From NCBI GenBank assembly GCA_964654245.1, contig CAZZGO010000001.1, positions 1 through 63,190 of the forward strand: a stretch of DNA of 63,190 nucleotides, in the 5' to 3' direction. The translations under genes and the position numbers were made by a program. This DNA is from an uncultured Pseudobdellovibrionaceae bacterium. GTDB taxonomy: Bacteria > Pseudomonadota > Alphaproteobacteria > Micavibrionales > Micavibrionaceae. The number at the start of each line of letters is the position of its first letter. The first letter of the stretch is position 1. Of this stretch, positions 1-63,190 are shown piece after piece. The notes under the pieces were generated by a model. The model was not told the origin of the DNA and ran no database searches. It saw only the letters and a program-made list of their open reading frames with translations.

Positions 1-833
1 CTTCGAGGCATGCCCAAAATAAAAACAGGCTGTTCAGTGTCATAACCTTGGATATTCTGATTTTCAAAAAAGTCAGCCGAGAAGTAGGTGCGTATGTCGT
101 CCATCCAGCGTTCCAGATGTCCGGATTGATGATGAATGGCTTTGCGCTTGGCCTGAGCCCCCACCTGTAGGGATTCAAAGGCACGGTCATAGTCCCCGAT
201 ATCCTGACATGCTTTGAACAAGGCATAATGAAGATAGGCCGCGTTCATATCGGTCGGTGATTCAGAAATTAATCTTTTTAATGTTGCAAAATGGGGGTCG
301 CGCGCGTCTGTGACCTGATACAGATAAGACAGATACATATATATATGTTCGGCCTTGTCTGGCGTTATCATCATGGCGCGGCGCAGAGATTCCTCGGCCT
401 TGGGTTTTTGCCCCAAATAAAAATAAGCGCGGGAAAGCGCGGAAAATCCTTCGTCATAGGGTTGCTTGGTCAAAGCAGGTTCCAGCAAGGTCACGGCTTC
501 CGGGTATTGTTCGGATTTGACAAGGATACGGCCGATTAAAATATCAACGCCCGGATAAAGCGGCTGAAGTTTTTTGATTTCACGCGCGAGATAGAGAGCT
601 GTTTCGGTATCTCCAAACGTATAGGCACTGATGGCTTTTAATTCCATCGCGCCGATATGTGTGGGCAGAATTGTCAGGATATTGTCGATGATGGGGCTGG
701 CTGTTTTATATTCCTCGCGGTCGATATGGGCTTTGGCGATGTCATATAGCCGGCTTGCTTCGGCTTTGGCGTGCGTGTCCTGATCCATCATATGCTGGGT
801 GGGTGTTTGCCCGGAAAGATTTAAATACGTCAT
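1..833 (-). CDS. TPR-repeat / sulfotransferase-family protein, N-terminal part (gene runs off the window start)
   Basis: Manual minus-strand translation from ATG 833..831 (MTYLNLSGQTPTQHMMDQ...) stays open to base 1. It shows TPR-like helical repeats, then ...EQPVFILGMPR, which resembles the start of the sulfotransferase PAPS-binding loop (FIxGxPRSGTT). The ATG overlaps the upstream stop (ATGA). It is absent from the ORF track because it has no stop in the window. Confidence 0.6.
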   Translation of the reverse strand, partial: MTYLNLSGQTPTQHMMDQDTHAKAEASRLYDIAKAHIDREEYKTASPIIDNILTILPTHIGAMELKAISAYTFGDTETALYLAREIKKLQPLYPGVDILIGRILVKSEQYPEAVTLLEPALTKQPYDEGFSALSRAYFYLGQKPKAEESLRRAMMITPDKAEHIYMYLSYLYQVTDARDPHFATLKRLISESPTDMNAAYLHYALFKACQDIGDYDRAFESLQVGAQAKRKAIHHQSGHLERWMDDIRTYFSADFFENQNIQGYDTEQPVFILGMPR

Positions 834-2575
834 ATCGTTCTACCAATCGAAAAGAATTTACAGGCATCTATCTGGGCGAACCCTTCGCTTGGGGTGTTTT
901 CTTCTCCGCGCCGGCAACAGACAAATTGATACATGTTTGCAAAGGTCAGCGGAAAAGCTTGTTCAAATTTCTCCCAGTTATCCAAATGTGTCATGCGAGG
1001 ATCATCGGGATACAGGGATATATATTTTTCCTGAAGGGCTTTTGGCTGTTCCCGGAACCCAAGAAAAGTTAGGTTATGTCGGTTCAACAGATTTTTTAAA
1101 TCCTCAATCGTGTATCGCGTCTCTTGGATGTGAAAGACCAGATCCCGGCATTCCGAGAGCGAAAAGAAATCCCGCCGCATGGCAATCTGCTTCAAGGGGT
1201 CTTCATCTGGTAGCGATATAATATCGGCGCGGAATTGACGCATGCCTTCGGGGGTAATTGAAAATCCTTTTTCTGCAATAAGTTTTCGGCACTCCACGAT
1301 AGATTGACGTCCGAGCTCGCTATAGAGCGCGATAAACATGCGGCCGCCGCGCTTTAAACGGCCAATCACTTGCTGGAAACCGGCGTCCGGGTTTTTCATG
1401 TGATGAAGAACTCCGGAACTTTCAATCAGATCAAATTGTTTATTCATTTGATCAAGTTTCAGGATGTCAGCTTGGGCAAAATAAGTATTGAAGGCACCTA
1501 CCTGACGGGCGGAGCGCACCCCATAGGCAATTGAGCTTCGGCTTAAATCTATACCTGTGATATGTACGTTCGGAAACGTCATCGCCGTTTGAACCACCCA
1601 TTTTGAGGTGCCGCACCCGGCCACCAGAATATCCGATCTGGGCAGGGGATATAAAACGGGCGGTAAGTCGAATCCACGCCAGCGGGGGTAGGGATTGTCC
1701 TCATACATATCTGCCACATTCTTGGATATGGCATCCTCAATCGTGGTCATGGCAGGGATGTTCTTTTTAATCTCCGCTTCTTCGTTACGGTCGGTCACGT
1801 GGATGGATAAAAGAGTTTTCATGTCCCCCGGCAGATTACGGTCAGACGCGCGTTTTTGAGCGTGCGGATAGGCATGAAGCAAGCGGTAGCATCCCAAAAC
1901 CGCCAAGGATATATCATCAGTTTTTTGAGACAGATCGGAGATAAGGTCTGTTTCCGCCGGGGTTTCGATGGCTGCGTATTCATGTTCATAGAAATATTCT
2001 GACAGCGCACATAAAAAAGGAAGATCATCTGCGGTGAGTATATTTCCCGTTTTATGGGCGGTCAGGACAAACCGGCGCAGGCGGGTCAGCAATAATTCAA
2101 AAGGAATATCCGCGACCATTAATTTACGAATGCCCAGTTGAAAGAAAGGATCCATCAGGCAGGGCCGTATGGCCTTCCAGTCCATTTTTTTATCAAAATC
2201 ATGTTCATCCTCTGCATCCATTAAACGCATGAGAGGAGCATGAAGTGGGTCAAAACTCATCAACGCCAGCCACGCAAACATAAAATGCCGGTGTTCAATC
2301 GTCAGTGCCTGAAAGCAATGCGTGATCGCCTGTTTATACACAGGGTGAAAGCCGCGCATTTCTATTTTTTGAACCGCGAGTGCCGCACGTTTGGCGGCAT
2401 ATTCCAGGGCGGGGTAACGCATGACTTCGGTGCAGGCAACATCAAAGGCAGGCTCGAATTGAGAAGTGCTGAACAGGTCGTTAAATCGGCGGACAAGTTC
2501 GTTGCCGGGTAAATCCTGAAGCGGTGCCATGGCCAAAAGTGAAACATTTTGTGTCAACATGTGCACATGATACAC
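830..2575 (-). CDS. class I SAM-dependent methyltransferase with ~290-aa N-terminal helical domain of unknown function
   Basis: 581-aa ORF with a GTG start. The C-terminal half carries SAM-MTase blocks (ILVAGCGTS, FDLIESSGVLHHM, LKRGGRMFIALY). The stop overlaps the start of the TPR-sulfotransferase gene. Confidence 0.75.
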   Translation of the reverse strand: MYHVHMLTQNVSLLAMAPLQDLPGNELVRRFNDLFSTSQFEPAFDVACTEVMRYPALEYAAKRAALAVQKIEMRGFHPVYKQAITHCFQALTIEHRHFMFAWLALMSFDPLHAPLMRLMDAEDEHDFDKKMDWKAIRPCLMDPFFQLGIRKLMVADIPFELLLTRLRRFVLTAHKTGNILTADDLPFLCALSEYFYEHEYAAIETPAETDLISDLSQKTDDISLAVLGCYRLLHAYPHAQKRASDRNLPGDMKTLLSIHVTDRNEEAEIKKNIPAMTTIEDAISKNVADMYEDNPYPRWRGFDLPPVLYPLPRSDILVAGCGTSKWVVQTAMTFPNVHITGIDLSRSSIAYGVRSARQVGAFNTYFAQADILKLDQMNKQFDLIESSGVLHHMKNPDAGFQQVIGRLKRGGRMFIALYSELGRQSIVECRKLIAEKGFSITPEGMRQFRADIISLPDEDPLKQIAMRRDFFSLSECRDLVFHIQETRYTIEDLKNLLNRHNLTFLGFREQPKALQEKYISLYPDDPRMTHLDNWEKFEQAFPLTFANMYQFVCCRRGEENTPSEGFAQIDACKFFSIGRTI

Positions 2576-2619
2576 GCGTTTAACCCAAGGTAAATATCCC
2601 TTGCGCGCCTTTATCCCTT

Positions 2620-2654
2620 AAAAAAGCGTAACCCCCGGACGTGCCGGGGGTTAC
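2620..2654 (-). terminator. rho-independent terminator after flgE
   Basis: 11-bp GC-rich stem gtaacccccgg (2628..2638) pairs with ccgggggttac (2644..2654) around a 5-nt loop. It is followed on the minus strand by GC plus T6 (A-run 2620..2625 on the plus strand). Confidence 0.65.
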
Positions 2655-2731
2655 TACTGCTATTTAAGACCTTATCAGGCGGTCTTCTACCGCAGTCTTA
2701 AGCAGATTCGTTAAAGATTTTGCTTAAAAGA

Positions 2732-4462
2732 TTATCTTAATCTCAACAAATCTTCCGTCATCTGATCGACGGTTGTAATCACCTTGGTGTTCGCGGAATA
2801 GGCGCGCTGGGTGATGATCAATTTGGCAAATTCATCGGCCAGATCAACGTTGGAAATTTCTAACGTTGCCGGTTCAATGAACCCAGCGCCGCCCGTTCCG
2901 GCTTCGCGCAGGTTTTCCTCGCCTGAATCTCCGGATTCAACATAGGCCGTTCCAGACACTTCCTGCAGACCGTTCGCGTTCGCAAAGGTCACCAGAGGTA
3001 ATTTGTACAGGGGTGAGGTGGCACCGTTTGAAAACCGGGCAATGACAAACCCGTCACGGTCGATTTCCACGCCTGTTCTTAACCCCAGTTCCGCCCCGTC
3101 CTGATCAGAGAACAGAACCGAATAGTCGCTTGAGAACTGGCTGAAGCGGGAGATATCAACATTGATCCCCTGAAGTTCCGAACCGTTACCCCAGTTAATG
3201 TTGTTCAGTTCGATATCCACATTTCCACTTCCATCCGGGCGGGCGTTGATGGTGCCGTCTCCGTTGAAGTTGATCAAACCTCGGGTTAGCTGGTTGCTGT
3301 TCGGATCCAGAATGGTGACCTGCCACCAGCCACGGTTGTTATATAGCGGATCGCCGGGCAGGTTTTGCGGGGAAGGAAATTCTTCGGAACTATAGGCAGG
3401 TGAGTCTGCGGGCGCACCGTTGTCATACGTTGCGTTGTTCAAGTTGTTGGATGTATATGTCCCCGCCGTTAAACCCATGCTGGCCAAGGCCGTGCCTAAA
3501 CCCACGTTACCAATCGTGACAGCTTCAGTACCGGCGGTGAAGGAATCACGCTGGATGACCAATTCACCGTTGCTTCCGATAAAGGCAGAGATGCCCGCCA
3601 AAGCATTCACCGCTGTCACAACATCCCCGATTGTTTGCACTTGGTTCACGCCGGGAGCACCCGCGACGACCGTCAGGGTCAACAACGGCGCGCCGCCCGA
3701 TTCATCGTCAATCGTGAATTGATGTCCGGCTGTTAGACCCAGATCATTTACCAGACTTGTTGTGGCCGTTAAACTGCCGATCGTGCCACCCGCCGTACCC
3801 ATCGGACCATATGTTTTCGTGAACTGGAAGGTCATGGGTTGGGGATTACCCAGCGTATCGTAAACCGTCAAGCTGCGCTGAAAGTCCGTAGGAGATGTCA
3901 ACGCCGCCGTGAGGCCGTTATCAATTTCTGCGGCATCCAGGTTGACCGAAAGTGTGGCCGAGGTTGTCGGACGGGTCAAACCGCCCAAAAACGCCACATC
4001 AACCGGCACCAGCGAGGTTAAATCCCCTTGGTTGGCTGGCAAATTGCCGGTGGCATCGATCGGCCATCCATAAAGATAGAAGCCCGCCGAATTACGCAGA
4101 AGACCTTGTTGATCTTCGCTGAACTGTCCGTTACGTGTGTAAAGGAACTCCGTCAACGCCGTATCATCGGCATCACGTTTAACGGCAAAGAAACCGTTAC
4201 CTGAAATAGAGGTATCCGTTGAAGAGACCGAAGACTGAATAGGGCCTTGTTGATCTACCCGCTGAATCCGGTTCACGGAAACTGTCCCGGGCGAGTAGCG
4301 CGAGGCTCTGCCTTCGGTGGTCACCAGTGAATAGAACGCGGCTTCGGAACGTTTAAAGCCAACCGTGTTCACGTTAGCGATGTTGTTGGAAATCATGGCA
4401 GTGGCCTGCGCCTGAGAACTCAGGCCTGACACGCCGGTATAAAGTGATCCAAATAAGCTCAT
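2732..4462 (-). CDS. flgE: flagellar hook protein FlgE
   Basis: 576 aa. It has conserved rod/hook termini (MSLFGSLYTGVSGLSSQAQATAMISNNIANVNTVGFKR ... IITQRAYSANTKVITTVDQMTEDLLRL) and lies directly downstream of flgD. Confidence 0.93.
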   Translation of the reverse strand: MSLFGSLYTGVSGLSSQAQATAMISNNIANVNTVGFKRSEAAFYSLVTTEGRASRYSPGTVSVNRIQRVDQQGPIQSSVSSTDTSISGNGFFAVKRDADDTALTEFLYTRNGQFSEDQQGLLRNSAGFYLYGWPIDATGNLPANQGDLTSLVPVDVAFLGGLTRPTTSATLSVNLDAAEIDNGLTAALTSPTDFQRSLTVYDTLGNPQPMTFQFTKTYGPMGTAGGTIGSLTATTSLVNDLGLTAGHQFTIDDESGGAPLLTLTVVAGAPGVNQVQTIGDVVTAVNALAGISAFIGSNGELVIQRDSFTAGTEAVTIGNVGLGTALASMGLTAGTYTSNNLNNATYDNGAPADSPAYSSEEFPSPQNLPGDPLYNNRGWWQVTILDPNSNQLTRGLINFNGDGTINARPDGSGNVDIELNNINWGNGSELQGINVDISRFSQFSSDYSVLFSDQDGAELGLRTGVEIDRDGFVIARFSNGATSPLYKLPLVTFANANGLQEVSGTAYVESGDSGEENLREAGTGGAGFIEPATLEISNVDLADEFAKLIITQRAYSANTKVITTVDQMTEDLLRLR

Positions 4463-4512
4463 GTAAAGTTACCTCCTGTTAAAAAATAATCGAAAATAGG
4501 GTTGTCATCTGA

Positions 4513-5214
4513 TTAAGCTCCCGTCCCGGTGGGGGCAGGTGTATTCGGTACGCGGGCTTGAAGAATGGATGAAATCGCAACAGCACGGTCACCCACCAGC
4601 ACATACACAATACCATTCTGGGATTCGATCCCCTTAACATGGCCCGATACAGCGGTGCTGGCCTGAATGGGTTTCTGGTCTTTGTCCACGGCATCAATTT
4701 TGACACTGTAAGTACCTGGGGGAACGGTCTGTCCGGCATTGTTCAAGCCGTTCCATGTAAATTCATTGCGGCCAGCATCTTTGGGTACATCGCCAGAAAA
4801 GACCAGTTGGCCAGCTTCGTCGCGGACGTTGATTTTGGCTGTCTGTCCAGGTGTTGCCAGCGAATAATTAATCTTAACGGGGTTCGCGCCATCAAAATTC
4901 ATCTCGGCGCTTAAGTAGGAAATATCCATGCCGACATATCCCAACGCCACAGAGGAAATACTGGAGAGTTGTAAGGTTAAAAGATCGTCAATCTTCTGGT
5001 TCAGGTTGATTTGCTGTTCAACTTGAGAGAACTGAACGAGCTGATTGGTGAATTCGCTTGAATCCATGGGGGCGAGAGGATCCTGGTTCTGAAGTTGTGT
5101 TGTCAACAAGGTCAGGAACTGATCGAAATCCTCGGCCAGTGTGGTTCTGGACGTTGCCGTGTTCTGGGCATTATTGGCCAGGCCTGTTGTGGTTACCGAT
5201 TGTGCTGTGTTCAT
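4513..5214 (-). CDS. flgD: flagellar hook assembly/capping protein FlgD
   Basis: 233 aa with the FlgD signature DFDQFLTLLTTQLQNQDPLAPMDSSEFTNQLVQFSQVEQ. Confidence 0.93.
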   Translation of the reverse strand: MNTAQSVTTTGLANNAQNTATSRTTLAEDFDQFLTLLTTQLQNQDPLAPMDSSEFTNQLVQFSQVEQQINLNQKIDDLLTLQLSSISSVALGYVGMDISYLSAEMNFDGANPVKINYSLATPGQTAKINVRDEAGQLVFSGDVPKDAGRNEFTWNGLNNAGQTVPPGTYSVKIDAVDKDQKPIQASTAVSGHVKGIESQNGIVYVLVGDRAVAISSILQARVPNTPAPTGTGA

Positions 5215-5229
5215 CTGCGTTCTCTTTCG

Positions 5230-6822
5230 TTAAGCCAAAATATTGTACCGAATAAAACCTGTCTCACTGTCCACGTTCCATGTCATGGTCGATTGAATGA
5301 CATCTGCCTCATCGCCTTGACCTGATTTTCCTGAACCGCCTTGACCATCATCCTGTGTAAACTGCTCAAAACCGCCGGAGTCAGTGGCCAGCTGGAAATC
5401 TATGCCGCCGCCCGTCACGGTTAAACCAGCGCCATGCAAAGCGCGTTCCAGAAAGGCCGCATCCCGTTGAAGCATGAAATGGGTTTCCGGTTTTTCACTG
5501 GTCAGAACGGCTTTGACGGACTGATCGCTCCCGAATTCTAATTTAACTTCGACGCGGCCTAATTCCGGCGGGTCAAGTTCAAGGGTAATGACATTCGGTC
5601 TTCCTTCTTTCGCCGATTTTGTCAGATGCGCCGCCACGGTTTGCGTGGCACTATGGGCGTGTCCGGCCTGAACATTCCCTGCGGTGCTGTGCGCCGCCTG
5701 AGACGCCTGGGTCATCGGGATACCGCTATGGATATCAATCCCTAAAGATTCCATGGCCTGCGTAAAAGCATCAGACCATCCTGCGGCCAAGGTGACGAAA
5801 CCCGGCTTGTTTAAAGAAGGCGCCCCTGGCGCGGAGGATACGTTACCCCCGATAGATATCGCCAAGGGCAGTAATTTAGCAGAGGCAATATCTGTTCCTG
5901 TGTTCTGAGATATCGGTGCGTTACCTTGGTATTTCAAAAGTGTATTCAGGATATTTTCCGAACGCCGGTCTGGTGTCCATGCGCCGGCATCTTCAAATGT
6001 GCCCGCACCTACCGTTAACCCGTTTAACTGCTCAGCGAGATCATCAGAAGGTTCGCTCGCGGGGGTGATTTGGTTGATGATATCCTGATCTTTTTGGGGT
6101 TTATACCCCAGTCCGCCAACGCCGGCCATGATATCTTCGGCGGTCATCGGACGTCCTAGTTTGTTTTCAAGTTCATCAATACGCTTGAGCGCAGATGTCA
6201 TCTGCGAAGGGGAAAGCCCCATGGCAATCAAGGCTTGGAGATGCCCGGAGCTTCCGTCCTGAAGTTCATCGAGCCGCGCCTCAAGCGTGTTAATTTTACC
6301 TTCAAGGCGTGTGATAAAAAATTCTATGAATGGCTTTCCCTTATATTCTTCCGGCAGGCCCTGGGTCAGGCGATCCAGAAGTGTTTCTGCCGCAGTTATT
6401 TTCTTTTGAATACGTTCAATGCGCAGGGCTTCGAGTTGAACAGGTATTTTTTCATCCTGTGCTTTCAAAAGCAGAGCCAGTTCCTGCACACTCACAGGTT
6501 TGCCAGAGGAGAGCGGGTCTGAGGGGATGATCCCTGCATTATCCATCGGCGTCAGGCTGGCCAGTAATAATTCACCTTCGGTCAGAAGATCTTCTTCGGT
6601 TTCGCCCGGCGTGGGTGTGGAGACAGGCACCAAAGATGCAAGTAGGGTATCATCGGGGCCTTCTTTTTTGGTTTTTTGTTCATCGCCCGAGAGCGTCAGC
6701 GATAAAATGAAATCCAGAAAATTAAGCCCACCACCCGACAGCACGCCTGTTTTCGACCCCTGAAGTGCTTGGGGAGCCGAAGAGGATGCGATCGTTGTTC
6801 CGATGGGGTTTGTCTGTGTCAT
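5230..6822 (-). CDS. fliK: flagellar hook-length control protein FliK
   Basis: 530 aa. The N-terminal region is low-complexity Pro/Ser/Gly-rich. The C-terminal block ITLELDPPELGRVEVKLEF...VKAVLTSEKPET is typical of the FliK C-terminal domain. It is positioned upstream of flgD-flgE. Confidence 0.8.
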   Translation of the reverse strand: MTQTNPIGTTIASSSAPQALQGSKTGVLSGGGLNFLDFILSLTLSGDEQKTKKEGPDDTLLASLVPVSTPTPGETEEDLLTEGELLLASLTPMDNAGIIPSDPLSSGKPVSVQELALLLKAQDEKIPVQLEALRIERIQKKITAAETLLDRLTQGLPEEYKGKPFIEFFITRLEGKINTLEARLDELQDGSSGHLQALIAMGLSPSQMTSALKRIDELENKLGRPMTAEDIMAGVGGLGYKPQKDQDIINQITPASEPSDDLAEQLNGLTVGAGTFEDAGAWTPDRRSENILNTLLKYQGNAPISQNTGTDIASAKLLPLAISIGGNVSSAPGAPSLNKPGFVTLAAGWSDAFTQAMESLGIDIHSGIPMTQASQAAHSTAGNVQAGHAHSATQTVAAHLTKSAKEGRPNVITLELDPPELGRVEVKLEFGSDQSVKAVLTSEKPETHFMLQRDAAFLERALHGAGLTVTGGGIDFQLATDSGGFEQFTQDDGQGGSGKSGQGDEADVIQSTMTWNVDSETGFIRYNILA

Positions 6823-6855
6823 ATTATTACTTTCGTTAAAAAGACCAATGAAACC

Positions 6856-7350
6856 TTACGCTTTTTCGTTGATACCAATACTGCCTTTGGCACCTTGTTG
6901 CATTTGCCCGCTGGCGCCATAGGCAAATTGCGTTTCTTTTTTGACGGTTTCGCGCGCAACCGACATGATGCGTTCCCCCAGACGGGAAAAACTTTTCCGC
7001 ATACGGTCAAGCCGCTCCCGGTTCAGTTCAACTGTGTCATGAAAATCGGCTTGCTGAATCGATAGACGCGCTTTGGTCGCAGGATCAGCGAGCAGGCGGA
7101 TTTCATCTTTCCGGGATAAAAGTTGGGCAATACCGGATTGATATTCACGTGCCAGAGAAACTTTATGTTCCTGAAGAAGCATAAAGCTTTCGTTATCCGC
7201 ATTATCCAATGCCTGTGTTTCACGCACCAGCACACCGCGCAGGGCATCGATTGTGACCATCATTTCTTGAAGCGCTTTCGTGGCATCCCGGGAAAGAATT
7301 TTATCGGCTGGTATTTTTTGCTCTGAATTATTCAGGTTTTTCTTGAACAT
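6856..7350 (-). CDS. coiled-coil flagellar-cluster protein, possibly FlgN-like export chaperone
   Basis: 164-aa helical ORF between the flgJ-like gene and fliK, overlapping the flgJ-like stop by 23 nt. The assignment rests on position and size only. Confidence 0.4.
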   Translation of the reverse strand: MFKKNLNNSEQKIPADKILSRDATKALQEMMVTIDALRGVLVRETQALDNADNESFMLLQEHKVSLAREYQSGIAQLLSRKDEIRLLADPATKARLSIQQADFHDTVELNRERLDRMRKSFSRLGERIMSVARETVKKETQFAYGASGQMQQGAKGSIGINEKA

Positions 7351-7690
7351 TTTTTGTCTCCTGTAATTTAATCAGTTCCTGTTTAATGGAATCGGCTATG
7401 CCGATCTGTCCGGTCTGGGACATGATTTTCCCGTATTCATCCAGCATCATGCCGAAAAAAACTTCTTCGCCCTTGCCGCCCCCGAACATGGGGTCGGGTT
7501 TTAATTCTTCGAACATGGGTTTCATCATTTCTGTGATGAACATGGCTTCGAAATCACGCGCGGCTTCGGTGAGGGCTTCGTCGTTTTTAAGGCGCGCTGT
7601 CTCTTTTAAATTTTGTACTTTTTCTGCTGTCTGCGCCTGTGAGGACTGAAGCGCCGCGAGAGAGGAAGTCTGGTCAATGATATTTGTCAT
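7328..7690 (-). CDS. flgJ: flagellar rod-binding protein (FlgJ N-terminal-domain type, no muramidase domain)
   Basis: 120 aa with the rod-binding motif AARDFEAMFITEMMKPMFEEL, immediately downstream of flgI. Confidence 0.8.
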   Translation of the reverse strand: MTNIIDQTSSLAALQSSQAQTAEKVQNLKETARLKNDEALTEAARDFEAMFITEMMKPMFEELKPDPMFGGGKGEEVFFGMMLDEYGKIMSQTGQIGIADSIKQELIKLQETKNVQEKPE

Positions 7691-7704
7691 CTGCTCATCC
7701 TGCC

Positions 7705-8847
7705 TTATAACGTTTCTATGTCTGCATGAAGGGCACCCGCCGCCTTGATGGCTTGAAGGATCGAAATCACATCACGCGGGGGTACGCCCAATCTGTTTAA
7801 TCCGGTCACCAGGTCCTGAAGTGTGACACCTGTTTCGACGACCGCCAATTTAGCATCGGGGCCTGTGTTGACTTCGATATCCGTGCGCGGCACAACCGTC
7901 GTCGTGCCTTGTTCAGAGAACGGGTTAGGCTGGGATACTTGAGGTGTTTCTGTGATCTTGACAGTGAGGTTGGCTTGGGAAATGGCCACGGTTGAAATCT
8001 TGACTTCTGATCCCATGACAATCACGCCAGACCGTTCATCAATAACCACACGGGCAATCTGGTCGGGTTGAACGGGTAATTGTTCAATATCCGTGATGAG
8101 ATCTGTGATGCTTCCCGTGTAATCTTGTGGACGTCTTAAGACAACGCTGGACGGATTTTCGGCTTTGGCCATGGTTGTGGACGCATACCCATTAATGGCT
8201 TCGGCGATACGCCGCGCGGTTGTGAAATCGGGATTACGAAGCGCAAGGCGCACTTCCTGAAGATCATCCAGTCGGAAATCAATCTCACGTTCGACAATGG
8301 CACCGCCCGGGATACGTCCGGCGGTAGGGATATTTTGTGTGACGCTGGCGGCTTCACCTGTTGCCGAAAAGCCAGCGATATTGATCGACCCTTGCGCCAC
8401 GGCATAGACTTCGCCGTCTGCCGCCATCAAGGGGGTAACAAGCAATGTACCGCCTTGAAGTGACTGGGCATCCCCTAACGAAGAAATATTCACGTCAATG
8501 TTACTGCCTTGATTGGTAAAAGGGGGCAGGGTGGCTGTGACCATAACGGCGGCGACGTTGCCGGTATTTAAATTTTCACCGCGAACATTGACGCCCAGCC
8601 GCTCTAACATCGCCAGCATACTCTGGCGTGTGAAGGGGGAATTGTTGAGAGAGTCGCCTGTGCCATTCAACCCCACCACAAGCCCGTATCCGACCAGTTG
8701 GTTATCCCGCACGCCTTCAAAAGCCACGATATCTTTAATGCGCGTGTTTTTGGCCTGTGCATCAACCGGTGCCATGACGGCAAAGCCACCCGCCATAATC
8801 ATAAAGGCGATGGTCATGAGCCGGGCAGAGGATGTAAATTTTGTCAT
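7705..8847 (-). CDS. flgI: flagellar P-ring protein FlgI
   Basis: The ORF 7705..8967 was trimmed to ATG 8847, which gives a signal peptide (MTKFTSSARLMTIAFMIMAGGFAVMAPVDAQA). This is followed by RIKDIVAFEGVRDNQLVGYGLVVGLNGTGD, a typical mature FlgI N-terminus. Confidence 0.93.
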   Translation of the reverse strand: MTKFTSSARLMTIAFMIMAGGFAVMAPVDAQAKNTRIKDIVAFEGVRDNQLVGYGLVVGLNGTGDSLNNSPFTRQSMLAMLERLGVNVRGENLNTGNVAAVMVTATLPPFTNQGSNIDVNISSLGDAQSLQGGTLLVTPLMAADGEVYAVAQGSINIAGFSATGEAASVTQNIPTAGRIPGGAIVEREIDFRLDDLQEVRLALRNPDFTTARRIAEAINGYASTTMAKAENPSSVVLRRPQDYTGSITDLITDIEQLPVQPDQIARVVIDERSGVIVMGSEVKISTVAISQANLTVKITETPQVSQPNPFSEQGTTTVVPRTDIEVNTGPDAKLAVVETGVTLQDLVTGLNRLGVPPRDVISILQAIKAAGALHADIETL

Positions 8848-8887
8848 ATTTTTTGTCACGGGATATATGTCTCCGGTTAAAACCCTT

Positions 8888-8902
8888 GCGAAGTTCGTGC
8901 CA
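8888..8902 (-). promoter_or_regulatory. sigma-54 (-24/-12) type promoter upstream of flgI
   Basis: The minus strand reads TGGCAC-GAACT-TCGCA, with GG-N10-GC spacing and one mismatch to TGGCAC-N5-TTGCA. The -12 GC lies about 40 nt upstream of the flgI ATG. Confidence 0.5.
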
Positions 8903-9060
8903 CGATCTGTGCATAGAAAATATAAATTAAAACAAAGGCTTAAGACGGTTGATCCGATATATATCATCCAATGATGACGGCAAAAAAAGAATTGATAACA
9001 AGGGGATAGGCAAAACTTTCCTTCTATCCAGACCCGTGGCTGGGATATACTAATAAGAAT

Positions 9061-9498
9061 ATGAAGATTGAAGGTCCCTCTAAAACATCGGCAACATCCA
9101 AGACAGGCAAAACCGAACGCGCGGCGGACGGCGGCGTGGGCTTTGATGATTATATGGCGACCGGTACCAAGGCTACATCGGCACCCGCCACATCATCGGC
9201 GATTGCGCGGGTGGATGCCTTGCTGGCGGCGCAAGCGGTAGAAGATCCGGCAGAACGTTCTGCCCGTAAGCGCATGCATGCCCGTGCGGAAGGTGTGCTG
9301 GGCGAATTAGATCGTTTGAAAATGGCGTTGCTGACGGGGCAATTGACGTTAGGGCATGTGATTGATATTGCGGATGTTGTGGCATCCCACCGGGAAAAAA
9401 TAAATGACCCCCGTTTAACGGCCATTCTAGACGAGGTTGATTTGCGCGCCCAGATTGAAATTGCCAAGGCGCGAAAAGCAATGGAAAGCCGGGGATGA
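9061..9498 (+). CDS. fliX: flagellar assembly regulator FliX
   Basis: 145 aa, divergent from flgI as in Caulobacter. The N-terminus is low-complexity. The conserved C-terminal part is ...VDALLAAQ...LGELDRLKMALLTGQL...NDPRLTAILDEVDLRAQIEIAK. Confidence 0.72.
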   Translation: MKIEGPSKTSATSKTGKTERAADGGVGFDDYMATGTKATSAPATSSAIARVDALLAAQAVEDPAERSARKRMHARAEGVLGELDRLKMALLTGQLTLGHVIDIADVVASHREKINDPRLTAILDEVDLRAQIEIAKARKAMESRG

Positions 9499-9580
9499 AA
9501 TACCCCGGCGGCTTGCGTCGGGTTCAGGGGGGCATTATAATTTTTAATAGTTTTTGTAAAAGACGTAGGTAAAAGGATCC

Positions 9581-10021
9581 ATGAAAGCCCAAACAGATAA
9601 AACCGTTGTTATTCCGCCCAAATATTCCCCGCTTAAAGATAAGGGGAAATATATGAACCCGGTCATGCTGGCCTATTTCCGGCAGAAACTGGTGGCTTGG
9701 CGGTCGGAATTATTGCGTGAGTCCTCGGATACGATTCAAAACACGCTTCGGGAAACGGAACTTCAGCAACCTGATCTCGCGGATCGGGCGACAGCCGAAA
9801 CAGATCACGCGCTGGAACTGCGTACCCGCGATCGTGAACGTAAATTGATTGCCAAAATCAACGAAGCTTTGATGCGCATTGATGATGGCGAATATGGTTA
9901 TTGTGAGGAAACGGGGGAGCCCATCGGTGTGGCACGCCTCGAAGCTCGTCCTGTCGCGACCTTGAGTCTCGAAGCGCAGGAACGTCATGAAAAAATGGAA
10001 AAAACCCACCGGGATGAGTAG
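9581..10021 (+). CDS. dksA: RNA polymerase-binding transcription factor DksA (Cys-poor, alphaproteobacterial type)
   Basis: 146 aa with a DksA coiled-coil and the C-terminal GYCEETGEPIGVARLEARPVATLSLEAQ. Only the first of the four canonical Zn-finger cysteines is present. Confidence 0.85.
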   Translation: MKAQTDKTVVIPPKYSPLKDKGKYMNPVMLAYFRQKLVAWRSELLRESSDTIQNTLRETELQQPDLADRATAETDHALELRTRDRERKLIAKINEALMRIDDGEYGYCEETGEPIGVARLEARPVATLSLEAQERHEKMEKTHRDE

Positions 10022-10042
10022 TGCCCCGAAGATTGCAGATTT

Positions 10043-10072
10043 AAAAAAAACCGGCCGAAAGGCCGGTTTTTT
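10043..10072. terminator. bidirectional rho-independent terminator between dksA and flgH
   Basis: A8 run, ccggcc-gaaa-ggccgg hairpin (10051..10066), then T6. Confidence 0.7.
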
Positions 10073-10096
10073 GCATCAAAGGAGGAGAGGTATCAC

Positions 10097-10840
10097 TTAG
10101 AAAGGAAACAGAACATCAAATACCTGTTGTCCATAGCGAGGTTGCTGAACATCTGTAATCTGGCCTTTGCCGCCATAGGAGATACGGGCTTCGGCGATTT
10201 TGTCGTATGAAATGGTATTCCCAATCGTGATATCCTGAGGACGGATAACACCGGCCAGTTCCAGAATACGCTTTTCAAAATTCACCCGTACTTCCTGACG
10301 GCCTTGGATGACCATATTACCGTTTGGAAGAACCTGTGTAATCATCGCGGCCAGTTTCAAATCAATTTTTTCTTCGCGGTCAATGGACCCTTCACCGGTA
10401 TGGTTGGATGTGGCCTGCGCGTCGGCCAGACTAGCATTATTGATGGCTTCGGGGAGAACTTTATCCAATGCCTGTTCATATCCCAAAAAGGCATCCAGAC
10501 CTGCCGATTCATTCGAATTGCGGCGGCGTTCGGTTTCATTGTCTAGCTCTGCTTTATCCTGAATGTCAATCATAACGGTCAAGACATCACCCACATCGGC
10601 GGCACGTTGATCTTTGAAAAAAGCCTGACGGTCACTTCCCCATAAGGAATTCTTTTCGCGTGTGACGATTTTGGGGGCAGGCATCGGCATGGAAACAGGA
10701 CGATAACCTTCGGTAGCAGTGGGGTTTTCAATCGGTGCCATCTCGGGCGCCTTTCCAACGCTGGCCAGACGGTCTGCCGCGGTACAGCCCGATAAAACCA
10801 CCAGAGAAGCGGATAGAAGCAGGGCGTATGATGTTTTCAT
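10097..10840 (-). CDS. flgH: flagellar L-ring lipoprotein FlgH
   Basis: The ORF was trimmed to ATG 10840 (MKTSYALLLSASLVVLSGC lipobox). The conserved FlgH core is LWGSDRQAFFKDQRAADVGDVLTVMI...ITQVLPNGNMVIQGRQEVRVN. Confidence 0.9.
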   Translation of the reverse strand: MKTSYALLLSASLVVLSGCTAADRLASVGKAPEMAPIENPTATEGYRPVSMPMPAPKIVTREKNSLWGSDRQAFFKDQRAADVGDVLTVMIDIQDKAELDNETERRRNSNESAGLDAFLGYEQALDKVLPEAINNASLADAQATSNHTGEGSIDREEKIDLKLAAMITQVLPNGNMVIQGRQEVRVNFEKRILELAGVIRPQDITIGNTISYDKIAEARISYGGKGQITDVQQPRYGQQVFDVLFPF

Positions 10841-10871
10841 GTGTGTTCTCCTGATAAACGTATAAATCAAC

Positions 10872-11840
10872 CTAGCGGACGGTAACTTCTTGGGCTCCGG
10901 TAATGACTCCATCCACGGATTTACTGCTGTTTAAATTCGTGACCTGAACCAGATCACCTTTGGCACCGCCATGAAGGGCTTTACCTTTGGTGGTCAGCAC
11001 CAAAGGACCATCGTTAAAAACAAGGGTGACAGTTTGACCGCGTCCCACGATTTGCGGGTGTTCCATGTCATGACCAGACAGGGGCTTGCCGCCATACGCA
11101 ATGCGCCGAGGTGTCATCCCAACCAAGGTTTCAGATTTCAAAATGACGTCCTTGCCAACTTGCGCTAAAGGCATTTCCATCATATCAATATCCCCGGCGC
11201 CAATCACATCGCCATTTTGTAAGGTAGTTTTCAGAACGGGTACGGATATCTTGCGTTCAATTTGTCCCATCACCGAAATTTTACGGATTGGTTTGTCGAG
11301 TGAGGGCGCGACCAAATTAGCTTCGAAATAATCATTCTGCGGGTTAAACCGAATATCGGATACTGCCAATGTTTGGGGCAGGGTATCCGGCAGGATGATA
11401 TCTTTTGCGCCAGACACGTTAATATCAAAACTGCCTGTCACACCTTCTTGGGTTAAGGCGGCGCGCAGAGCGTCTTGGATCTTGCTTTCAGGGATGATGG
11501 TGGCCGCACGCCGGATAGTAATTTGTTCTGCAGATGTTGCCGGGCGCCAATCCAAATCCATCGCACTGGCGATACGGTATAATGTTCGCGCATTCAACAC
11601 CATTTCCTGACCCGGCTGCGGGGCAGGGCCAATCACATAATCCGCGTTATGTTTGAGCCCATCAAAAAGATCCCCCAGTTTCAACGTATCCCGGTCGATG
11701 ATGGATATTTCTTTTAAACTGGCCGCCGTGGCTTTTTGTGCGCCGACAATCAGGATGCAGACACTTAAGGACAATGCCAGTGTAAACAGGACAATTTTAA
11801 GTGTCAGTTCGGTTTTTGGCCAGATATCAGAAAAATTCAT
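10872..11840 (-). CDS. flgA: flagellar basal-body P-ring formation chaperone FlgA
   Basis: 322 aa with a signal/anchor sequence. The C-terminal SAF-like block is GQTVTLVFNDGPLVLTTKGKALHGGAKGDLVQVTNLNSSKSVDGVITGAQEVTV. It lies between flgG and flgH. Confidence 0.8.
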   Translation of the reverse strand: MNFSDIWPKTELTLKIVLFTLALSLSVCILIVGAQKATAASLKEISIIDRDTLKLGDLFDGLKHNADYVIGPAPQPGQEMVLNARTLYRIASAMDLDWRPATSAEQITIRRAATIIPESKIQDALRAALTQEGVTGSFDINVSGAKDIILPDTLPQTLAVSDIRFNPQNDYFEANLVAPSLDKPIRKISVMGQIERKISVPVLKTTLQNGDVIGAGDIDMMEMPLAQVGKDVILKSETLVGMTPRRIAYGGKPLSGHDMEHPQIVGRGQTVTLVFNDGPLVLTTKGKALHGGAKGDLVQVTNLNSSKSVDGVITGAQEVTVR

Positions 11841-11865
11841 CTATGTCTCCTGCGTGTCTATCCGG

Positions 11866-12657
11866 TTATCGTAACTGCGTGATGGTCTGAAGCATTTCAT
11901 CACTGGTTGAAATGACATTTGAATTCATTTCATACGCGCGTTGAGCCGCAATCAGATTTGTAATTTCTTCGACAATATTCACGTTGGAATTCTCCAGTGC
12001 GCCTTGGCGTATTTCACCAAAATCGTCTGAATCCGGGTTGCCTGTCACAGGCGTTCCCGAGGCATCGGTTTCTAAAAACAGGGTATCTCCGATGGCGTTT
12101 AATCCGGCGGGGTTGATAAACGCGGCTAATTGAATTTGTCCGATATTCTGTGTGGCGACCTGACCGGGGAGCGTGACGAGCACCTCACCGGATTGATTGA
12201 CCGTAATGCTGGTGGCGTCTTGCGGTACAGTCAAGCCGGGCTGAAGTTCATATCCCTGTGCATTTACAATTTGTCCATTGTCATTTGTTTGAAAGACCCC
12301 GGAGCGTGTATAGGCGGTTGTCCCATCGGGCAGGGTGATCTGGTAATACCCTTTGCCGGTAATCGCCAAATCAAGCGGGTTTTCCGTCATCTTGATAGTG
12401 CCTTGTTCATGAAGACGGTAGATGGAGCCTAAGGACACACCCAAACCAAATTGCATCCCCGAAGGCACGATCGTTCCCACATCAGACGATGTACTACCTG
12501 GGCGTTGTTTGTTTTGGTAGATCAAGTCATGGAATTCAGCGCGCTGGCGTTTGAACCCAGATGTCGTGACGTTGGCGATGTTGTTGGATATGACATCCAC
12601 ATTCATCTGTTGTGCCAGCATCCCTGTGGCGCCGATATCTAAAGAACGTGTGACCAT
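11866..12657 (-). CDS. flgG: flagellar distal rod protein FlgG
   Basis: 263 aa with MVTRSLDIGATGMLAQQMNVDVISNNIANVTTSGFKR and the C-terminal LIAAQRAYEMNSNVISTSDEMLQTITQL. Confidence 0.93.
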   Translation of the reverse strand: MVTRSLDIGATGMLAQQMNVDVISNNIANVTTSGFKRQRAEFHDLIYQNKQRPGSTSSDVGTIVPSGMQFGLGVSLGSIYRLHEQGTIKMTENPLDLAITGKGYYQITLPDGTTAYTRSGVFQTNDNGQIVNAQGYELQPGLTVPQDATSITVNQSGEVLVTLPGQVATQNIGQIQLAAFINPAGLNAIGDTLFLETDASGTPVTGNPDSDDFGEIRQGALENSNVNIVEEITNLIAAQRAYEMNSNVISTSDEMLQTITQLR

Positions 12658-12684
12658 GTGACTTTCTCCTTAAAATCTAAAATA

Positions 12685-13410
12685 TTATGTGCCAGCGCGC
12701 GATAAACGTTGAATTGCGGTTCTCATCCGGTCATGTTCGGATTGCACGATCCGTTGCATGGATTGATAATCACGTAGCACATCAATCATCCGGGTCATTT
12801 CAACCACGGCCTGAACATTTGATCCTTCGATTTTGCCTTGGATCACGGTTGTTTTTTCGGCTGGAACGCCGGGCTCATCTGTCACATATAGGCCATTGCC
12901 GGCAGGATTTATTTTTTGAAGATCGGTGAATTCCTTGATCATTAATTGTCCTACCTGACCTTCGTCCGTGGATACAACCCCTTTTTTGTCGATATAGACA
13001 TTTTGGGCGGTGCTGGGGATGGTGATCGTGCCGCCGCCCGCAGAGGCAACCGGCATTCCCCGCGCATTGACCAATACCCCTTCGGCTGTTTTGGATAGAT
13101 TGCCCGCGCGGGTATATTGAACGCCGGACGGCGTCGATATCCCCATAAAGCCGGGGCCGATTAACGCGACATCCAAGGGGTTGCCGGTGGTTTTAACGGG
13201 GCCCGGATCCGTGACTTGATATTGACCGTAATCCAAAACCATCGACATGGATTCTTTCATGCCGCGCGGTTTTGAGAGATATTCATCGAAGATCATATTC
13301 TGTGCGCGAAAACCCGGCGTGCCAAGATTGGCCACGTTATTGGACACAATGCTCATCTTTTCCTGAAGCGCGATTTGGCTTGAAAGGCTAATATAAAGTG
13401 AATTTTCCAT
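12685..13410 (-). CDS. flgF: flagellar proximal rod protein FlgF
   Basis: The ORF was trimmed to ATG 13410 (MENSLYISLSSQIALQEKMSIVSNNVANLGTPGFR). It has rod-family C-terminal helices and lies upstream of flgG. Confidence 0.88.
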   Translation of the reverse strand: MENSLYISLSSQIALQEKMSIVSNNVANLGTPGFRAQNMIFDEYLSKPRGMKESMSMVLDYGQYQVTDPGPVKTTGNPLDVALIGPGFMGISTPSGVQYTRAGNLSKTAEGVLVNARGMPVASAGGGTITIPSTAQNVYIDKKGVVSTDEGQVGQLMIKEFTDLQKINPAGNGLYVTDEPGVPAEKTTVIQGKIEGSNVQAVVEMTRMIDVLRDYQSMQRIVQSEHDRMRTAIQRLSRAGT

Positions 13411-13442
13411 CGCATGTACCCTTGTTGTTCGGGTTTTATAAT

Positions 13443-13457
13443 GCGAAGCCCGTGCCA
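13443..13457 (-). promoter_or_regulatory. sigma-54 (-24/-12) type promoter upstream of flgF
   Basis: The minus strand reads TGGCAC-GGGCT-TCGCA. The -12 element is about 33 nt upstream of the flgF ATG, and AAGGG sits before the ATG. Confidence 0.55.
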
Positions 13458-13693
13458 CAGAAAAAACCAAGGTAAATCAAGCCTTTCAACCCACATGACG
13501 GGCGTGACCTGTTTTGGACTTACGGTAAAGCCTGCAGGGTGATCCCGAGTCGGGGGGAAAAAAATGCCGCCCTGTTTTTTCGTGTCAATATAATGTGTTG
13601 GCCTGTAGATGCGGCTTGGTCATTGGCGTTAAATTCCTTATGATTGAGTGAGGTGATTGAATCAGGATTAATTTTTGATATCGGGATAAAACC

Positions 13694-14311
13694 ATGGCCG
13701 CCAAAAAAGAAACTCAAAAATCGAAAGACGAAGGGGAGATGAATGCTTCGTTAGATGCGCCTGCTCCCGCAGAAGGGGATCCACTCGGAGAAGAAGGCAA
13801 ATCTAAATTCGATGCCAAAAAGATTATCCTCTTTGTTGTCCTGCCGATTTTATTGCTGGGCGGCGGCGGTGCCGGGCTTTATTTCTCTGGTATGCTGGAT
13901 TCCGTCTTGGGGAAAGGAGACGCCGCGCAAGAGTCTTCCGAGGCGGGCGCACACGGGGAAAAGGCCAAAGGTGATGGCCATGGCGGTGAAGCGGGCGTGG
14001 CCTCAGGGCCGGCTTTTATCAAAATCCCGGATATGGTTGTCAATTTAAGCGGGAGCGATGCCCAGCCCCGTTATTTAAGATTATCTGTTCAACTGGAGCT
14101 GAAAGATTCTGGGGATACGGCCTCTATCGAAGCCGTTATGCCGCGGGTCGTCGATCAATTCCAAACCTATTTACGTGAATTGCGGGTTAAGGATTTACGC
14201 GGGTCTGCCGGCATATACCGCCTTCAGATGGAATTGCTGTCTCGGGTGAATGCCGCCGCGTATCCGGTCGAGGTGAAGGATGTGCTGTTTCAGGAAATTT
14301 TGATACAATAA
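13694..14311 (+). CDS. fliL: flagellar basal body-associated protein FliL
   Basis: 205 aa with a single TM helix (IILFVVLPILLLGGGGAGLYF) and a FliL C-terminal domain (FIKIPDMVVNL...RYLRLSVQLEL...MPRVVDQFQTYLRELR). It lies upstream of fliM. Confidence 0.85.
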   Translation: MAAKKETQKSKDEGEMNASLDAPAPAEGDPLGEEGKSKFDAKKIILFVVLPILLLGGGGAGLYFSGMLDSVLGKGDAAQESSEAGAHGEKAKGDGHGGEAGVASGPAFIKIPDMVVNLSGSDAQPRYLRLSVQLELKDSGDTASIEAVMPRVVDQFQTYLRELRVKDLRGSAGIYRLQMELLSRVNAAAYPVEVKDVLFQEILIQ

Positions 14312-14380
14312 GACGGTACCCCCCGAATGACCCGACTTGTGGTATAATAAAGGATATTTTTCGTAAAAAAATGCCGAGTT

Positions 14381-14395
14381 CGGCATGGTTTTTGC
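14381..14395 (+). promoter_or_regulatory. weak sigma-54-like element upstream of fliM (overlaps a small hairpin)
   Basis: cGGCAT-GGTTT-TTGC has correct GG-N10-GC spacing and two mismatches, 68 nt before the fliM GTG. It overlaps the tgccg-agtt-cggca hairpin (14372..14385), which could instead be a weak fliL terminator. Confidence 0.3.
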
Positions 14396-14462
14396 GAAAC
14401 ATATATATCAGAATCTAACGGTTTGAACGATCGCGTTTAAATAACAAGATAGGATCAGGGCT

Positions 14463-15577
14463 GTGAACGACACGAAAACCGATGATCTCGCCGGGATGAG
14501 CGAAGAAGAAAAGGCCATGATGGCCGAATGGGAGAAAATGTCGGGGGATGCGCCGGCAGGTGATCCTATGTCGGGGGGGGCAGACGTCGAAGATGATGGT
14601 GCCGCCCGCATTCTCAACCAAGATGAAATTGATTCCCTGCTGGGGTTTGATGATAGTGGGTTAGGCCGTGGTGAAACATCCGGCGTGATGGCATTGATTA
14701 ATTCGGCCATGGTGAACTATGAACGTTTGCCGATGCTAGATATTGTTTTTGACCGGCTGGTGCGGTTGATGTCTACGTCGCTTCGAAATTTGACATCCGA
14801 TAACGTTGAAGTATCTCTGGATCAAGTATCCACGGTTCGTTTTGGTGACTATTTGAATTCTATTCCGCTCCCGGCGTTGTTATCAGTCTATAAGGCCGAA
14901 GAATGGGATAATAGCGGGCTGATGGTCACGGATAGTGCACTTATTTACTCGATTGTCGATGTATTGCTGGGGGGGCGAAAAGGAACCCCCGCCATTCGGG
15001 TGGAAGGCAGACCCTACACCACCATTGAAACCAAACTGGTTGAGCGGATGGTGGGCGTTTCTTTAAGTGATCTATCGTCGGCTTTTGATCCGCTCTCTCC
15101 CGTCAGTTTTACGTTAGAGCGTATGGAAACCAATCCCCGCTTTGCCACCATCACCCAGTCAGGCAATGCCTGTGTTCTGGCGCGGCTTCGGGTGGATATG
15201 GGGGATCGGGGGGGGGGCGAATTGAAATTCTTATTCCGTATGCGACCCTCGAGCCGATCCGTGAATTACTACTTCAGATGTTCATGGGGGAAAAATTTGG
15301 GCGCGATTCCATCTGGGAAACCCATTTGACGCAGGAATTATACCAAACAGATGTATCCTTGCAGGCGATTTTAGGTGAAATTACAGTCCCGCTGAGGGAT
15401 TTGATTCACTGGAAAAAGGGATCACAGATTATTTTAAACACCTATGTGGGGGATGAACTGGAACTTCGGTGCGGTCATGTGCCGATGTTTAAAGGGCCTG
15501 TTGGCCAGAGACTTGAAAATCTGGCTGTCAAAATTGAAAAATATATTCCGCCGGAGGAAGAAAGCCGCGAGAGATGA
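14463..15577 (+). pseudogene. fliM: flagellar motor switch protein FliM, reading frame broken at a G10 tract (ORFs 14463..15329 and 15278..15577)
   Basis: The N-terminal ORF has RILNQDEIDSLLGFDD and the FliM middle domain. The downstream ORF, in another frame, has the SpoA-like C-terminus. Reading ...DMGDRGG(G)RIEILIPYATLEPIRELLLQMFMGEKFGRD requires 11 (or 8) Gs where 10 are present. Confidence 0.85.
15208..15217 (+). repeat. G10 homopolymer inside fliM (site of the frameshift)
   Basis: Read directly as gatc-gggggggggg-cgaatt. It is the longest homopolymer G/C run I noticed in the window. Confidence 0.95.
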
Positions 15578-16272
15578 GTATTAATCTGAGTTTTATTCTG
15601 GATATCGTCATTTTACTTTTGCTTGCGGCCACAGTGTTTTATACGGCGCGCCTTTCTTATTTCATGAGCCATTTTCGTCAAGGCCGCCATGAAATGGGTA
15701 AATTACTCGCGGATCTGTCCCGGCAGGTAACGCAGGCCGAAACAGCCATGGCAGGCATGCGTCAAGTGGCAGAAAAATCAGGCGCAGAGCTTCAAGAAAT
15801 CATCAATGAATCCAAATTCTTATCAGACGAACTTCGTTTTATGAACGAATCAGGCGACAACCTTGCCAACCGTCTGGAAAAACTGGCGGATCGTCACCGT
15901 GAACTGGTGGGCATCATCGATGGTGTTGGGGGTGATAAATCCGCGCCGCGCCCGCGTTCTATTTCGGTGCCGCCGCCGTCTTTTTTGGTGCCGGAGGAAT
16001 TTACAAGAACAGAAAAGCCTGCTCCCCAAAAAGTTAAAGAATCTGTTGCGGCGGCTGGTGCTGAAAGCCGGGGCGGATTTGCCATCCGCGATCCTGACTT
16101 CGATGCTGAAGAAGCAGACGATATATATGCCTTTGAGCGTGAGAGTGATCCCTTCTTGAAAGATACGTTTCCTGACGATCAAGGGGCGGGTTTATTATCC
16201 CAAGCTGAAAAAGATCTGTATGATGCGCTTCAGCGTGGACGGCAAACCAAAAAATCTGGATATTCACGATAG
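15574..16272 (+). CDS. membrane-anchored coiled-coil protein of the flagellar cluster (unknown function)
   Basis: 232 aa. The ATG overlaps the fliM stop (ATGA). It has an N-terminal TM helix (ILDIVILLLLAATVFYTA), a coiled coil, and an acidic/Pro-rich tail. Confidence 0.5.
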   Translation: MSINLSFILDIVILLLLAATVFYTARLSYFMSHFRQGRHEMGKLLADLSRQVTQAETAMAGMRQVAEKSGAELQEIINESKFLSDELRFMNESGDNLANRLEKLADRHRELVGIIDGVGGDKSAPRPRSISVPPPSFLVPEEFTRTEKPAPQKVKESVAAAGAESRGGFAIRDPDFDAEEADDIYAFERESDPFLKDTFPDDQGAGLLSQAEKDLYDALQRGRQTKKSGYSR

Positions 16273-16286
16273 AAAGTCTTTAATCA

Positions 16287-17126
16287 ATGTCGTTTCTTGT
16301 CAGTAGATTTAGTCTTTTGCCCGTGCTCGTGATCGTAGCGGCTCTGGCTTTTGGGGTGCGGTTTGGCGAAGTTGTCTCTGGCAAATCCTATTACGCAGGG
16401 GCATGGGCGCAAACGCCCCCGACCCCCTCTGACGAAGCCCTTTCTGCGCCGTCGTCTGTTCAACCCGCGTCAACACCCCCTGTGACCCAGACGGCGGAAG
16501 ACAGTGCCAAAAAAGCCCAAGAGATGGCCAAAACTCAAACACCGGCTCAAGCCGACGAGGCCAAAAAACCTACTGTCTCCGAAGCAGAAAATAAAAAAGC
16601 GGATGATAAATCCGAGGCCGCGGTTGCAGAAGAATCAACAGATTCGTCATGGAAGGATTCTGGTGATAGTGATCTGGAATTTTCAGATGCGCGCATGGCC
16701 TTGTTCAAGGATTTGTCGGCACGGCGTCAGGATATTGAAAGCCGGGAAAAAGAAGTGGCGTTACGCGAAGCTCTTTTAAAAGCGGGGGAGCAGGAAATTG
16801 ACCAGAAATACAAGGAACTCAGTGCGCTGAAGGCTGAAATTCAGAATTTGCTTAAGCAACAATCCGCCGAAGAAGAAAAGCGGGTGGCCAGTCTGGTTAA
16901 GATATACGAAGGTATGAAGGCCAAAGATGCCGCGCGGATTTTTGATACGCTGGATATGGATGTTCTTCTTCAGGTGTTGGGGCGAATGTCGGAACGAAAA
17001 TCTGCCCCGATTATTGCCGCCATGAGCGCAGAGCGCGCCAGATCCCTCACCGTGATGCTGGCCGAACAAAAACGGTTGCCGGGGCTGGCGGATGATATGC
17101 CGGATGCGGAGCCGGCTACCCCTTAG
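16287..17126 (+). CDS. MotE/FlbB-like flagellar protein (MgtE-N-like C-terminal domain)
   Basis: 279 aa with an N-terminal TM/signal anchor and a Lys/Glu/Ala-rich linker. The C-terminus KIYEGMKAKDAARIFDTLDMDVLLQVLGRMSERKSAPIIAAMSAERA resembles the MotE/FlbB family. Confidence 0.6.
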   Translation: MSFLVSRFSLLPVLVIVAALAFGVRFGEVVSGKSYYAGAWAQTPPTPSDEALSAPSSVQPASTPPVTQTAEDSAKKAQEMAKTQTPAQADEAKKPTVSEAENKKADDKSEAAVAEESTDSSWKDSGDSDLEFSDARMALFKDLSARRQDIESREKEVALREALLKAGEQEIDQKYKELSALKAEIQNLLKQQSAEEEKRVASLVKIYEGMKAKDAARIFDTLDMDVLLQVLGRMSERKSAPIIAAMSAERARSLTVMLAEQKRLPGLADDMPDAEPATP

Positions 17127-17293
17127 ATTTTCTTTTATTCGGGTAAGAATACAATCGTCACCCTTGTGGCTTCACGCCGTGACAGGCTATTTTTGTCATG
17201 ATAAGATACAAGTCTGGCGTTAATGTTTTTTAAACCAGTTTTATTGCATACTTTACCTTCGGTTCGTATTTTTCATCCATTTCATCAAAAAGG

Positions 17294-17695
17294 TTGTTTT
17301 CCGTGTCCGTCAATAAAAACATGAATGTATTGGTTGTTGATGATTATCAGACGATGGTGCGTATCATTAAAAACCTATTGAAACAGATTGGCTTTAATAA
17401 TGTTGACGAAGCCAGTGATGGCACCATGGCACTCGGTATGATTAAGAAAAAACAATATGGTCTGGTGATTTCAGATTGGAACATGGAGCCGATGAGCGGG
17501 CTTGAACTGTTAAAACAGGTGCGCGGGGCGGGGGAGCATTTCAGCGATGTCCCTTTTATTATGGTCACCGCTGAAAGCAAGACAGAAAACGTCATTGCCG
17601 CCCGTCAGGCCGGGGTCAATAATTACATCGTGAAACCGTTTAATGCGGATACACTTAAAACCAAGATTTCTGCTGTCCTCGGGGATTTGGGCTAG
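17294..17695 (+). CDS. cheY: chemotaxis response regulator CheY
   Basis: Single receiver domain: NVLVVDDYQTM..., LVISDWNMEPMSG, FIMVTAE, YIVKPF. The track starts at TTG 17294; ATG 17321 is an equally plausible start. Confidence 0.85.
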   Translation: MFSVSVNKNMNVLVVDDYQTMVRIIKNLLKQIGFNNVDEASDGTMALGMIKKKQYGLVISDWNMEPMSGLELLKQVRGAGEHFSDVPFIMVTAESKTENVIAARQAGVNNYIVKPFNADTLKTKISAVLGDLG

Positions 17696-17698
17696 GTT

Positions 17699-18280
17699 AT
17701 GACTGAAAAATCATATGAACGCGGCAAAGTTGTCGAAATCATTCAGTCTGTCATTCACAAGATGGAAGGCTCTGGGGCGTCGGATCATGAAATACATGCC
17801 GAGCTTGCCGATTTATCCCATATCATTGATCTTCTCCGCCACGACATCGCCCAAAGCCACACCGGAAATCTGAAGCATACCGATATCCCCGGAGCCACGG
17901 ATGAGCTGGATGCCGTTGTTTTGGCGACCGCCGAGGCCACGAATACCATCATGGCCGCATGCGAGGCGATTGAAAAACGCGCCAGCGTGACACAGGACAA
18001 TGCACTTATCGACGAAGTGACACGCATCTATGAAGCCTGTGGATTTCAGGACATCACTGGTCAACGTATTTCAAAAGTTGTCGCCACCTTGCGGCAAATT
18101 GAAACCAAAATCGATCATTTGTTGTCGGCGTTGGATCGCCGGATGGGTCCCATTGATCATGCCGCACCGGCCGCAGATCAACGTCAAGGAGATAAGGCTC
18201 TACTCAATGGCCCCCAAATGCCCGCCAAGGCGGTTTCTCAGGATGATATTGACCGGCTTTTGGCGGAATTCGATAACTAG
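17699..18280 (+). CDS. cheZ: CheY-P phosphatase CheZ
   Basis: 193 aa immediately after cheY. It has ATDELDAVVLATAEATNTIM and the catalytic-type motif ACGFQDITGQRISKV (D...Q). Confidence 0.75.
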   Translation: MTEKSYERGKVVEIIQSVIHKMEGSGASDHEIHAELADLSHIIDLLRHDIAQSHTGNLKHTDIPGATDELDAVVLATAEATNTIMAACEAIEKRASVTQDNALIDEVTRIYEACGFQDITGQRISKVVATLRQIETKIDHLLSALDRRMGPIDHAAPAADQRQGDKALLNGPQMPAKAVSQDDIDRLLAEFDN

Positions 18281-18318
18281 CTCTTGGGCGCAGAGCCGCC
18301 GTCATTTATAATCAGGAT

Positions 18319-19053
18319 ATGAAACGATTTCGCCGCCGGCGTATCCGCCCGTTGGATCATCATGTGCCCAGTGACCTGATGAGCTTATCGCTCTTTATCA
18401 TGTTGCTTGCCTTTTTTATTGTGCTGAATGCCATTTCTTCGTTTGAAGAAAGAAAAGCAAAGCCCGTGATGGAAAGCGTCGAACGCACTTTTTCCAAACA
18501 GGCGATTCAAACGGATGTCAAACCCTCACCGGTTCCTGCGCCCGAAAAATCCATCCGAGAGGGAGAAACAACCGAACGTCTCGATGCGTTGTTTAACGCC
18601 CAGATTTCAGATTTTAAGGTTCAAAAAACAACTCCCTCTATGCCGGGCGTCATGACGGTTGTCCTGCCGCTGGAGGCTTTTTCTTCTGCTATCATGACGC
18701 TGGGGCAGGAAGATTTATCCCGGGCAAGCCTGTTGCCAAAAGATCAGGTTTTCTTTCTGCCGACGTTGGTATCGATTTTAAAAACAGATCGCCAGAAAAC
18801 AGCTTATCGCATGGATATGGTGTTTCATCTGGCGGGTAATCCGGCGCGGGTTCAAAATCAGGCACCAGAAAAAATAGTACCCATCATGAAACAGGCCAGC
18901 GTGATATCAGAAAAAATCCAAGCCGCCGGCATGCCAGAAAAATTGATATCGATTGGCATCGAGCAAGGCGCAGAAGACACCGTGACCCTTTATTTCAGGC
19001 CGCATATGCCTTTTACTTTGGAATCCACAGCGCCGCCCAAGGTTCAACCATGA
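18319..19053 (+). CDS. MotB-N-terminal-like membrane protein lacking an OmpA/peptidoglycan-binding domain
   Basis: 244 aa. The Arg-rich N-terminus is followed by VPSDLMSLSLFIMLLAFFIVL, which resembles the MotB plug/TM segment including the Asp before the helix. No OmpA-like C-terminus is present. The stop overlaps the next gene (ATGA). Confidence 0.4.
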   Translation: MKRFRRRRIRPLDHHVPSDLMSLSLFIMLLAFFIVLNAISSFEERKAKPVMESVERTFSKQAIQTDVKPSPVPAPEKSIREGETTERLDALFNAQISDFKVQKTTPSMPGVMTVVLPLEAFSSAIMTLGQEDLSRASLLPKDQVFFLPTLVSILKTDRQKTAYRMDMVFHLAGNPARVQNQAPEKIVPIMKQASVISEKIQAAGMPEKLISIGIEQGAEDTVTLYFRPHMPFTLESTAPPKVQP

Positions 19054-19832
19054 CTATCGCTCGCCGCCGTAAAATATCGAGGACATCCATAGGGCGACGA
19101 CGTTTTTTTCGTCGATCTGGGGACAGTCTGCCGCCTGTGAATACGTGGATTTTATCCTTCACCGATGTGATGGCATTAATGCTCACTTTCTTTGTCATGA
19201 TGTTTGCCATGTCACATCCCAAAGAAGAAGCTTGGGAAGATTTTGCCGATACGATCAAAACGAACTTCAGCAAATTCGACGGGCCTTCGGCATTTCGGGG
19301 GCCTGAAGAAGACATCCAGATTGACCAGATCAATTTCAATCAGGCACTCGATCTTTCTTACCTTAAGGCGATTATGGGTGTTTTATTGAAAGAAGAACCG
19401 AGCCTATCCCGTGTGCAGATGATTGAACAGCCGGGGGCTCTTATTCTCTCTCTACCGGATGACATCTTGTTTGAACCGGGGCAGGCCGATGTCAGGGCAG
19501 GATCAGACAAGGCACTTTATGCACTCGCCGGGTCACTCTCACGGATCCAAAATCGGATCGAAGTGGTAGGACATGCGGATCCCCGTCCTGTGACGGGCGG
19601 TGCCTTTTCCTCAAATTGGGATTTATCATTAGCGCGCGCCGCCCATGTGGCCGCCGTCTTGGAAAATGTCGGATATGACAGCCCCATAACGATCCGCGGG
19701 GCGTCAAGTGGACGGTATCGTGATTTATCCACACACATACCCGAAGAGTTGCGCCTGTCACTTTCCCGCCGGGTCGATATTGTCATTATGGAAGATGACG
19801 GCAGTACGATAAAACTTTTTGATATCCAGTAG
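19050..19832 (+). CDS. motB: MotB/OmpA-family flagellar motor protein
   Basis: 260 aa with NTWILSFTDVMALMLTFFVMMFAM (MotB TM with conserved Asp). The OmpA-like C-terminus is IEVVGHADPRPV...SNWDLSLARAAHVAAVL...RRVDIVI. Confidence 0.72.
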   Translation: MTIARRRKISRTSIGRRRFFRRSGDSLPPVNTWILSFTDVMALMLTFFVMMFAMSHPKEEAWEDFADTIKTNFSKFDGPSAFRGPEEDIQIDQINFNQALDLSYLKAIMGVLLKEEPSLSRVQMIEQPGALILSLPDDILFEPGQADVRAGSDKALYALAGSLSRIQNRIEVVGHADPRPVTGGAFSSNWDLSLARAAHVAAVLENVGYDSPITIRGASSGRYRDLSTHIPEELRLSLSRRVDIVIMEDDGSTIKLFDIQ

Positions 19833-19886
19833 ATATCTCCCGTCCCCTGCTTGTGGGGTTTTGCGTGCTATGGCAAGGTTTTAACC

Positions 19887-22800
19887 ATGTTTTTTAAACG
19901 CTGGACAGCCTCTCTCTTTTTGGGTGCCGTTATCCTGTCTTTCTGGCCTTTGGGTGCGGGGGCGCAAGAGGACGTGACGGTGCGTTCCGGTGTGCATCCA
20001 TCTTATAGCCGCTTGGTGTTTGATTGGCCGGGCATCCCGGATTATGTGGTGGCACAACAGGGGCAGAAACTGACGATTACTTTTTCCCAACCTGCCAATG
20101 CCGATATCGCCGCCGTGTCGGATCGCGATTTGCCGAATATCAAGAATTTCAAAATTGCCGCGACATCTCCGCTCACCTTAACTCTGGATATTCCGGCAGA
20201 AAGCCGTGTGCGCCATTTTTCGGCAGGTGACCGCATGGTGTTGGATGTTTACGGCGCAGGACAAGAAAGTACAAAATTATCTGCCGTTAAAGAAGACACA
20301 AAAAAAACACCGCCAGTTAAGCCCGTGCCTGATCAGAAAACACCGGACAAAAAGCCACCGCCATCTGAAAAGACACCCCCTCAAGCACCTAAAGCAGAGA
20401 CACAAAAACCGGATCAAGCTTTACCGGTCGCGCCAGCTTCTGCGGCCTCGGTTCCTGCCAAGGGAGACTCTGTCGAAGTTGCCCAGCCCGTGACACCTGT
20501 TCAAAACGAAGCGGTGGCATCCGCGTTGACAGAGCCGCAGGTGATTACCTTGACCTCAACCGAAGCCATGGGGCTTGCTGTGTTTGATCGCGGCGGGTTT
20601 GCCTGGATTGTTACCGATCAACCCGGCATGACGTCTGAGCCCAGTATCGCCGGGTCACAAAAAAACCTGTTGGGCACTCTTGATCGTAAGGACATGACAG
20701 GCGGCACGGCTTTCCGTGTGGCACTTCCAAAAGGGGCGCATATTCATGCCGAAGGCGGGGGATTGGTCTGGCGCGTGATTGTTTCTCCCAAGATGCCTTC
20801 GTCAAAACCTGTTTCTGTGACACGGGAAACAACGCCAACACCCAGTTTGCGATGGCCGATGACGGGAACGAGAAAATTACTGACGGTCATGGATCCGGTG
20901 TTCGAAGATCAGATCCGGATTGTGACCGTAGAGACCCCGGATCAATTTTCAGGAAATCCCCTTGACTTTATTCCCGTCAGAACCTTGCGGTCTGCGGTGG
21001 GGTTGGCCGCGGTTGCCAAGGCCGATGATCTTGAGATTAAAGTCAACAGAGATGGGGTCACCATGACCCGTCCGCAAGATATGCCATTGGCACGGCCTGA
21101 AGATGTGAAATTATCTTCTTTAAGTCAGGCAGGAATGTCCATCTCTACGGATCAGGAACCAAAACAAGAATCCCCATTACCTTCTGCCGAAAGTCCTGCT
21201 GTTCCGGCAGTGACGGGAGCCGCGGAGATGTCCCGTATATATTATTTTGATCGCTGGGAAATGGGGGGGACGCGCGCGCTGGATGAAAATGAACGGCTTT
21301 TGATGAAATCACTTTCCCAAAAACCTCAGGATCAGCAGACGGAAGAATTGGTAACTCTGGCCAAGCTTTCGTTGGCGAATGACAGGGGTGTTGAATCGTT
21401 GGGATATTTGCGCGTGGCCTTGATGGAAACGCCCGAGCTTGAGGATAATAATGAATTCGTCGCCTTGCGCGGGGCGGCCTCATTGGCGGCAGGGCGTCCA
21501 GACGAGGCCATTATTGATTTATCACGAGACGCATTAAAAGATATTGGTGAATTGGCGTATTGGCGATCTGCCACACTCGGGGCGCTTGAAGATTGGGCTC
21601 AGGCGCTCTCGGTTTTGCCGTCATCGTTTGATGTTTTGGCACAATATCCTGACCATGTGCGGGACCCGATGGCCATTCGCTTGGCCGAGGTGGCTTTACG
21701 TGGGGGGAAGCCTGAGATCGCCAAAGGGCTCTTGGGTATGATGGAAAAAAACAAAGATATCCTACCACCCGCCCAAAAAGCCGCATGGGCCTATTTAATG
21801 GGAGAAACACAGCGTCAAATGGGACAAACGGCCAAGGCCGAAGAATTATGGACCCCCCTCATTACAGGTCCGGATGATTATCACCGGGCGAAAGCAGGCT
21901 TGTCGCTCACGAAGCTTCAACTTGATAATAACAAACTCACCCCGGCGCAGGCGATTGATCGGCTAGAGGGGCTTCGTTATCTCTGGCGCGGGGACGAATT
22001 GGAAACACTGATCAATTACAGATTGGGTCAAGTGTATATTCAAAATGGTGATTATCTAAAAGGTCTTTCGGTACTTCGCAATGCCGCTTCATTGTTCCCT
22101 GAATCCCCGATGGGCAAAGAAGTCACCACCTATATGACTAAAACATTTCGTGACCTGTTCATGCAAGGCGGCGCGGATAAAATTAAACCGCTGGATGCTG
22201 TAACCGTTTATGATGAGTTCAAGGAATTAACCCCCGCCGGTGCAGAAGGGGATGCCTTTATAGAACGTCTCGCCGAACGGCTGGTGGATGTGGATTTATT
22301 GGGGCGCGCGGGGACGCTTCTTGAAAACCAAGTGACACATCGGTTAGAGGGAGAGGATAAAGCGCGGGTCGCGCTTCGGCTGGCGGCGATCAGACTTCTC
22401 GATAGCAAACCCGAAGGGGCTTTGCGGGCACTTGATCTGGCACAAAGTATCTATGAAGCAAAACCCGAAGGCATGACCGAAGCACAGGATAAAGATATCC
22501 GGCTTTTGCGGGCGCGAGCTTTGGCGAAAATGAAAAAAGTGGATGAGGCGTTTGAGGTTCTAGGGGGATTGAAGGTTGATCCGAACTTAACGCGCCTCAA
22601 GGTTGATACCGCTTGGTCTGCCGGGAAATGGGATGACGCGGCAGATGCCTTGAATGATTTGATTATCGAAGAAGACATCTCCCTCACCCGTCCGTTGACA
22701 CCCTATCAGGTGGATTTGATTTTAAACCGGGCGATCGCCCTTAATCTGGGAGGGAACCGCGTCGCCTTGGGGAGTATGCGTGAGCGTTTTGTCGATGCGA

Positions 22801-22955
22801 TGAAACAAACAGACAAGGCCCAGCTTTTTGATGTGGTCACACGTCCACGCCAGATGGGGTTGATTGGGACACGCGAAAACATTACCTCGTTGATGTCCGA
22901 AGTGGATATGTTCAAAGACTTTCTTGAAAGCTATCGGAAGATCAAACCGGAATAG
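19887..22955 (+). CDS. large secreted/periplasmic protein: N-terminal beta domain, Pro/Lys-rich linker, C-terminal TPR-like region
   Basis: The ORF was trimmed to ATG 19887, which gives a signal peptide (MFFKRWTASLFLGAVILSFWPLGAGAQE). It has an AMIN-like segment (VRSGVHPSYSRLVFDWP...KLTITF), the linker KKTPPVKPVPDQKTPDKKPPPSEKTPPQAPK, and a long helical-repeat C-terminal half. Confidence 0.6.
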   Translation: MFFKRWTASLFLGAVILSFWPLGAGAQEDVTVRSGVHPSYSRLVFDWPGIPDYVVAQQGQKLTITFSQPANADIAAVSDRDLPNIKNFKIAATSPLTLTLDIPAESRVRHFSAGDRMVLDVYGAGQESTKLSAVKEDTKKTPPVKPVPDQKTPDKKPPPSEKTPPQAPKAETQKPDQALPVAPASAASVPAKGDSVEVAQPVTPVQNEAVASALTEPQVITLTSTEAMGLAVFDRGGFAWIVTDQPGMTSEPSIAGSQKNLLGTLDRKDMTGGTAFRVALPKGAHIHAEGGGLVWRVIVSPKMPSSKPVSVTRETTPTPSLRWPMTGTRKLLTVMDPVFEDQIRIVTVETPDQFSGNPLDFIPVRTLRSAVGLAAVAKADDLEIKVNRDGVTMTRPQDMPLARPEDVKLSSLSQAGMSISTDQEPKQESPLPSAESPAVPAVTGAAEMSRIYYFDRWEMGGTRALDENERLLMKSLSQKPQDQQTEELVTLAKLSLANDRGVESLGYLRVALMETPELEDNNEFVALRGAASLAAGRPDEAIIDLSRDALKDIGELAYWRSATLGALEDWAQALSVLPSSFDVLAQYPDHVRDPMAIRLAEVALRGGKPEIAKGLLGMMEKNKDILPPAQKAAWAYLMGETQRQMGQTAKAEELWTPLITGPDDYHRAKAGLSLTKLQLDNNKLTPAQAIDRLEGLRYLWRGDELETLINYRLGQVYIQNGDYLKGLSVLRNAASLFPESPMGKEVTTYMTKTFRDLFMQGGADKIKPLDAVTVYDEFKELTPAGAEGDAFIERLAERLVDVDLLGRAGTLLENQVTHRLEGEDKARVALRLAAIRLLDSKPEGALRALDLAQSIYEAKPEGMTEAQDKDIRLLRARALAKMKKVDEAFEVLGGLKVDPNLTRLKVDTAWSAGKWDDAADALNDLIIEEDISLTRPLTPYQVDLILNRAIALNLGGNRVALGSMRERFVDAMKQTDKAQLFDVVTRPRQMGLIGTRENITSLMSEVDMFKDFLESYRKIKPE

Positions 22956-22957
22956 AT

Positions 22958-23743
22958 TTATCCTGTGGGTAGGACAGGGGTACCATCAAAGCTCTGGATC
23001 AACGATCCACAGATGAGATACCACCCATCGACCAGTACAAAAAAGACAATCTTGAACGGCAGAGAGATCGTGACCGGCGGCAACATCATCATCCCCATCG
23101 ACATCAGGATAGACGCCGTCACCATATCAATAATCAAGAACGGCAAAAACAGCATAAATCCAATTTCAAACGCCCGTTTGAGTTCAGAAATCATGAAGGC
23201 CGGCACGATCACTTGAATAGGGGTATCGATGATTTGTTCAGGCGGCTCTGTTTTGCTTAAATCCATGAATAACTGCAAATCCTGTTCACGAACATGTTTT
23301 AACATGAACTCCTTAAAGGGCGTGATGCCGCGTTCGAAGGCGGTGACTTCGTCAATTTCTTCGTTGATCATCGGCTTGAGGGCATTGTTATACGCAGACT
23401 CAAACGTGGGTGCCATGATGAAAAAGGTCAGGAACATGGCCAAAGACACCATGACCGTGTTCGGCGGTGTCTGTTGAATGCCGATGGCCGTTCTTAAGAA
23501 AGACAGCACCACCACAATGCGGGTGAATGAGGTCATCATGATGAGAATGGAGGGCGCGAGCGACAACACCGTGAGCAAGAGCACCAGTTGAATAACGCGT
23601 CCGGAAACAGTGCTGGTTCCTTCTTCCCCACCGCCCAGATCAACGGTAAAAGCCTGCGCGAGTGCGGGCGAACTGGCCAGGACAAGGCCAGCTAGAATCG
23701 CAAGCCCAGCCAGCAGACATAATTTGGGGTTAAACCGAGGCAT
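22958..23743 (-). CDS. fliP: flagellar export apparatus protein FliP
   Basis: The ORF was trimmed to ATG 23743 (signal-like N-terminus). The conserved FliP core is LLLTVLSLAPSILIMMTSFTRIVVVLSFLRTAIGIQQTPPN...PAFMISELKRAFEIGFMLFLPFLIIDMV. Confidence 0.92.
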   Translation of the reverse strand: MPRFNPKLCLLAGLAILAGLVLASSPALAQAFTVDLGGGEEGTSTVSGRVIQLVLLLTVLSLAPSILIMMTSFTRIVVVLSFLRTAIGIQQTPPNTVMVSLAMFLTFFIMAPTFESAYNNALKPMINEEIDEVTAFERGITPFKEFMLKHVREQDLQLFMDLSKTEPPEQIIDTPIQVIVPAFMISELKRAFEIGFMLFLPFLIIDMVTASILMSMGMMMLPPVTISLPFKIVFFVLVDGWYLICGSLIQSFDGTPVLPTG

Positions 23744-24026
23744 GTTCGCTACCCTTTTCGTTACCCTTAATATTGGTTTCCACCACAGTTTCGCCCGTGG
23801 GCGATAAAATAACAAGATGCTGAACATCATCCCGTTCAATCATCATCAACTTTCTGCGGGAGTCGAGGGGGAGAACTTCCAGGATTTTCAAACGCCGTTT
23901 GCCCCCGGCCAGCGTGGACATGCCTTGTCCCATGCCCAGACGTTTCATGACATAGGCCAGCCCCCCCATGAGCGAGAGGACAAACACAAGAGCCACAACA
24001 AATTTCAAATAATCATAAGCTTCCAT
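23730..24026 (-). CDS. fliO: flagellar export protein FliO
   Basis: 98 aa with a single TM helix (LKFVVALVFVLSLMGGLAYVM), then RLKILEVLPLDSRRKLMMIERDDVQHLVIL. It overlaps the fliP start. Confidence 0.7.
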   Translation of the reverse strand: MEAYDYLKFVVALVFVLSLMGGLAYVMKRLGMGQGMSTLAGGKRRLKILEVLPLDSRRKLMMIERDDVQHLVILSPTGETVVETNIKGNEKGSEHASV

Positions 24027-24033
24027 CGGTTTT

Positions 24034-24339
24034 TTACTTTTTTGGCTGGGTCAGATCGGCTTTTAACTCTTCAAGGCTTTTACTCAAATCCTCCAGATGG
24101 CCAATCATGTCGGCGATCAGCGGTTGCATTTCCATGGCCTGTGCGGGGGGGAGTTTAAATGTATCATCGCATAATTGGCTTACCTTGGCGTCCAACCCCA
24201 TCAGGTTGACATTTTGACCCTGACGTACCTGATGGTGAGCGTCTATGATAAAATCAGTGAGAGCCCTCATTCTGTCCTGAAGAGAATAAAGATCATTCAT
24301 GAGGTCAGGGGGTTCCTTTGTCTTCCTTCTTCTTATCAT
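24034..24339 (-). CDS. small helical protein of unknown function in the fliO-fliP operon
   Basis: 101-aa ORF between the flhB-C-like gene and fliO, overlapping the former's 3' end. ATG 24300 (MNDLYSLQDR...) is an alternative start. I recognise no motif. Confidence 0.35.
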   Translation of the reverse strand: MIRRRKTKEPPDLMNDLYSLQDRMRALTDFIIDAHHQVRQGQNVNLMGLDAKVSQLCDDTFKLPPAQAMEMQPLIADMIGHLEDLSKSLEELKADLTQPKK

Positions 24340-24700
24340 CAGTCAAAAGCGCATCAAAGGGATTTGGTTGCCCGTTGGCGCGATACACATATGACATGAT
24401 TTCGGCGACGGCCGAAAAAGCTTCGGGGGGGATGGGGCTGTCGATTTCAATCGCCGCCAGCATTTCGGCCAGCGCGCTATCTTCGCGGATGCGGATATCA
24501 TTGTCATAAGCCAGTTGCAGGATTTGCTCGGCAATTTTTCCCCGTCCGGCCGCCACCACTTGGGGAACCTTACGTTCCAGCGTGCGGTCTTTGAGGGCGA
24601 CAGCCGTCTGACGTTTTGATTTTTCCTTTATATTTAAGGGCCTTAGTGGGTCATCCGCCGCAGGGCTCATGGGGTCGGGGTCTTGGGGGGTCATTGGCAC
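24305..24700 (-). CDS. FlhB C-terminal-domain-like protein (EscU/YscU/HrcU-type, stand-alone)
   Basis: 131 aa. TAVALKD...VPQVVAAGRGKIAEQILQLAYDNDIRIREDSALAEMLAAIEIDSPIPPEAFSAVAEIMSYVY parallels the C-terminal domain of the full-length FlhB at 27112..28194, but it has no TM domain and no NPTH motif. Confidence 0.75.
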   Translation of the reverse strand: MPMTPQDPDPMSPAADDPLRPLNIKEKSKRQTAVALKDRTLERKVPQVVAAGRGKIAEQILQLAYDNDIRIREDSALAEMLAAIEIDSPIPPEAFSAVAEIMSYVYRANGQPNPFDALLTDDKKKEDKGTP

Positions 24701-24709
24701 GATTTCTGC
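24695..24709 (+). promoter_or_regulatory. sigma-54 (-24/-12) type promoter upstream of flgB
   Basis: TGGCAC-GATTT-CTGCA has one mismatch and correct spacing, and lies 40 nt before the flgB ATG. It overlaps the GTG/ATG start region of the divergent flhB-C-like gene. Confidence 0.55.
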
Positions 24710-24748
24710 AAATTTTGATCCAGAAGGTTCGCCTATTTTAAGGGGTAT

Positions 24749-25162
24749 ATGATGACATTACAAAACATTCCTTTGATGAAAGCCATGAGCGCGAAGATGA
24801 ATTATCTCGAAAAGCGTCAGGGCGTCCTATCCGAGAATATTGCGAATGCCGATACGCCGAATTACCGGGCGCGTGACCTTACCAAGGTCGATTTTGGCAG
24901 TGTCCTGAAAGATGTTGTTAAAACAGACCGCGTGCGTTTGGCCACCACTCAGCCGGGTCACATGCCACCCCCGGGCGAAATTGAAACCGCCAAGGACGCC
25001 AAACAGAAGATTACCTACGAAGTGGCGCCAGCAGGGAACGCTGTGGTGATCGAAGAGCAGATGGTCAAAGCCAATGAAACCAATATGGAATACACGTTGT
25101 TGACGAATTTAATGCGCAAGCAATCCAACATGATCCGCACGGCATTAGGTCGTGGTCAATAA
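24749..25162 (+). CDS. flgB: flagellar basal-body rod protein FlgB
   Basis: 137 aa with LEKRQGVLSENIANADTPNYRARD, followed by flgC. Confidence 0.9.
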   Translation: MMTLQNIPLMKAMSAKMNYLEKRQGVLSENIANADTPNYRARDLTKVDFGSVLKDVVKTDRVRLATTQPGHMPPPGEIETAKDAKQKITYEVAPAGNAVVIEEQMVKANETNMEYTLLTNLMRKQSNMIRTALGRGQ

Positions 25163-25193
25163 GGATATAACTTTGATAAGGGAGTAAAAAATT

Positions 25194-25613
25194 ATGGCAG
25201 AAGATAGTTTATTTGGGGCCATGACAACATCGGCGTACGGAATGCGGGCACAAGGGGAACGCACCCGTGTTATATCTGAAAACATCGCCAATGCGAATAC
25301 GGCCGCGAATACGCCGGACAGCGAGCCGTATAACCGGAAAATCATTACCTTTAAAAACGAAATGGATCGCCAGCAAGGACAGCGTCTGGTCAAGGTTGAT
25401 GATATCCGCGACGACAAGGAAAAAGATTTTCCTTTAAAATATATGCCGGATCATCCTGGGGCGAATGCCGAAGGATATGTCAAAATGCCTAATGTCAATA
25501 GCTTGATTGAACTGACCGATATGCGAGAAGCACAGCGTTCCTATGAAGCCAATCTGGGGATGATGGAACAAAGCCGAACCATGGCACAAAGAACAATTGA
25601 TATGTTGAGATAA
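25194..25613 (+). CDS. flgC: flagellar basal-body rod protein FlgC
   Basis: 139 aa with SAYGMRAQGERTRVISENIANANT ... GYVKMPNVNSLIELTDMREAQRSYEANL. Confidence 0.92.
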   Translation: MAEDSLFGAMTTSAYGMRAQGERTRVISENIANANTAANTPDSEPYNRKIITFKNEMDRQQGQRLVKVDDIRDDKEKDFPLKYMPDHPGANAEGYVKMPNVNSLIELTDMREAQRSYEANLGMMEQSRTMAQRTIDMLR

Positions 25614-25651
25614 GATAAAATAGAGTATCTTAAAGCGTAAAGGAATCTCCG

Positions 25652-25963
25652 ATGGTTGATAAAATTGCCAATCCCGCCGTTGCTGCCAGTGCCTATGCTA
25701 ACACAGCCAAAGGTGCCTCATTGCCCGGCATCGGACAGGAACAGGACGCCTCGTTTGGGGATGTCCTGAAAAATATGGCTGTTTCGACGATCCAGACCTT
25801 AAGAGCCGGGGAAACAGCCTCGGCACGTGCGGTGACGGGTTCTGCCAGCCTGCCCGAAGTTGTCCAAGCCGTGAATGCCGCCGAATTGACCCTTCAAACC
25901 GTTGTGGCCGTGCGTGACCGGTTAATCGGCGCGTATCAGGAAATTATGCGGATGCCCATTTAA
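25652..25963 (+). CDS. fliE: flagellar hook-basal body complex protein FliE
   Basis: 103 aa with the C-terminal LPEVVQAVNAAELTLQTVVAVRDRLIGAYQEIMRMPI. Confidence 0.85.
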   Translation: MVDKIANPAVAASAYANTAKGASLPGIGQEQDASFGDVLKNMAVSTIQTLRAGETASARAVTGSASLPEVVQAVNAAELTLQTVVAVRDRLIGAYQEIMRMPI

Positions 25964-26049
25964 GGCAGACTTGATTTGATACGTAAAAAATCGGGGACAG
26001 GGCATTTTTTTGTTTATCTGACCTGTCTGTCATCTGATAGGTTATATCC

Positions 26050-26316
26050 ATGAACCAGACAGAAATTATCGAACTGGCACGCGAGGCTGTGATACTCACG
26101 CTACAGATTGGCGCGCCGGTGATGATTGTCGGGCTGATTGTTGGTGTTTTGATTGCGCTGGTTCAGGCTCTAACCCAGATTCAGGAAATGACACTGGTGT
26201 TCGTTCCCAAAATTATTGCCATTTTTGCCGCCATCTTTTTTCTGTTCCCGGCCTTTGTATCCGTCATGACCGCGTACATGCAAAATCTTGCAGAACGCAT
26301 CATCGGCATGGGATAG
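26050..26316 (+). CDS. fliQ: flagellar export apparatus protein FliQ
   Basis: 88 aa, two TM helices, ...ALVQALTQIQEMTLVFVPKI... Confidence 0.92.
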   Translation: MNQTEIIELAREAVILTLQIGAPVMIVGLIVGVLIALVQALTQIQEMTLVFVPKIIAIFAAIFFLFPAFVSVMTAYMQNLAERIIGMG

Positions 26317-26331
26317 AGGGCATAGGCGGCC

Positions 26332-27108
26332 ATGCTCACGCTTGAAACATTCCTGAGCGATATGGTCTTCGGGTTTTTCCTGATTTTTGTTCGTCTGGGG
26401 ACGGCATTAATGATTATGCCGGGTCTAGGTGATTCCTTTGTTCCCCAAAATATACGTTTATTTATGGCACTCGGGTTATCCTTCGTGATGTTACCCTTGA
26501 CCTTGCCGTTCGTGCCGTCGCCTGTGCCGGGCATGAATATGATGTTATCCCTGATTTTCATGGAATTTGTCATTGGGTTATTAATAGGAACCGTGGCGCG
26601 TATATTAATGACGGCGCTGGATACGGCGGGGATGATTATTGCCAGCACATCAGGATTGGCGAACGCGCAGGTATTTAACCCGTCCATGGCCGCGCAAGGG
26701 TCTGTGGTGGGGGCGTTCTTGTCTGTGACGGGGGTATTGTTTATTTTTGCCACTAATCTTCACCACATGTTGATTTATGGCTTGGTTGAAAGTTATCAGA
26801 TGTTTCCGATTGGCGGCATCCCGGATTCAGGAAGTATGGCTGACCTGATTTCCCGAACGGTCTCGATCAGTTTCAAGACAGGACTTTTGATGGCCATACC
26901 ATTTATTGTTCTTACGTTGATGGTCAATATTTTGATGGGGGTGCTCTCGCGCCTGATGCCCCAGTTGCAGGTATTTATTCTGGTACTTCCGGTTCAAATT
27001 ATCCTGACCTTACTGGTTCTCTCCCTCACGCTGTCGTCCATGTATTTATTCTGGGCCACCCAGTTTCAAGACGGCATCACGTTTTTTTATCAATCGGCGG
27101 GGAAATAA
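26332..27108 (+). CDS. fliR: flagellar export apparatus protein FliR
   Basis: 258-aa polytopic membrane protein between fliQ and flhB, with FliR-like blocks (FLIFVRLGTALMIMPG..., GLLIGTVARILMTALDTAGMII). Confidence 0.9.
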   Translation: MLTLETFLSDMVFGFFLIFVRLGTALMIMPGLGDSFVPQNIRLFMALGLSFVMLPLTLPFVPSPVPGMNMMLSLIFMEFVIGLLIGTVARILMTALDTAGMIIASTSGLANAQVFNPSMAAQGSVVGAFLSVTGVLFIFATNLHHMLIYGLVESYQMFPIGGIPDSGSMADLISRTVSISFKTGLLMAIPFIVLTLMVNILMGVLSRLMPQLQVFILVLPVQIILTLLVLSLTLSSMYLFWATQFQDGITFFYQSAGK

Positions 27109-27111
27109 CCC

Positions 27112-28194
27112 ATGGCCGAAAGTGATAACGAAGCCGACGATTCCCAGAAAACAGAAGACCCCACGCCCAAAAAACTGGAGGATGCGCGGAATAAGGGACA
27201 GGTGGCACTGTCCCGAGAAATTAATAACTGGGTGATCCTGTTTATGGGGACGCTGATTATTCTAGCTGTGGGCCCTGGCATGATGATGTCCTTGGCGCAA
27301 TATCTTCAGACATATCTGGAACAGGCGCACACACTCCCGCCGCCGCCGGGGGGCATGGGGGTTCTGGTGGCAGACACGTTTATCGAGGTGCTTAAGATTC
27401 TGGCACTTCCATTTCTGCTTATGATGGCCGCCGCTTTTTTGGGCACCTTTATTCAAATTGGCGCGTTGTTTTCATTTGAGACCATTAAACCGGATATCAG
27501 CAAGATCTCTTTGATTCAGGGTTTCACGCGCCTTTTTTCTGGCCGGGCGATTGTCGAATTCATTAAAGGGATCTTGAAACTGGTGGTGATCGGGGTGGTG
27601 GGGGCGATGTTGCTCTTTCCATTTTTAGGCAATCTGGATCACATGGTCGGGCTTCCTCTACGTGAGACCATGTTTGAAATTTCGGATATGACGCGCCGGC
27701 TTATGATTGGCGTGCTCGTCGCACTTCTGGTTATTGCCGTGATTGATCTGGTGTATCAACGCGCCGAGCATTACAAAAAAATGCGCATGACCAAACAGGA
27801 ATTAAAAGACGAATACAAACAATCCGAAGGCGACCCGCATGTGAAAGCCAAGTTGCGCCAGTTACGTCAGGAAAAAGCCCGCGCCCGGATGATGCAGGCT
27901 GTCCCCACCGCCGATGTCATTATCACGAACCCAACCCATTTTTCGATTGCGTTAAAATACGATCCAGACGAAATGGCCGCCCCGACTCTGGTTGCCAAGG
28001 GGGTGGATGATCTGGCCTTGCGTATCCGTGAGGTGGCCAAGGAACATGATGTGCCGCTGGTACAAAACCCCCCATTGGCGCGTGTTCTTTTCGATAAGGT
28101 TGACGTGGATCAGGCCATCCCCCCTGAACATTACAAGGCCGTAGCCGAAGTCATTTCCTATGTCTTCCGTTTAAAGGGAAAACTTAAGGTTTAG
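27112..28194 (+). CDS. flhB: flagellar export switch protein FlhB
   Basis: 360 aa with KTEDPTPKKLEDARNKGQVALSRE, four TM helices, MTKQELKDEYKQSEGDPHVKAKLRQ, and the autocleavage motif ITNPTHFSIALKY. Confidence 0.93.
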   Translation: MAESDNEADDSQKTEDPTPKKLEDARNKGQVALSREINNWVILFMGTLIILAVGPGMMMSLAQYLQTYLEQAHTLPPPPGGMGVLVADTFIEVLKILALPFLLMMAAAFLGTFIQIGALFSFETIKPDISKISLIQGFTRLFSGRAIVEFIKGILKLVVIGVVGAMLLFPFLGNLDHMVGLPLRETMFEISDMTRRLMIGVLVALLVIAVIDLVYQRAEHYKKMRMTKQELKDEYKQSEGDPHVKAKLRQLRQEKARARMMQAVPTADVIITNPTHFSIALKYDPDEMAAPTLVAKGVDDLALRIREVAKEHDVPLVQNPPLARVLFDKVDVDQAIPPEHYKAVAEVISYVFRLKGKLKV

Positions 28195-28245
28195 GTTGCC
28201 TGTACACTGGTCAATATCCTCTGAAAATGGCATTCTGGCACTCTG

Positions 28246-30744
28246 ATGCCCTTAGATCACAGTGACTTTATCAAAAAATACCATACACCGCCCGATCAGG
28301 CGGCGATCACGCATAAGAAAATCCGTAAAATTTTAATTTCAACCTTCATTCTGGTCGTCTATGTCGTGGGGTGCGTCATTCTGGCGGCCATGTTGGGGAT
28401 TGATCAATCCACGATGTTGGCGGCGGCGTTACTTTTTTTGCTGGCGGCGTTTGTTGGTTTTACGGTGCAGGATTTTCTGGGGCGTCAAGCCGATAAAGAA
28501 AAAGAACGTCTTGTCATACGCGAAGTGCTTGAGGGATCGAGAGGGGCGCGTTTGATTACCGACGGGGTGGATAACACATTTTACGCCAATCAGCGTTTTT
28601 TTGAATTATGCGGTAAAAAATCGTTACCCGGCCTTCCGGCATTGGCGGCCTTGTTCGAAGATAACGCCGAAGCATTCAACCATTTTCGGCTGTTGTCCGA
28701 ACAGGCACACCGGGGGTTGACGGATTCTATTGAACTTCGTGCAGGTCATGAAGAACGGGAGAGATGGTTTCTGGTCACGGCCCAACCCATTGCCGGATGG
28801 GCGGGATATGTGCATTGGCGGGTGGATGATATTACCCGTCAGCGTGATCTGGATCGTTCTGTGCGCGAGGAACGTGAAAAACTGATTGATTTCACGGATA
28901 ATGCCCCCGTCGGTTTTTATTCCACCGATGAGACGGGTCGATTTGTGTTTGTGAATGCGACTTTGGCGCGCTGGCTGGGGACGGATATTCAAACACTTTT
29001 ATCAGATGGACGTCTTCATACCTATATGGTGGCACCCCCGATGGGGGCGCTTCCCCATGACATCACGGAAAAAGGCGGTGTCCGGCAGGTGGCTGAAATC
29101 ACCATGAAGGGGCCCTATGGCACCAGTTTTCAAGCGCAGATTTCACAGGCCGTCCATCAAGAAGCCGAAGGTCAAGTGCGCACACGCGGCGTGGTACATG
29201 ACCTGACGTCCGAGCGCGAAATGCGCCGCGCGCTCGAAGCATCGGAAGACAGGTTCCAGCGTTTCTTTGAAGAAGCCCCGCTGGGGATTGTTTTGATTGA
29301 TTCAGCCGGAAAAATTAAAGATTGTAACGTCGAACTGGCCGAGATGTTGGGGCAGACGATTGAACAGATCGAGGGAAAATCCTTCCGCGATATCATGTCC
29401 GAAGACGACCGCGATACGGTCTTCATGGCGATGAGCCGGATCGGGCAGGGGGAGCAGATGTCGGCCCCGATGGAAATTACCCTTCGGGGGCACAAGGATG
29501 TATCCGTGCAGATGCATGCCCGCCGTTTCAAGGGAAGTGACCATATCGTGCTTCATTTTATTGACCTGACGGATCAAAAATTGCTTGAGGCGCAATTTAT
29601 CCAGTCACAGAAAATGCAAGCCGTGGGTCAATTGGCCGGGGGCGTGGCACATGATTTTAACAATCTTTTGACGGCGATTATCGGGTTCTGTGACCTGTTG
29701 CTGTTGCGTCATAAGCCGGGAGATCCTTCCTTTGGCGATATCATGCAGGTAAAACAGAACTCCAATCGTGCCGCCAATTTGGTGCGTCAATTATTGGCGT
29801 TCTCCCGGCAACAGACCCTGCGCCCGAAGGTTCAGGACATGACGGATATTCTGGTCGAGGTTTCCCATCTGATCCGCCGGTTAATTGGTGCGAATATCGA
29901 ATTGGATTTAGTACATGGACAATCGCTGGGTCTGGTTAAGGTGGATGTGGGACAAATGGAGCAGGTGCTGGTCAATCTGGCCGTGAATGCCCGTGATGCG
30001 ATTGGGGATAAGGGCGGCAGGCTGACGATTACCACGTCCAACTTTGAAAATGATAAACCCTTGAAGCGTGCCAGCGAAACCATGCCGCCCGGCGCTTGGG
30101 TCAAGATTGAGTTTTCTGATACCGGATGCGGTATCCCCGAAGAGAATATGGTGCGTATTTTTGAACCATTTTTTACGACCAAGGATGTGGGGCAAGGCAC
30201 CGGGCTGGGGCTGGCTACGGTCTTTGGGATCATCCGCCAGACCGGCGGCTATGTTCATGTCGACAGCCAAGTTAATGTGGGGACAACATTTTCGATTTAT
30301 CTCCCCCGCCTTTCCGAAAGCGAAATCAAGGAAACCGCGGAAGACCGTAAACAGGAAGACGAACCACAGGGTGACTTGACCGGCACAGCGCGTATCATGT
30401 TGGTCGAAGATGAAGATGCGGTGCGTACATTCTCGACCCGGGCGCTCACCAACAAAGGGTACGAAGTGTTATCGGCCGAAAGTGGCGAGGCCGGACTCTC
30501 CCTGATGGAGCAAAACGAAGGAAAAAAAATAGATCTTCTCATTACCGATGTTATGATGCCTGGCATGGATGGCCCCACGATGGCGAAACAAATTCGGGTG
30601 CGTTATCCGGAATTAAAAATTATTTTTATTTCGGGATATACCGAAGACAAACTGAAAGACCATATGGGCGATAATATTTACTTCCTGCCTAAGCCTTTTA
30701 CGCTCAAGCAATTGGCCGCGAAGGTCAAAGAGGTCATGGGATAG
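28246..30744 (+). CDS. cckA: hybrid sensor histidine kinase/response regulator, CckA-like
   Basis: 832 aa with N-terminal TM helices and PAS-like segments. It has the H-box VGQLAGGVAHDFNNLLTAI, the N/G boxes (NLAVNARDA, DTGCGI, GQGTGLGLATV), and a C-terminal receiver (RIMLVEDEDAVR, LLITDVMMPGMDG, KPF). The position right after flhB matches my recollection of Caulobacter synteny. The symbol is an inference. Confidence 0.6.
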   Translation: MPLDHSDFIKKYHTPPDQAAITHKKIRKILISTFILVVYVVGCVILAAMLGIDQSTMLAAALLFLLAAFVGFTVQDFLGRQADKEKERLVIREVLEGSRGARLITDGVDNTFYANQRFFELCGKKSLPGLPALAALFEDNAEAFNHFRLLSEQAHRGLTDSIELRAGHEERERWFLVTAQPIAGWAGYVHWRVDDITRQRDLDRSVREEREKLIDFTDNAPVGFYSTDETGRFVFVNATLARWLGTDIQTLLSDGRLHTYMVAPPMGALPHDITEKGGVRQVAEITMKGPYGTSFQAQISQAVHQEAEGQVRTRGVVHDLTSEREMRRALEASEDRFQRFFEEAPLGIVLIDSAGKIKDCNVELAEMLGQTIEQIEGKSFRDIMSEDDRDTVFMAMSRIGQGEQMSAPMEITLRGHKDVSVQMHARRFKGSDHIVLHFIDLTDQKLLEAQFIQSQKMQAVGQLAGGVAHDFNNLLTAIIGFCDLLLLRHKPGDPSFGDIMQVKQNSNRAANLVRQLLAFSRQQTLRPKVQDMTDILVEVSHLIRRLIGANIELDLVHGQSLGLVKVDVGQMEQVLVNLAVNARDAIGDKGGRLTITTSNFENDKPLKRASETMPPGAWVKIEFSDTGCGIPEENMVRIFEPFFTTKDVGQGTGLGLATVFGIIRQTGGYVHVDSQVNVGTTFSIYLPRLSESEIKETAEDRKQEDEPQGDLTGTARIMLVEDEDAVRTFSTRALTNKGYEVLSAESGEAGLSLMEQNEGKKIDLLITDVMMPGMDGPTMAKQIRVRYPELKIIFISGYTEDKLKDHMGDNIYFLPKPFTLKQLAAKVKEVMG

Positions 30745-30749
30745 CTTGA

Positions 30750-31871
30750 TTAATGTATCAGCTTTTGAAAGATTGACGTTTTTTGCACTTCTTTTGCCGC
30801 TAACTCATGTGCCAATCCATTCCAATGCGCATCTGACGGGAATTCAAATTTCTGCTGGTTCTTTTTATAATGCGCCGCCATGACAGGTTCCATGTCAATC
30901 ACCTGGTACCCTTTTTGTCTGGCCTGTGTGATCACATAACGACGCATCACATCAAAATAATATCCACGTTCTGATTCCGGTTTCCCGATATAAATGTCTC
31001 CCCGGCTGGCATCCATGATCAAAATAATATCTTTAGGTTTTAAACCGCTATTTTGTGGAAGGTGCGCTAAAAAAAGATCTACGGCCATTTTTGAATCAGC
31101 CATTCGCTGGGAATCTGTATCCGCCGACGTATTCCCGGCGTAAATGGTTTCCGGCATATCCCGGCGCATCAGGAATTGTTTTATTTTGGCCCATGTCTGC
31201 CACGCGGATAGGTTGAAAAAAACATATCGCGCTAGCGCAGAGCGCTTGATGATATCCCGTTTCCAGTTGGGGTGATATTCCTGAAGCAGGCGGGGCACCA
31301 TATGACCTTGTTCATCCGGGGCGAATTGATGAAACACTTGTTTTAAATCATACGCCGGTAGGCTTTCATCAAAATCATTCCCCACAATCAAAACAGTCAA
31401 TGCTTGGGGGCGATACGTATCACGGGCATATCGTGCCCATATCAGATACTGGCTTAAAGGGGCGCCGCTCGCCGCGAAACTATAGACCCGCGCGCGGTCT
31501 TCTGAGTTCGTGGCCAGACGTCCCTGAAGTGTCTGTGCATAGGGCACCATCAGAGATTCAATATATGAATCACCAATCACGGCCATCAAGGGGCGGGGAT
31601 CCGCCGGGGTATAATCCTGATCATTCACAAAACCATCATTATTAACACGGCCCTGATTGACGATTTCAAAATTCCATTCATCCGACCAGGTGAAATTCTG
31701 GTTCGGAGTGAAACGCGCAATGGGTTGATCCTGCGTCACGGCCTGTGTGGAGAGACCTGTGCCTACCGGCAGGATGCGCAAAACAATCTCCAGCAGACCT
31801 ACCACCAGCACAACAGGCAGGATCAACGCAATGGCGATAAAGAGTTTTTCACGAGAGGGCGTAAGATTCAT
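30750..31871 (-). CDS. membrane-anchored SGNH/AlgJ-AlgX-like hydrolase or O-acyltransferase family protein
   Basis: The ORF was trimmed to ATG 31871 (a TM anchor follows). Blocks [19 protein letters not shown] and the C-terminal FPSDAHWN resemble the SGNH fold of polysaccharide O-acetylation proteins. Confidence 0.5.
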
Positions 31872-31943
31872 ACCTGTGTCATGACAGGCAGAGCCCCGGA
31901 TCGTCAACCCATCCCCCGGCAAGAGAACACATTATGCCAAAAT

Positions 31944-31958
31944 GTTCTTTTTTTGTTC
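31944..31958 (+). promoter_or_regulatory. alphaproteobacterial LexA (SOS) box GTTC-N7-GTTC upstream of recA
   Basis: Read directly as GTTC-TTTTTTT-GTTC, about 160 nt upstream of the recA ATG at 32121. Confidence 0.6.
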
Positions 31959-32120
31959 TTTTTTCTTGAACGCAGGAACAAAAAGAGTACAATGAATATC
32001 AGAATCGCCTGTGGGTCACTTTATACGGCCTCTGCCGGCTTCATTGAAACCCTCTACCGACTATGCCAGAAAGGACATACCCCCATGACCGTCACCCCCT
32101 TCAAGAAAGAGAGCAATACC

Positions 32121-33218
32121 ATGATGGAAGGCAAAAACCCCGCAGAGCGTCAAAAAGCACTCGAAGCGGCACTGACCCAGATTGAACGCGCCTTTGGTAA
32201 AGGCTCTGTCATGAAATTGAATGCGGATCATAACCCAATGGAAACCGAAGCAGTTTCAACAGGGTCTCTGGGTCTTGATATCGGGCTGGGGATTGGCGGT
32301 CTGCCCCGGGGGCGGATCACGGAAATTTATGGTCCCGAAAGCTCGGGTAAAACAACTCTCGCCCTTCATGTGATTGCCGAAGCACAAAAAGCCGGCGGTA
32401 CCTGTGCGGTCGTGGATGCAGAACATGCGCTGGATCCATCCTATGCCAAAAAATTGGGCGTGGATGTTGATAATTTGCTGATATCGCAACCGGACACGGG
32501 CGAACAGGCACTTGAAATTGCGGATACGCTCGTACGGTCGGGTGCGGTAGATGTGTTAGTGATCGACTCAGTGGCGGCCTTGGTGCCTCGTGCCGAACTG
32601 GAAGGTGAAATGGGGGATAGTCACGTGGGACTTCAGGCGCGCTTGATGTCACAGGCGTTGCGTAAGATTACCGGCTCGATCTCTCGTTCTCGTTGTGTGG
32701 TCATTTTCATTAACCAGATCCGCATGAAAATTGGCGTGATGTTTGGTTCACCTGAAACAACGACGGGCGGAAATGCCTTAAAATTCTATGCATCGGTGCG
32801 TCTTGATATTCGCCGTATCGGTTCGATTAAAGAGCGTGAAACAGCCGTGGGTAACCAAACCCGGGTGAAGGTCGTTAAGAATAAAATGGCACCGCCCTTC
32901 CGTCAGGTCGAATTCGATATCATGTACGGGGAAGGGATCTCTAAAACAGGTGAAATTATCGATCTGGGCGTACAGGCGGGGGTTGTTGAAAAATCAGGTG
33001 CTTGGTTCGCCGCTGAAGGTGAGCGTATTGGGCAGGGACGTGAGAATGCCAAGCAATATCTGCGGGATCATCCGGAAATGATGGCAACGCTAGAACACAA
33101 GATCCGGGAAAAATCAGGAGTCATGTCCGAAGCCATGTTAGCGGGACCTGAATCAGACACTGATACGGCGTCCGAAGATGAAGCACCTGCACCAAAATCT
33201 AAAAAATCTGCGGGATAG
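32121..33218 (+). CDS. recA: recombinase RecA
   Basis: The ORF was trimmed to ATG 32121, which is preceded by AGAAAGAGAG; ATG 32085 is an alternative. It has [22 protein letters not shown], Walker [14 protein letters not shown], and LVIDSVAAL. Confidence 0.95.
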
Positions 33219-33240
33219 TTTTATAGGTTTGATCGTCATA

Positions 33241-33272
33241 AAAAGGCCGGATCTCCTCCCGGCCTTTTTTTT
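33241..33272. terminator. bidirectional rho-independent terminator between recA and smpB
   Basis: aaaa-ggccgg-(8 nt)-ccggcc-tttttttt. Confidence 0.7.
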
Positions 33273-33276
33273 CGCG

Positions 33277-33771
33277 TTATCCGCGTTCTCTTAACATGCG
33301 GCCTTTTTGGCGTTTCCAATCACGGGATTTCTCGGTATCTCGCTTGTCATGTTCTTTTTTTCCCTTGCCCAGCGCAATTTGAAGTTTGGCGAGCCCCTTA
33401 CCATTAAAATAAAGACTTAAGGGGACGATCGTATATCCTTCGCGGGTCACAGAGCCCATGAGCTTGTCCAGCTCCTTTTGTGACACCAGTAATTTCCGAA
33501 GACGCCGAGGTTCGTGATTCAAGTGCTTGCCCGCCTGTTGATATTCCGGGATATGGGCGTTGAATAAATAAAGCTCACCCTCCTTAGGGGAGACATGTGC
33601 CTCGTTGAGTGAACATTGTCCATGACGTAAGGACTTGACTTCAGTCCCTGTGAGTACAAGGCCGGCTTCAATCTTATCTTCCAAGTGATAATCAAATCGC
33701 GCACGTCTGTTTTCCGCCACGGTTACGTTGACGGAGAGAAGTCCTGATTTTTTATCTTTTTTCTTAGCCAT
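33277..33771 (-). CDS. smpB: SsrA-binding protein SmpB
   Basis: 164 aa with [32 protein letters not shown] ... [22 protein letters not shown]. Confidence 0.93.
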
Positions 33772-33787
33772 GTGATGATCGTCGATT

Positions 33788-34189
33788 TCAGGCCTTTATT
33801 GCCATATCCTGAAGCACTTGTAACGCCAAATCTGCACGATCATCTGGAACAAACAGATGATCATGATAATAGGCCGATACGGGATTGACGCTAATTCCCG
33901 CACCGCCCAATGCCTCAGTGATCGCCGCCATGAACCCCACAGCATCAAGGGCAGAGTGGATCGACAGCGTCAAACATCGGCATGGATAAATATAGGGAAT
34001 GTGGTGCGCGTCTGCGGTTGATTTTGGGATAATCAGGGTAACGCCTTCGGCTTCTTTGAACATGCCGATAGACTGAGGAATATAAAGCATGGCTTTGCTT
34101 TCGGGCAGGGTGCTGAACACATAGACATCATGCCCCAGATGAGGGGTCATGTTTTTCAGCAGAAGCGAGAGGTTTGTGTGTCCAGTCAC
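33788..34189 (-). CDS. ACT-domain-like small protein
   Basis: The ORF was trimmed to GTG 34189 (..[29 protein letters not shown]...), 10 nt after the dapA stop. The family assignment is from memory of ACT_7-type N-termini. Confidence 0.5.
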
Positions 34190-34199
34190 TCTCAAACGC

Positions 34200-35093
34200 C
34201 TAGGCCGCTTGCGGCCGCGACAGGGCCACTCCTGCTTTTCCCATCGCTTGATCCAGTTGCTGACGCGCTGAGACCGAAGCTGGCACCAAGGGCAGACGGA
34301 CTTCATCTGTGCCAAAGCCTAAACGCGACGCTGCATATTTCACTGGCGCTGGAGAGGTTTCACAAAACAAGGCACGGTGAAGACAGGAGAGTTGATCCCG
34401 GATACGGGACATCGTCGTCAGATCCCCCTTTTGCCAAGCGGAATGCATATCCGCACACAGCCGGGGCACAATATTCGAGGTCACGGAAATACAGCCATGT
34501 CCCCCCTGTGCCAGAAAAGCGGTGGCGGTGGCATCTTCACCGGATAGCTGACAGAAATCATTGCCAAGACGCTCACGTATGACCAACGGCCGCGCGAGAT
34601 CAGCCGTGGCGTCTTTAACCCCCACAATATTTTTTATCTCGGCCAAGCGGCACATCGTGTCAACCGACATATCCACCACAGAACGCCCGGGGATATTATA
34701 GATGATAATGGGTATGTTCACCGATTCAGCCAGAGTTTTAAAATGTGCCAGCAAGCCATCCTGCGTCGGTTTATTATAATAGGGGGTCACGACTAATGCC
34801 GCGTCTGCCCCGGCTGATTTGGCTTGTTGGGTAAAATCTAATGCTTCGGCTGTGCTGTTAGATCCGGTGCCGGCAATCACAGGGATGCGGCGAGCAACGA
34901 TCTGTACGCATCTTTCCACGATTTTTTTATGTTCATCATGGCTGAGGGTTGGGGACTCTCCGGTTGTGCCGCACGGGACAACACCGCTGGATCCTTCGGC
35001 GACTTGCCATTCTACAAACTGGTCAAAGGCCTTCCAGTCAATGTCGCCATTTTTAAACGGGGTGATCAAGGCCGTGATGGAACCTGTAAACAT
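34200..35093 (-). CDS. dapA: 4-hydroxy-tetrahydrodipicolinate synthase DapA
   Basis: The ORF was trimmed to ATG 35093 (MFTGSITALITPFKNGDIDWKAF...VVPCGTTGESPTLSHDEH...). 297 aa. Confidence 0.93.
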   Translation of the reverse strand: MFTGSITALITPFKNGDIDWKAFDQFVEWQVAEGSSGVVPCGTTGESPTLSHDEHKKIVERCVQIVARRIPVIAGTGSNSTAEALDFTQQAKSAGADAALVVTPYYNKPTQDGLLAHFKTLAESVNIPIIIYNIPGRSVVDMSVDTMCRLAEIKNIVGVKDATADLARPLVIRERLGNDFCQLSGEDATATAFLAQGGHGCISVTSNIVPRLCADMHSAWQKGDLTTMSRIRDQLSCLHRALFCETSPAPVKYAASRLGFGTDEVRLPLVPASVSARQQLDQAMGKAGVALSRPQAA

Positions 35094-35193
35094 GGGACAC
35101 TCCTGTTGCGATAGGTGTTTCTGTTTGTGGAAAACGCCAAAATATATCGGATTTATAGTGATATTATCCAAAGAAACATGACAATAGCAAGTC

Positions 35194-37221
35194 ATGATCA
35201 AACATATCTTTGTTTTTCTGGTGATGGGGTTTTGGCTGAGCGGATGTCCTGTTCTGGCGGGGCAGAATTTTAATTCATCATCTTCTGCGCCTGCGAAGGC
35301 GTCGGTGACCCCGGTATCCGGCGGCGGGATTGTGACCGCCCTTAAGCTTGCTGAAAAAGGCCAATGGTCCGAGGCGCGCCGCATTGCCCGGAATCTCCCC
35401 GAAGCAGAACGCTATACTTTTCGCTGGAAAGAATATCGGGACGGCGCACCCGGTATTGATTTCCAAGATATTTCCGCTTTTATCCGCGCGCGAAATGATT
35501 GGCCGTTGATGGATATTATTCGTCTTGAAGCCGAAAAGGTGATCCCGCAAAACCTTCCGGCGCAACAGATTGTTGATTGGTTTAGTGCGAATAGCCCGCA
35601 GACCGCCAAAGGCATGCGGCTTTATGTTCAGGCACTCACGAAATCAGGGCAGGGGTCTGATTTGGAAAAACTTCTGAATAGCTGGTGGGAGGATGCCGAT
35701 CTCACCCGGGATCAACAACGTCAGTTTTATGCTGATTATGGTCGTTACCTCGACAAAGCCAGTCATAAAAAGCGTCTCGATACTTTGCTGGATCGGGGGG
35801 ATTATTCCCAAGCCTATGGCATCGCCGATGTGCTGGGGGCTGGCTATACTGCCCTGACACAAGCCCGCGTGGCCTTGGCGAATGGCGAGGGCAATGTGAA
35901 TGGATATTTGAATAATGTACCGCCGCAGTTGCAGAATGATGAAGGTCTTTTATATGAGCGGCTTCGGTGGCGTCGTCGTAACGATATGGATTCTGGTGCG
36001 ATTGAAATTCTGTCCCAAGAACCGCCCTATGGTGCGAAACATGACCCGGCCGGCTGGTGGCAGGAACGCCAGATTATCGCGCGCCGTCTGCTGGAGAAAA
36101 AGAATTATAAACAGGCTTACCAGATTGCCCGAAATCACCGGCAAAAAGAAGGTCTGCCCTTCGCCGAGGCGGAATGGCTCTCGGGCTGGCTGGCATTGGA
36201 ACGCTTAAACAAATCCTGGGAAGCGTTTGAACATTTTGAGCGTATGTACCATAAAGTGGAAACCCCAATCAGTCGCGCCCGAGGGGCTTATTGGGCAGGC
36301 CGTGCGAGCGAGAGACTGGGGCATCGTGAGATCGCTGAAAAATGGTATCGCGCCGGCGCACAGGAAACAGGAACATTTTATGGACAGATGGCAGCTGCCG
36401 CGCTGGGGCTTGAACCTTCGCTTCCCCGGTCTTTTTCTCAATCTTCCCAGACGTCTCTGACCTCGATGTCCGGTCTGGTGCAAAGTGCGAAATGGTTTGA
36501 TCAAGCGGGGATCAGGTCTGATACGTCGGCTTTTCTGTATCGCATGGGCAAGTTATCTGAAACGCCGGAGCAGTTTTCCGCCGCGGCTGATCTGGCTGAA
36601 AAGATGGGCTTTCGCCATGTCGCCATTAAAATTGCGCAAGACGCGCAGGCCAATCATGGTGTTCTGCTCCAAGAGAGTGCTTATCCTTCGCTTACCCAAT
36701 ATCTGGGCGGGGTCAAGGATGTGGAATGGGCGTTGATTCATGCGCTGATCCGGCAGGAATCACGGTTTGATCATCAGGCTGTCTCTAGTGCTGGCGCGCG
36801 GGGATTAATGCAAGTCATGCCGGCCACGGCCAAACAGGTCGCGGGTAAGATGGGCATTTCCCACCAGACAGATTGGTTAATTGCCCGGCCGGATCACAAT
36901 ATCAAATTGGGATCACGGTATATCGCGCAGATGTTGGATCGGTACGGGAATAATTATGCGATGGCACTGGCCGCGTATAATGCGGGGCCGGGGCGCGTGG
37001 ATAAATGGATCAACATATACGGCGATCCGCGTAAGGGGCAAATTGATCTGATTGACTGGATTGAATCCATCCCCTTCACTGAAACCCGGAATTACGTTCA
37101 GCGCGTCATGGAAGGTGCCTATGTGTATCGGTTGCTTCTTCAAGGTAAGCAACGGGAATGCACGATACCGCTTCATGTGGCAGAAATAAAAAAAGAGCAG
37201 AGCGTTCCTAAAAAGAATTAG
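35194..37221 (+). CDS. slt: soluble lytic murein transglycosylase (Slt70-like)
   Basis: 675 aa with a signal sequence and a superhelical N-terminal region. The SLT catalytic domain is ALIRQESRFDHQAVSSAGARGLMQVMPATA ... LAAYNAGPGRV. Confidence 0.85.
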   Translation: MIKHIFVFLVMGFWLSGCPVLAGQNFNSSSSAPAKASVTPVSGGGIVTALKLAEKGQWSEARRIARNLPEAERYTFRWKEYRDGAPGIDFQDISAFIRARNDWPLMDIIRLEAEKVIPQNLPAQQIVDWFSANSPQTAKGMRLYVQALTKSGQGSDLEKLLNSWWEDADLTRDQQRQFYADYGRYLDKASHKKRLDTLLDRGDYSQAYGIADVLGAGYTALTQARVALANGEGNVNGYLNNVPPQLQNDEGLLYERLRWRRRNDMDSGAIEILSQEPPYGAKHDPAGWWQERQIIARRLLEKKNYKQAYQIARNHRQKEGLPFAEAEWLSGWLALERLNKSWEAFEHFERMYHKVETPISRARGAYWAGRASERLGHREIAEKWYRAGAQETGTFYGQMAAAALGLEPSLPRSFSQSSQTSLTSMSGLVQSAKWFDQAGIRSDTSAFLYRMGKLSETPEQFSAAADLAEKMGFRHVAIKIAQDAQANHGVLLQESAYPSLTQYLGGVKDVEWALIHALIRQESRFDHQAVSSAGARGLMQVMPATAKQVAGKMGISHQTDWLIARPDHNIKLGSRYIAQMLDRYGNNYAMALAAYNAGPGRVDKWINIYGDPRKGQIDLIDWIESIPFTETRNYVQRVMEGAYVYRLLLQGKQRECTIPLHVAEIKKEQSVPKKN

Positions 37222-37354
37222 CATTTTGCAAATATTTTTATTCTGCAAAGGCATGTGGGGGACAAACATACGGCTATCCCTTTGAAATAACATACAACAG
37301 GCGGGTGCTTCATCTGGTATAAAAGTTGCGAAGGTAAGGGACAACAGCCGGAGT

Positions 37355-37966
37355 ATGCGCATGTCCCGAGTTTTACTGCTTGATCCCCACAGTTTATTTA
37401 CGACAGCTATTCAATATTATCTGATGCATATGATGAAACATGTCACGGTGGATATCGCGTCTTCGTGGCCGGATATTCCTCCTGACGCAACGTATGATCT
37501 TGTTATTTTTTCAGAGGAGATGGCCGATCACGAAGGGCTAACTGTGTTATCCCTGATCAAGAGCCGTTTTCCGGATGCGCGGCGAGTTCCTTGTTTTGGC
37601 GTGTATCAAAAAACCGATATGATATTTTGTCAAACGCATCAATGCGCCGGGTATGTGACTAAAACCATGTCGGGGCGGCTGTTTCGTCAAGGCATCATGG
37701 CCTTGTTGTCGGGACAGAATTTTTATCCGGTGATAGAGACAGTATCGGCAACCGATACATATGACAGGCCATCACCTGAATTAACGGCGCGGGAGCACGA
37801 GGTACTTCGTTATCTGGGGCGCGGGCTGTCGAACAAGGAGATCGCGCATCGCCTCGGGGTTCAGGTGGTCACCGTTAAGCTTCATATTCGGGGGATCTGC
37901 CGTAAGATGGGGGTTTCAAATCGCACCCAAGCCGCGTTAAAGGGTAAGGCATGGCGTTTGATATAG
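37355..37966 (+). CDS. LuxR/FixJ-family transcriptional regulator with degenerate receiver domain
   Basis: The C-terminal HTH is LTAREHEVLRYLGRGLSNKEIAHRLGVQVVTVKLHIRGICRKMGVSNRTQAA. The N-terminal receiver-like fold has Ser at the expected phospho-Asp position (DLVIFSEEMAD). Confidence 0.75.
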   Translation: MRMSRVLLLDPHSLFTTAIQYYLMHMMKHVTVDIASSWPDIPPDATYDLVIFSEEMADHEGLTVLSLIKSRFPDARRVPCFGVYQKTDMIFCQTHQCAGYVTKTMSGRLFRQGIMALLSGQNFYPVIETVSATDTYDRPSPELTAREHEVLRYLGRGLSNKEIAHRLGVQVVTVKLHIRGICRKMGVSNRTQAALKGKAWRLI

Positions 37967-37974
37967 GATATTTA

Positions 37975-38484
37975 ATGTTTTCTGATGCCGGGCGGGTGCG
38001 ATATCATATCATTCATATGTTCTATATTGATTATGATGGCGAGTGGTATCATGAGGGAGAGGTTATACGCCGCCACGCCCTCAAGAAATTATTTTCAGAT
38101 AAGGGTCTGTCCATCGATCATGAGGGGCGATACTACCTCGGCTCCCCTGAGGCGCGATACCCCGTTCACGTCGAGGATGTCCCCTATGTCGTGGTTGATT
38201 TTGACATGGATGCGCCGGGAACACCTGCCCAGAAAATAACGATGGTCACCAATATGGACGATAAAATTATTTTGACCCCCGAACGAATGCTTTTTTTAAG
38301 GCCTGAAACACGCCGTCAACAGAAAGTCCCCTATGTTGATGTGCGGCGCGGATTAAAGGCACGATTAAACCGGTCTGTGTGGATGAATATGGTCAATATT
38401 GCCTTGGATCAGGCGCAGGATGTCGTATCAGATATGCTGATGATTTATAGCGGAGGTTGCCCCCATCCCTTGGGGGAAAGCTAA
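37975..38484 (+). CDS. DUF1285-family protein
   Basis: Start chosen at ATG 37975, just after the LuxR stop. YIDYDGEWYHEGEVIRRHALKKLFS...YYLGSPEARYPVHVEDVPYVVVD matches my recollection of the DUF1285 pattern. Confidence 0.55.
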   Translation: MFSDAGRVRYHIIHMFYIDYDGEWYHEGEVIRRHALKKLFSDKGLSIDHEGRYYLGSPEARYPVHVEDVPYVVVDFDMDAPGTPAQKITMVTNMDDKIILTPERMLFLRPETRRQQKVPYVDVRRGLKARLNRSVWMNMVNIALDQAQDVVSDMLMIYSGGCPHPLGES

Positions 38485-38489
38485 AACCC

Positions 38490-39653
38490 ATGAAACATGT
38501 CCTGATGACATCCTTGCCCCCGGAACTGACTGATCCTAACACACACCGTATTATGAATCTGTTAGGCGGGAATAGGCCTGAGCCCGAAACAATGTTTGTT
38601 GGCGGCGTTGTCCGCAACATGATTTTGGGGATACCCATAGGCGATGTAGATATGGCCACGCGGCTTACCCCGGATGACGTGATGTCACGCCTGACCCAAG
38701 ATAACATCACCGTTATCCCCACCGGTCTTGATCATGGCACGGTGACAGCCGTGATCAACAAGCGTCCCTATGAAATCACCACGTTAAGGCGGGATGTGGC
38801 AACCGATGGGCGGCGGGCGGACGTGGCCTTTACGGAGAGTTGGGATCAGGATTCCGCCCGGCGCGATTTTACGATGAATGCGCTTTATGCGGACATGCAA
38901 GGCCGCGTGTATGACCCGACAGGTCAAGGCATCTCGGATATCCGGGATCGCCGTGTTCGGTTTGTGGGGTCTGCGCATGCCCGTGTGGCCGAAGATTATT
39001 TGCGCATTTTACGTTTTTTCCGGTTTCATCTTTTTTATGGATGGGGGGAGCCGGACACAGAGGCACTTCAGGCCTGCCGCGAGGGTGCCAAAAACGTGAT
39101 GTCCTTGTCTCGGGAACGTATCACGCAGGAATTCAAGAAAATACTGGCGCACATGCAACCATTAACGGTTTTGTCCCAGATGTTTGATCTGGGGGTGTTA
39201 TCAGATCTCCCGGATCATGGGTATGACCCGCAAATCATGTCTCTTTATCACGGCGACGACGTGATCTTGCGTCTTTTTATGTTAGGGGGCATGAAAGATA
39301 GAGATATGTCCCGCTGGTTGATTTTGTCCGGGGCGGACAAGAAATCTCTCACGTTTCTGGCGCGTGCCCATGACTTCGTTAGGTCACGGGAGATGACAGA
39401 GGGGAGCGTTCGGGAAACAATGTATCGTTTTGGACGGGACGCCGCCCAGCGTGCCTGTCTGGCGATCCGTTTTCAGGAAGGCCAGAACGCGCTAAAGGCT
39501 TCTCTGCAGGCTCTTTTGACTGACGGGATCATCCCGGTTTTTCCCGTTCGGGGCGATGATTTGATCCGTGAGGGCATGAAACCCGGCCCCGAAATAGGTA
39601 ACCGATTGAAAGAGCTGGAAGAAAAATGGATTGCGAATGGCTTCAAGCTCTAG
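38490..39653 (+). CDS. cca: CCA tRNA nucleotidyltransferase / poly(A) polymerase family protein
   Basis: Start at ATG 38490. It has the head motif VGGVVRNMILGIPIGDVDMAT and TLRRDVATDGRRADVAFTESWDQDSARRDFTMNALY. Confidence 0.85.
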   Translation: MKHVLMTSLPPELTDPNTHRIMNLLGGNRPEPETMFVGGVVRNMILGIPIGDVDMATRLTPDDVMSRLTQDNITVIPTGLDHGTVTAVINKRPYEITTLRRDVATDGRRADVAFTESWDQDSARRDFTMNALYADMQGRVYDPTGQGISDIRDRRVRFVGSAHARVAEDYLRILRFFRFHLFYGWGEPDTEALQACREGAKNVMSLSRERITQEFKKILAHMQPLTVLSQMFDLGVLSDLPDHGYDPQIMSLYHGDDVILRLFMLGGMKDRDMSRWLILSGADKKSLTFLARAHDFVRSREMTEGSVRETMYRFGRDAAQRACLAIRFQEGQNALKASLQALLTDGIIPVFPVRGDDLIREGMKPGPEIGNRLKELEEKWIANGFKL

Positions 39654-39673
39654 TATTATTTACGTAATATACA

Positions 39674-40387
39674 ATGGATTTGCCCTCTATGACTATTCAT
39701 GTTCCTTTTAATCAAGCTGGTTACGAACGTGCGCCATTAACATCTGTAAAGCCAGCGCCTCGGTACCAACATATAGAGGATATTCTCACCCATGATCCTG
39801 AATGGGCGGGGCGATATCAGGTGCCACAATTCATCCATGATCTGATAAAGCGTATTCAACAATCTATACCCGTGCAGAGTGCCTTTTTATTCGGCGGTGC
39901 GATTGCTGACGCATTATCTGCGCGAACGCCTAAGGACTATGATTTATATATCTGTTCGCCTGAAGCGGTTAAATCTTATCAGACTGCGTTGGATGAGGGG
40001 GGATATGAAGAAGAGGGCACCCCGTTAGAGAGGTCATTGGGGTATAATTTTCCGACGTCTATTGATGGCGATGTTTCTGTGACACAAAAAACATCTGATG
40101 TTTTTGGAAACTATATTGAATTTACGTCAGGTTATTATGGCTCCGGCGGCCGGCATACGATCGACTTAAAAATCGGTTCTTTTCCAGTTGATCCTGCAAA
40201 TTTTTTATCTTGTATACCTACACCCATTTCTTGCGTTGCAGTAGACCTTATGCCCGGTGGCACGTGTTATTCTCACAAAGATTTCCTATCTGATTTATCT
40301 CAAGGGATCATGCGTTTATCGCGTACCCCAAGGCCCGATGATTTGGAGAAATCCCGCAGAAAGGGGTTAAGGATTATAGCCCCTTAG
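39674..40387 (+). CDS. hypothetical protein with a pol-beta/CCA-head-like nucleotidyltransferase motif
   Basis: 237 aa. FLFGGAIADALSARTPKDYDLYICSPEAV parallels GGxVRDxLLGxxxKDxDxxx of class II CCA/poly(A) enzymes. No neck or body motifs (RRD etc.) are visible. Confidence 0.4.
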   Translation: MDLPSMTIHVPFNQAGYERAPLTSVKPAPRYQHIEDILTHDPEWAGRYQVPQFIHDLIKRIQQSIPVQSAFLFGGAIADALSARTPKDYDLYICSPEAVKSYQTALDEGGYEEEGTPLERSLGYNFPTSIDGDVSVTQKTSDVFGNYIEFTSGYYGSGGRHTIDLKIGSFPVDPANFLSCIPTPISCVAVDLMPGGTCYSHKDFLSDLSQGIMRLSRTPRPDDLEKSRRKGLRIIAP

Positions 40388-40401
40388 ACAATTCCGCCTT
40401 G

Positions 40402-41322
40402 CTACGGCCATTTGACCTCGGGGGGTAGTGACATCAGGATGGCCTCAGTATTGCCCCCGGATTTAAGCCCGAACTGCGTCCCCCGGTCATATAAAAGATT
40501 ATATTCCACATATCGCCCGCGTTTGATGAGCTGATGTTCACGTTGTTCGGCTGTCCAGCTTTTGTCCATGTGACGGCGGACGATCTTAGGATAGATGTCT
40601 AAGAAAGTCTTGCCCACATCTTGGGTAAAGGCGAAGTCTGTCTCCCACGACCCCGTGTCATGATAATCATAAAAAATACCGCCAATACCGCGTGGTTCCT
40701 GACGATGGGGCAAGAAGAAATACTCATCACACCATTGTTTGAATTTGGGATAAAAGCCCGTGTCATATCGATCGCAGGTCTGTTTAAAGGCGAAATGAAA
40801 ATCAGCCGTATCAGCTTCGTCCGGATACATGGGGGTTAAATCCGCCCCGCCGCCAAACCATCCTTTCGACGTGACAATCATGCGGGTGTTCATGTGAACG
40901 GCAGGCACCAGCGGAGAGCGCATATGTGCCACCAATGAAATGCCAGAGGCCCAAAATTGGCCGTCTTTTTCCGCACCCGGAATCTGCGCCCGAAAGGCGG
41001 GTGAAAAAATACCATGAACCGTTGAAATATTGACGCCGACTTTTTCAAATACTCTGCCCTTCATGAGCGAGACTTCGCCGCCCCCCTTTAGAACAGACCC
41101 GGATGAATTTTCTGTCTGATCCGCCCGAACCCATGGTTTGCGTTCAAATCGTCCGGCGGGCATATCCTGTGTGTTGCCACCAGTTAATGAATCCTCCAGC
41201 CCTTCAAAGGCGGTGCAAATATCATCTCGCAATGATTTAAACCACGCAGAGGCTGTTTCTTTATGTTGCTCCCACACGGCGAGGTTGGATACGCCCGGAG
41301 CAGGGTATATGGCGGCGGTCAT
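40402..41322 (-). CDS. hemF: oxygen-dependent coproporphyrinogen III oxidase HemF
   Basis: The ORF was trimmed to ATG 41322. It has [14 protein letters not shown]..., GIGGIFYD and [15 protein letters not shown]. Confidence 0.92.
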
Positions 41323-41795
41323 GAGTATGTCTCCGTTGGATGTTCTAAAGGAATTCTCGTTTGTCTCAAGGCTTCCCCCATGACCATGGCACAGGCGTTG
41401 ATCACATTCAAAGACCGGAGCTGACGCGCCATGGGAATGGTAACCTGGTGGGGAACGGATTGATGCACGTCCGGGGGAACGCCGGCACTTTCCCGTCCTG
41501 CCATCAGAATGTCCCCCGGCTCGAAGGCAAAATCCCAATAGGGCAGGGTGGTTTTGGTTGTCATCAGGATGATGCGCCGTGATTCAGCGTTTTTTTGAAA
41601 GTCAGGCCAAGAATCATGCCGGGTTAAAACCACGTGATCCCGGTAATCCAAGGCGGCCGTTCTGATTTTTCGTTCATCCCAGGGAAAGCCGCAGGGTTCA
41701 ATGATATGCAAAGGAATGCCCAAACCCGCACTCAGCCGTATAGCAGAGCCGACATTACCGGGGATATCCGGTTGATACAGGGCAAGTGAAATCAT
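41319..41795 (-). CDS. trmL: tRNA (cytidine/uridine-2'-O)-methyltransferase TrmL (SpoU family)
   Basis: The ORF was trimmed to ATG 41795 ([37 protein letters not shown]...[11 protein letters not shown]...[18 protein letters not shown]). The stop overlaps the hemF start. Confidence 0.85.
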
Positions 41796-41924
41796 AATCA
41801 AGGCCTTATCGCATAGGGATAATTTAAAAGAAACCCTAGAAATACCCCCTTGTTTTGGGTAGGTATAGAGTGTTATTTCATATTCGGCCATTTTCATGGC
41901 CATGTACTTTAACCCTTAAGGGAC

Positions 41925-42485
41925 ATGTTTTTAACCATGACTGCAGATAACGCCCATTCTCCCTCTGAAGACGGTAGCACCCGCCGCGATTTCCTTTATT
42001 TAACGGCGGCGGCTTTTGGCGCGGTCGGTGCCGGATCGGTGGCGTGGCCATTTATCAACCAGATGAACCCGGCCGCGGATACGCTGGCCATGTCCACCAC
42101 GGAAGTGGATCTGGCGCCTATCGAAGTTGGTCAATCGATTACCGTGATGTGGCGGGGCAAACCTGTTTTTATCCGCCACCGCACGCCCGAAGAAATTGCC
42201 GAAGCCGAAGCCGTGGATGTCTCCAGCCTGCGTGATAAAGAAACAGACCAACAACGCGCCGAAAAACCGGCGTGGCTTGTCACGGTTGGGGTCTGTACCC
42301 ATCTGGGATGTGTGCCGCTGGGGCAAAAGACGGGCGATGCCAAGGGGGAATATGGCGGGTGGTTCTGCCCATGCCATGGATCCCACTACGATACATCCGG
42401 CAGAATTCGCAAAGGCCCCGCCCCTAAAAATCTGGCCGTGCCGCCTTATACCTTTACCACCGATACAACCATTAAAATTGGGTAG
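41925..42485 (+). CDS. petA: ubiquinol-cytochrome c reductase Rieske iron-sulfur subunit
   Basis: 186 aa with a Tat-type [19 protein letters not shown] and the Rieske boxes CTHLGCVP and CPCHGSHYD. Confidence 0.93.
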
Positions 42486-42496
42486 GAGTTTTTCCC

Positions 42497-43777
42497 ATGG
42501 CCTCAGGTTCGCGTCAAAAATTTGATAATCCGGTGATTGAATGGGTCGATAGCCGTCTGCCGATCTTTACCCTGATCAATAAAGAATATGGTGTTTTTCC
42601 GACGCCGCGCAATTTCAACTATTTCTGGAATTTTGGGGCGATTGCCATGGTCATGCTGGTGACCATGATTGTCACCGGTATTACACTGGCGATGCATTAT
42701 AATACGTCCACCGCGGGGGCATTCGATTCTGTGGAACGGATTATGCGGGATGTGAATAGCGGCTGGCTTATTCGTTATCTTCATATGAATGGGGCGTCTT
42801 TCTTTTTTATTGCCGTCTATATCCATATTTTCCGCGGCATGTATTACGGGTCTTATAAAAAACCCCGCGAACTTCTGTGGATGCTGGGTGTTCTGATTTT
42901 CCTGCTGATGATGGCAACGGCGTTCATGGGGTACGTGCTTCCATGGGGGCAGATGTCTTTCTGGGGGGCGACGGTCATCACGAATCTTTTCTCGGCCATC
43001 CCACTGGTGGGGGATTCGATCGTGACGTTCCTGTGGGGTGGTTTTTCGGTTGATAACCCGACACTCACACGCTTTTTCGCCCTGCATTATCTGCTTCCGT
43101 TTGTGATTGTGGGGGTTGTCTTCCTTCACGTCTGGGCGTTGCATGTGACGGGTTCTAACAATCCGCTGGGGATTGATGTAAAAGGCCCGCAGGATACCTT
43201 ACCTTTCCATCCGTATTACACCATGAAAGATACTTTCGGGATTTTGGTTTTCCTCATCGTGTATGTGGCATTTGTGTTCTTCATGCCCAACGCGCTGGGG
43301 CACCCGGACAATTACATTCCGGCCAACCCCATGGTCACACCGGCCCACATTGTGCCAGAGTGGTATTTCCTGCCGTTCTATGCCATCTTGCGCGCCATCA
43401 CCTTTGATATCGGCATACCGTTCACGGACATCGTTTTCATCGAAGCCAAATTAGGCGGCGTGCTGGCGATGTTTGGGTCAATTGCCATGCTGTTTATCCT
43501 GCCGTTTTTGGATACGCATCCGATCCGGAGTGCGACGTTCCGCCCGTGGTATCGCATGGCACTGTTTGGGTTTGTCGTGGTCTTTTTGATACTCGGGGTG
43601 TGTGGCTCCAAGCCGGCCGAAGGGTTCTGGGTGCCGCTGTCTCAATTATGCACGTTGCTGTATTTTGCTTTTTTTGTGGTGGCTATTCCGTTTTTCAACA
43701 AAAAAGAACCTGTGGCTGAACTCCCGCCGAGCATTCATCAGGCCGTGCTAAAATCTCAACCCGTGGCCGCCGAATAA
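42497..43777 (+). CDS. petB: cytochrome b
   Basis: 426 aa with [30 protein letters not shown] and [13 protein letters not shown]. Confidence 0.95.
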
Positions 43778-43789
43778 AGGATATCTGAC

Positions 43790-44551
43790 ATGAGAAAAAA
43801 AATACTTGCCGCGGCGTTGCTGTTTTCCATGATTGGCTTTTCTTCCGCCCATGCGGCCGGGGAGTCTATCGAATACCCGGACGTCAAATGGTCATTTGAA
43901 GGCCCTTTTGGCACATTTGACCGCGCCGCCCTTCAGCGCGGATTTCAGGTGTATAAACAGGTATGTTCGGCATGCCATGGCATGAAAAAACTCCATTACC
44001 GCAACTTATCGGCGCTGGGTTATAACGAAGATGAAATTAAAACCATTGCGGCCGAATACCAGATTACGGATGGCCCCAATGATGAAGGTGATATGTTTGA
44101 CCGTCCCGGGCGTCCGTCAGACCGGTTTAAATCCCCGTACCCGAATGATAATGCCGGAAAATTTGCCAACAATGGCGCCTTGCCGCCGGATTTATCGCTG
44201 ATGATCAAGGCGCGTAAAGACGGCGCAGATTATGTGCATGCGCTATTGACCGGGTATGAAACACCGCCCGAAGGTGAGGAATTATTGAACGGCCAACATT
44301 GGAACAAATATTTCGCAGGGCATAAAATTGCCATGGCCGCCCCCTTGGCCGATGGTGCGGTATCCTATGAGGATGGCACCGAAGGTACCGTGGAGCAATA
44401 TTCATTGGATGTAACGCATTTCCTGGCATGGGCGGCAGAGCCTGAAATGGAAAAACGTAAACAAACAGGCATTAAGGTCATTTTGTTCTTGCTGGCCTTT
44501 GCGGGGATTATGTATGCCGTGAAACGCAAAATCTGGAGCAAGGTGCATTAA
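43790..44551 (+). CDS. petC: cytochrome c1
   Basis: 253 aa with a signal peptide, the heme motif CSACHG, PPDLSLM, and a C-terminal TM anchor (IKVILFLLAFAGIMYAV). Confidence 0.92.
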   Translation: MRKKILAAALLFSMIGFSSAHAAGESIEYPDVKWSFEGPFGTFDRAALQRGFQVYKQVCSACHGMKKLHYRNLSALGYNEDEIKTIAAEYQITDGPNDEGDMFDRPGRPSDRFKSPYPNDNAGKFANNGALPPDLSLMIKARKDGADYVHALLTGYETPPEGEELLNGQHWNKYFAGHKIAMAAPLADGAVSYEDGTEGTVEQYSLDVTHFLAWAAEPEMEKRKQTGIKVILFLLAFAGIMYAVKRKIWSKVH

Positions 44552-44552
44552 C

Positions 44553-44843
44553 ATGGCTGGATCTTCAACGTCTTCCATATCTCGGGAAAAACTACGGGAG
44601 ATGTTGATCCGGTCAAAATTTTACCGGCTGGCGGCCAGTGTTTTTGCCCTTGTCGGGATTGGCTTGTTGATGGTGCTGATGTCCCAATATATCCAAGGGG
44701 ATATGTTCTCCGCACTCAAAGACCCTTTTATCCTGCTTATTTTGGTCATTCCTTTTATGCCGGCAGTCGTTTTGTCGTGGCTGGCCACCAAGGCGGAAAA
44801 GAAATTCAACGACGCGCTTGAATCCCTCGAGAAGTCGTCCTAA
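44553..44843 (+). CDS. small two-TM membrane protein, translationally coupled to petC (copy 1)
   Basis: 96 aa. The ATG lies 1 nt after the petC TAA. Two hydrophobic helices are present (LAASVFALVGIGLLMVLM and FILLILVIPFMPAVVLSWLA). Confidence 0.55.
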   Translation: MAGSSTSSISREKLREMLIRSKFYRLAASVFALVGIGLLMVLMSQYIQGDMFSALKDPFILLILVIPFMPAVVLSWLATKAEKKFNDALESLEKSS

Positions 44844-44852
44844 ATTTGACGT

Positions 44853-45404
44853 ATGAACGATTCACAGGATGATGTCCTGACCTTCTGGTTTGAAGAAACT
44901 CAGCCCGCGCAATGGTTTCAGGTCAATCCCGATTTTGATCAAGCGGTGCGTGATCGTTTTTCAGACACGTATGACAAGGGACAACGCGGTATTCTGGATG
45001 ATTGGCGACGGGATGCGGATGGGTGTCTGGCGCTCTGTCTGGTGTTAGATCAATTTCCCCGGAATATGTTTCGCGGTACATCCCAGGCATTTGCCACGGA
45101 TGCCAAGGCACTGGTGGTATCAAAATATGCCGTGGCCAAGGGGTTTGATCAGGTATTGCCGCCCTTGAAACGCCGTTTTCTTTATTTACCCTATGAGCAT
45201 AGTGAGCATTTGGGCGATCAGCGAAAATGTGTCGAACTATTCGAAAAGATGAAAAAAGATGATCCGCTGGGGCATGAATATGCGCTCAAGCACCTCAAGG
45301 TGATTGAACTTTATGGCCGCTTTCCCCACCGTAACAAAATTTTAGGCCGGATGAATACCCCGGAAGAAGAGACCTATCTTGCGCAGGCGGGCGCAGGCTT
45401 TTAG
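44853..45404 (+). CDS. DUF924-family protein (copy 1)
   Basis: 183 aa. VLTFWFEE...WF...DFDQAVRDRF...LVLDQFPRNMFRG...FLYLPYEHSE...IELYGRFPHRN matches the DUF924 pattern. Confidence 0.7.
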   Translation: MNDSQDDVLTFWFEETQPAQWFQVNPDFDQAVRDRFSDTYDKGQRGILDDWRRDADGCLALCLVLDQFPRNMFRGTSQAFATDAKALVVSKYAVAKGFDQVLPPLKRRFLYLPYEHSEHLGDQRKCVELFEKMKKDDPLGHEYALKHLKVIELYGRFPHRNKILGRMNTPEEETYLAQAGAGF

Positions 45405-45436
45405 AATCATATGAATTTTAAGGAGTCTCTGAACTG

Positions 45437-47122
45437 ATGACACCCACCATAGTGCTCATACATATTATTGCTGGCGTATGCCTTTTGTTGTGGGGGGTCA
45501 AGCTCCTTCGCTCTGGTGTGACCAAGGGGTTTGGGGCTTTGTTGCGCCGCGTGCTCTCCGCGAGTACCAGTAATAGATACAAATCTTTCTTATCCGGACT
45601 CGTGATTACGACGTTTCTGCAAAGCTCTATGGCGACCACGTTGATTGTGTCGTCTTTTGCGGGGCAGGGGATGATTACGGCGGGGATGGGCATTGCGGTT
45701 GTCTTAGGGGCAGATGTCGGGACGACGCTCGTGGCACAGGCACTCTCACTCAATATGGGGCTTCTTTCGCCTATTCTTATGATTGTCGGCTATGTTCTGT
45801 ATTCCTTTGAATCAAATGGGAAGTTAAAAAACCTTGGCCGAATTGCCGTTGGGCTATCCCTCATGATCATGGCACTCGCCTTGATCCGTGAAGGGGCAGA
45901 GCCTCTGAAAGACTCCGAAACATTGCCGCTTATTTTGGCACCTTTGGAAAGCGATCCGTTCTTTGCGGTACTTGTCGCGGCGTTGCTCACGTGGATTGCC
46001 CACTCATCTCTGGCGATCGTGTTATTGTTGATGTCGCTGGTGGCCGGCGGTGCCTTGCCCATGATGCTGGGGCTTTATATGGTATTGGGCGCTAATGTGG
46101 GGGGGACGATTGCTCCCTTAATCGCGACACTCCGCGATAACCCCAACGCGCTTCGTATTCCGCTGGGGAATATGTTGATACGGGTGATTGGCGTGTGCGC
46201 GGCTATTCCCTTTTTACATTATATACATCCGCTTTTGTTCGAAATTGACCCCACCCCGGAACGGGAAATTGTCAACTTCCACTTGGCTTTTAATTTGGCG
46301 TTGGCCATCGTATTCCTGCCCTTTGTCAATATCATCAGTGAATTGTTAAAACGGGCATTGCCGGATCGGCTTCAGCCCGAAGAGCCCGGAAAATCAAAAT
46401 ATCTGAATGACAAGGATCTGGACACGCCTTCTGTGGCTTTGTCATCGGCGATGCGGGAAACCTTACGCATGGCCGACCTGATGGAAAAGATGCTTCAGGA
46501 TACCATGACGGTTTTCAAGACCAATGACGAACGTCTGCTGGATAAAATCAAGGAAGAAGATAATACGCTGGATCAAATTTATGGCCAGATTAAAAACTAT
46601 ATGGCGCGGCTGACCCAAGGGTCCATGGATAAAAAAGAGGCGGCACGTTATTTCCAGATTTTAATGTTCTCCACCAATTTGGAACATGCCGGGGATGTCA
46701 TTGATAAAAACCTGATGCCGCTCGCGCAGAAGAAAATTAAAAACCAGTTTAGTTTCTCGCCGGAAGGATTAAAAGAAATTGAGCATATGCACGGCTTGAT
46801 TGTCGAAAGCGTGAGGCTGGCGCAATCTGTTTTTGTCTCACAGGATGTGAATATGGCGCGTAAAATGCTGGAGGACAAAGATATCATCCGCAAAGCCGAA
46901 ACAGACGGTATGTCCACGCATATTGAGCGTCTTCGCGGCGGGGTGCCGGAGACAATTGCAACCAGCTCACTTCATTTAGACATCATTCGTGATTATCGCC
47001 GCATTAACACCTATATGTGCACCGTGGCGTATCCGATCCTTGAGGAAAAAGGACAAATCAACCCAAGCCGCCTAAGACCGCAAGAAATAAAAATGACCTT
47101 GGATGATGAGGTGAAATTATGA
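45437..47122 (+). CDS. Na/Pi cotransporter family protein with PhoU-like C-terminal domain (copy 1)
   Basis: 561 aa with duplicated transporter repeats (LGADVGTT and LGANVGGT) and C-terminal helical PhoU-like repeats. The stop overlaps the ALDH start (ATGA). Confidence 0.8.
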   Translation: MTPTIVLIHIIAGVCLLLWGVKLLRSGVTKGFGALLRRVLSASTSNRYKSFLSGLVITTFLQSSMATTLIVSSFAGQGMITAGMGIAVVLGADVGTTLVAQALSLNMGLLSPILMIVGYVLYSFESNGKLKNLGRIAVGLSLMIMALALIREGAEPLKDSETLPLILAPLESDPFFAVLVAALLTWIAHSSLAIVLLLMSLVAGGALPMMLGLYMVLGANVGGTIAPLIATLRDNPNALRIPLGNMLIRVIGVCAAIPFLHYIHPLLFEIDPTPEREIVNFHLAFNLALAIVFLPFVNIISELLKRALPDRLQPEEPGKSKYLNDKDLDTPSVALSSAMRETLRMADLMEKMLQDTMTVFKTNDERLLDKIKEEDNTLDQIYGQIKNYMARLTQGSMDKKEAARYFQILMFSTNLEHAGDVIDKNLMPLAQKKIKNQFSFSPEGLKEIEHMHGLIVESVRLAQSVFVSQDVNMARKMLEDKDIIRKAETDGMSTHIERLRGGVPETIATSSLHLDIIRDYRRINTYMCTVAYPILEEKGQINPSRLRPQEIKMTLDDEVKL

Positions 47123-48084
47123 GTACCCTCTATCAGGAAATTTTATCGGCTAATGGTTTAAATGGGCTTAAAACAGGTGGTCTGGTTGTCCGCACACCCA
47201 TAGATGGGACGGTTTTGGCTAAACTCTCCACCCAAACCCCGGCACAGGTTGTGTCGGCGGTTAAAAAATCCCAGTCTGCTTTTTTATCATGGCGCACGGT
47301 ACCCGCACCTGTGCGCGGGGAATTGATACGTTTATGGGGCGAAGAATTACGCCGGGAAAAAGAAAATCTGGGTAAACTCATTACGCTTGAATGCGGAAAA
47401 ATCCTCTCTGAGGGGCGCGGCGAAGTTCAGGAAATGATTGATATCTGCGATTTTGCCGTGGGATTGTCCCGCCAGCTATATGGTCTGACGATTGCGTCGG
47501 AACGTCCCGGTCATCATATGCGTGAAACATGGCAACCTCTAGGGACAATCGGCGTGATCACGGCCTTTAATTTTCCGGCCGCCGTGTGGGCGTGGAATAC
47601 GGCTCTTGCCATTATTTGTGGAAACCCGGTCATTTGGAAACCTTCGGAAAAAACGCCCCTGACAGCAATATCCTGCGCGCGTATTTTTGATCGTTCCATT
47701 AAACGGTTTCGTGAAAATGGACAGGCGGTTCCTGAACATCTCTCTCAGGTGATCATCGGCGGCGCAGAGGCAGGGCAGGTGTTGGTGGATCATCCCCATG
47801 TTCCCCTAATCAGTGCCACGGGGAGCACCCGTATGGGGCGTATCGTGGGGGAACGTGTGGCCAGACGTTTGGGTAAATCGCTTTTGGAATTGGGCGGCAA
47901 TAACGCCATGGTGGTCACGCCCACGGCGGATTTGGATATGGCGGTTCGTGCTATTTTATTCGGCGCGGTGGGTACGGCAGGACAACGTTGTACAACCTTG
48001 CGCCGGTTGATTGTGCATCGTTCAATCAAAACAAAACTTCTATCTGCGTTGAAAAAAGCCTATGGATCTATCCGCGTGGGCTCC
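47119..48084 (+). pseudogene. 5' fragment (about 321 codons) of the ALDH7-like aldehyde dehydrogenase, truncated at the duplication junction
   Basis: Identical to 50807..51772 of the intact copy. After ...YGSIRVGS the frame runs into the filler and out-of-frame petC sequence (track ORF 47119..48210). Confidence 0.9.
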
Positions 48085-48103
48085 GCGGCGCAGACTTCCT
48101 TGT
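48085..48103 (+). other. 19-nt filler at the duplication junction
   Basis: gcggcgcagacttccttgt is present in neither parental context (ALDH continues ccttaaaccc at 51773; petC has ...ggatgtaac before 44416). Confidence 0.9.
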
Positions 48104-48239
48104 GCATTTCCTGGCATGGGCGGCAGAGCCTGAAATGGAAAAACGTAAACAAACAGGCATTAAGGTCATTTTGTTCTTGCTGGCCTTTGCGGGGATTATG
48201 TATGCCGTGAAACGCAAAATCTGGAGCAAGGTGCATTAA
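48104..48239 (+). pseudogene. duplicated 3' fragment of petC (last 44 codons plus stop)
   Basis: Identical to 44416..44551. It encodes HFLAWAAEPEMEKRKQTGIKVILFLLAFAGIMYAVKRKIWSKVH without the heme domain. Confidence 0.9.
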
Positions 48240-48240
48240 C

Positions 48241-48531
48241 ATGGCTGGATCTTCAACGTCTTCCATATCTCGGGAAAAACTACGGGAGATGTTGATCCGG
48301 TCAAAATTTTACCGGCTGGCGGCCAGTGTTTTTGCCCTTGTCGGGATTGGCTTGTTGATGGTGCTGATGTCCCAATATATCCAAGGGGATATGTTCTCCG
48401 CACTCAAAGACCCTTTTATCCTGCTTATTTTGGTCATTCCTTTTATGCCGGCAGTCGTTTTGTCGTGGCTGGCCACCAAGGCGGAAAAGAAATTCAACGA
48501 CGCGCTTGAATCCCTCGAGAAGTCGTCCTAA
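48241..48531 (+). CDS. small two-TM membrane protein (copy 2)
   Basis: Translation is identical to 44553..44843. Confidence 0.5.
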   Translation: MAGSSTSSISREKLREMLIRSKFYRLAASVFALVGIGLLMVLMSQYIQGDMFSALKDPFILLILVIPFMPAVVLSWLATKAEKKFNDALESLEKSS

Positions 48532-48540
48532 ATTTGACGT

Positions 48541-49092
48541 ATGAACGATTCACAGGATGATGTCCTGACCTTCTGGTTTGAAGAAACTCAGCCCGCGCAA
48601 TGGTTTCAGGTCAATCCCGATTTTGATCAAGCGGTGCGTGATCGTTTTTCAGACACGTATGACAAGGGACAACGCGGTATTCTGGATGATTGGCGACGGG
48701 ATGCGGATGGGTGTCTGGCGCTCTGTCTGGTGTTAGATCAATTTCCCCGGAATATGTTTCGCGGTACATCCCAGGCATTTGCCACGGATGCCAAGGCACT
48801 GGTGGTATCAAAATATGCCGTGGCCAAGGGGTTTGATCAGGTATTGCCGCCCTTGAAACGCCGTTTTCTTTATTTACCCTATGAGCATAGTGAGCATTTG
48901 GGCGATCAGCGAAAATGTGTCGAACTATTCGAAAAGATGAAAAAAGATGATCCGCTGGGGCATGAATATGCGCTCAAGCACCTCAAGGTGATTGAACTTT
49001 ATGGCCGCTTTCCCCACCGTAACAAAATTTTAGGCCGGATGAATACCCCGGAAGAAGAGACCTATCTTGCGCAGGCGGGCGCAGGCTTTTAG
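48541..49092 (+). CDS. DUF924-family protein (copy 2)
   Basis: Translation is identical to 44853..45404. Confidence 0.7.
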   Translation: MNDSQDDVLTFWFEETQPAQWFQVNPDFDQAVRDRFSDTYDKGQRGILDDWRRDADGCLALCLVLDQFPRNMFRGTSQAFATDAKALVVSKYAVAKGFDQVLPPLKRRFLYLPYEHSEHLGDQRKCVELFEKMKKDDPLGHEYALKHLKVIELYGRFPHRNKILGRMNTPEEETYLAQAGAGF

Positions 49093-49124
49093 AATCATAT
49101 GAATTTTAAGGAGTCTCTGAACTG

Positions 49125-50810
49125 ATGACACCCACCATAGTGCTCATACATATTATTGCTGGCGTATGCCTTTTGTTGTGGGGGGTCAAGCTCCTTCGCT
49201 CTGGTGTGACCAAGGGGTTTGGGGCTTTGTTGCGCCGCGTGCTCTCCGCGAGTACCAGTAATAGATACAAATCTTTCTTATCCGGACTCGTGATTACGAC
49301 GTTTCTGCAAAGCTCTATGGCGACCACGTTGATTGTGTCGTCTTTTGCGGGGCAGGGGATGATTACGGCGGGGATGGGCATTGCGGTTGTCTTAGGGGCA
49401 GATGTCGGGACGACGCTCGTGGCACAGGCACTCTCACTCAATATGGGGCTTCTTTCGCCTATTCTTATGATTGTCGGCTATGTTCTGTATTCCTTTGAAT
49501 CAAATGGGAAGTTAAAAAACCTTGGCCGAATTGCCGTTGGGCTATCCCTCATGATCATGGCACTCGCCTTGATCCGTGAAGGGGCAGAGCCTCTGAAAGA
49601 CTCCGAAACATTGCCGCTTATTTTGGCACCTTTGGAAAGCGATCCGTTCTTTGCGGTACTTGTCGCGGCGTTGCTCACGTGGATTGCCCACTCATCTCTG
49701 GCGATCGTGTTATTGTTGATGTCGCTGGTGGCCGGCGGTGCCTTGCCCATGATGCTGGGGCTTTATATGGTATTGGGCGCTAATGTGGGGGGGACGATTG
49801 CTCCCTTAATCGCGACACTCCGCGATAACCCCAACGCGCTTCGTATTCCGCTGGGGAATATGTTGATACGGGTGATTGGCGTGTGCGCGGCTATTCCCTT
49901 TTTACATTATATACATCCGCTTTTGTTCGAAATTGACCCCACCCCGGAACGGGAAATTGTCAACTTCCACTTGGCTTTTAATTTGGCGTTGGCCATCGTA
50001 TTCCTGCCCTTTGTCAATATCATCAGTGAATTGTTAAAACGGGCATTGCCGGATCGGCTTCAGCCCGAAGAGCCCGGAAAATCAAAATATCTGAATGACA
50101 AGGATCTGGACACGCCTTCTGTGGCTTTGTCATCGGCGATGCGGGAAACCTTACGCATGGCCGACCTGATGGAAAAGATGCTTCAGGATACCATGACGGT
50201 TTTCAAGACCAATGACGAACGTCTGCTGGATAAAATCAAGGAAGAAGATAATACGCTGGATCAAATTTATGGCCAGATTAAAAACTATATGGCGCGGCTG
50301 ACCCAAGGGTCCATGGATAAAAAAGAGGCGGCACGTTATTTCCAGATTTTAATGTTCTCCACCAATTTGGAACATGCCGGGGATGTCATTGATAAAAACC
50401 TGATGCCGCTCGCGCAGAAGAAAATTAAAAACCAGTTTAGTTTCTCGCCGGAAGGATTAAAAGAAATTGAGCATATGCACGGCTTGATTGTCGAAAGCGT
50501 GAGGCTGGCGCAATCTGTTTTTGTCTCACAGGATGTGAATATGGCGCGTAAAATGCTGGAGGACAAAGATATCATCCGCAAAGCCGAAACAGACGGTATG
50601 TCCACGCATATTGAGCGTCTTCGCGGCGGGGTGCCGGAGACAATTGCAACCAGCTCACTTCATTTAGACATCATTCGTGATTATCGCCGCATTAACACCT
50701 ATATGTGCACCGTGGCGTATCCGATCCTTGAGGAAAAAGGACAAATCAACCCAAGCCGCCTAAGACCGCAAGAAATAAAAATGACCTTGGATGATGAGGT
50801 GAAATTATGA
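49125..50810 (+). CDS. Na/Pi cotransporter family protein with PhoU-like domain (copy 2)
   Basis: Translation is identical to 45437..47122. Confidence 0.8.
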   Translation: MTPTIVLIHIIAGVCLLLWGVKLLRSGVTKGFGALLRRVLSASTSNRYKSFLSGLVITTFLQSSMATTLIVSSFAGQGMITAGMGIAVVLGADVGTTLVAQALSLNMGLLSPILMIVGYVLYSFESNGKLKNLGRIAVGLSLMIMALALIREGAEPLKDSETLPLILAPLESDPFFAVLVAALLTWIAHSSLAIVLLLMSLVAGGALPMMLGLYMVLGANVGGTIAPLIATLRDNPNALRIPLGNMLIRVIGVCAAIPFLHYIHPLLFEIDPTPEREIVNFHLAFNLALAIVFLPFVNIISELLKRALPDRLQPEEPGKSKYLNDKDLDTPSVALSSAMRETLRMADLMEKMLQDTMTVFKTNDERLLDKIKEEDNTLDQIYGQIKNYMARLTQGSMDKKEAARYFQILMFSTNLEHAGDVIDKNLMPLAQKKIKNQFSFSPEGLKEIEHMHGLIVESVRLAQSVFVSQDVNMARKMLEDKDIIRKAETDGMSTHIERLRGGVPETIATSSLHLDIIRDYRRINTYMCTVAYPILEEKGQINPSRLRPQEIKMTLDDEVKL

Positions 50811-52321
50811 GTACCCTCTATCAGGAAATTTTATCGGCTAATGGTTTAAATGGGCTTAAAACAGGTGGTCTGGTTGTCCGCACACCCATAGATGGGACGG
50901 TTTTGGCTAAACTCTCCACCCAAACCCCGGCACAGGTTGTGTCGGCGGTTAAAAAATCCCAGTCTGCTTTTTTATCATGGCGCACGGTACCCGCACCTGT
51001 GCGCGGGGAATTGATACGTTTATGGGGCGAAGAATTACGCCGGGAAAAAGAAAATCTGGGTAAACTCATTACGCTTGAATGCGGAAAAATCCTCTCTGAG
51101 GGGCGCGGCGAAGTTCAGGAAATGATTGATATCTGCGATTTTGCCGTGGGATTGTCCCGCCAGCTATATGGTCTGACGATTGCGTCGGAACGTCCCGGTC
51201 ATCATATGCGTGAAACATGGCAACCTCTAGGGACAATCGGCGTGATCACGGCCTTTAATTTTCCGGCCGCCGTGTGGGCGTGGAATACGGCTCTTGCCAT
51301 TATTTGTGGAAACCCGGTCATTTGGAAACCTTCGGAAAAAACGCCCCTGACAGCAATATCCTGCGCGCGTATTTTTGATCGTTCCATTAAACGGTTTCGT
51401 GAAAATGGACAGGCGGTTCCTGAACATCTCTCTCAGGTGATCATCGGCGGCGCAGAGGCAGGGCAGGTGTTGGTGGATCATCCCCATGTTCCCCTAATCA
51501 GTGCCACGGGGAGCACCCGTATGGGGCGTATCGTGGGGGAACGTGTGGCCAGACGTTTGGGTAAATCGCTTTTGGAATTGGGCGGCAATAACGCCATGGT
51601 GGTCACGCCCACGGCGGATTTGGATATGGCGGTTCGTGCTATTTTATTCGGCGCGGTGGGTACGGCAGGACAACGTTGTACAACCTTGCGCCGGTTGATT
51701 GTGCATCGTTCAATCAAAACAAAACTTCTATCTGCGTTGAAAAAAGCCTATGGATCTATCCGCGTGGGCTCCCCCTTAAACCCGCAAACACTGGTAGGTC
51801 CGTTGATTGACGCGGCATCTGCCAAGGCCATGCAGGGGGCATTAAAAAAAGCCGTTCAGTCAGGCGGGAAAATTTTATCCGGCGGTGATCCCGTCATCGT
51901 CAAAGGATGTGAGAAGGGAGCGTATGTTCGACCTGCCTTGGTGGAGATGCCGCATCAGGCCGATATTGTTCGCCATGAAACCTTTGCGCCCATTTTATAT
52001 GTCATGACGTATGATACGCTGGATCAGGCGATTGAGATTCAAAATGATGTTCCGCAAGGCTTGTCTTCCTGTATTTTTACGCGTGACGTCAGAGAATCAG
52101 AGTTTTTCTTATCTTCCGCCGGAAGCGATTGCGGCATTGCGAATGTGAATATTGGTCCCAGTGGTGCCGAAATTGGCGGTGCGTTTGGCGGCGAAAAAGA
52201 AACCGGTGGCGGCCGGGAAAGTGGGTCTGATTCCTGGAAGGTCTATATGCGCCGCCAGACACAGACGGTGAATTATTCATCGGCGTTGCCGTTGGCGCAG
52301 GGCGTTGTGTTCGATCTTTAG
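50807..52321 (+). CDS. aldehyde dehydrogenase, ALDH7 (alpha-aminoadipic/piperideine-6-carboxylate semialdehyde dehydrogenase)-like, intact copy
   Basis: 504 aa with FNFPAAVWAWN, ELGGNNAMVV, and GTAGQRCTTLRRL (catalytic Cys in the context typical of ALDH7). Confidence 0.8.
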   Translation: MSTLYQEILSANGLNGLKTGGLVVRTPIDGTVLAKLSTQTPAQVVSAVKKSQSAFLSWRTVPAPVRGELIRLWGEELRREKENLGKLITLECGKILSEGRGEVQEMIDICDFAVGLSRQLYGLTIASERPGHHMRETWQPLGTIGVITAFNFPAAVWAWNTALAIICGNPVIWKPSEKTPLTAISCARIFDRSIKRFRENGQAVPEHLSQVIIGGAEAGQVLVDHPHVPLISATGSTRMGRIVGERVARRLGKSLLELGGNNAMVVTPTADLDMAVRAILFGAVGTAGQRCTTLRRLIVHRSIKTKLLSALKKAYGSIRVGSPLNPQTLVGPLIDAASAKAMQGALKKAVQSGGKILSGGDPVIVKGCEKGAYVRPALVEMPHQADIVRHETFAPILYVMTYDTLDQAIEIQNDVPQGLSSCIFTRDVRESEFFLSSAGSDCGIANVNIGPSGAEIGGAFGGEKETGGGRESGSDSWKVYMRRQTQTVNYSSALPLAQGVVFDL

Positions 52322-52577
52322 GCGTACCGATTCGCGTCCTTTTTCATCATTTTTTAAGATATTTAATGACATAATTATGATTGTGTCTTGGATTTTTCCT
52401 ATATTTCAGGTCGACGGGCTTTCACCTTAACATGCTGGAAGATCGGTCAGATTCTTCATATCAGTTTTTTCTGACATAAGATCCTGATTCTCCTCCTTTG
52501 CAGGTACCCCCACCCTTGAGGTATAGTAATAGTCACTAAGCAAAAATAAACCAATATGAACGAAAGGGAATTTTCAC

Positions 52578-52778
52578 ATGAGTGATCGTCACGTTTCCTC
52601 TGCTTTGCCTGCCCGCGTTGAAGCTTTACGCGCCCGCCATTCCGCACTTTCACGAAAAATTGAAAGCGAACAAATTAGACCCTCCAGCAGTGATTGGTAT
52701 CTGAAGGATCTCAAGCGGCAAAAGCTAAAAATTAAAGAAGAGCTTGAAGTGTTGAAAGACGGTACGCGCTCACATTAA
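52578..52778 (+). CDS. DUF465 (YdcH-like) small protein
   Basis: 66 aa with LRARHSALSRKIESEQIRPSSSDWYLKDLKRQKLKIKEELE. Confidence 0.7.
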   Translation: MSDRHVSSALPARVEALRARHSALSRKIESEQIRPSSSDWYLKDLKRQKLKIKEELEVLKDGTRSH

Positions 52779-52796
52779 TAAATCTCTTTAATCCGT

Positions 52797-52827
52797 TAAA
52801 AAAACGACCCTTTTCAGGGTCGTTTTG
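52797..52827. terminator. bidirectional rho-independent terminator
   Basis: A-run, acgaccc-ttttca-gggtcgt hairpin, then TTT. It lies between convergent genes. Confidence 0.6.
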
Positions 52828-52856
52828 CGTTGTAATCCCTGTGCAGAGCCAAAAGG

Positions 52857-53564
52857 CTAATTATTGCCTGACCCTGACTTGTTGTTGGATAGGAAGTTCG
52901 AGAAATCGAAGCCAGCAAATAATTTTTTATTATCATCCGCCTGTTCCTGAGGTTGGTTCTGAGCTTCCAGTTCTTTCTGACGTTGTGCCTTGACGGTCTC
53001 TGGATCCTTGCCTTGGGCTTTTAGTCCTTTGATGGACGAAGCCTCAAGTTCCTTATAGCTACACAAACCCAGCTCGGCCGGGTTGCGGGGGCGTAAATTG
53101 GCAGAATTGGGATGACTCCGGTCCCGTACGGCGGCAATCGTGGGTTTGGTTGTACCAACCAATTTGACGATCTGGGCATCCGAAATTTCGGGATGATGCT
53201 TGATGATCCACGCAATGGCGTCTGGTTTATCACTTCGTTTGGATACGGGGGTATATTTAGGGCCTTTGGCGCGGGTCTTGATGATCGGCATGTCACGTGA
53301 TGCACGTTTCATGACCATGCGGTAATCTGGGTCGGCATTGGCTTTTTGCAGTTCTTCTGCTTCGATTTCATGGTGCATGACCGGATCACGTCCCACCAAT
53401 CCACGGCTGACATCTTCATCGGCCAAGGCTTGAACTTCAATCGCATGAAGGCCTGTAAAATCGGCGATCTGGCCAAATGTCAGGCCGGTATTATCAATCA
53501 ACCATACGGCTGTGGCTTTGGGCATCAGCAGTTTGGGGGCATCCATGGGTTTGCTCATCGGCAA
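52857..53564 (-). CDS. DUF1013-family protein (TrcR-like cell-cycle regulator family)
   Basis: 235 aa. PKATAVWLIDNTGLTFGQIADFTGLHAIEVQALADE ... PDAIAWIIKHHPEISDAQIVKLVGTTKPTIAAVRDRSHPN shows two HTH-like repeats typical of DUF1013. The family name is from memory. Confidence 0.6.
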   Translation of the reverse strand: MPMSKPMDAPKLLMPKATAVWLIDNTGLTFGQIADFTGLHAIEVQALADEDVSRGLVGRDPVMHHEIEAEELQKANADPDYRMVMKRASRDMPIIKTRAKGPKYTPVSKRSDKPDAIAWIIKHHPEISDAQIVKLVGTTKPTIAAVRDRSHPNSANLRPRNPAELGLCSYKELEASSIKGLKAQGKDPETVKAQRQKELEAQNQPQEQADDNKKLFAGFDFSNFLSNNKSGSGNN

Positions 53565-53749
53565 TAACTCCTGTTATATTTTTTCAATCACCCCAATCAG
53601 ACATAGATCTTCGGGGTCGATCCGTTCCCTAACCGGATCAACTGTTTCGACGATATTCATGTCGGGGGAATGACATGAAATATACCCATTTCCATCGTGA
53701 TTGCAAGCTTTTCAAGACAAAACCATGCGATTTTGATAGAATTTGTCCC

Positions 53750-53932
53750 ATGTTCGACGAAGATCTTGACCCTAAAAAGAAAAAACAAGCTTTAAAAAAT
53801 CTGGAGCCGATGTCTCTAGATGAGCTCACGGCCTATATCCAGTCCATGGAAGCCGAAATGGTACGCGTCAAAGCGGAAATTGAACGAAAAAAAGCATATT
53901 TGAACGCCGCCGCCACTTTTTTTAAATCCTGA
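53750..53932 (+). CDS. DUF1192-family small protein
   Basis: The ORF was trimmed to ATG 53750 (MFDEDLDPKKKKQALKNLEPMSLDELTAYIQSMEAEMVRVKAEIERKK). Confidence 0.6.
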   Translation: MFDEDLDPKKKKQALKNLEPMSLDELTAYIQSMEAEMVRVKAEIERKKAYLNAAATFFKS

Positions 53933-54038
53933 TTGGATGTGTTTTGACAGGTTGATTGCCGGCTTGCAGTCATCAGGTGAACGGCGTATGCTTTGGCCTT
54001 ATTTCACCTTTTTGAAAACTGATTGAAGGATTGTCCCG

Positions 54039-54470
54039 ATGGATGAGATTGAACAAAGATTACGCACATCATCCGAAACCTGCATCAAGAATTATGAGGC
54101 ATGGCGCAAGGATCAGAAAAATATCCCGGCGCGCGAAATGCTTCAGGAAGCTGTCCATGAATTGCGTAAGGTTGCGTCCCGCCTTGAAATTGAAATGGCC
54201 GTGAGCGAACGTGACCAGATGTCGGATCGTCCTCTGTTGATCCCGCCGCACAGATCGTCTCAACGTCCTCGCCGTCCCGAAGGGGCAGGAGATGATATGC
54301 CGGGTGATGATGCGGGTAATCATGGCGGGGGAAATGCCTCTCACGGGGGTGGGGCACCGCAAGGCGGGGGACAAAACCGTCCGCCGTTTAGCCGGAACAA
54401 TAATAATGCCGGACGCGGGCGTCGCCCGATGCCCAGTGGCGGGGGAAACCGCACGCCTCAAGGCGAATAA
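54039..54470 (+). CDS. hypothetical protein with helical N-terminal half and Gly/Arg/Asn-rich disordered tail
   Basis: 143-aa ORF with no recognisable motif. Codon usage looks coding-like, and competing antisense ORFs are present. Confidence 0.4.
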   Translation: MDEIEQRLRTSSETCIKNYEAWRKDQKNIPAREMLQEAVHELRKVASRLEIEMAVSERDQMSDRPLLIPPHRSSQRPRRPEGAGDDMPGDDAGNHGGGNASHGGGAPQGGGQNRPPFSRNNNNAGRGRRPMPSGGGNRTPQGE

Positions 54471-54491
54471 GATCAGCCGGGAGTTGATTCC

Positions 54492-55211
54492 TTAAAACGT
54501 ATCTTTTTGCGCGCGGAGCTTGGCAAACTCTGCGGCGTCTTTAACGCGTAAAAAAACATTGGTCTCTTTTTCCAGACCCATCGTTGTGGGAAGTGTCGGG
54601 AGACCGAGAGCCCTTAAATCACGAACCGTTTCCAAACGCCGCTTTAATGCCGCGTTGTCTGGTTCAATCATAAGACCAAATTTACCATTGGATTGTGTAT
54701 ATTCATGGCCGCAATATATCTGTGTGCCGTCAGCCAGTTGTTTGAGCGTCAAAAGCGATTGCCACATTTGTTCTGGCGTTCCCTCTAAAATTCGGCCACA
54801 TCCCATGGAAAATAACGTATCGCCGCAAAAAAGAATATGGTTTTTGGCATCATGAAAACAGATATGCCCCCGTGTATGGCCCGGTGTTTCTATCACGTGA
54901 ATCACATCATCCCCGAATTGAATCTGATCGCCATTTCGTACACCTACATCTATGTTCGGAATTCGGTTTCTTTCGGATTCCGGGGCAAACAGGCGCGCCC
55001 CGTATCGTGATTTTAATTCGGCATTGCCGCCGATATGGTCAGTATGATGATGCGTATTAAAAATATGTGTAGGTGTTAATTTCAGGAACTCAAGTTGCTT
55101 GATGACCGGCAAGGCCTCACCCGGATCAATGACCGCACATTGCGTGCCAGAAACAAATATATAGGCATAGTTATCATCAAGAATGGGAATGATATGCACA
55201 GCGTGTGTCAT
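54492..55211 (-). CDS. gloB: hydroxyacylglutathione hydrolase (glyoxalase II)
   Basis: 239 aa with the metallo-beta-lactamase motif NTHHHTDHIGGN, then GHTRGHI, and CGHEYT. Confidence 0.88.
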   Translation of the reverse strand: MTHAVHIIPILDDNYAYIFVSGTQCAVIDPGEALPVIKQLEFLKLTPTHIFNTHHHTDHIGGNAELKSRYGARLFAPESERNRIPNIDVGVRNGDQIQFGDDVIHVIETPGHTRGHICFHDAKNHILFCGDTLFSMGCGRILEGTPEQMWQSLLTLKQLADGTQIYCGHEYTQSNGKFGLMIEPDNAALKRRLETVRDLRALGLPTLPTTMGLEKETNVFLRVKDAAEFAKLRAQKDTF

Positions 55212-56074
55212 GGGAGGGCTTTTTCCCCCGTACCAATTTCATGAGTATCCAAGGCATCGGCGAGACGTTTTTCTGCGCTTCCGGGGCGAAGGGGTTTTTG
55301 CTGGCTGTCATGCGCCTGCCAGCCGCAGGCGTAAAGAATATCAAATGTCGCGGGTATTCGGCCATCATCTTGGGCATATTGGGTACGATAAATCTGCTCG
55401 GCGTTTTGCCAAACGGTCCGCGACAACCTAGGGCGTGCTGAGGGCGAGAAGGGGTTCCCTTCCCCCATGCCCCGCAGATCATGAATCAGTTTTAAAGGAT
55501 TAGAATACGTCACCGTGATTTTGTCATGATCCACCACAGGCAAGGTAAATTGAGCCCGCTGCATAAGGGCCGACATATCCTGAAGGGAGATCAGGGGCGC
55601 AAGTCGGCGCGCCAAACCGCCCCCTTGTTCCATATCTGCACCCGCGAGCGCGGTACGAAGCTCCCATAATGTTTCCCCGCCCATCAGGCCGGCGATAAAA
55701 AAACCATCCGGTTTTAAACTTTGCCGAAGTTGCCAGAGCGCCCCCGGCACATCATTCAGAATATGTATCGATAGCGGGCATAAGATCAGATCAAATTGTT
55801 GTGCCCTAAAGGGCAGTTGATCTGGCGTGCCGATTACCGTGGATTGGGGGGATATATCCAGCACTGTCACAGGCTTGTTATAGAAAGATTCAATGTGTTG
55901 TGCGAGGGGGGGCATGCCCACCATCAGGATATGTTCAAAAGACCGTTTGACCATATTAAGACGCCCCAGCATTTCATGAAGCACACGGCGATGCAGAAAA
56001 TCATACTGGGAAAAATGGTGCGCCGCCCGGATTTTATTCTGCCGCAGAGCGGTGAGAGAAAAAAGCGATGTCAT
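55208..56074 (-). CDS. methyltransferase-fold protein (BioC/NDUFAF5-like) with degenerate SAM motif I
   Basis: 288 aa with FDLILCPLSIHILNDVPGALWQLRQSLKPDGFFIAGLMGGETLWELR. The expected GxGxG block reads ILMVGMPPL. It has a 4-nt overlap with gloB and a 1-nt overlap with the upstream gene. Confidence 0.6.
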   Translation of the reverse strand: MTSLFSLTALRQNKIRAAHHFSQYDFLHRRVLHEMLGRLNMVKRSFEHILMVGMPPLAQHIESFYNKPVTVLDISPQSTVIGTPDQLPFRAQQFDLILCPLSIHILNDVPGALWQLRQSLKPDGFFIAGLMGGETLWELRTALAGADMEQGGGLARRLAPLISLQDMSALMQRAQFTLPVVDHDKITVTYSNPLKLIHDLRGMGEGNPFSPSARPRLSRTVWQNAEQIYRTQYAQDDGRIPATFDILYACGWQAHDSQQKPLRPGSAEKRLADALDTHEIGTGEKALP

Positions 56075-58524
56075 TATCGGCCGGGCGGGCTGTTTTCGAA
56101 GGGACGATAAAATGTGTCAACTTCTGAGGCCTTTAGAGCAATAGGTTGACTGAGCGCTTGTACGCGCGAGTGACTGAAATCAGACCGAGGGCTATGTTCA
56201 CTGTTGAGTCCGAGCCCCGAGCGATAGGCAAGCGCAACAACCCGCATAAAGCTGTAATAATTATCGAGATATAAAAGCTCGTTCAAATGATACAGGGGGC
56301 AGTATTTCGTGGGCCCGTGTGTGCGTCCTATTTTCCGCCAACCGGTTGATCCCGCCGTACTGACGGCAAAGGGGTAAATTCGTCTCGGAGTGACGCCCGC
56401 ATGACAGAAATAGCTTTCCCCCATTTTTGACACACAGTCGATCTGGACTTCAAATTTTTCGGCAATGTATTTGCGAGCCAGTTCCATATTGGTGATGTCC
56501 TTGGGCAACGCCAGTGACGGACAAGTTAAAATATATCCATTACCCTTATAGCGTTGTGGTACAGGTAAAAATTGTTCAATAACGCCCGCCATGACCTCGC
56601 CATTGATTTTCTTGGTCAGCGGCAGAACGACGGCCACATTCAGGCTTTCCTGCTGTGGGATAACAAAACTCATATCCTTTGAGGCAAGTCCCGTAATGCC
56701 GCCGCTTTGGGTTTGGCCTTCGTCCACAAAGACGGACTGAATGGTTTTTAATTGCCCTGCATTGCCGCGTACTTCCTTGAAGCGATGATCTTTCATCGCA
56801 AGATTACGGACAATTTCATCTAGTTTGGTTGTGTCTTCAATATGTTCTTCTTGAAGAATAAGCGGTGTTTCTGTCCAGGATTGATAGGGGATATTCATTT
56901 TTTGATACAGAGCCAGTATCTGTATTTCAAGTCGGCTGGAAGGGATTAATCCCACACCTATGGCATTTAGAATGATTTGCGCGTCTATTTCTTTTAAATG
57001 ACCGCGAGTCGAAAATCCCTGCAAATCATCAATAACCGGTGGCGGTGAGTGGCTTCGGCTATTGGCATCAATGCGCAGGTACTTGGTTTCAATGCGCTCA
57101 TCAATACTATCGGGAGCCGGGTAGAACCCCGGGCCGTCCTCAAGGGATGTTCCCATCTCAGGCTTAAGTCCCAAATAATCTTGAGAGAAATGAAGCAGTG
57201 ACCTCATATCACCCGGCTTCATGTCATGCAGTATATGTTGTGGGACGGCCAGAGCTTCGATCATATGGCCTGACCATCTTTTCCCATCCAGATTAGGAAC
57301 TCCCCGGGGTACGGCATTTGTAATGCATCGCGGGATACCTTCATGCACAAAGACATTCAACGCGCCCGTATCCGTTATCCTGTAAGGCAGGATCTCGGTC
57401 GTTTCGACGCCGCGAAAGACAACATCCAGCAGGCGTCCAGTGACATCATCGCGCATGGCCGAAATTCTAAAACTGGATTGAGATTTTTTTGAAGGCTTGC
57501 GTTCCTGAAGTACCAGAGATTGGCGTTCTGCATTTTTTGTGGCAAGGGCTATAAAACTTGTCGGCGGTGGCCCTAAAGGTGTTCCTTCTTCGGAAAGAAG
57601 TTTAAATTTTTTATCAAATCTATTTTTAATGATTTGAGGATCCCAATGTGGGGCGGTGTATAAAACACGCATGCCCAATCCATTTAAGGTACGCCGGAAT
57701 TCCTGCCCTGTAAAAAAGGCGTATTCTTTCTGAAGTTCTGTTTCCCAGGAATCGCGGTTATTTTTGCGCAGGACGAATTCATGTGCCCATTTTGCCGGAA
57801 GGCGGAATAAACGTGTGCGCGGGAATCGTGCCGGTAGTTCTTCAAGATAGAAACCACGGCAGTTTTCATCGTCCCGAGGGCGTGCTTGCTCTGAATAACG
57901 TATTAACAAGTCAGATTCCGACATATCCGCAATGGTTTGGCCGCCGGGTTTATCTGGCATTTCAATCAAAACCAGATCCTCGGATTGACGGGCATGGTCA
58001 CGGATCAATAACTGCCCCCCCTGACGGAGCATGTCATATTGCCGCTCCAAAAGCATATGAACCGTTTTTTCACTGCATCCTGAAGATGAATATACTTCGT
58101 ATAAGGTAAAATTATTGATGATGGCATCCAAAGAGTTTTTAGGGATGAAACTATCGTGAATATCTCCACAGATGAATTGAAGATTGGGTAATGAAAACAG
58201 ATCCTGCGCTTTGCGGATGGCCTTTTTATCCCGATCTATGCCGATAAATTTCATCTGGGGGTTCATGACGGCCATAGCATAGGTCAGCATGCCTTCATGA
58301 CAGCCAGCATCTAAAATGCGCGAACCGTTTTCCAAGACCAGATGCGCCATGATGAACCATGCACTTCGTGCCACGGAATTCGGAATATCGACAGCCGGCG
58401 GCAGAGAAGAGGTTGCAGGCGAGGAGGAAGAAATATCCGGCGAAGGATCGTCAACAGAAGGCATATCCGCGGAGCCTGGTGCCACGCGTTCCATTTTTTC
58501 GCGAATGGTTTTCACCTTGATCAT
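56074..58524 (-). CDS. 816-aa fusion protein: N-terminal class I SAM methyltransferase plus ~550-aa uncharacterised C-terminal region
   Basis: SRILDAGCHEGMLTYAMAVMNPQMKFIGIDRD...FICGDIHD...LRQGGQLLIRDH defines the MTase. I could not assign the remainder, though two segments look vaguely Nudix-fold-like without a Nudix box. Confidence 0.6.
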   Translation of the reverse strand: MIKVKTIREKMERVAPGSADMPSVDDPSPDISSSSPATSSLPPAVDIPNSVARSAWFIMAHLVLENGSRILDAGCHEGMLTYAMAVMNPQMKFIGIDRDKKAIRKAQDLFSLPNLQFICGDIHDSFIPKNSLDAIINNFTLYEVYSSSGCSEKTVHMLLERQYDMLRQGGQLLIRDHARQSEDLVLIEMPDKPGGQTIADMSESDLLIRYSEQARPRDDENCRGFYLEELPARFPRTRLFRLPAKWAHEFVLRKNNRDSWETELQKEYAFFTGQEFRRTLNGLGMRVLYTAPHWDPQIIKNRFDKKFKLLSEEGTPLGPPPTSFIALATKNAERQSLVLQERKPSKKSQSSFRISAMRDDVTGRLLDVVFRGVETTEILPYRITDTGALNVFVHEGIPRCITNAVPRGVPNLDGKRWSGHMIEALAVPQHILHDMKPGDMRSLLHFSQDYLGLKPEMGTSLEDGPGFYPAPDSIDERIETKYLRIDANSRSHSPPPVIDDLQGFSTRGHLKEIDAQIILNAIGVGLIPSSRLEIQILALYQKMNIPYQSWTETPLILQEEHIEDTTKLDEIVRNLAMKDHRFKEVRGNAGQLKTIQSVFVDEGQTQSGGITGLASKDMSFVIPQQESLNVAVVLPLTKKINGEVMAGVIEQFLPVPQRYKGNGYILTCPSLALPKDITNMELARKYIAEKFEVQIDCVSKMGESYFCHAGVTPRRIYPFAVSTAGSTGWRKIGRTHGPTKYCPLYHLNELLYLDNYYSFMRVVALAYRSGLGLNSEHSPRSDFSHSRVQALSQPIALKASEVDTFYRPFENSPPGR

Positions 58525-58697
58525 GTTCGCGTCTGATCACCCCTTATGACCGTTTTTTTGACGATGCGTCTTAATTTTTTTATGTCTTTTTATATAAGGA
58601 GAGTAAGGTCAAAAAGTAAATCTTAATCTGAATTTGTATGAGAGCTTTGCGTGATATGATTTTTTCTGAAGCCTAAACGATATAAATATTTAATATT

Positions 58698-59432
58698 ATG
58701 AAAATAAAAGCCTTGATCGATATCGTTCTACCCCCCCGGTGCCCGTTGTCCGGGGAATGTGTGGATTCGCCCGGGATGCTCTCGCCGTCGGTGTGGAAAA
58801 AATTATCCTTCATCAGCGATCCTGTCTGTTCGGCATGTGGCGTCCCTTTCGATTTCACCATAGACACCCAAGGGATGGTATGTGCGTCCTGCCTGAAAAA
58901 CCGTCCGGCCTATGACCACGCACGGTCGGCTTTGGTGTACGAAGAGACATCACGTGACCTGATTTTGGGGTTCAAGCATGGGGATCAAACACAGAATGTT
59001 CATGCCTTTATCCCTTGGTTGAAAATGGCGGGCGCACCTTTTTGGCCAGAAGCGGATGTTTTAATCCCCGTACCGCTCCATTGGACCCGCTTACTTCGGC
59101 GCAGATATAATCAATCGGCACTGATGGCTCAGGCCTTGGGGAAGGATATGAATATCCCTGTGCACCTGTCGGCACTGGCACGGCAGAGAGCTACCCCCAC
59201 CCAAGGTCATCTGAAAGCCAAAGACCGTGCCCGTAATGTGCGGGCGGCCTTTATCGTTCGGCCTCAATTTCACACATATATCAAAGATAAGAACATTGTT
59301 TTAATGGATGATGTTTATACCACAGGATCAACGGTCAAAGAATGTGCGCAGGCCTTGAGAGCCGCTGGGGCAGGGCAGGTGAATGTCCTAACGCTGGCAC
59401 GTGTCATTAAACGCCAAACACTTAATGTATGA
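58698..59432 (+). CDS. comF: ComF-family (amidophosphoribosyltransferase-like) protein
   Basis: 244 aa with N-terminal Cys pairs (CPLSGEC, CSACG, CASC) and the PRTase motif IVLMDDVYTTGST. Confidence 0.8.
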   Translation: MKIKALIDIVLPPRCPLSGECVDSPGMLSPSVWKKLSFISDPVCSACGVPFDFTIDTQGMVCASCLKNRPAYDHARSALVYEETSRDLILGFKHGDQTQNVHAFIPWLKMAGAPFWPEADVLIPVPLHWTRLLRRRYNQSALMAQALGKDMNIPVHLSALARQRATPTQGHLKAKDRARNVRAAFIVRPQFHTYIKDKNIVLMDDVYTTGSTVKECAQALRAAGAGQVNVLTLARVIKRQTLNV

Positions 59433-59441
59433 GAGTAGGGC

Positions 59442-60677
59442 TTATAAAGCACTCTCCTGCATGAGGCGGATATGTCCGGTAAGTGGCGATAAACCTTCTT
59501 TCATCATCACCTGACGCAAGGCCGGGAAGCGCGCCAGCGTCTTTAATCCTGTGCGCCGTAATCCCCGCAGAAATTCGGTATCGTTGCTGACCATGCGGTT
59601 GAGATTGTTGACCCCCCATGTTCGGGTCTGGATATCGGTCTGGCGGCGGGATTGATACCGCGACAGCACGAATAAATCCCCGATATCTTCGCCAAGGCGC
59701 GCTGAATCCGTCAATATTTCTGCGAGCACCGCCACATCGCGTAACGATAGGTTCAATCCTTGCGCCCCAATCGGAGAAAAGGCATGGGCGGCTTCGCCGG
59801 CAAGTGCCATTCTGGGCGCCACGAGTTTTTGTGCCGTTAACGTGACTAAGGGCCATGATTGCGGATCCGTCATCAGGGTAACGCGTCCTAGTGCATCTAA
59901 ACTTCTGTCTTGGATGGCGCGCTCTAGATCTTGTTTTTTTAAGCTGAGATAGGCAGAGATATCCTTGTCTTTTTCCACCCATACAATACTCGAGACATTC
60001 CCCGGCAACGGCACATAGGTGAATGGTCCCCCGGAACGATGATGTTCGGTTGAGATATTATGATGTGGGCGTGTATGGCGAATAAGACAGGTCATGGCCG
60101 TCTGGCCATAGGATTTTTTATCCAGTTCAATATGTGCGGTCTGGCGGACAATTGATTTTTTGCCGTCCGTGCCAATCACCAGCCGCGCCGTATAAACCCC
60201 GTGATCTGTCGTCAATTTAACACGGGCAGGCGACACGGCAATATCTGACACGCGGGTCTTGGGAAGATAGAATATATTCTCCAAGGTTTGGATACGCTGG
60301 ATCAGTGCAGGTTTTAAGACATGGTGGGGTATATTATATCCAAAAGAAGACCTGCCGATATCTTGGGGTTTAAAGTCAATCTGAAGCGGCGAGACATGAC
60401 CTGCGCTGTCATCAATGATCCGAAGTGTATCCAGCGGGCAAATCTTGTCGATGATATCCGGCCAAATGCCTGTGGCCTTGATAATATCGATTGATCCTCC
60501 CATTAACGCCACGGTTCGCCCGCTGGGGGTGGCAAAATGCTGTGGGTCTTCGGCATCCACAACACAGACCGAAAAACCAGAGTCCCCCAGAAGACAGGAC
60601 AGCACTAGTCCCGCCATGCCCCCGCCGACAATGGCCACATCAAAATTGTTTTTTTGCCCCAGCTCTTTTGTTTTCAT
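59442..60677 (-). CDS. FAD-dependent monooxygenase, UbiH/UbiF/VisC/COQ6 family
   Basis: 411 aa with DVAIVGGGMAGLVLS (dinucleotide fold), GEAAHAFSPIGAQGLNLSLRD, and the DG motif (LVIGTDGKKS). Confidence 0.85.
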   Translation of the reverse strand: MKTKELGQKNNFDVAIVGGGMAGLVLSCLLGDSGFSVCVVDAEDPQHFATPSGRTVALMGGSIDIIKATGIWPDIIDKICPLDTLRIIDDSAGHVSPLQIDFKPQDIGRSSFGYNIPHHVLKPALIQRIQTLENIFYLPKTRVSDIAVSPARVKLTTDHGVYTARLVIGTDGKKSIVRQTAHIELDKKSYGQTAMTCLIRHTRPHHNISTEHHRSGGPFTYVPLPGNVSSIVWVEKDKDISAYLSLKKQDLERAIQDRSLDALGRVTLMTDPQSWPLVTLTAQKLVAPRMALAGEAAHAFSPIGAQGLNLSLRDVAVLAEILTDSARLGEDIGDLFVLSRYQSRRQTDIQTRTWGVNNLNRMVSNDTEFLRGLRRTGLKTLARFPALRQVMMKEGLSPLTGHIRLMQESAL

Positions 60678-60725
60678 GGTGACGATCTATATGGTTTTAA
60701 GTATCTTAAAAGAAAAGGGATATCC

Positions 60726-60983
60726 ATGCCAATCATTGAAATGTACACCACCAAAATATGCCCCTATTGCGTTCGGGCAAAGGCTTTATTTGATACCAAA
60801 GGCGTTAAAGTCACGGAAATTGATGTTTCCGATGATGAAGACTTAAGAAACAAAATGATGCAACGTGCCGGCGGACGTCGTTCCGTGCCGCAGATTTTTA
60901 TTGGAGATCGCCATATTGGCGGGTGCGATGATTTATATGCTCTGAATGCCAAGGGTGAACTGGACTCATTACTCAAGGGATAA
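60726..60983 (+). CDS. grxC: glutaredoxin 3
   Basis: The ORF was trimmed to ATG 60726. 85 aa with the active site CPYC, then RRSVPQIFIGDRHIGGCDDL. Confidence 0.9.
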   Translation: MPIIEMYTTKICPYCVRAKALFDTKGVKVTEIDVSDDEDLRNKMMQRAGGRRSVPQIFIGDRHIGGCDDLYALNAKGELDSLLKG

Positions 60984-60987
60984 TGCG

Positions 60988-61800
60988 ATGAAAGCGGCGT
61001 GTATCCAAACCAATGCCAAAGCCTCTCTGGCTGAAAGCCGCGAAGAAGCCGAGCATTTAATTCGTTCGGCGGCGGGCAAGGGGGCGGGATTTATTCTAAC
61101 CCCCGAAAATACCTGCCGTATGCGGGCAGATAGGGCTGGAAAATTTGCTGAATCCTTCGTTCAGGATGAACATCCTTGCGTTTCTTTTTATTCTGCGCTG
61201 GCTGAAGAATTATCAATCCATTTATGCATTGGGTCTTTGTCTTCTATTCGGGTAGGTCATGATAAGTTGGCCAACCGATCATTTTTGTTCTCACCGCGCG
61301 GGCAGATTGTTTCGACCTACGATAAAATTCATATGTTTGATGTGGTTCTTCCGAATGGCGATATCTACCGGGAAAGTGACACGCATCAACGCGGGACAAA
61401 GGCCGTTATCGCGAATATCGGTGAGTCCATGGTGGGTATGACGATTTGTTATGATGTCCGGTTTCCCGCCTTATATCGTGCGCTGGCCCAAAAAGGCGCG
61501 CAGATTTTAACCATACCTGCCGCCTTTACGGTGCCAACTGGGCAGGCACACTGGGAGACATTGTTGCGTGCCCGCGCTATCGAAAACGGGGCGTATGTTC
61601 TAGCACCTGCCCAATGCGGTGTGCATGATGGCGGACGCGGCACATGGGGACATTCGATGATCATATCGCCGTGGGGAGATATATTGGCGCAGGCCGAAAA
61701 CCAGCCCACTTTTATTATGGTGGATTTAGATATGGATCAGGTCACCAAGGCACGTTCTGCTATTCCCTCATTGCGGCATGATCAGGAATATGCTTTTTAA
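60988..61800 (+). CDS. carbon-nitrogen hydrolase (Nit/nitrilase superfamily) protein
   Basis: The ORF was trimmed to ATG 60988. It has ...FILTPE (Glu), KIHMFD (Lys) and GMTICYDVRFP (Cys), the catalytic-triad contexts. Confidence 0.85.
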   Translation: MKAACIQTNAKASLAESREEAEHLIRSAAGKGAGFILTPENTCRMRADRAGKFAESFVQDEHPCVSFYSALAEELSIHLCIGSLSSIRVGHDKLANRSFLFSPRGQIVSTYDKIHMFDVVLPNGDIYRESDTHQRGTKAVIANIGESMVGMTICYDVRFPALYRALAQKGAQILTIPAAFTVPTGQAHWETLLRARAIENGAYVLAPAQCGVHDGGRGTWGHSMIISPWGDILAQAENQPTFIMVDLDMDQVTKARSAIPSLRHDQEYAF

Positions 61801-61806
61801 TAAGGC

Positions 61807-63190
61807 ATGACAAAGAATTTCTCTAATATTTATATGGGTTCCGTCACGGGTAAACCGGATCAAAAACAGTTCCTTGAACTTAAATGGGCTAATCGGCACG
61901 GGCTCATTGCCGGGGCGACGGGGACAGGTAAAACCGTGACCCTTCAGGTGTTGGCCGAAGGTTTTTCAAACGCAGGTGTGCCTGTTTTTATGGCTGATGT
62001 GAAAGGCGATCTATCAGGCATATGCGAGCCATCTACCCTCCCTGATTTTTTGGTTAAGCGAGCTGAGGCCATCCAGTTGACGGATTACCGTCCTCAGGCA
62101 TTCCCCGTCACGTTCTGGGATGTGTTTGGTAAAAAAGGTCACGCCGTTCGGACAACGATTTCTGAAATAGGCCCGCTTTTGCTCTCTCGCATGCTGGAAT
62201 TAAATGATACGCAGGAAGGGGTTTTAAATATCGCCTTTCGTTATGCCGACGAACAGGGATTGGTGTTGCTGGATCTTAAGGATCTTCGGGCGCTATTGAA
62301 TGCGGTACATGATCATGCCGCCGATATATCAAAAGAATATGGTCAGGTGAGTAAGCCATCTATCGCCACCATTCAACGCGCCTTGCTTCGGCTGGAAGAT
62401 CAGGGGGCAGATCAATTTTTTGCCGAGCCCGCGATTGATTTGAATGATTTTATGCGCACAGACGCCGATGGAAAGGGGCATATCAATATCCTGTCGGCCG
62501 AACAATTAATGGCCTCGCCGCGACTGTATGCGACATTTTTGCTCTGGTTGCTGGCAGAGCTTTTTGAGAACCTGCCCGAAGCGGGGGATAGCGAAAAACC
62601 CAAGCTGGTTTTCTTTTTTGACGAAGCCCATTTGTTATTTGATGATGCCCCTAAGTCGCTAAGCGATAAAATTGAACAAGTTGTCCGGTTAATTCGTTCC
62701 AAAGGGGTAGGTATTTATTTTGTGACGCAAAATCCGCAAGACATACCCGACTCTGTTTTGGGACAGCTGGGAAACAGAGTACAACATGCACTGCGCGCTT
62801 TTACGCCCCAGCAACAGAAATTTATCAAAAATGCGGCTGTTACCTACCGGGCGAATCCGGATTTTGCTGTCGAAACGGCGATCACGGATTTGGCGGTGGG
62901 GGAAGCTCTGGTATCCACCCTTGAAGATAAGGGTAATCCATCGATCGTTCAGCGTATCTTGATCCGTCCGCCGGCATCCAAATTGGGCGTCGCCAGTGCG
63001 CAGGCACACCGCCTGACCATGATGTCAGATGGGATAGGGGATAAGTATGCGGCCGTTCAAGACCGGGAAAGTGCGTATGAGGTCTTAAAAGCCAAAGCCG
63101 AACAGGCCGCCAGCCAAGCCGAACAAGCGCAAACTAGTGCGAAGACATCCCCGCCTAAATCCGGACGCACCCGGGAGACCATGGGCGAAG
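61807..63190 (+). CDS. DUF853 / HerA-like P-loop ATPase (YjgR-like), 3' end beyond the window
   Basis: I translated it manually and it is open from ATG 61807 to the window end. It has Walker [15 protein letters not shown] and Walker [14 protein letters not shown]. It is not in the ORF track because there is no stop. Confidence 0.8.

What the first reader, a model, noticed from the sequence alone, without database searches (positions are those of the whole stretch)
44416..51772. Sequence-identical 3.7-kb tandem duplication (petC tail to mid-ALDH) with no mobile element
Bases 44416..48084 are repeated at 48104..51772, an offset of 3,688 nt. I compared both ends and about 450 nt base by base. 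Every six-frame ORF inside, including non-coding frames, has an identical translation in both copies, which implies roughly 100% identity over 3,669 bp. The unit carries the last 136 nt of petC, a 96-aa membrane protein, a DUF924 protein, a Na/Pi-PhoU transporter and the first 966 nt of an ALDH7-like gene. No transposase, integrase or long flanking homology is present, so this is not IS-mediated. Zero divergence indicates one of three things: a very recent or unstable gene amplification (for example selection for transporter dosage), population heterogeneity, or an assembly artefact.
Basis: seen in the sequence. Interest (0 to 1): 0.7.

Follow-up and report, generated by a model that had tools for sequence, protein, structure and literature searches.

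The report
Recent tandem duplication with odd filler
A 3.7-kb piece of a respiratory and phosphate-transport operon is duplicated head-to-tail in an uncultured Micavibrio-like bacterium; reads from one bioreactor sample confirm it, which is an ordinary event except that the two copies are joined by 19 bases identical to another kind of bacterium's cytochrome c1 gene.

Summary
Bases 44416-48084 equal 48104-51772 (3,669 nt, 0 mismatches), separated by a 19-nt filler. It is not an assembly artefact. In one public bioreactor metagenome run (X1), independent k-mer contigs show a unit contig of exactly 3,669 nt at 49.8x. They also show a 79-nt junction contig at 22.9x and flanks averaging 23.0x, so the unit is about 2x and there is about one junction per genome. 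The junction words occur in no other indexed run. Sibling samples, a 99.5%-identical strain and a Micavibrionaceae MAG all carry one copy. No IS, integrase, flanking repeat or microhomology is present, so this is a very recent illegitimate tandem duplication. It doubles orf96, DUF924 and a Na/Pi-PhoU transporter inside the petABC operon. petC and the ALDH stay intact, and a truncated ALDH and a petC tail are left at the joint. The new detail concerns the filler. Its reverse complement is the exact coding sequence of the cytochrome c1 heme-binding motif (Y)KEVCAA(CH), as found in at least 108 GC-rich metagenome contigs. The host's own petC has at least 8 mismatches there. The donor of the filler is unresolved. 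The phenomenon is ordinary; the filler is a curiosity.

The parts
41925..44551 (+). petA (41925-42485), petB (42497-43777) and petC (43790-44551): the intact cytochrome bc1 operon head. The left breakpoint lies in petC codon 209.
   Evidence: Rieske_proteo 233 bits; Cytochrom_C1 335 bits. The host's own heme motif is YKQVCSACH.
44416..48084 (+). Copy 1 of the duplicated unit (3,669 nt). It holds the petC tail, orf96 (44553-44843), DUF924 (44853-45404), Na/Pi-PhoU (45437-47122) and ALDH codons 1-322 (47119-48084).
   Evidence: 0 mismatches to copy 2; the X1 contig L004 is exactly these 3,669 nt, at depth 49.8.
47119..48210 (+). Truncated ALDH' fusion ORF. It has 322 native residues, including the ELGG Glu at 257 and the GQRCT Cys motif at 288, followed by a 41-aa out-of-frame tail read through the filler and the petC tail.
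48085..48103 (+). 19-nt junction filler GCGGCGCAGACTTCCTTGT. Its reverse complement, ACAAGGAAGTCTGCGCCGC, encodes (Y)KEVCAA of the cytochrome c1 CxxCH heme site as found in GC-rich bacteria. It is not the host's own petC sequence.
48055..48133 (.). Diagnostic junction stretch (30 nt of unit end + filler + 30 nt of unit start). It is present as a 79-nt contig at depth 22.9 in run X1 only.
48104..51772 (+). Copy 2 of the unit. It holds the petC' tail fragment (48104-48239, no start codon), orf96 (48241-48531), DUF924 (48541-49092), Na/Pi-PhoU (49125-50810) and the first 966 nt of the intact ALDH.
50807..52321 (+). Intact 504-aa ALDH7-type L-piperidine-6-carboxylate dehydrogenase, the last gene of the operon. 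The right breakpoint lies after codon 322 (51772).

Best explanation
This is a genuine, very recent head-to-tail duplication of a 3,669-bp operon-internal segment in the chromosome of an uncultured Micavibrionaceae bacterium. It formed by illegitimate, homology-independent joining of position 48084-equivalent (ALDH codon 322) to position 44416 (petC codon 209), through a 19-bp templated filler. In the one bioreactor sample where it occurs there is on average about one junction per genome. Sibling samples and conspecific strains have the single-copy operon. The tightly packed genes (gaps of -4 to +32 nt, no convincing terminator) suggest one transcription unit, petABC-orf96-DUF924-NaPi/PhoU-ALDH. 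If so, the second copies of orf96, DUF924 and the Na/Pi-PhoU transporter would be transcribed by read-through, and their dosage would roughly double. petC (upstream copy) and the ALDH (downstream copy) stay intact. The by-products are a truncated ALDH' with a junk tail and a start-less petC' tail. Shown here: the sequence identity, the junction in reads, the depth ratios, the single-copy state in relatives, and the absence of repeats or IS elements. Inferred: physical tandem linkage, read-through expression, recency, instability through the recA that the window itself encodes, and any selective benefit. The filler was copied or captured from a cytochrome-c1-type heme-site sequence that the host's own petC does not have. 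The most likely donor is DNA of another, GC-rich alphaproteobacterium in the community; another locus of the same genome is less likely.
For:: 3,669/3,669 nt identical, with a 19-nt filler and no shared bases at the joints; in X1 the k=31 contig graph breaks exactly at the duplication boundaries. The left flank ends at 44445, the unit contig is 44416-48084, the junction contig is 48055-48133, and the right flank starts at 51743; seven flank contigs have a length-weighted mean depth of 22.98, the unit is 49.8 (2.17x) and the junction is 22.9 (1.00x); junction-specific words are held by X1 only. X2/X3 from the same study have the unit at 9.8 against flanks of 8.5-11.1 and zero depth over the junction; X4 also has zero depth there, at about 5x coverage; the contig L003 from another study (99.5% identity) runs petB-petC-orf96-DUF924-NaPi-ALDH without interruption; the Micavibrionaceae MAG UWPOB_MICAV1 (86-88% nt identity) is single-copy and collinear; no flanking repeats and no mobile-element genes in the neighbours scanned. 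RNA-run contigs 100% identical to the window span petC->orf96; the filler matches at least 120 metagenome contigs exactly. In 108 of 120 it is the inverted YKEVCAACH heme site of petC next to petB homologues (median GC 64%). The host's own petC differs at 8 or more of 19 positions, and the relative L001 differs at 5 of 19; a contig carrying that 19-mer in a petC context with no listed differences is present in X1 (depth 3), and more such contigs are in sibling runs.
Against: Only short-read k-mer contigs were available. The same graph and depths would arise from one chromosomal copy plus an equimolar 3,688-bp circle, or from a mix of cells with 1 and 3 or more copies. No read physically spans a whole unit. 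The window differs from the X1 contigs at 40559 and 52602, so its exact source assembly is unknown. Sample metadata (same reactor? time order? amplification before sequencing?) could not be obtained. Neither the filler donor nor the joining enzyme is identified. The filler comes from a petC gene and one breakpoint lies in petC, and this coincidence is unexplained. No evidence bears on selection.
Confidence: 0.8

Rival explanations
1. Assembly artefact: the assembler expanded a single-copy region and no such junction exists in the DNA.
For: Zero divergence between the copies is what an artefactual expansion would give. The source assembly of the window is unknown.
Against: An independent k-mer assembly of run X1 contains the 79-nt junction contig at depth 22.9, and the unit at 2.17x the flank depth. 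An artefact would not create a 19-nt filler supported by 49 junction-specific k-mers.
Confidence: 0.03
2. The junction belongs to an extrachromosomal 3,688-bp circle (unit plus filler), for example a pop-out product, that coexists with a single-copy chromosome at about equal copy number.
For: The de Bruijn graph and depth ratios cannot distinguish this from a chromosomal tandem repeat.
Against: The segment starts inside petC and ends inside the ALDH. None of the products scanned in the unit is a replication protein or recombinase. A non-replicating circle would not be held at 1.0 copy per genome across a population. A circle carrying the filler would most simply arise from a pre-existing tandem duplication anyway.
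Confidence: 0.05
3. A real tandem amplification, but heterogeneous within sample S1: a subpopulation carries 3 or more copies and the rest carry one, rather than every cell carrying exactly two.
For: Depths give only the mean (one junction per genome). Unit depth (49.8) is slightly above flank plus junction (45.9). Duplications of 3.7-kb identical repeats are expected to expand and collapse through RecA, which the window encodes. This expectation rests on established knowledge of bacterial amplifications.
Against: A junction/flank ratio of 1.00 and a unit/flank ratio of 2.17 are most simply explained by a fixed two-copy state. No direct evidence exists either way.
Confidence: 0.2
4. A library or amplification artefact specific to run X1. 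For example, an early chimera in whole-genome amplification, or contamination with a concatenated PCR product in which the primer-length 19-mer is an oligonucleotide against the conserved petC heme site.
For: The filler is primer-sized, matches a highly conserved gene motif exactly and is foreign to the host genome. The junction is seen in a single run. Library metadata are missing.
Against: The depths are integer-like (1.00x and 2.17x), which contamination or amplification chimeras would hit only by luck. Only the head-to-tail joint is seen, with no head-to-head or tail-to-tail contigs or loose ends at the unit ends. The right end of the unit carries no primer copy. Flank depth is even across 20 kb, unlike amplified DNA.
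Confidence: 0.07

Closest known systems
RecA-independent (illegitimate) tandem duplications and gene amplifications in bacteria, for example cat-gene amplification junctions in Acinetobacter baylyi and the large 0-1-bp-microhomology duplications in Pseudomonas fluorescens SBW25
   Same: A direct head-to-tail repeat with breakpoints inside unrelated genes, no flanking repeat or IS, and 0 nt of junction homology. The copies are identical and the state is polymorphic between related populations. Interior gene dosage is doubled while the boundary genes survive in one intact copy each. Background: bioRxiv 10.64898/2026.05.22.727201, PMC9997567 and PMC11721125 (listed).
   Different: It is seen in an uncultured predator-lineage population in a metagenome, not under a known laboratory selection. 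The joint carries a 19-nt templated insertion. Reference-based junction tools are said not to detect junction insertions, and such insertions appear rarely reported.
[quoted passage not shown]
   Same: Both joints are blunt, with no microhomology, and extra nucleotides lie between the joined ends.
   Different: LigD polymerase additions are usually a few non-templated nucleotides (my own knowledge). Here 19 nt are identical to a real gene sequence, so a DNA fragment was captured or copied. Whether this genome has Ku/LigD could not be examined.
[quoted passage not shown]
   Same: A very short ectopic stretch of DNA, of intragenomic or extragenomic origin, ends up in the chromosome (abstract of bioRxiv 10.1101/2023.11.22.568220).
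   Different: SPDIR patches anneal at microhomologies and create microindels, not a 3.7-kb duplication. No significant microhomology between donor-type flanks and the breakpoints was found here.
Replicative template switching with templated junction insertions (FoSTeS/MMBIR-type complex rearrangements)
   Same: A tandem duplication with a short, inverted, templated segment at the joint fits serial template switches.
   Different: Those models use 2-5-nt microhomology at each switch and usually nearby templates. Neither is seen here: there is no donor within the 63 kb, even with 3 mismatches allowed.

Membership tests
Tandem (head-to-tail) segmental duplication | Two adjacent direct copies of the same segment | tested here: met
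   3,669 nt, 0 mismatches, offset 3,688.
Tandem (head-to-tail) segmental duplication | A novel end-to-start junction present in primary sequence data | tested here: met
   a 79-nt junction contig at depth 22.9 in run X1. Its words occur in no other indexed run.
Tandem (head-to-tail) segmental duplication | About 2x depth of the unit relative to the flanks | tested here: met
   unit 49.8 against a length-weighted flank mean of 22.98 (2.17x).
Tandem (head-to-tail) segmental duplication | Single-copy arrangement in close relatives (derived state) | tested here: met
   L003 (99.5% identity) and L001 (86-88%) are collinear and single-copy. X2/X3 show 1x unit depth.
Tandem (head-to-tail) segmental duplication | Both copies and both flanks on one DNA molecule | not testable with these tools
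   Only k-mer contigs of short-read runs were available, and no long-read run was identified.
Homologous-recombination or IS-mediated duplication | Direct repeats (IS, rrn, REP) at the outer boundaries of the unit | tested here: not met
   identity ends abruptly, and the window holds no other repeat of 24 nt or more except an unrelated 44-nt pair.
Homologous-recombination or IS-mediated duplication | A transposase or integrase gene in or beside the unit | tested here: not met
   the neighbours are hemF, petABC, TrcR, gloB, methyltransferases, a ComF-family protein and UbiH; no tRNA.
Microhomology-mediated joining (MMEJ or single template switch) | Shared bases at the junction | tested here: not met
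   there are 0 ambiguous bases at either side, and the ends are separated by 19 inserted bases.
End joining with captured or added filler (NHEJ-like) | Blunt joints with inserted nucleotides | tested here: met
   a 19-nt insert with no homology to either end.
End joining with captured or added filler (NHEJ-like) | Ku and LigD encoded by the genome | not tested
   Only 63 kb of the genome is on hand. None of the ORFs scanned was Ku or LigD, but most of the genome is unseen.
SPDIR or short foreign-DNA patch integration | The inserted patch is identical to an ectopic or extragenomic sequence | tested here: met
   the exact 19-mer is the petC heme site in 108 of 120 metagenome contigs. It is absent from the host's petC and present in petC contigs of the same community.
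SPDIR or short foreign-DNA patch integration | Microhomologies between the donor flanks and the recipient at both joints | tested here: inconclusive
   mean local-alignment scores of 107 donor-type flanks against the breakpoints are not above random window controls (27% and 12% of controls are as good). One donor (L048) shares CCGCGTGG near the left joint, but out of register.

The most novel reading that the evidence does not exclude
The 19-bp filler is a captured fragment of another bacterium's petC DNA. It could be prey or environmental DNA that entered a Micavibrio-type predator and was ligated into a double-strand-break repair joint, or used as a template, when the duplication formed. Homology search between the foreign petC and the resident petC might have brought the fragment to this locus. 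That would be a direct footprint of foreign, possibly prey, DNA fragments taking part in chromosome rearrangement in an obligate predator.
Probability: 0.3. Interest if true: 0.6.

Novelty: new member of a known kind. Interest (0 to 1): 0.4.

Why it matters
Spontaneous tandem duplications are the commonest bacterial rearrangement, but they are seldom caught in natural, uncultured populations because assemblers collapse them and they revert quickly. Here one sits at about one junction per genome in a single bioreactor sample and was not detected in sibling samples. That gives a concrete case for studying the dynamics of copy-number variation in situ, possibly involving phosphate-transporter dosage. 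If the filler really is foreign DNA, it would show that very short exogenous fragments can be built into rearrangement joints in nature. For genome curation, the practical message is that this repeat should be kept and not collapsed.

Tried and rejected
1. A donor for the filler inside the window. None was found with up to 3 mismatches. Only 9-11-nt sub-matches at chance frequency turned up. The 10-mer at 47759-47768 lacks matching flanks.
2. The host's own petC, or that of its relatives, as donor. This was rejected: 8 or more of 19 mismatches in the window and 5 of 19 in L001.
3. Microhomology between donor-type petC flanks and the breakpoints. It was not above controls.
4. Hairpins at the breakpoints or the junction. 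z-scores were -0.01 to 0.63.
5. The exact ALDH' fusion protein in the public gene-call collection. It is not on record.
6. Papers naming the runs. None were found; the UWPOB paper concerns a different study and a different species.
7. tRNA or Rfam elements that might mark an integration site. None were found.
8. Laying reads on locus L003.
It therefore could not show whether the window's own contig, or a same-genome donor, is in that collection. None of the 120 loci returned is from this organism (at most 71% identity).
Full report
OBSERVATION

Bases 44416-48084 and 48104-51772 are both 3,669 nt and differ at 0 positions. Identity stops abruptly on both sides, and the copies are separated by 19 nt, GCGGCGCAGACTTCCTTGT, at 48085-48103 (seeds). 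It is the only long repeat in the 63-kb window.

Gene content is as described:
- petA (41925-42485), petB (42497-43777) and petC (43790-44551).
- A 96-aa ORF with two hydrophobic segments (44553-44843).
- DUF924 (44853-45404).
- A 561-aa Na_Pi_cotrans + PhoU protein (45437-47122).
- A 504-aa aldehyde dehydrogenase that passes NCBIfam's cutoff for L-piperidine-6-carboxylate dehydrogenase (808 bits against 730). It is intact only in the downstream copy (50807-52321).

The unit starts at the third base of petC codon 209 and ends after ALDH codon 322.

IS IT REAL DNA?

A 401-nt probe across the joint is held best by one 2019 bioreactor-metagenome run, X1. X1 is SRR9107545, according to the record name. 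Laying that run's independent k=31 contigs on the locus gives the textbook graph of a two-copy tandem repeat:
- A left-flank contig ends at 44445, 30 nt into the unit.
- A contig covers exactly 44416-48084. It was retrieved as L004 and is 100% identical to both copies.
- A 79-nt contig covers 48055-48133, which is 30 nt of unit end, the filler and 30 nt of unit start.
- A right-flank contig starts at 51743.

Over 20 kb, the seven flank contigs have depths of 18.6-28.6, with a length-weighted mean of 22.98. The unit has 49.8 (2.17x) and the junction contig 22.9 (1.00x). So there is on average one junction per genome and two units per genome. An assembler artefact is excluded.

DISTRIBUTION

A search with only the 79-nt junction stretch, in which every 31-mer contains filler bases, finds the words in X1 alone among all indexed runs.
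- In sibling runs of the same study (X2/X3), the same strain is present at 99-100% identity. Its unit depth is 9.8 against flanks of 8.5-11.1, and depth over the junction is zero.
- X4 and X25 are too thin to say much, but they hold none of the junction words.
- A contig from another study (L003, the same contig as one from run X6; 99.5% identical) runs uninterrupted from petB through petC, orf96, DUF924 and NaPi into the ALDH beyond codon 322.
- The closest genome in the species-representative collection is MAG UWPOB_MICAV1, classified o__Micavibrionales; f__Micavibrionaceae (2 Mb, 49.3% GC; PMC8103865). It is collinear and single-copy at 86-88% nucleotide identity.

The duplication is therefore derived and confined to one sampled population. 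With zero divergence over 3.7 kb, it is very recent.

HOW IT FORMED

No flanking direct repeat is present. The neighbouring ORFs scanned between about 35 and 62 kb hold no IS, integrase or tRNA. They are ordinary core genes: hemF, TrcR, gloB, methyltransferases, a ComF-family protein, UbiH, CckA and recA itself. There is no microhomology at the joints and no unusual hairpin potential at either breakpoint or at the joint.

This places the event among homology-independent (illegitimate) tandem duplications. That class is known from Acinetobacter and Pseudomonas experiments, where junction microhomology of 0-1 bp is reported (titles). The leading strand is probably the + strand, because cumulative GC skew rises throughout the window. 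A replication-associated event is therefore possible but not demonstrated.

THE FILLER

The 19-mer has no counterpart in the window, even with three mismatches allowed. Only chance-level 9-11-nt sub-matches occur.

In 108 of the 120, the reverse complement ACAAGGAAGTCTGCGCCGC encodes (Y)KEVCAA of the heme-binding site YKEVCAACH of cytochrome c1. These sites lie in contigs that also align to the window's petB at 66-71%. The loci have a median GC of 64%. The other 12 hits are unrelated contexts, which indicates the chance background.

The window's own petC encodes YKQVCSACH with quite different codons, with 8 or more of 19 mismatches. The Micavibrionaceae relative differs at 5 of 19.

So the filler is not random nucleotide addition. 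It is an inverted copy of a petC heme-site sequence of a type the host's own petC lacks, and it was inserted next to the host's own petC tail.

Community members with that 19-mer in a petC context exist in the same study. One contig at depth 3 in X1 shows no listed differences over the 19 bases, and several more are in X4 and X25. The depth-15 petC contig in X1 differs at two positions.

Donor-type flanks show no significant similarity to the breakpoints.

I cannot tell whether the template was foreign DNA or an unseen locus of the same genome. Foreign DNA could be prey DNA or environmental DNA; the window encodes a ComF-family protein, though such genes are widespread. An unseen same-genome locus seems less likely given the GC-rich codon choice, which is an inference. 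The filler comes from petC and one breakpoint lies in petC, which suggests a link. One possibility is homology search bringing a foreign petC fragment to the resident gene. I could not build a model that predicts the observed inverted, blunt 19-nt insert, so this remains unexplained.

CONSEQUENCES

These are inferred from the sequence. Gene spacing is tight:
- petC to orf96: +1 nt.
- orf96 to DUF924: +9 nt.
- DUF924 to NaPi: +32 nt.
- NaPi and the ALDH: 4-nt overlap.

No convincing terminator lies inside the unit. RNA-run contigs 100% identical to the window span the petC-orf96 boundary (DNA carry-over cannot be excluded).

The second copies of orf96, DUF924 and the Na/Pi-PhoU transporter keep their own ribosome-binding regions and should be transcribed by read-through, which would double their dosage. 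One intact petC and one intact ALDH remain.

The joint produces a 363-aa ALDH' (47119-48210). It consists of 322 native residues, including the ELGG Glu and the GQRCT Cys motifs, plus 41 out-of-frame residues. It lacks the C-terminal 182 residues and is presumably non-functional. The joint also leaves a start-less 136-nt petC tail.

Two identical 3.7-kb direct repeats in a recA+ genome are expected to collapse frequently, according to established knowledge of bacterial duplications. About one junction per genome therefore implies either a recent clonal expansion or selection. Selection for transporter dosage is plausible in a bioreactor but untested.

RIVALS

- An equimolar 3,688-bp circle would give the same graph and depths. 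But the segment has no replication or recombination functions and begins and ends inside genes.
- A mixed population of 1-copy and 3-or-more-copy cells is compatible with the mean depths.
- A run-specific laboratory artefact is suggested by the primer-like size and conserved-motif identity of the filler. It is disfavoured by the integer-like depth ratios, the even flank depth, and the presence of only a head-to-tail joint.
- Long reads or PCR on independent DNA would settle all three.

VERDICT

'Assembly artefact' is refuted. The phenomenon is a known kind, an illegitimate tandem duplication. The foreign-type petC heme-site filler is an unusual and unexplained detail worth a follow-up. Interest is moderate.

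Noticed in passing
window 48085-48103; loci L006-L125: The exact 19-mer ACAAGGAAGTCTGCGCCGC, encoding (Y)KEVCAA of the cytochrome c1 heme site, recurs unchanged in at least 108 GC-rich metagenome contigs from many environments. This is a strikingly conserved nucleotide stretch, not only a conserved peptide.
   Followed up: partly
window 31725-33218 (+): recA lies 11 kb upstream of the duplication. The mechanical ORF is 497 aa, but the RecA model matches only residues 141-462, so the true start is probably well downstream of the listed TTG. RecA's presence means the duplication should be recombinationally unstable.
   Followed up: partly
window 58698-59432 (+): A ComF/GntX-family protein (double zinc ribbon plus phosphoribosyltransferase domain), below NCBIfam's curated cutoffs. 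It is a DNA-uptake-associated family, possibly relevant to the idea of foreign DNA entering the cell.
   Followed up: no
window 41930-44752, 46658-46859, 47877-48084: Contigs from two 2025 activated-sludge RNA-seq runs (X9, X14) are 100% identical to the window over petA, petB, petC-orf96, NaPi and the ALDH. The same strain therefore seems to be present, and probably transcriptionally active, in an unrelated study, where the junction words are absent.
   Followed up: partly
window 40559, 52602, 53916: The window differs from X1's contigs at two SNPs (C>T, G>A), and X1 has a minor 1-nt insertion variant. So the window is not simply the majority consensus of the only run that holds the junction. 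Strain micro-heterogeneity or a different source assembly could explain this.
   Followed up: no
window 47422-47456 (and 51110-51144): A 35-nt stretch inside the ALDH is matched, with at most 1 mismatch, by unrelated and more abundant contigs in X1, X2, X3 and X5 that diverge on both sides. It is a conserved ALDH motif shared at the nucleotide level with other community members, and it makes graph branch points inside the unit.
   Followed up: no
window 19851-22955 (+) and 56074-58524 (-): Two large ORFs (1,034 aa and 816 aa) have no NCBIfam match at 1e-10. The 816-aa ORF has only an N-terminal methyltransferase domain in Pfam.
   Followed up: no
window 4350-4393 and 12548-12591: A 44-nt direct repeat at 77% identity. 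The first copy lies near the 5' end of the flgE gene (2732-4462, minus strand), and the second lies in an ORF I did not annotate. It probably reflects a conserved domain shared by paralogous flagellar proteins and not a mobile repeat.
   Followed up: no
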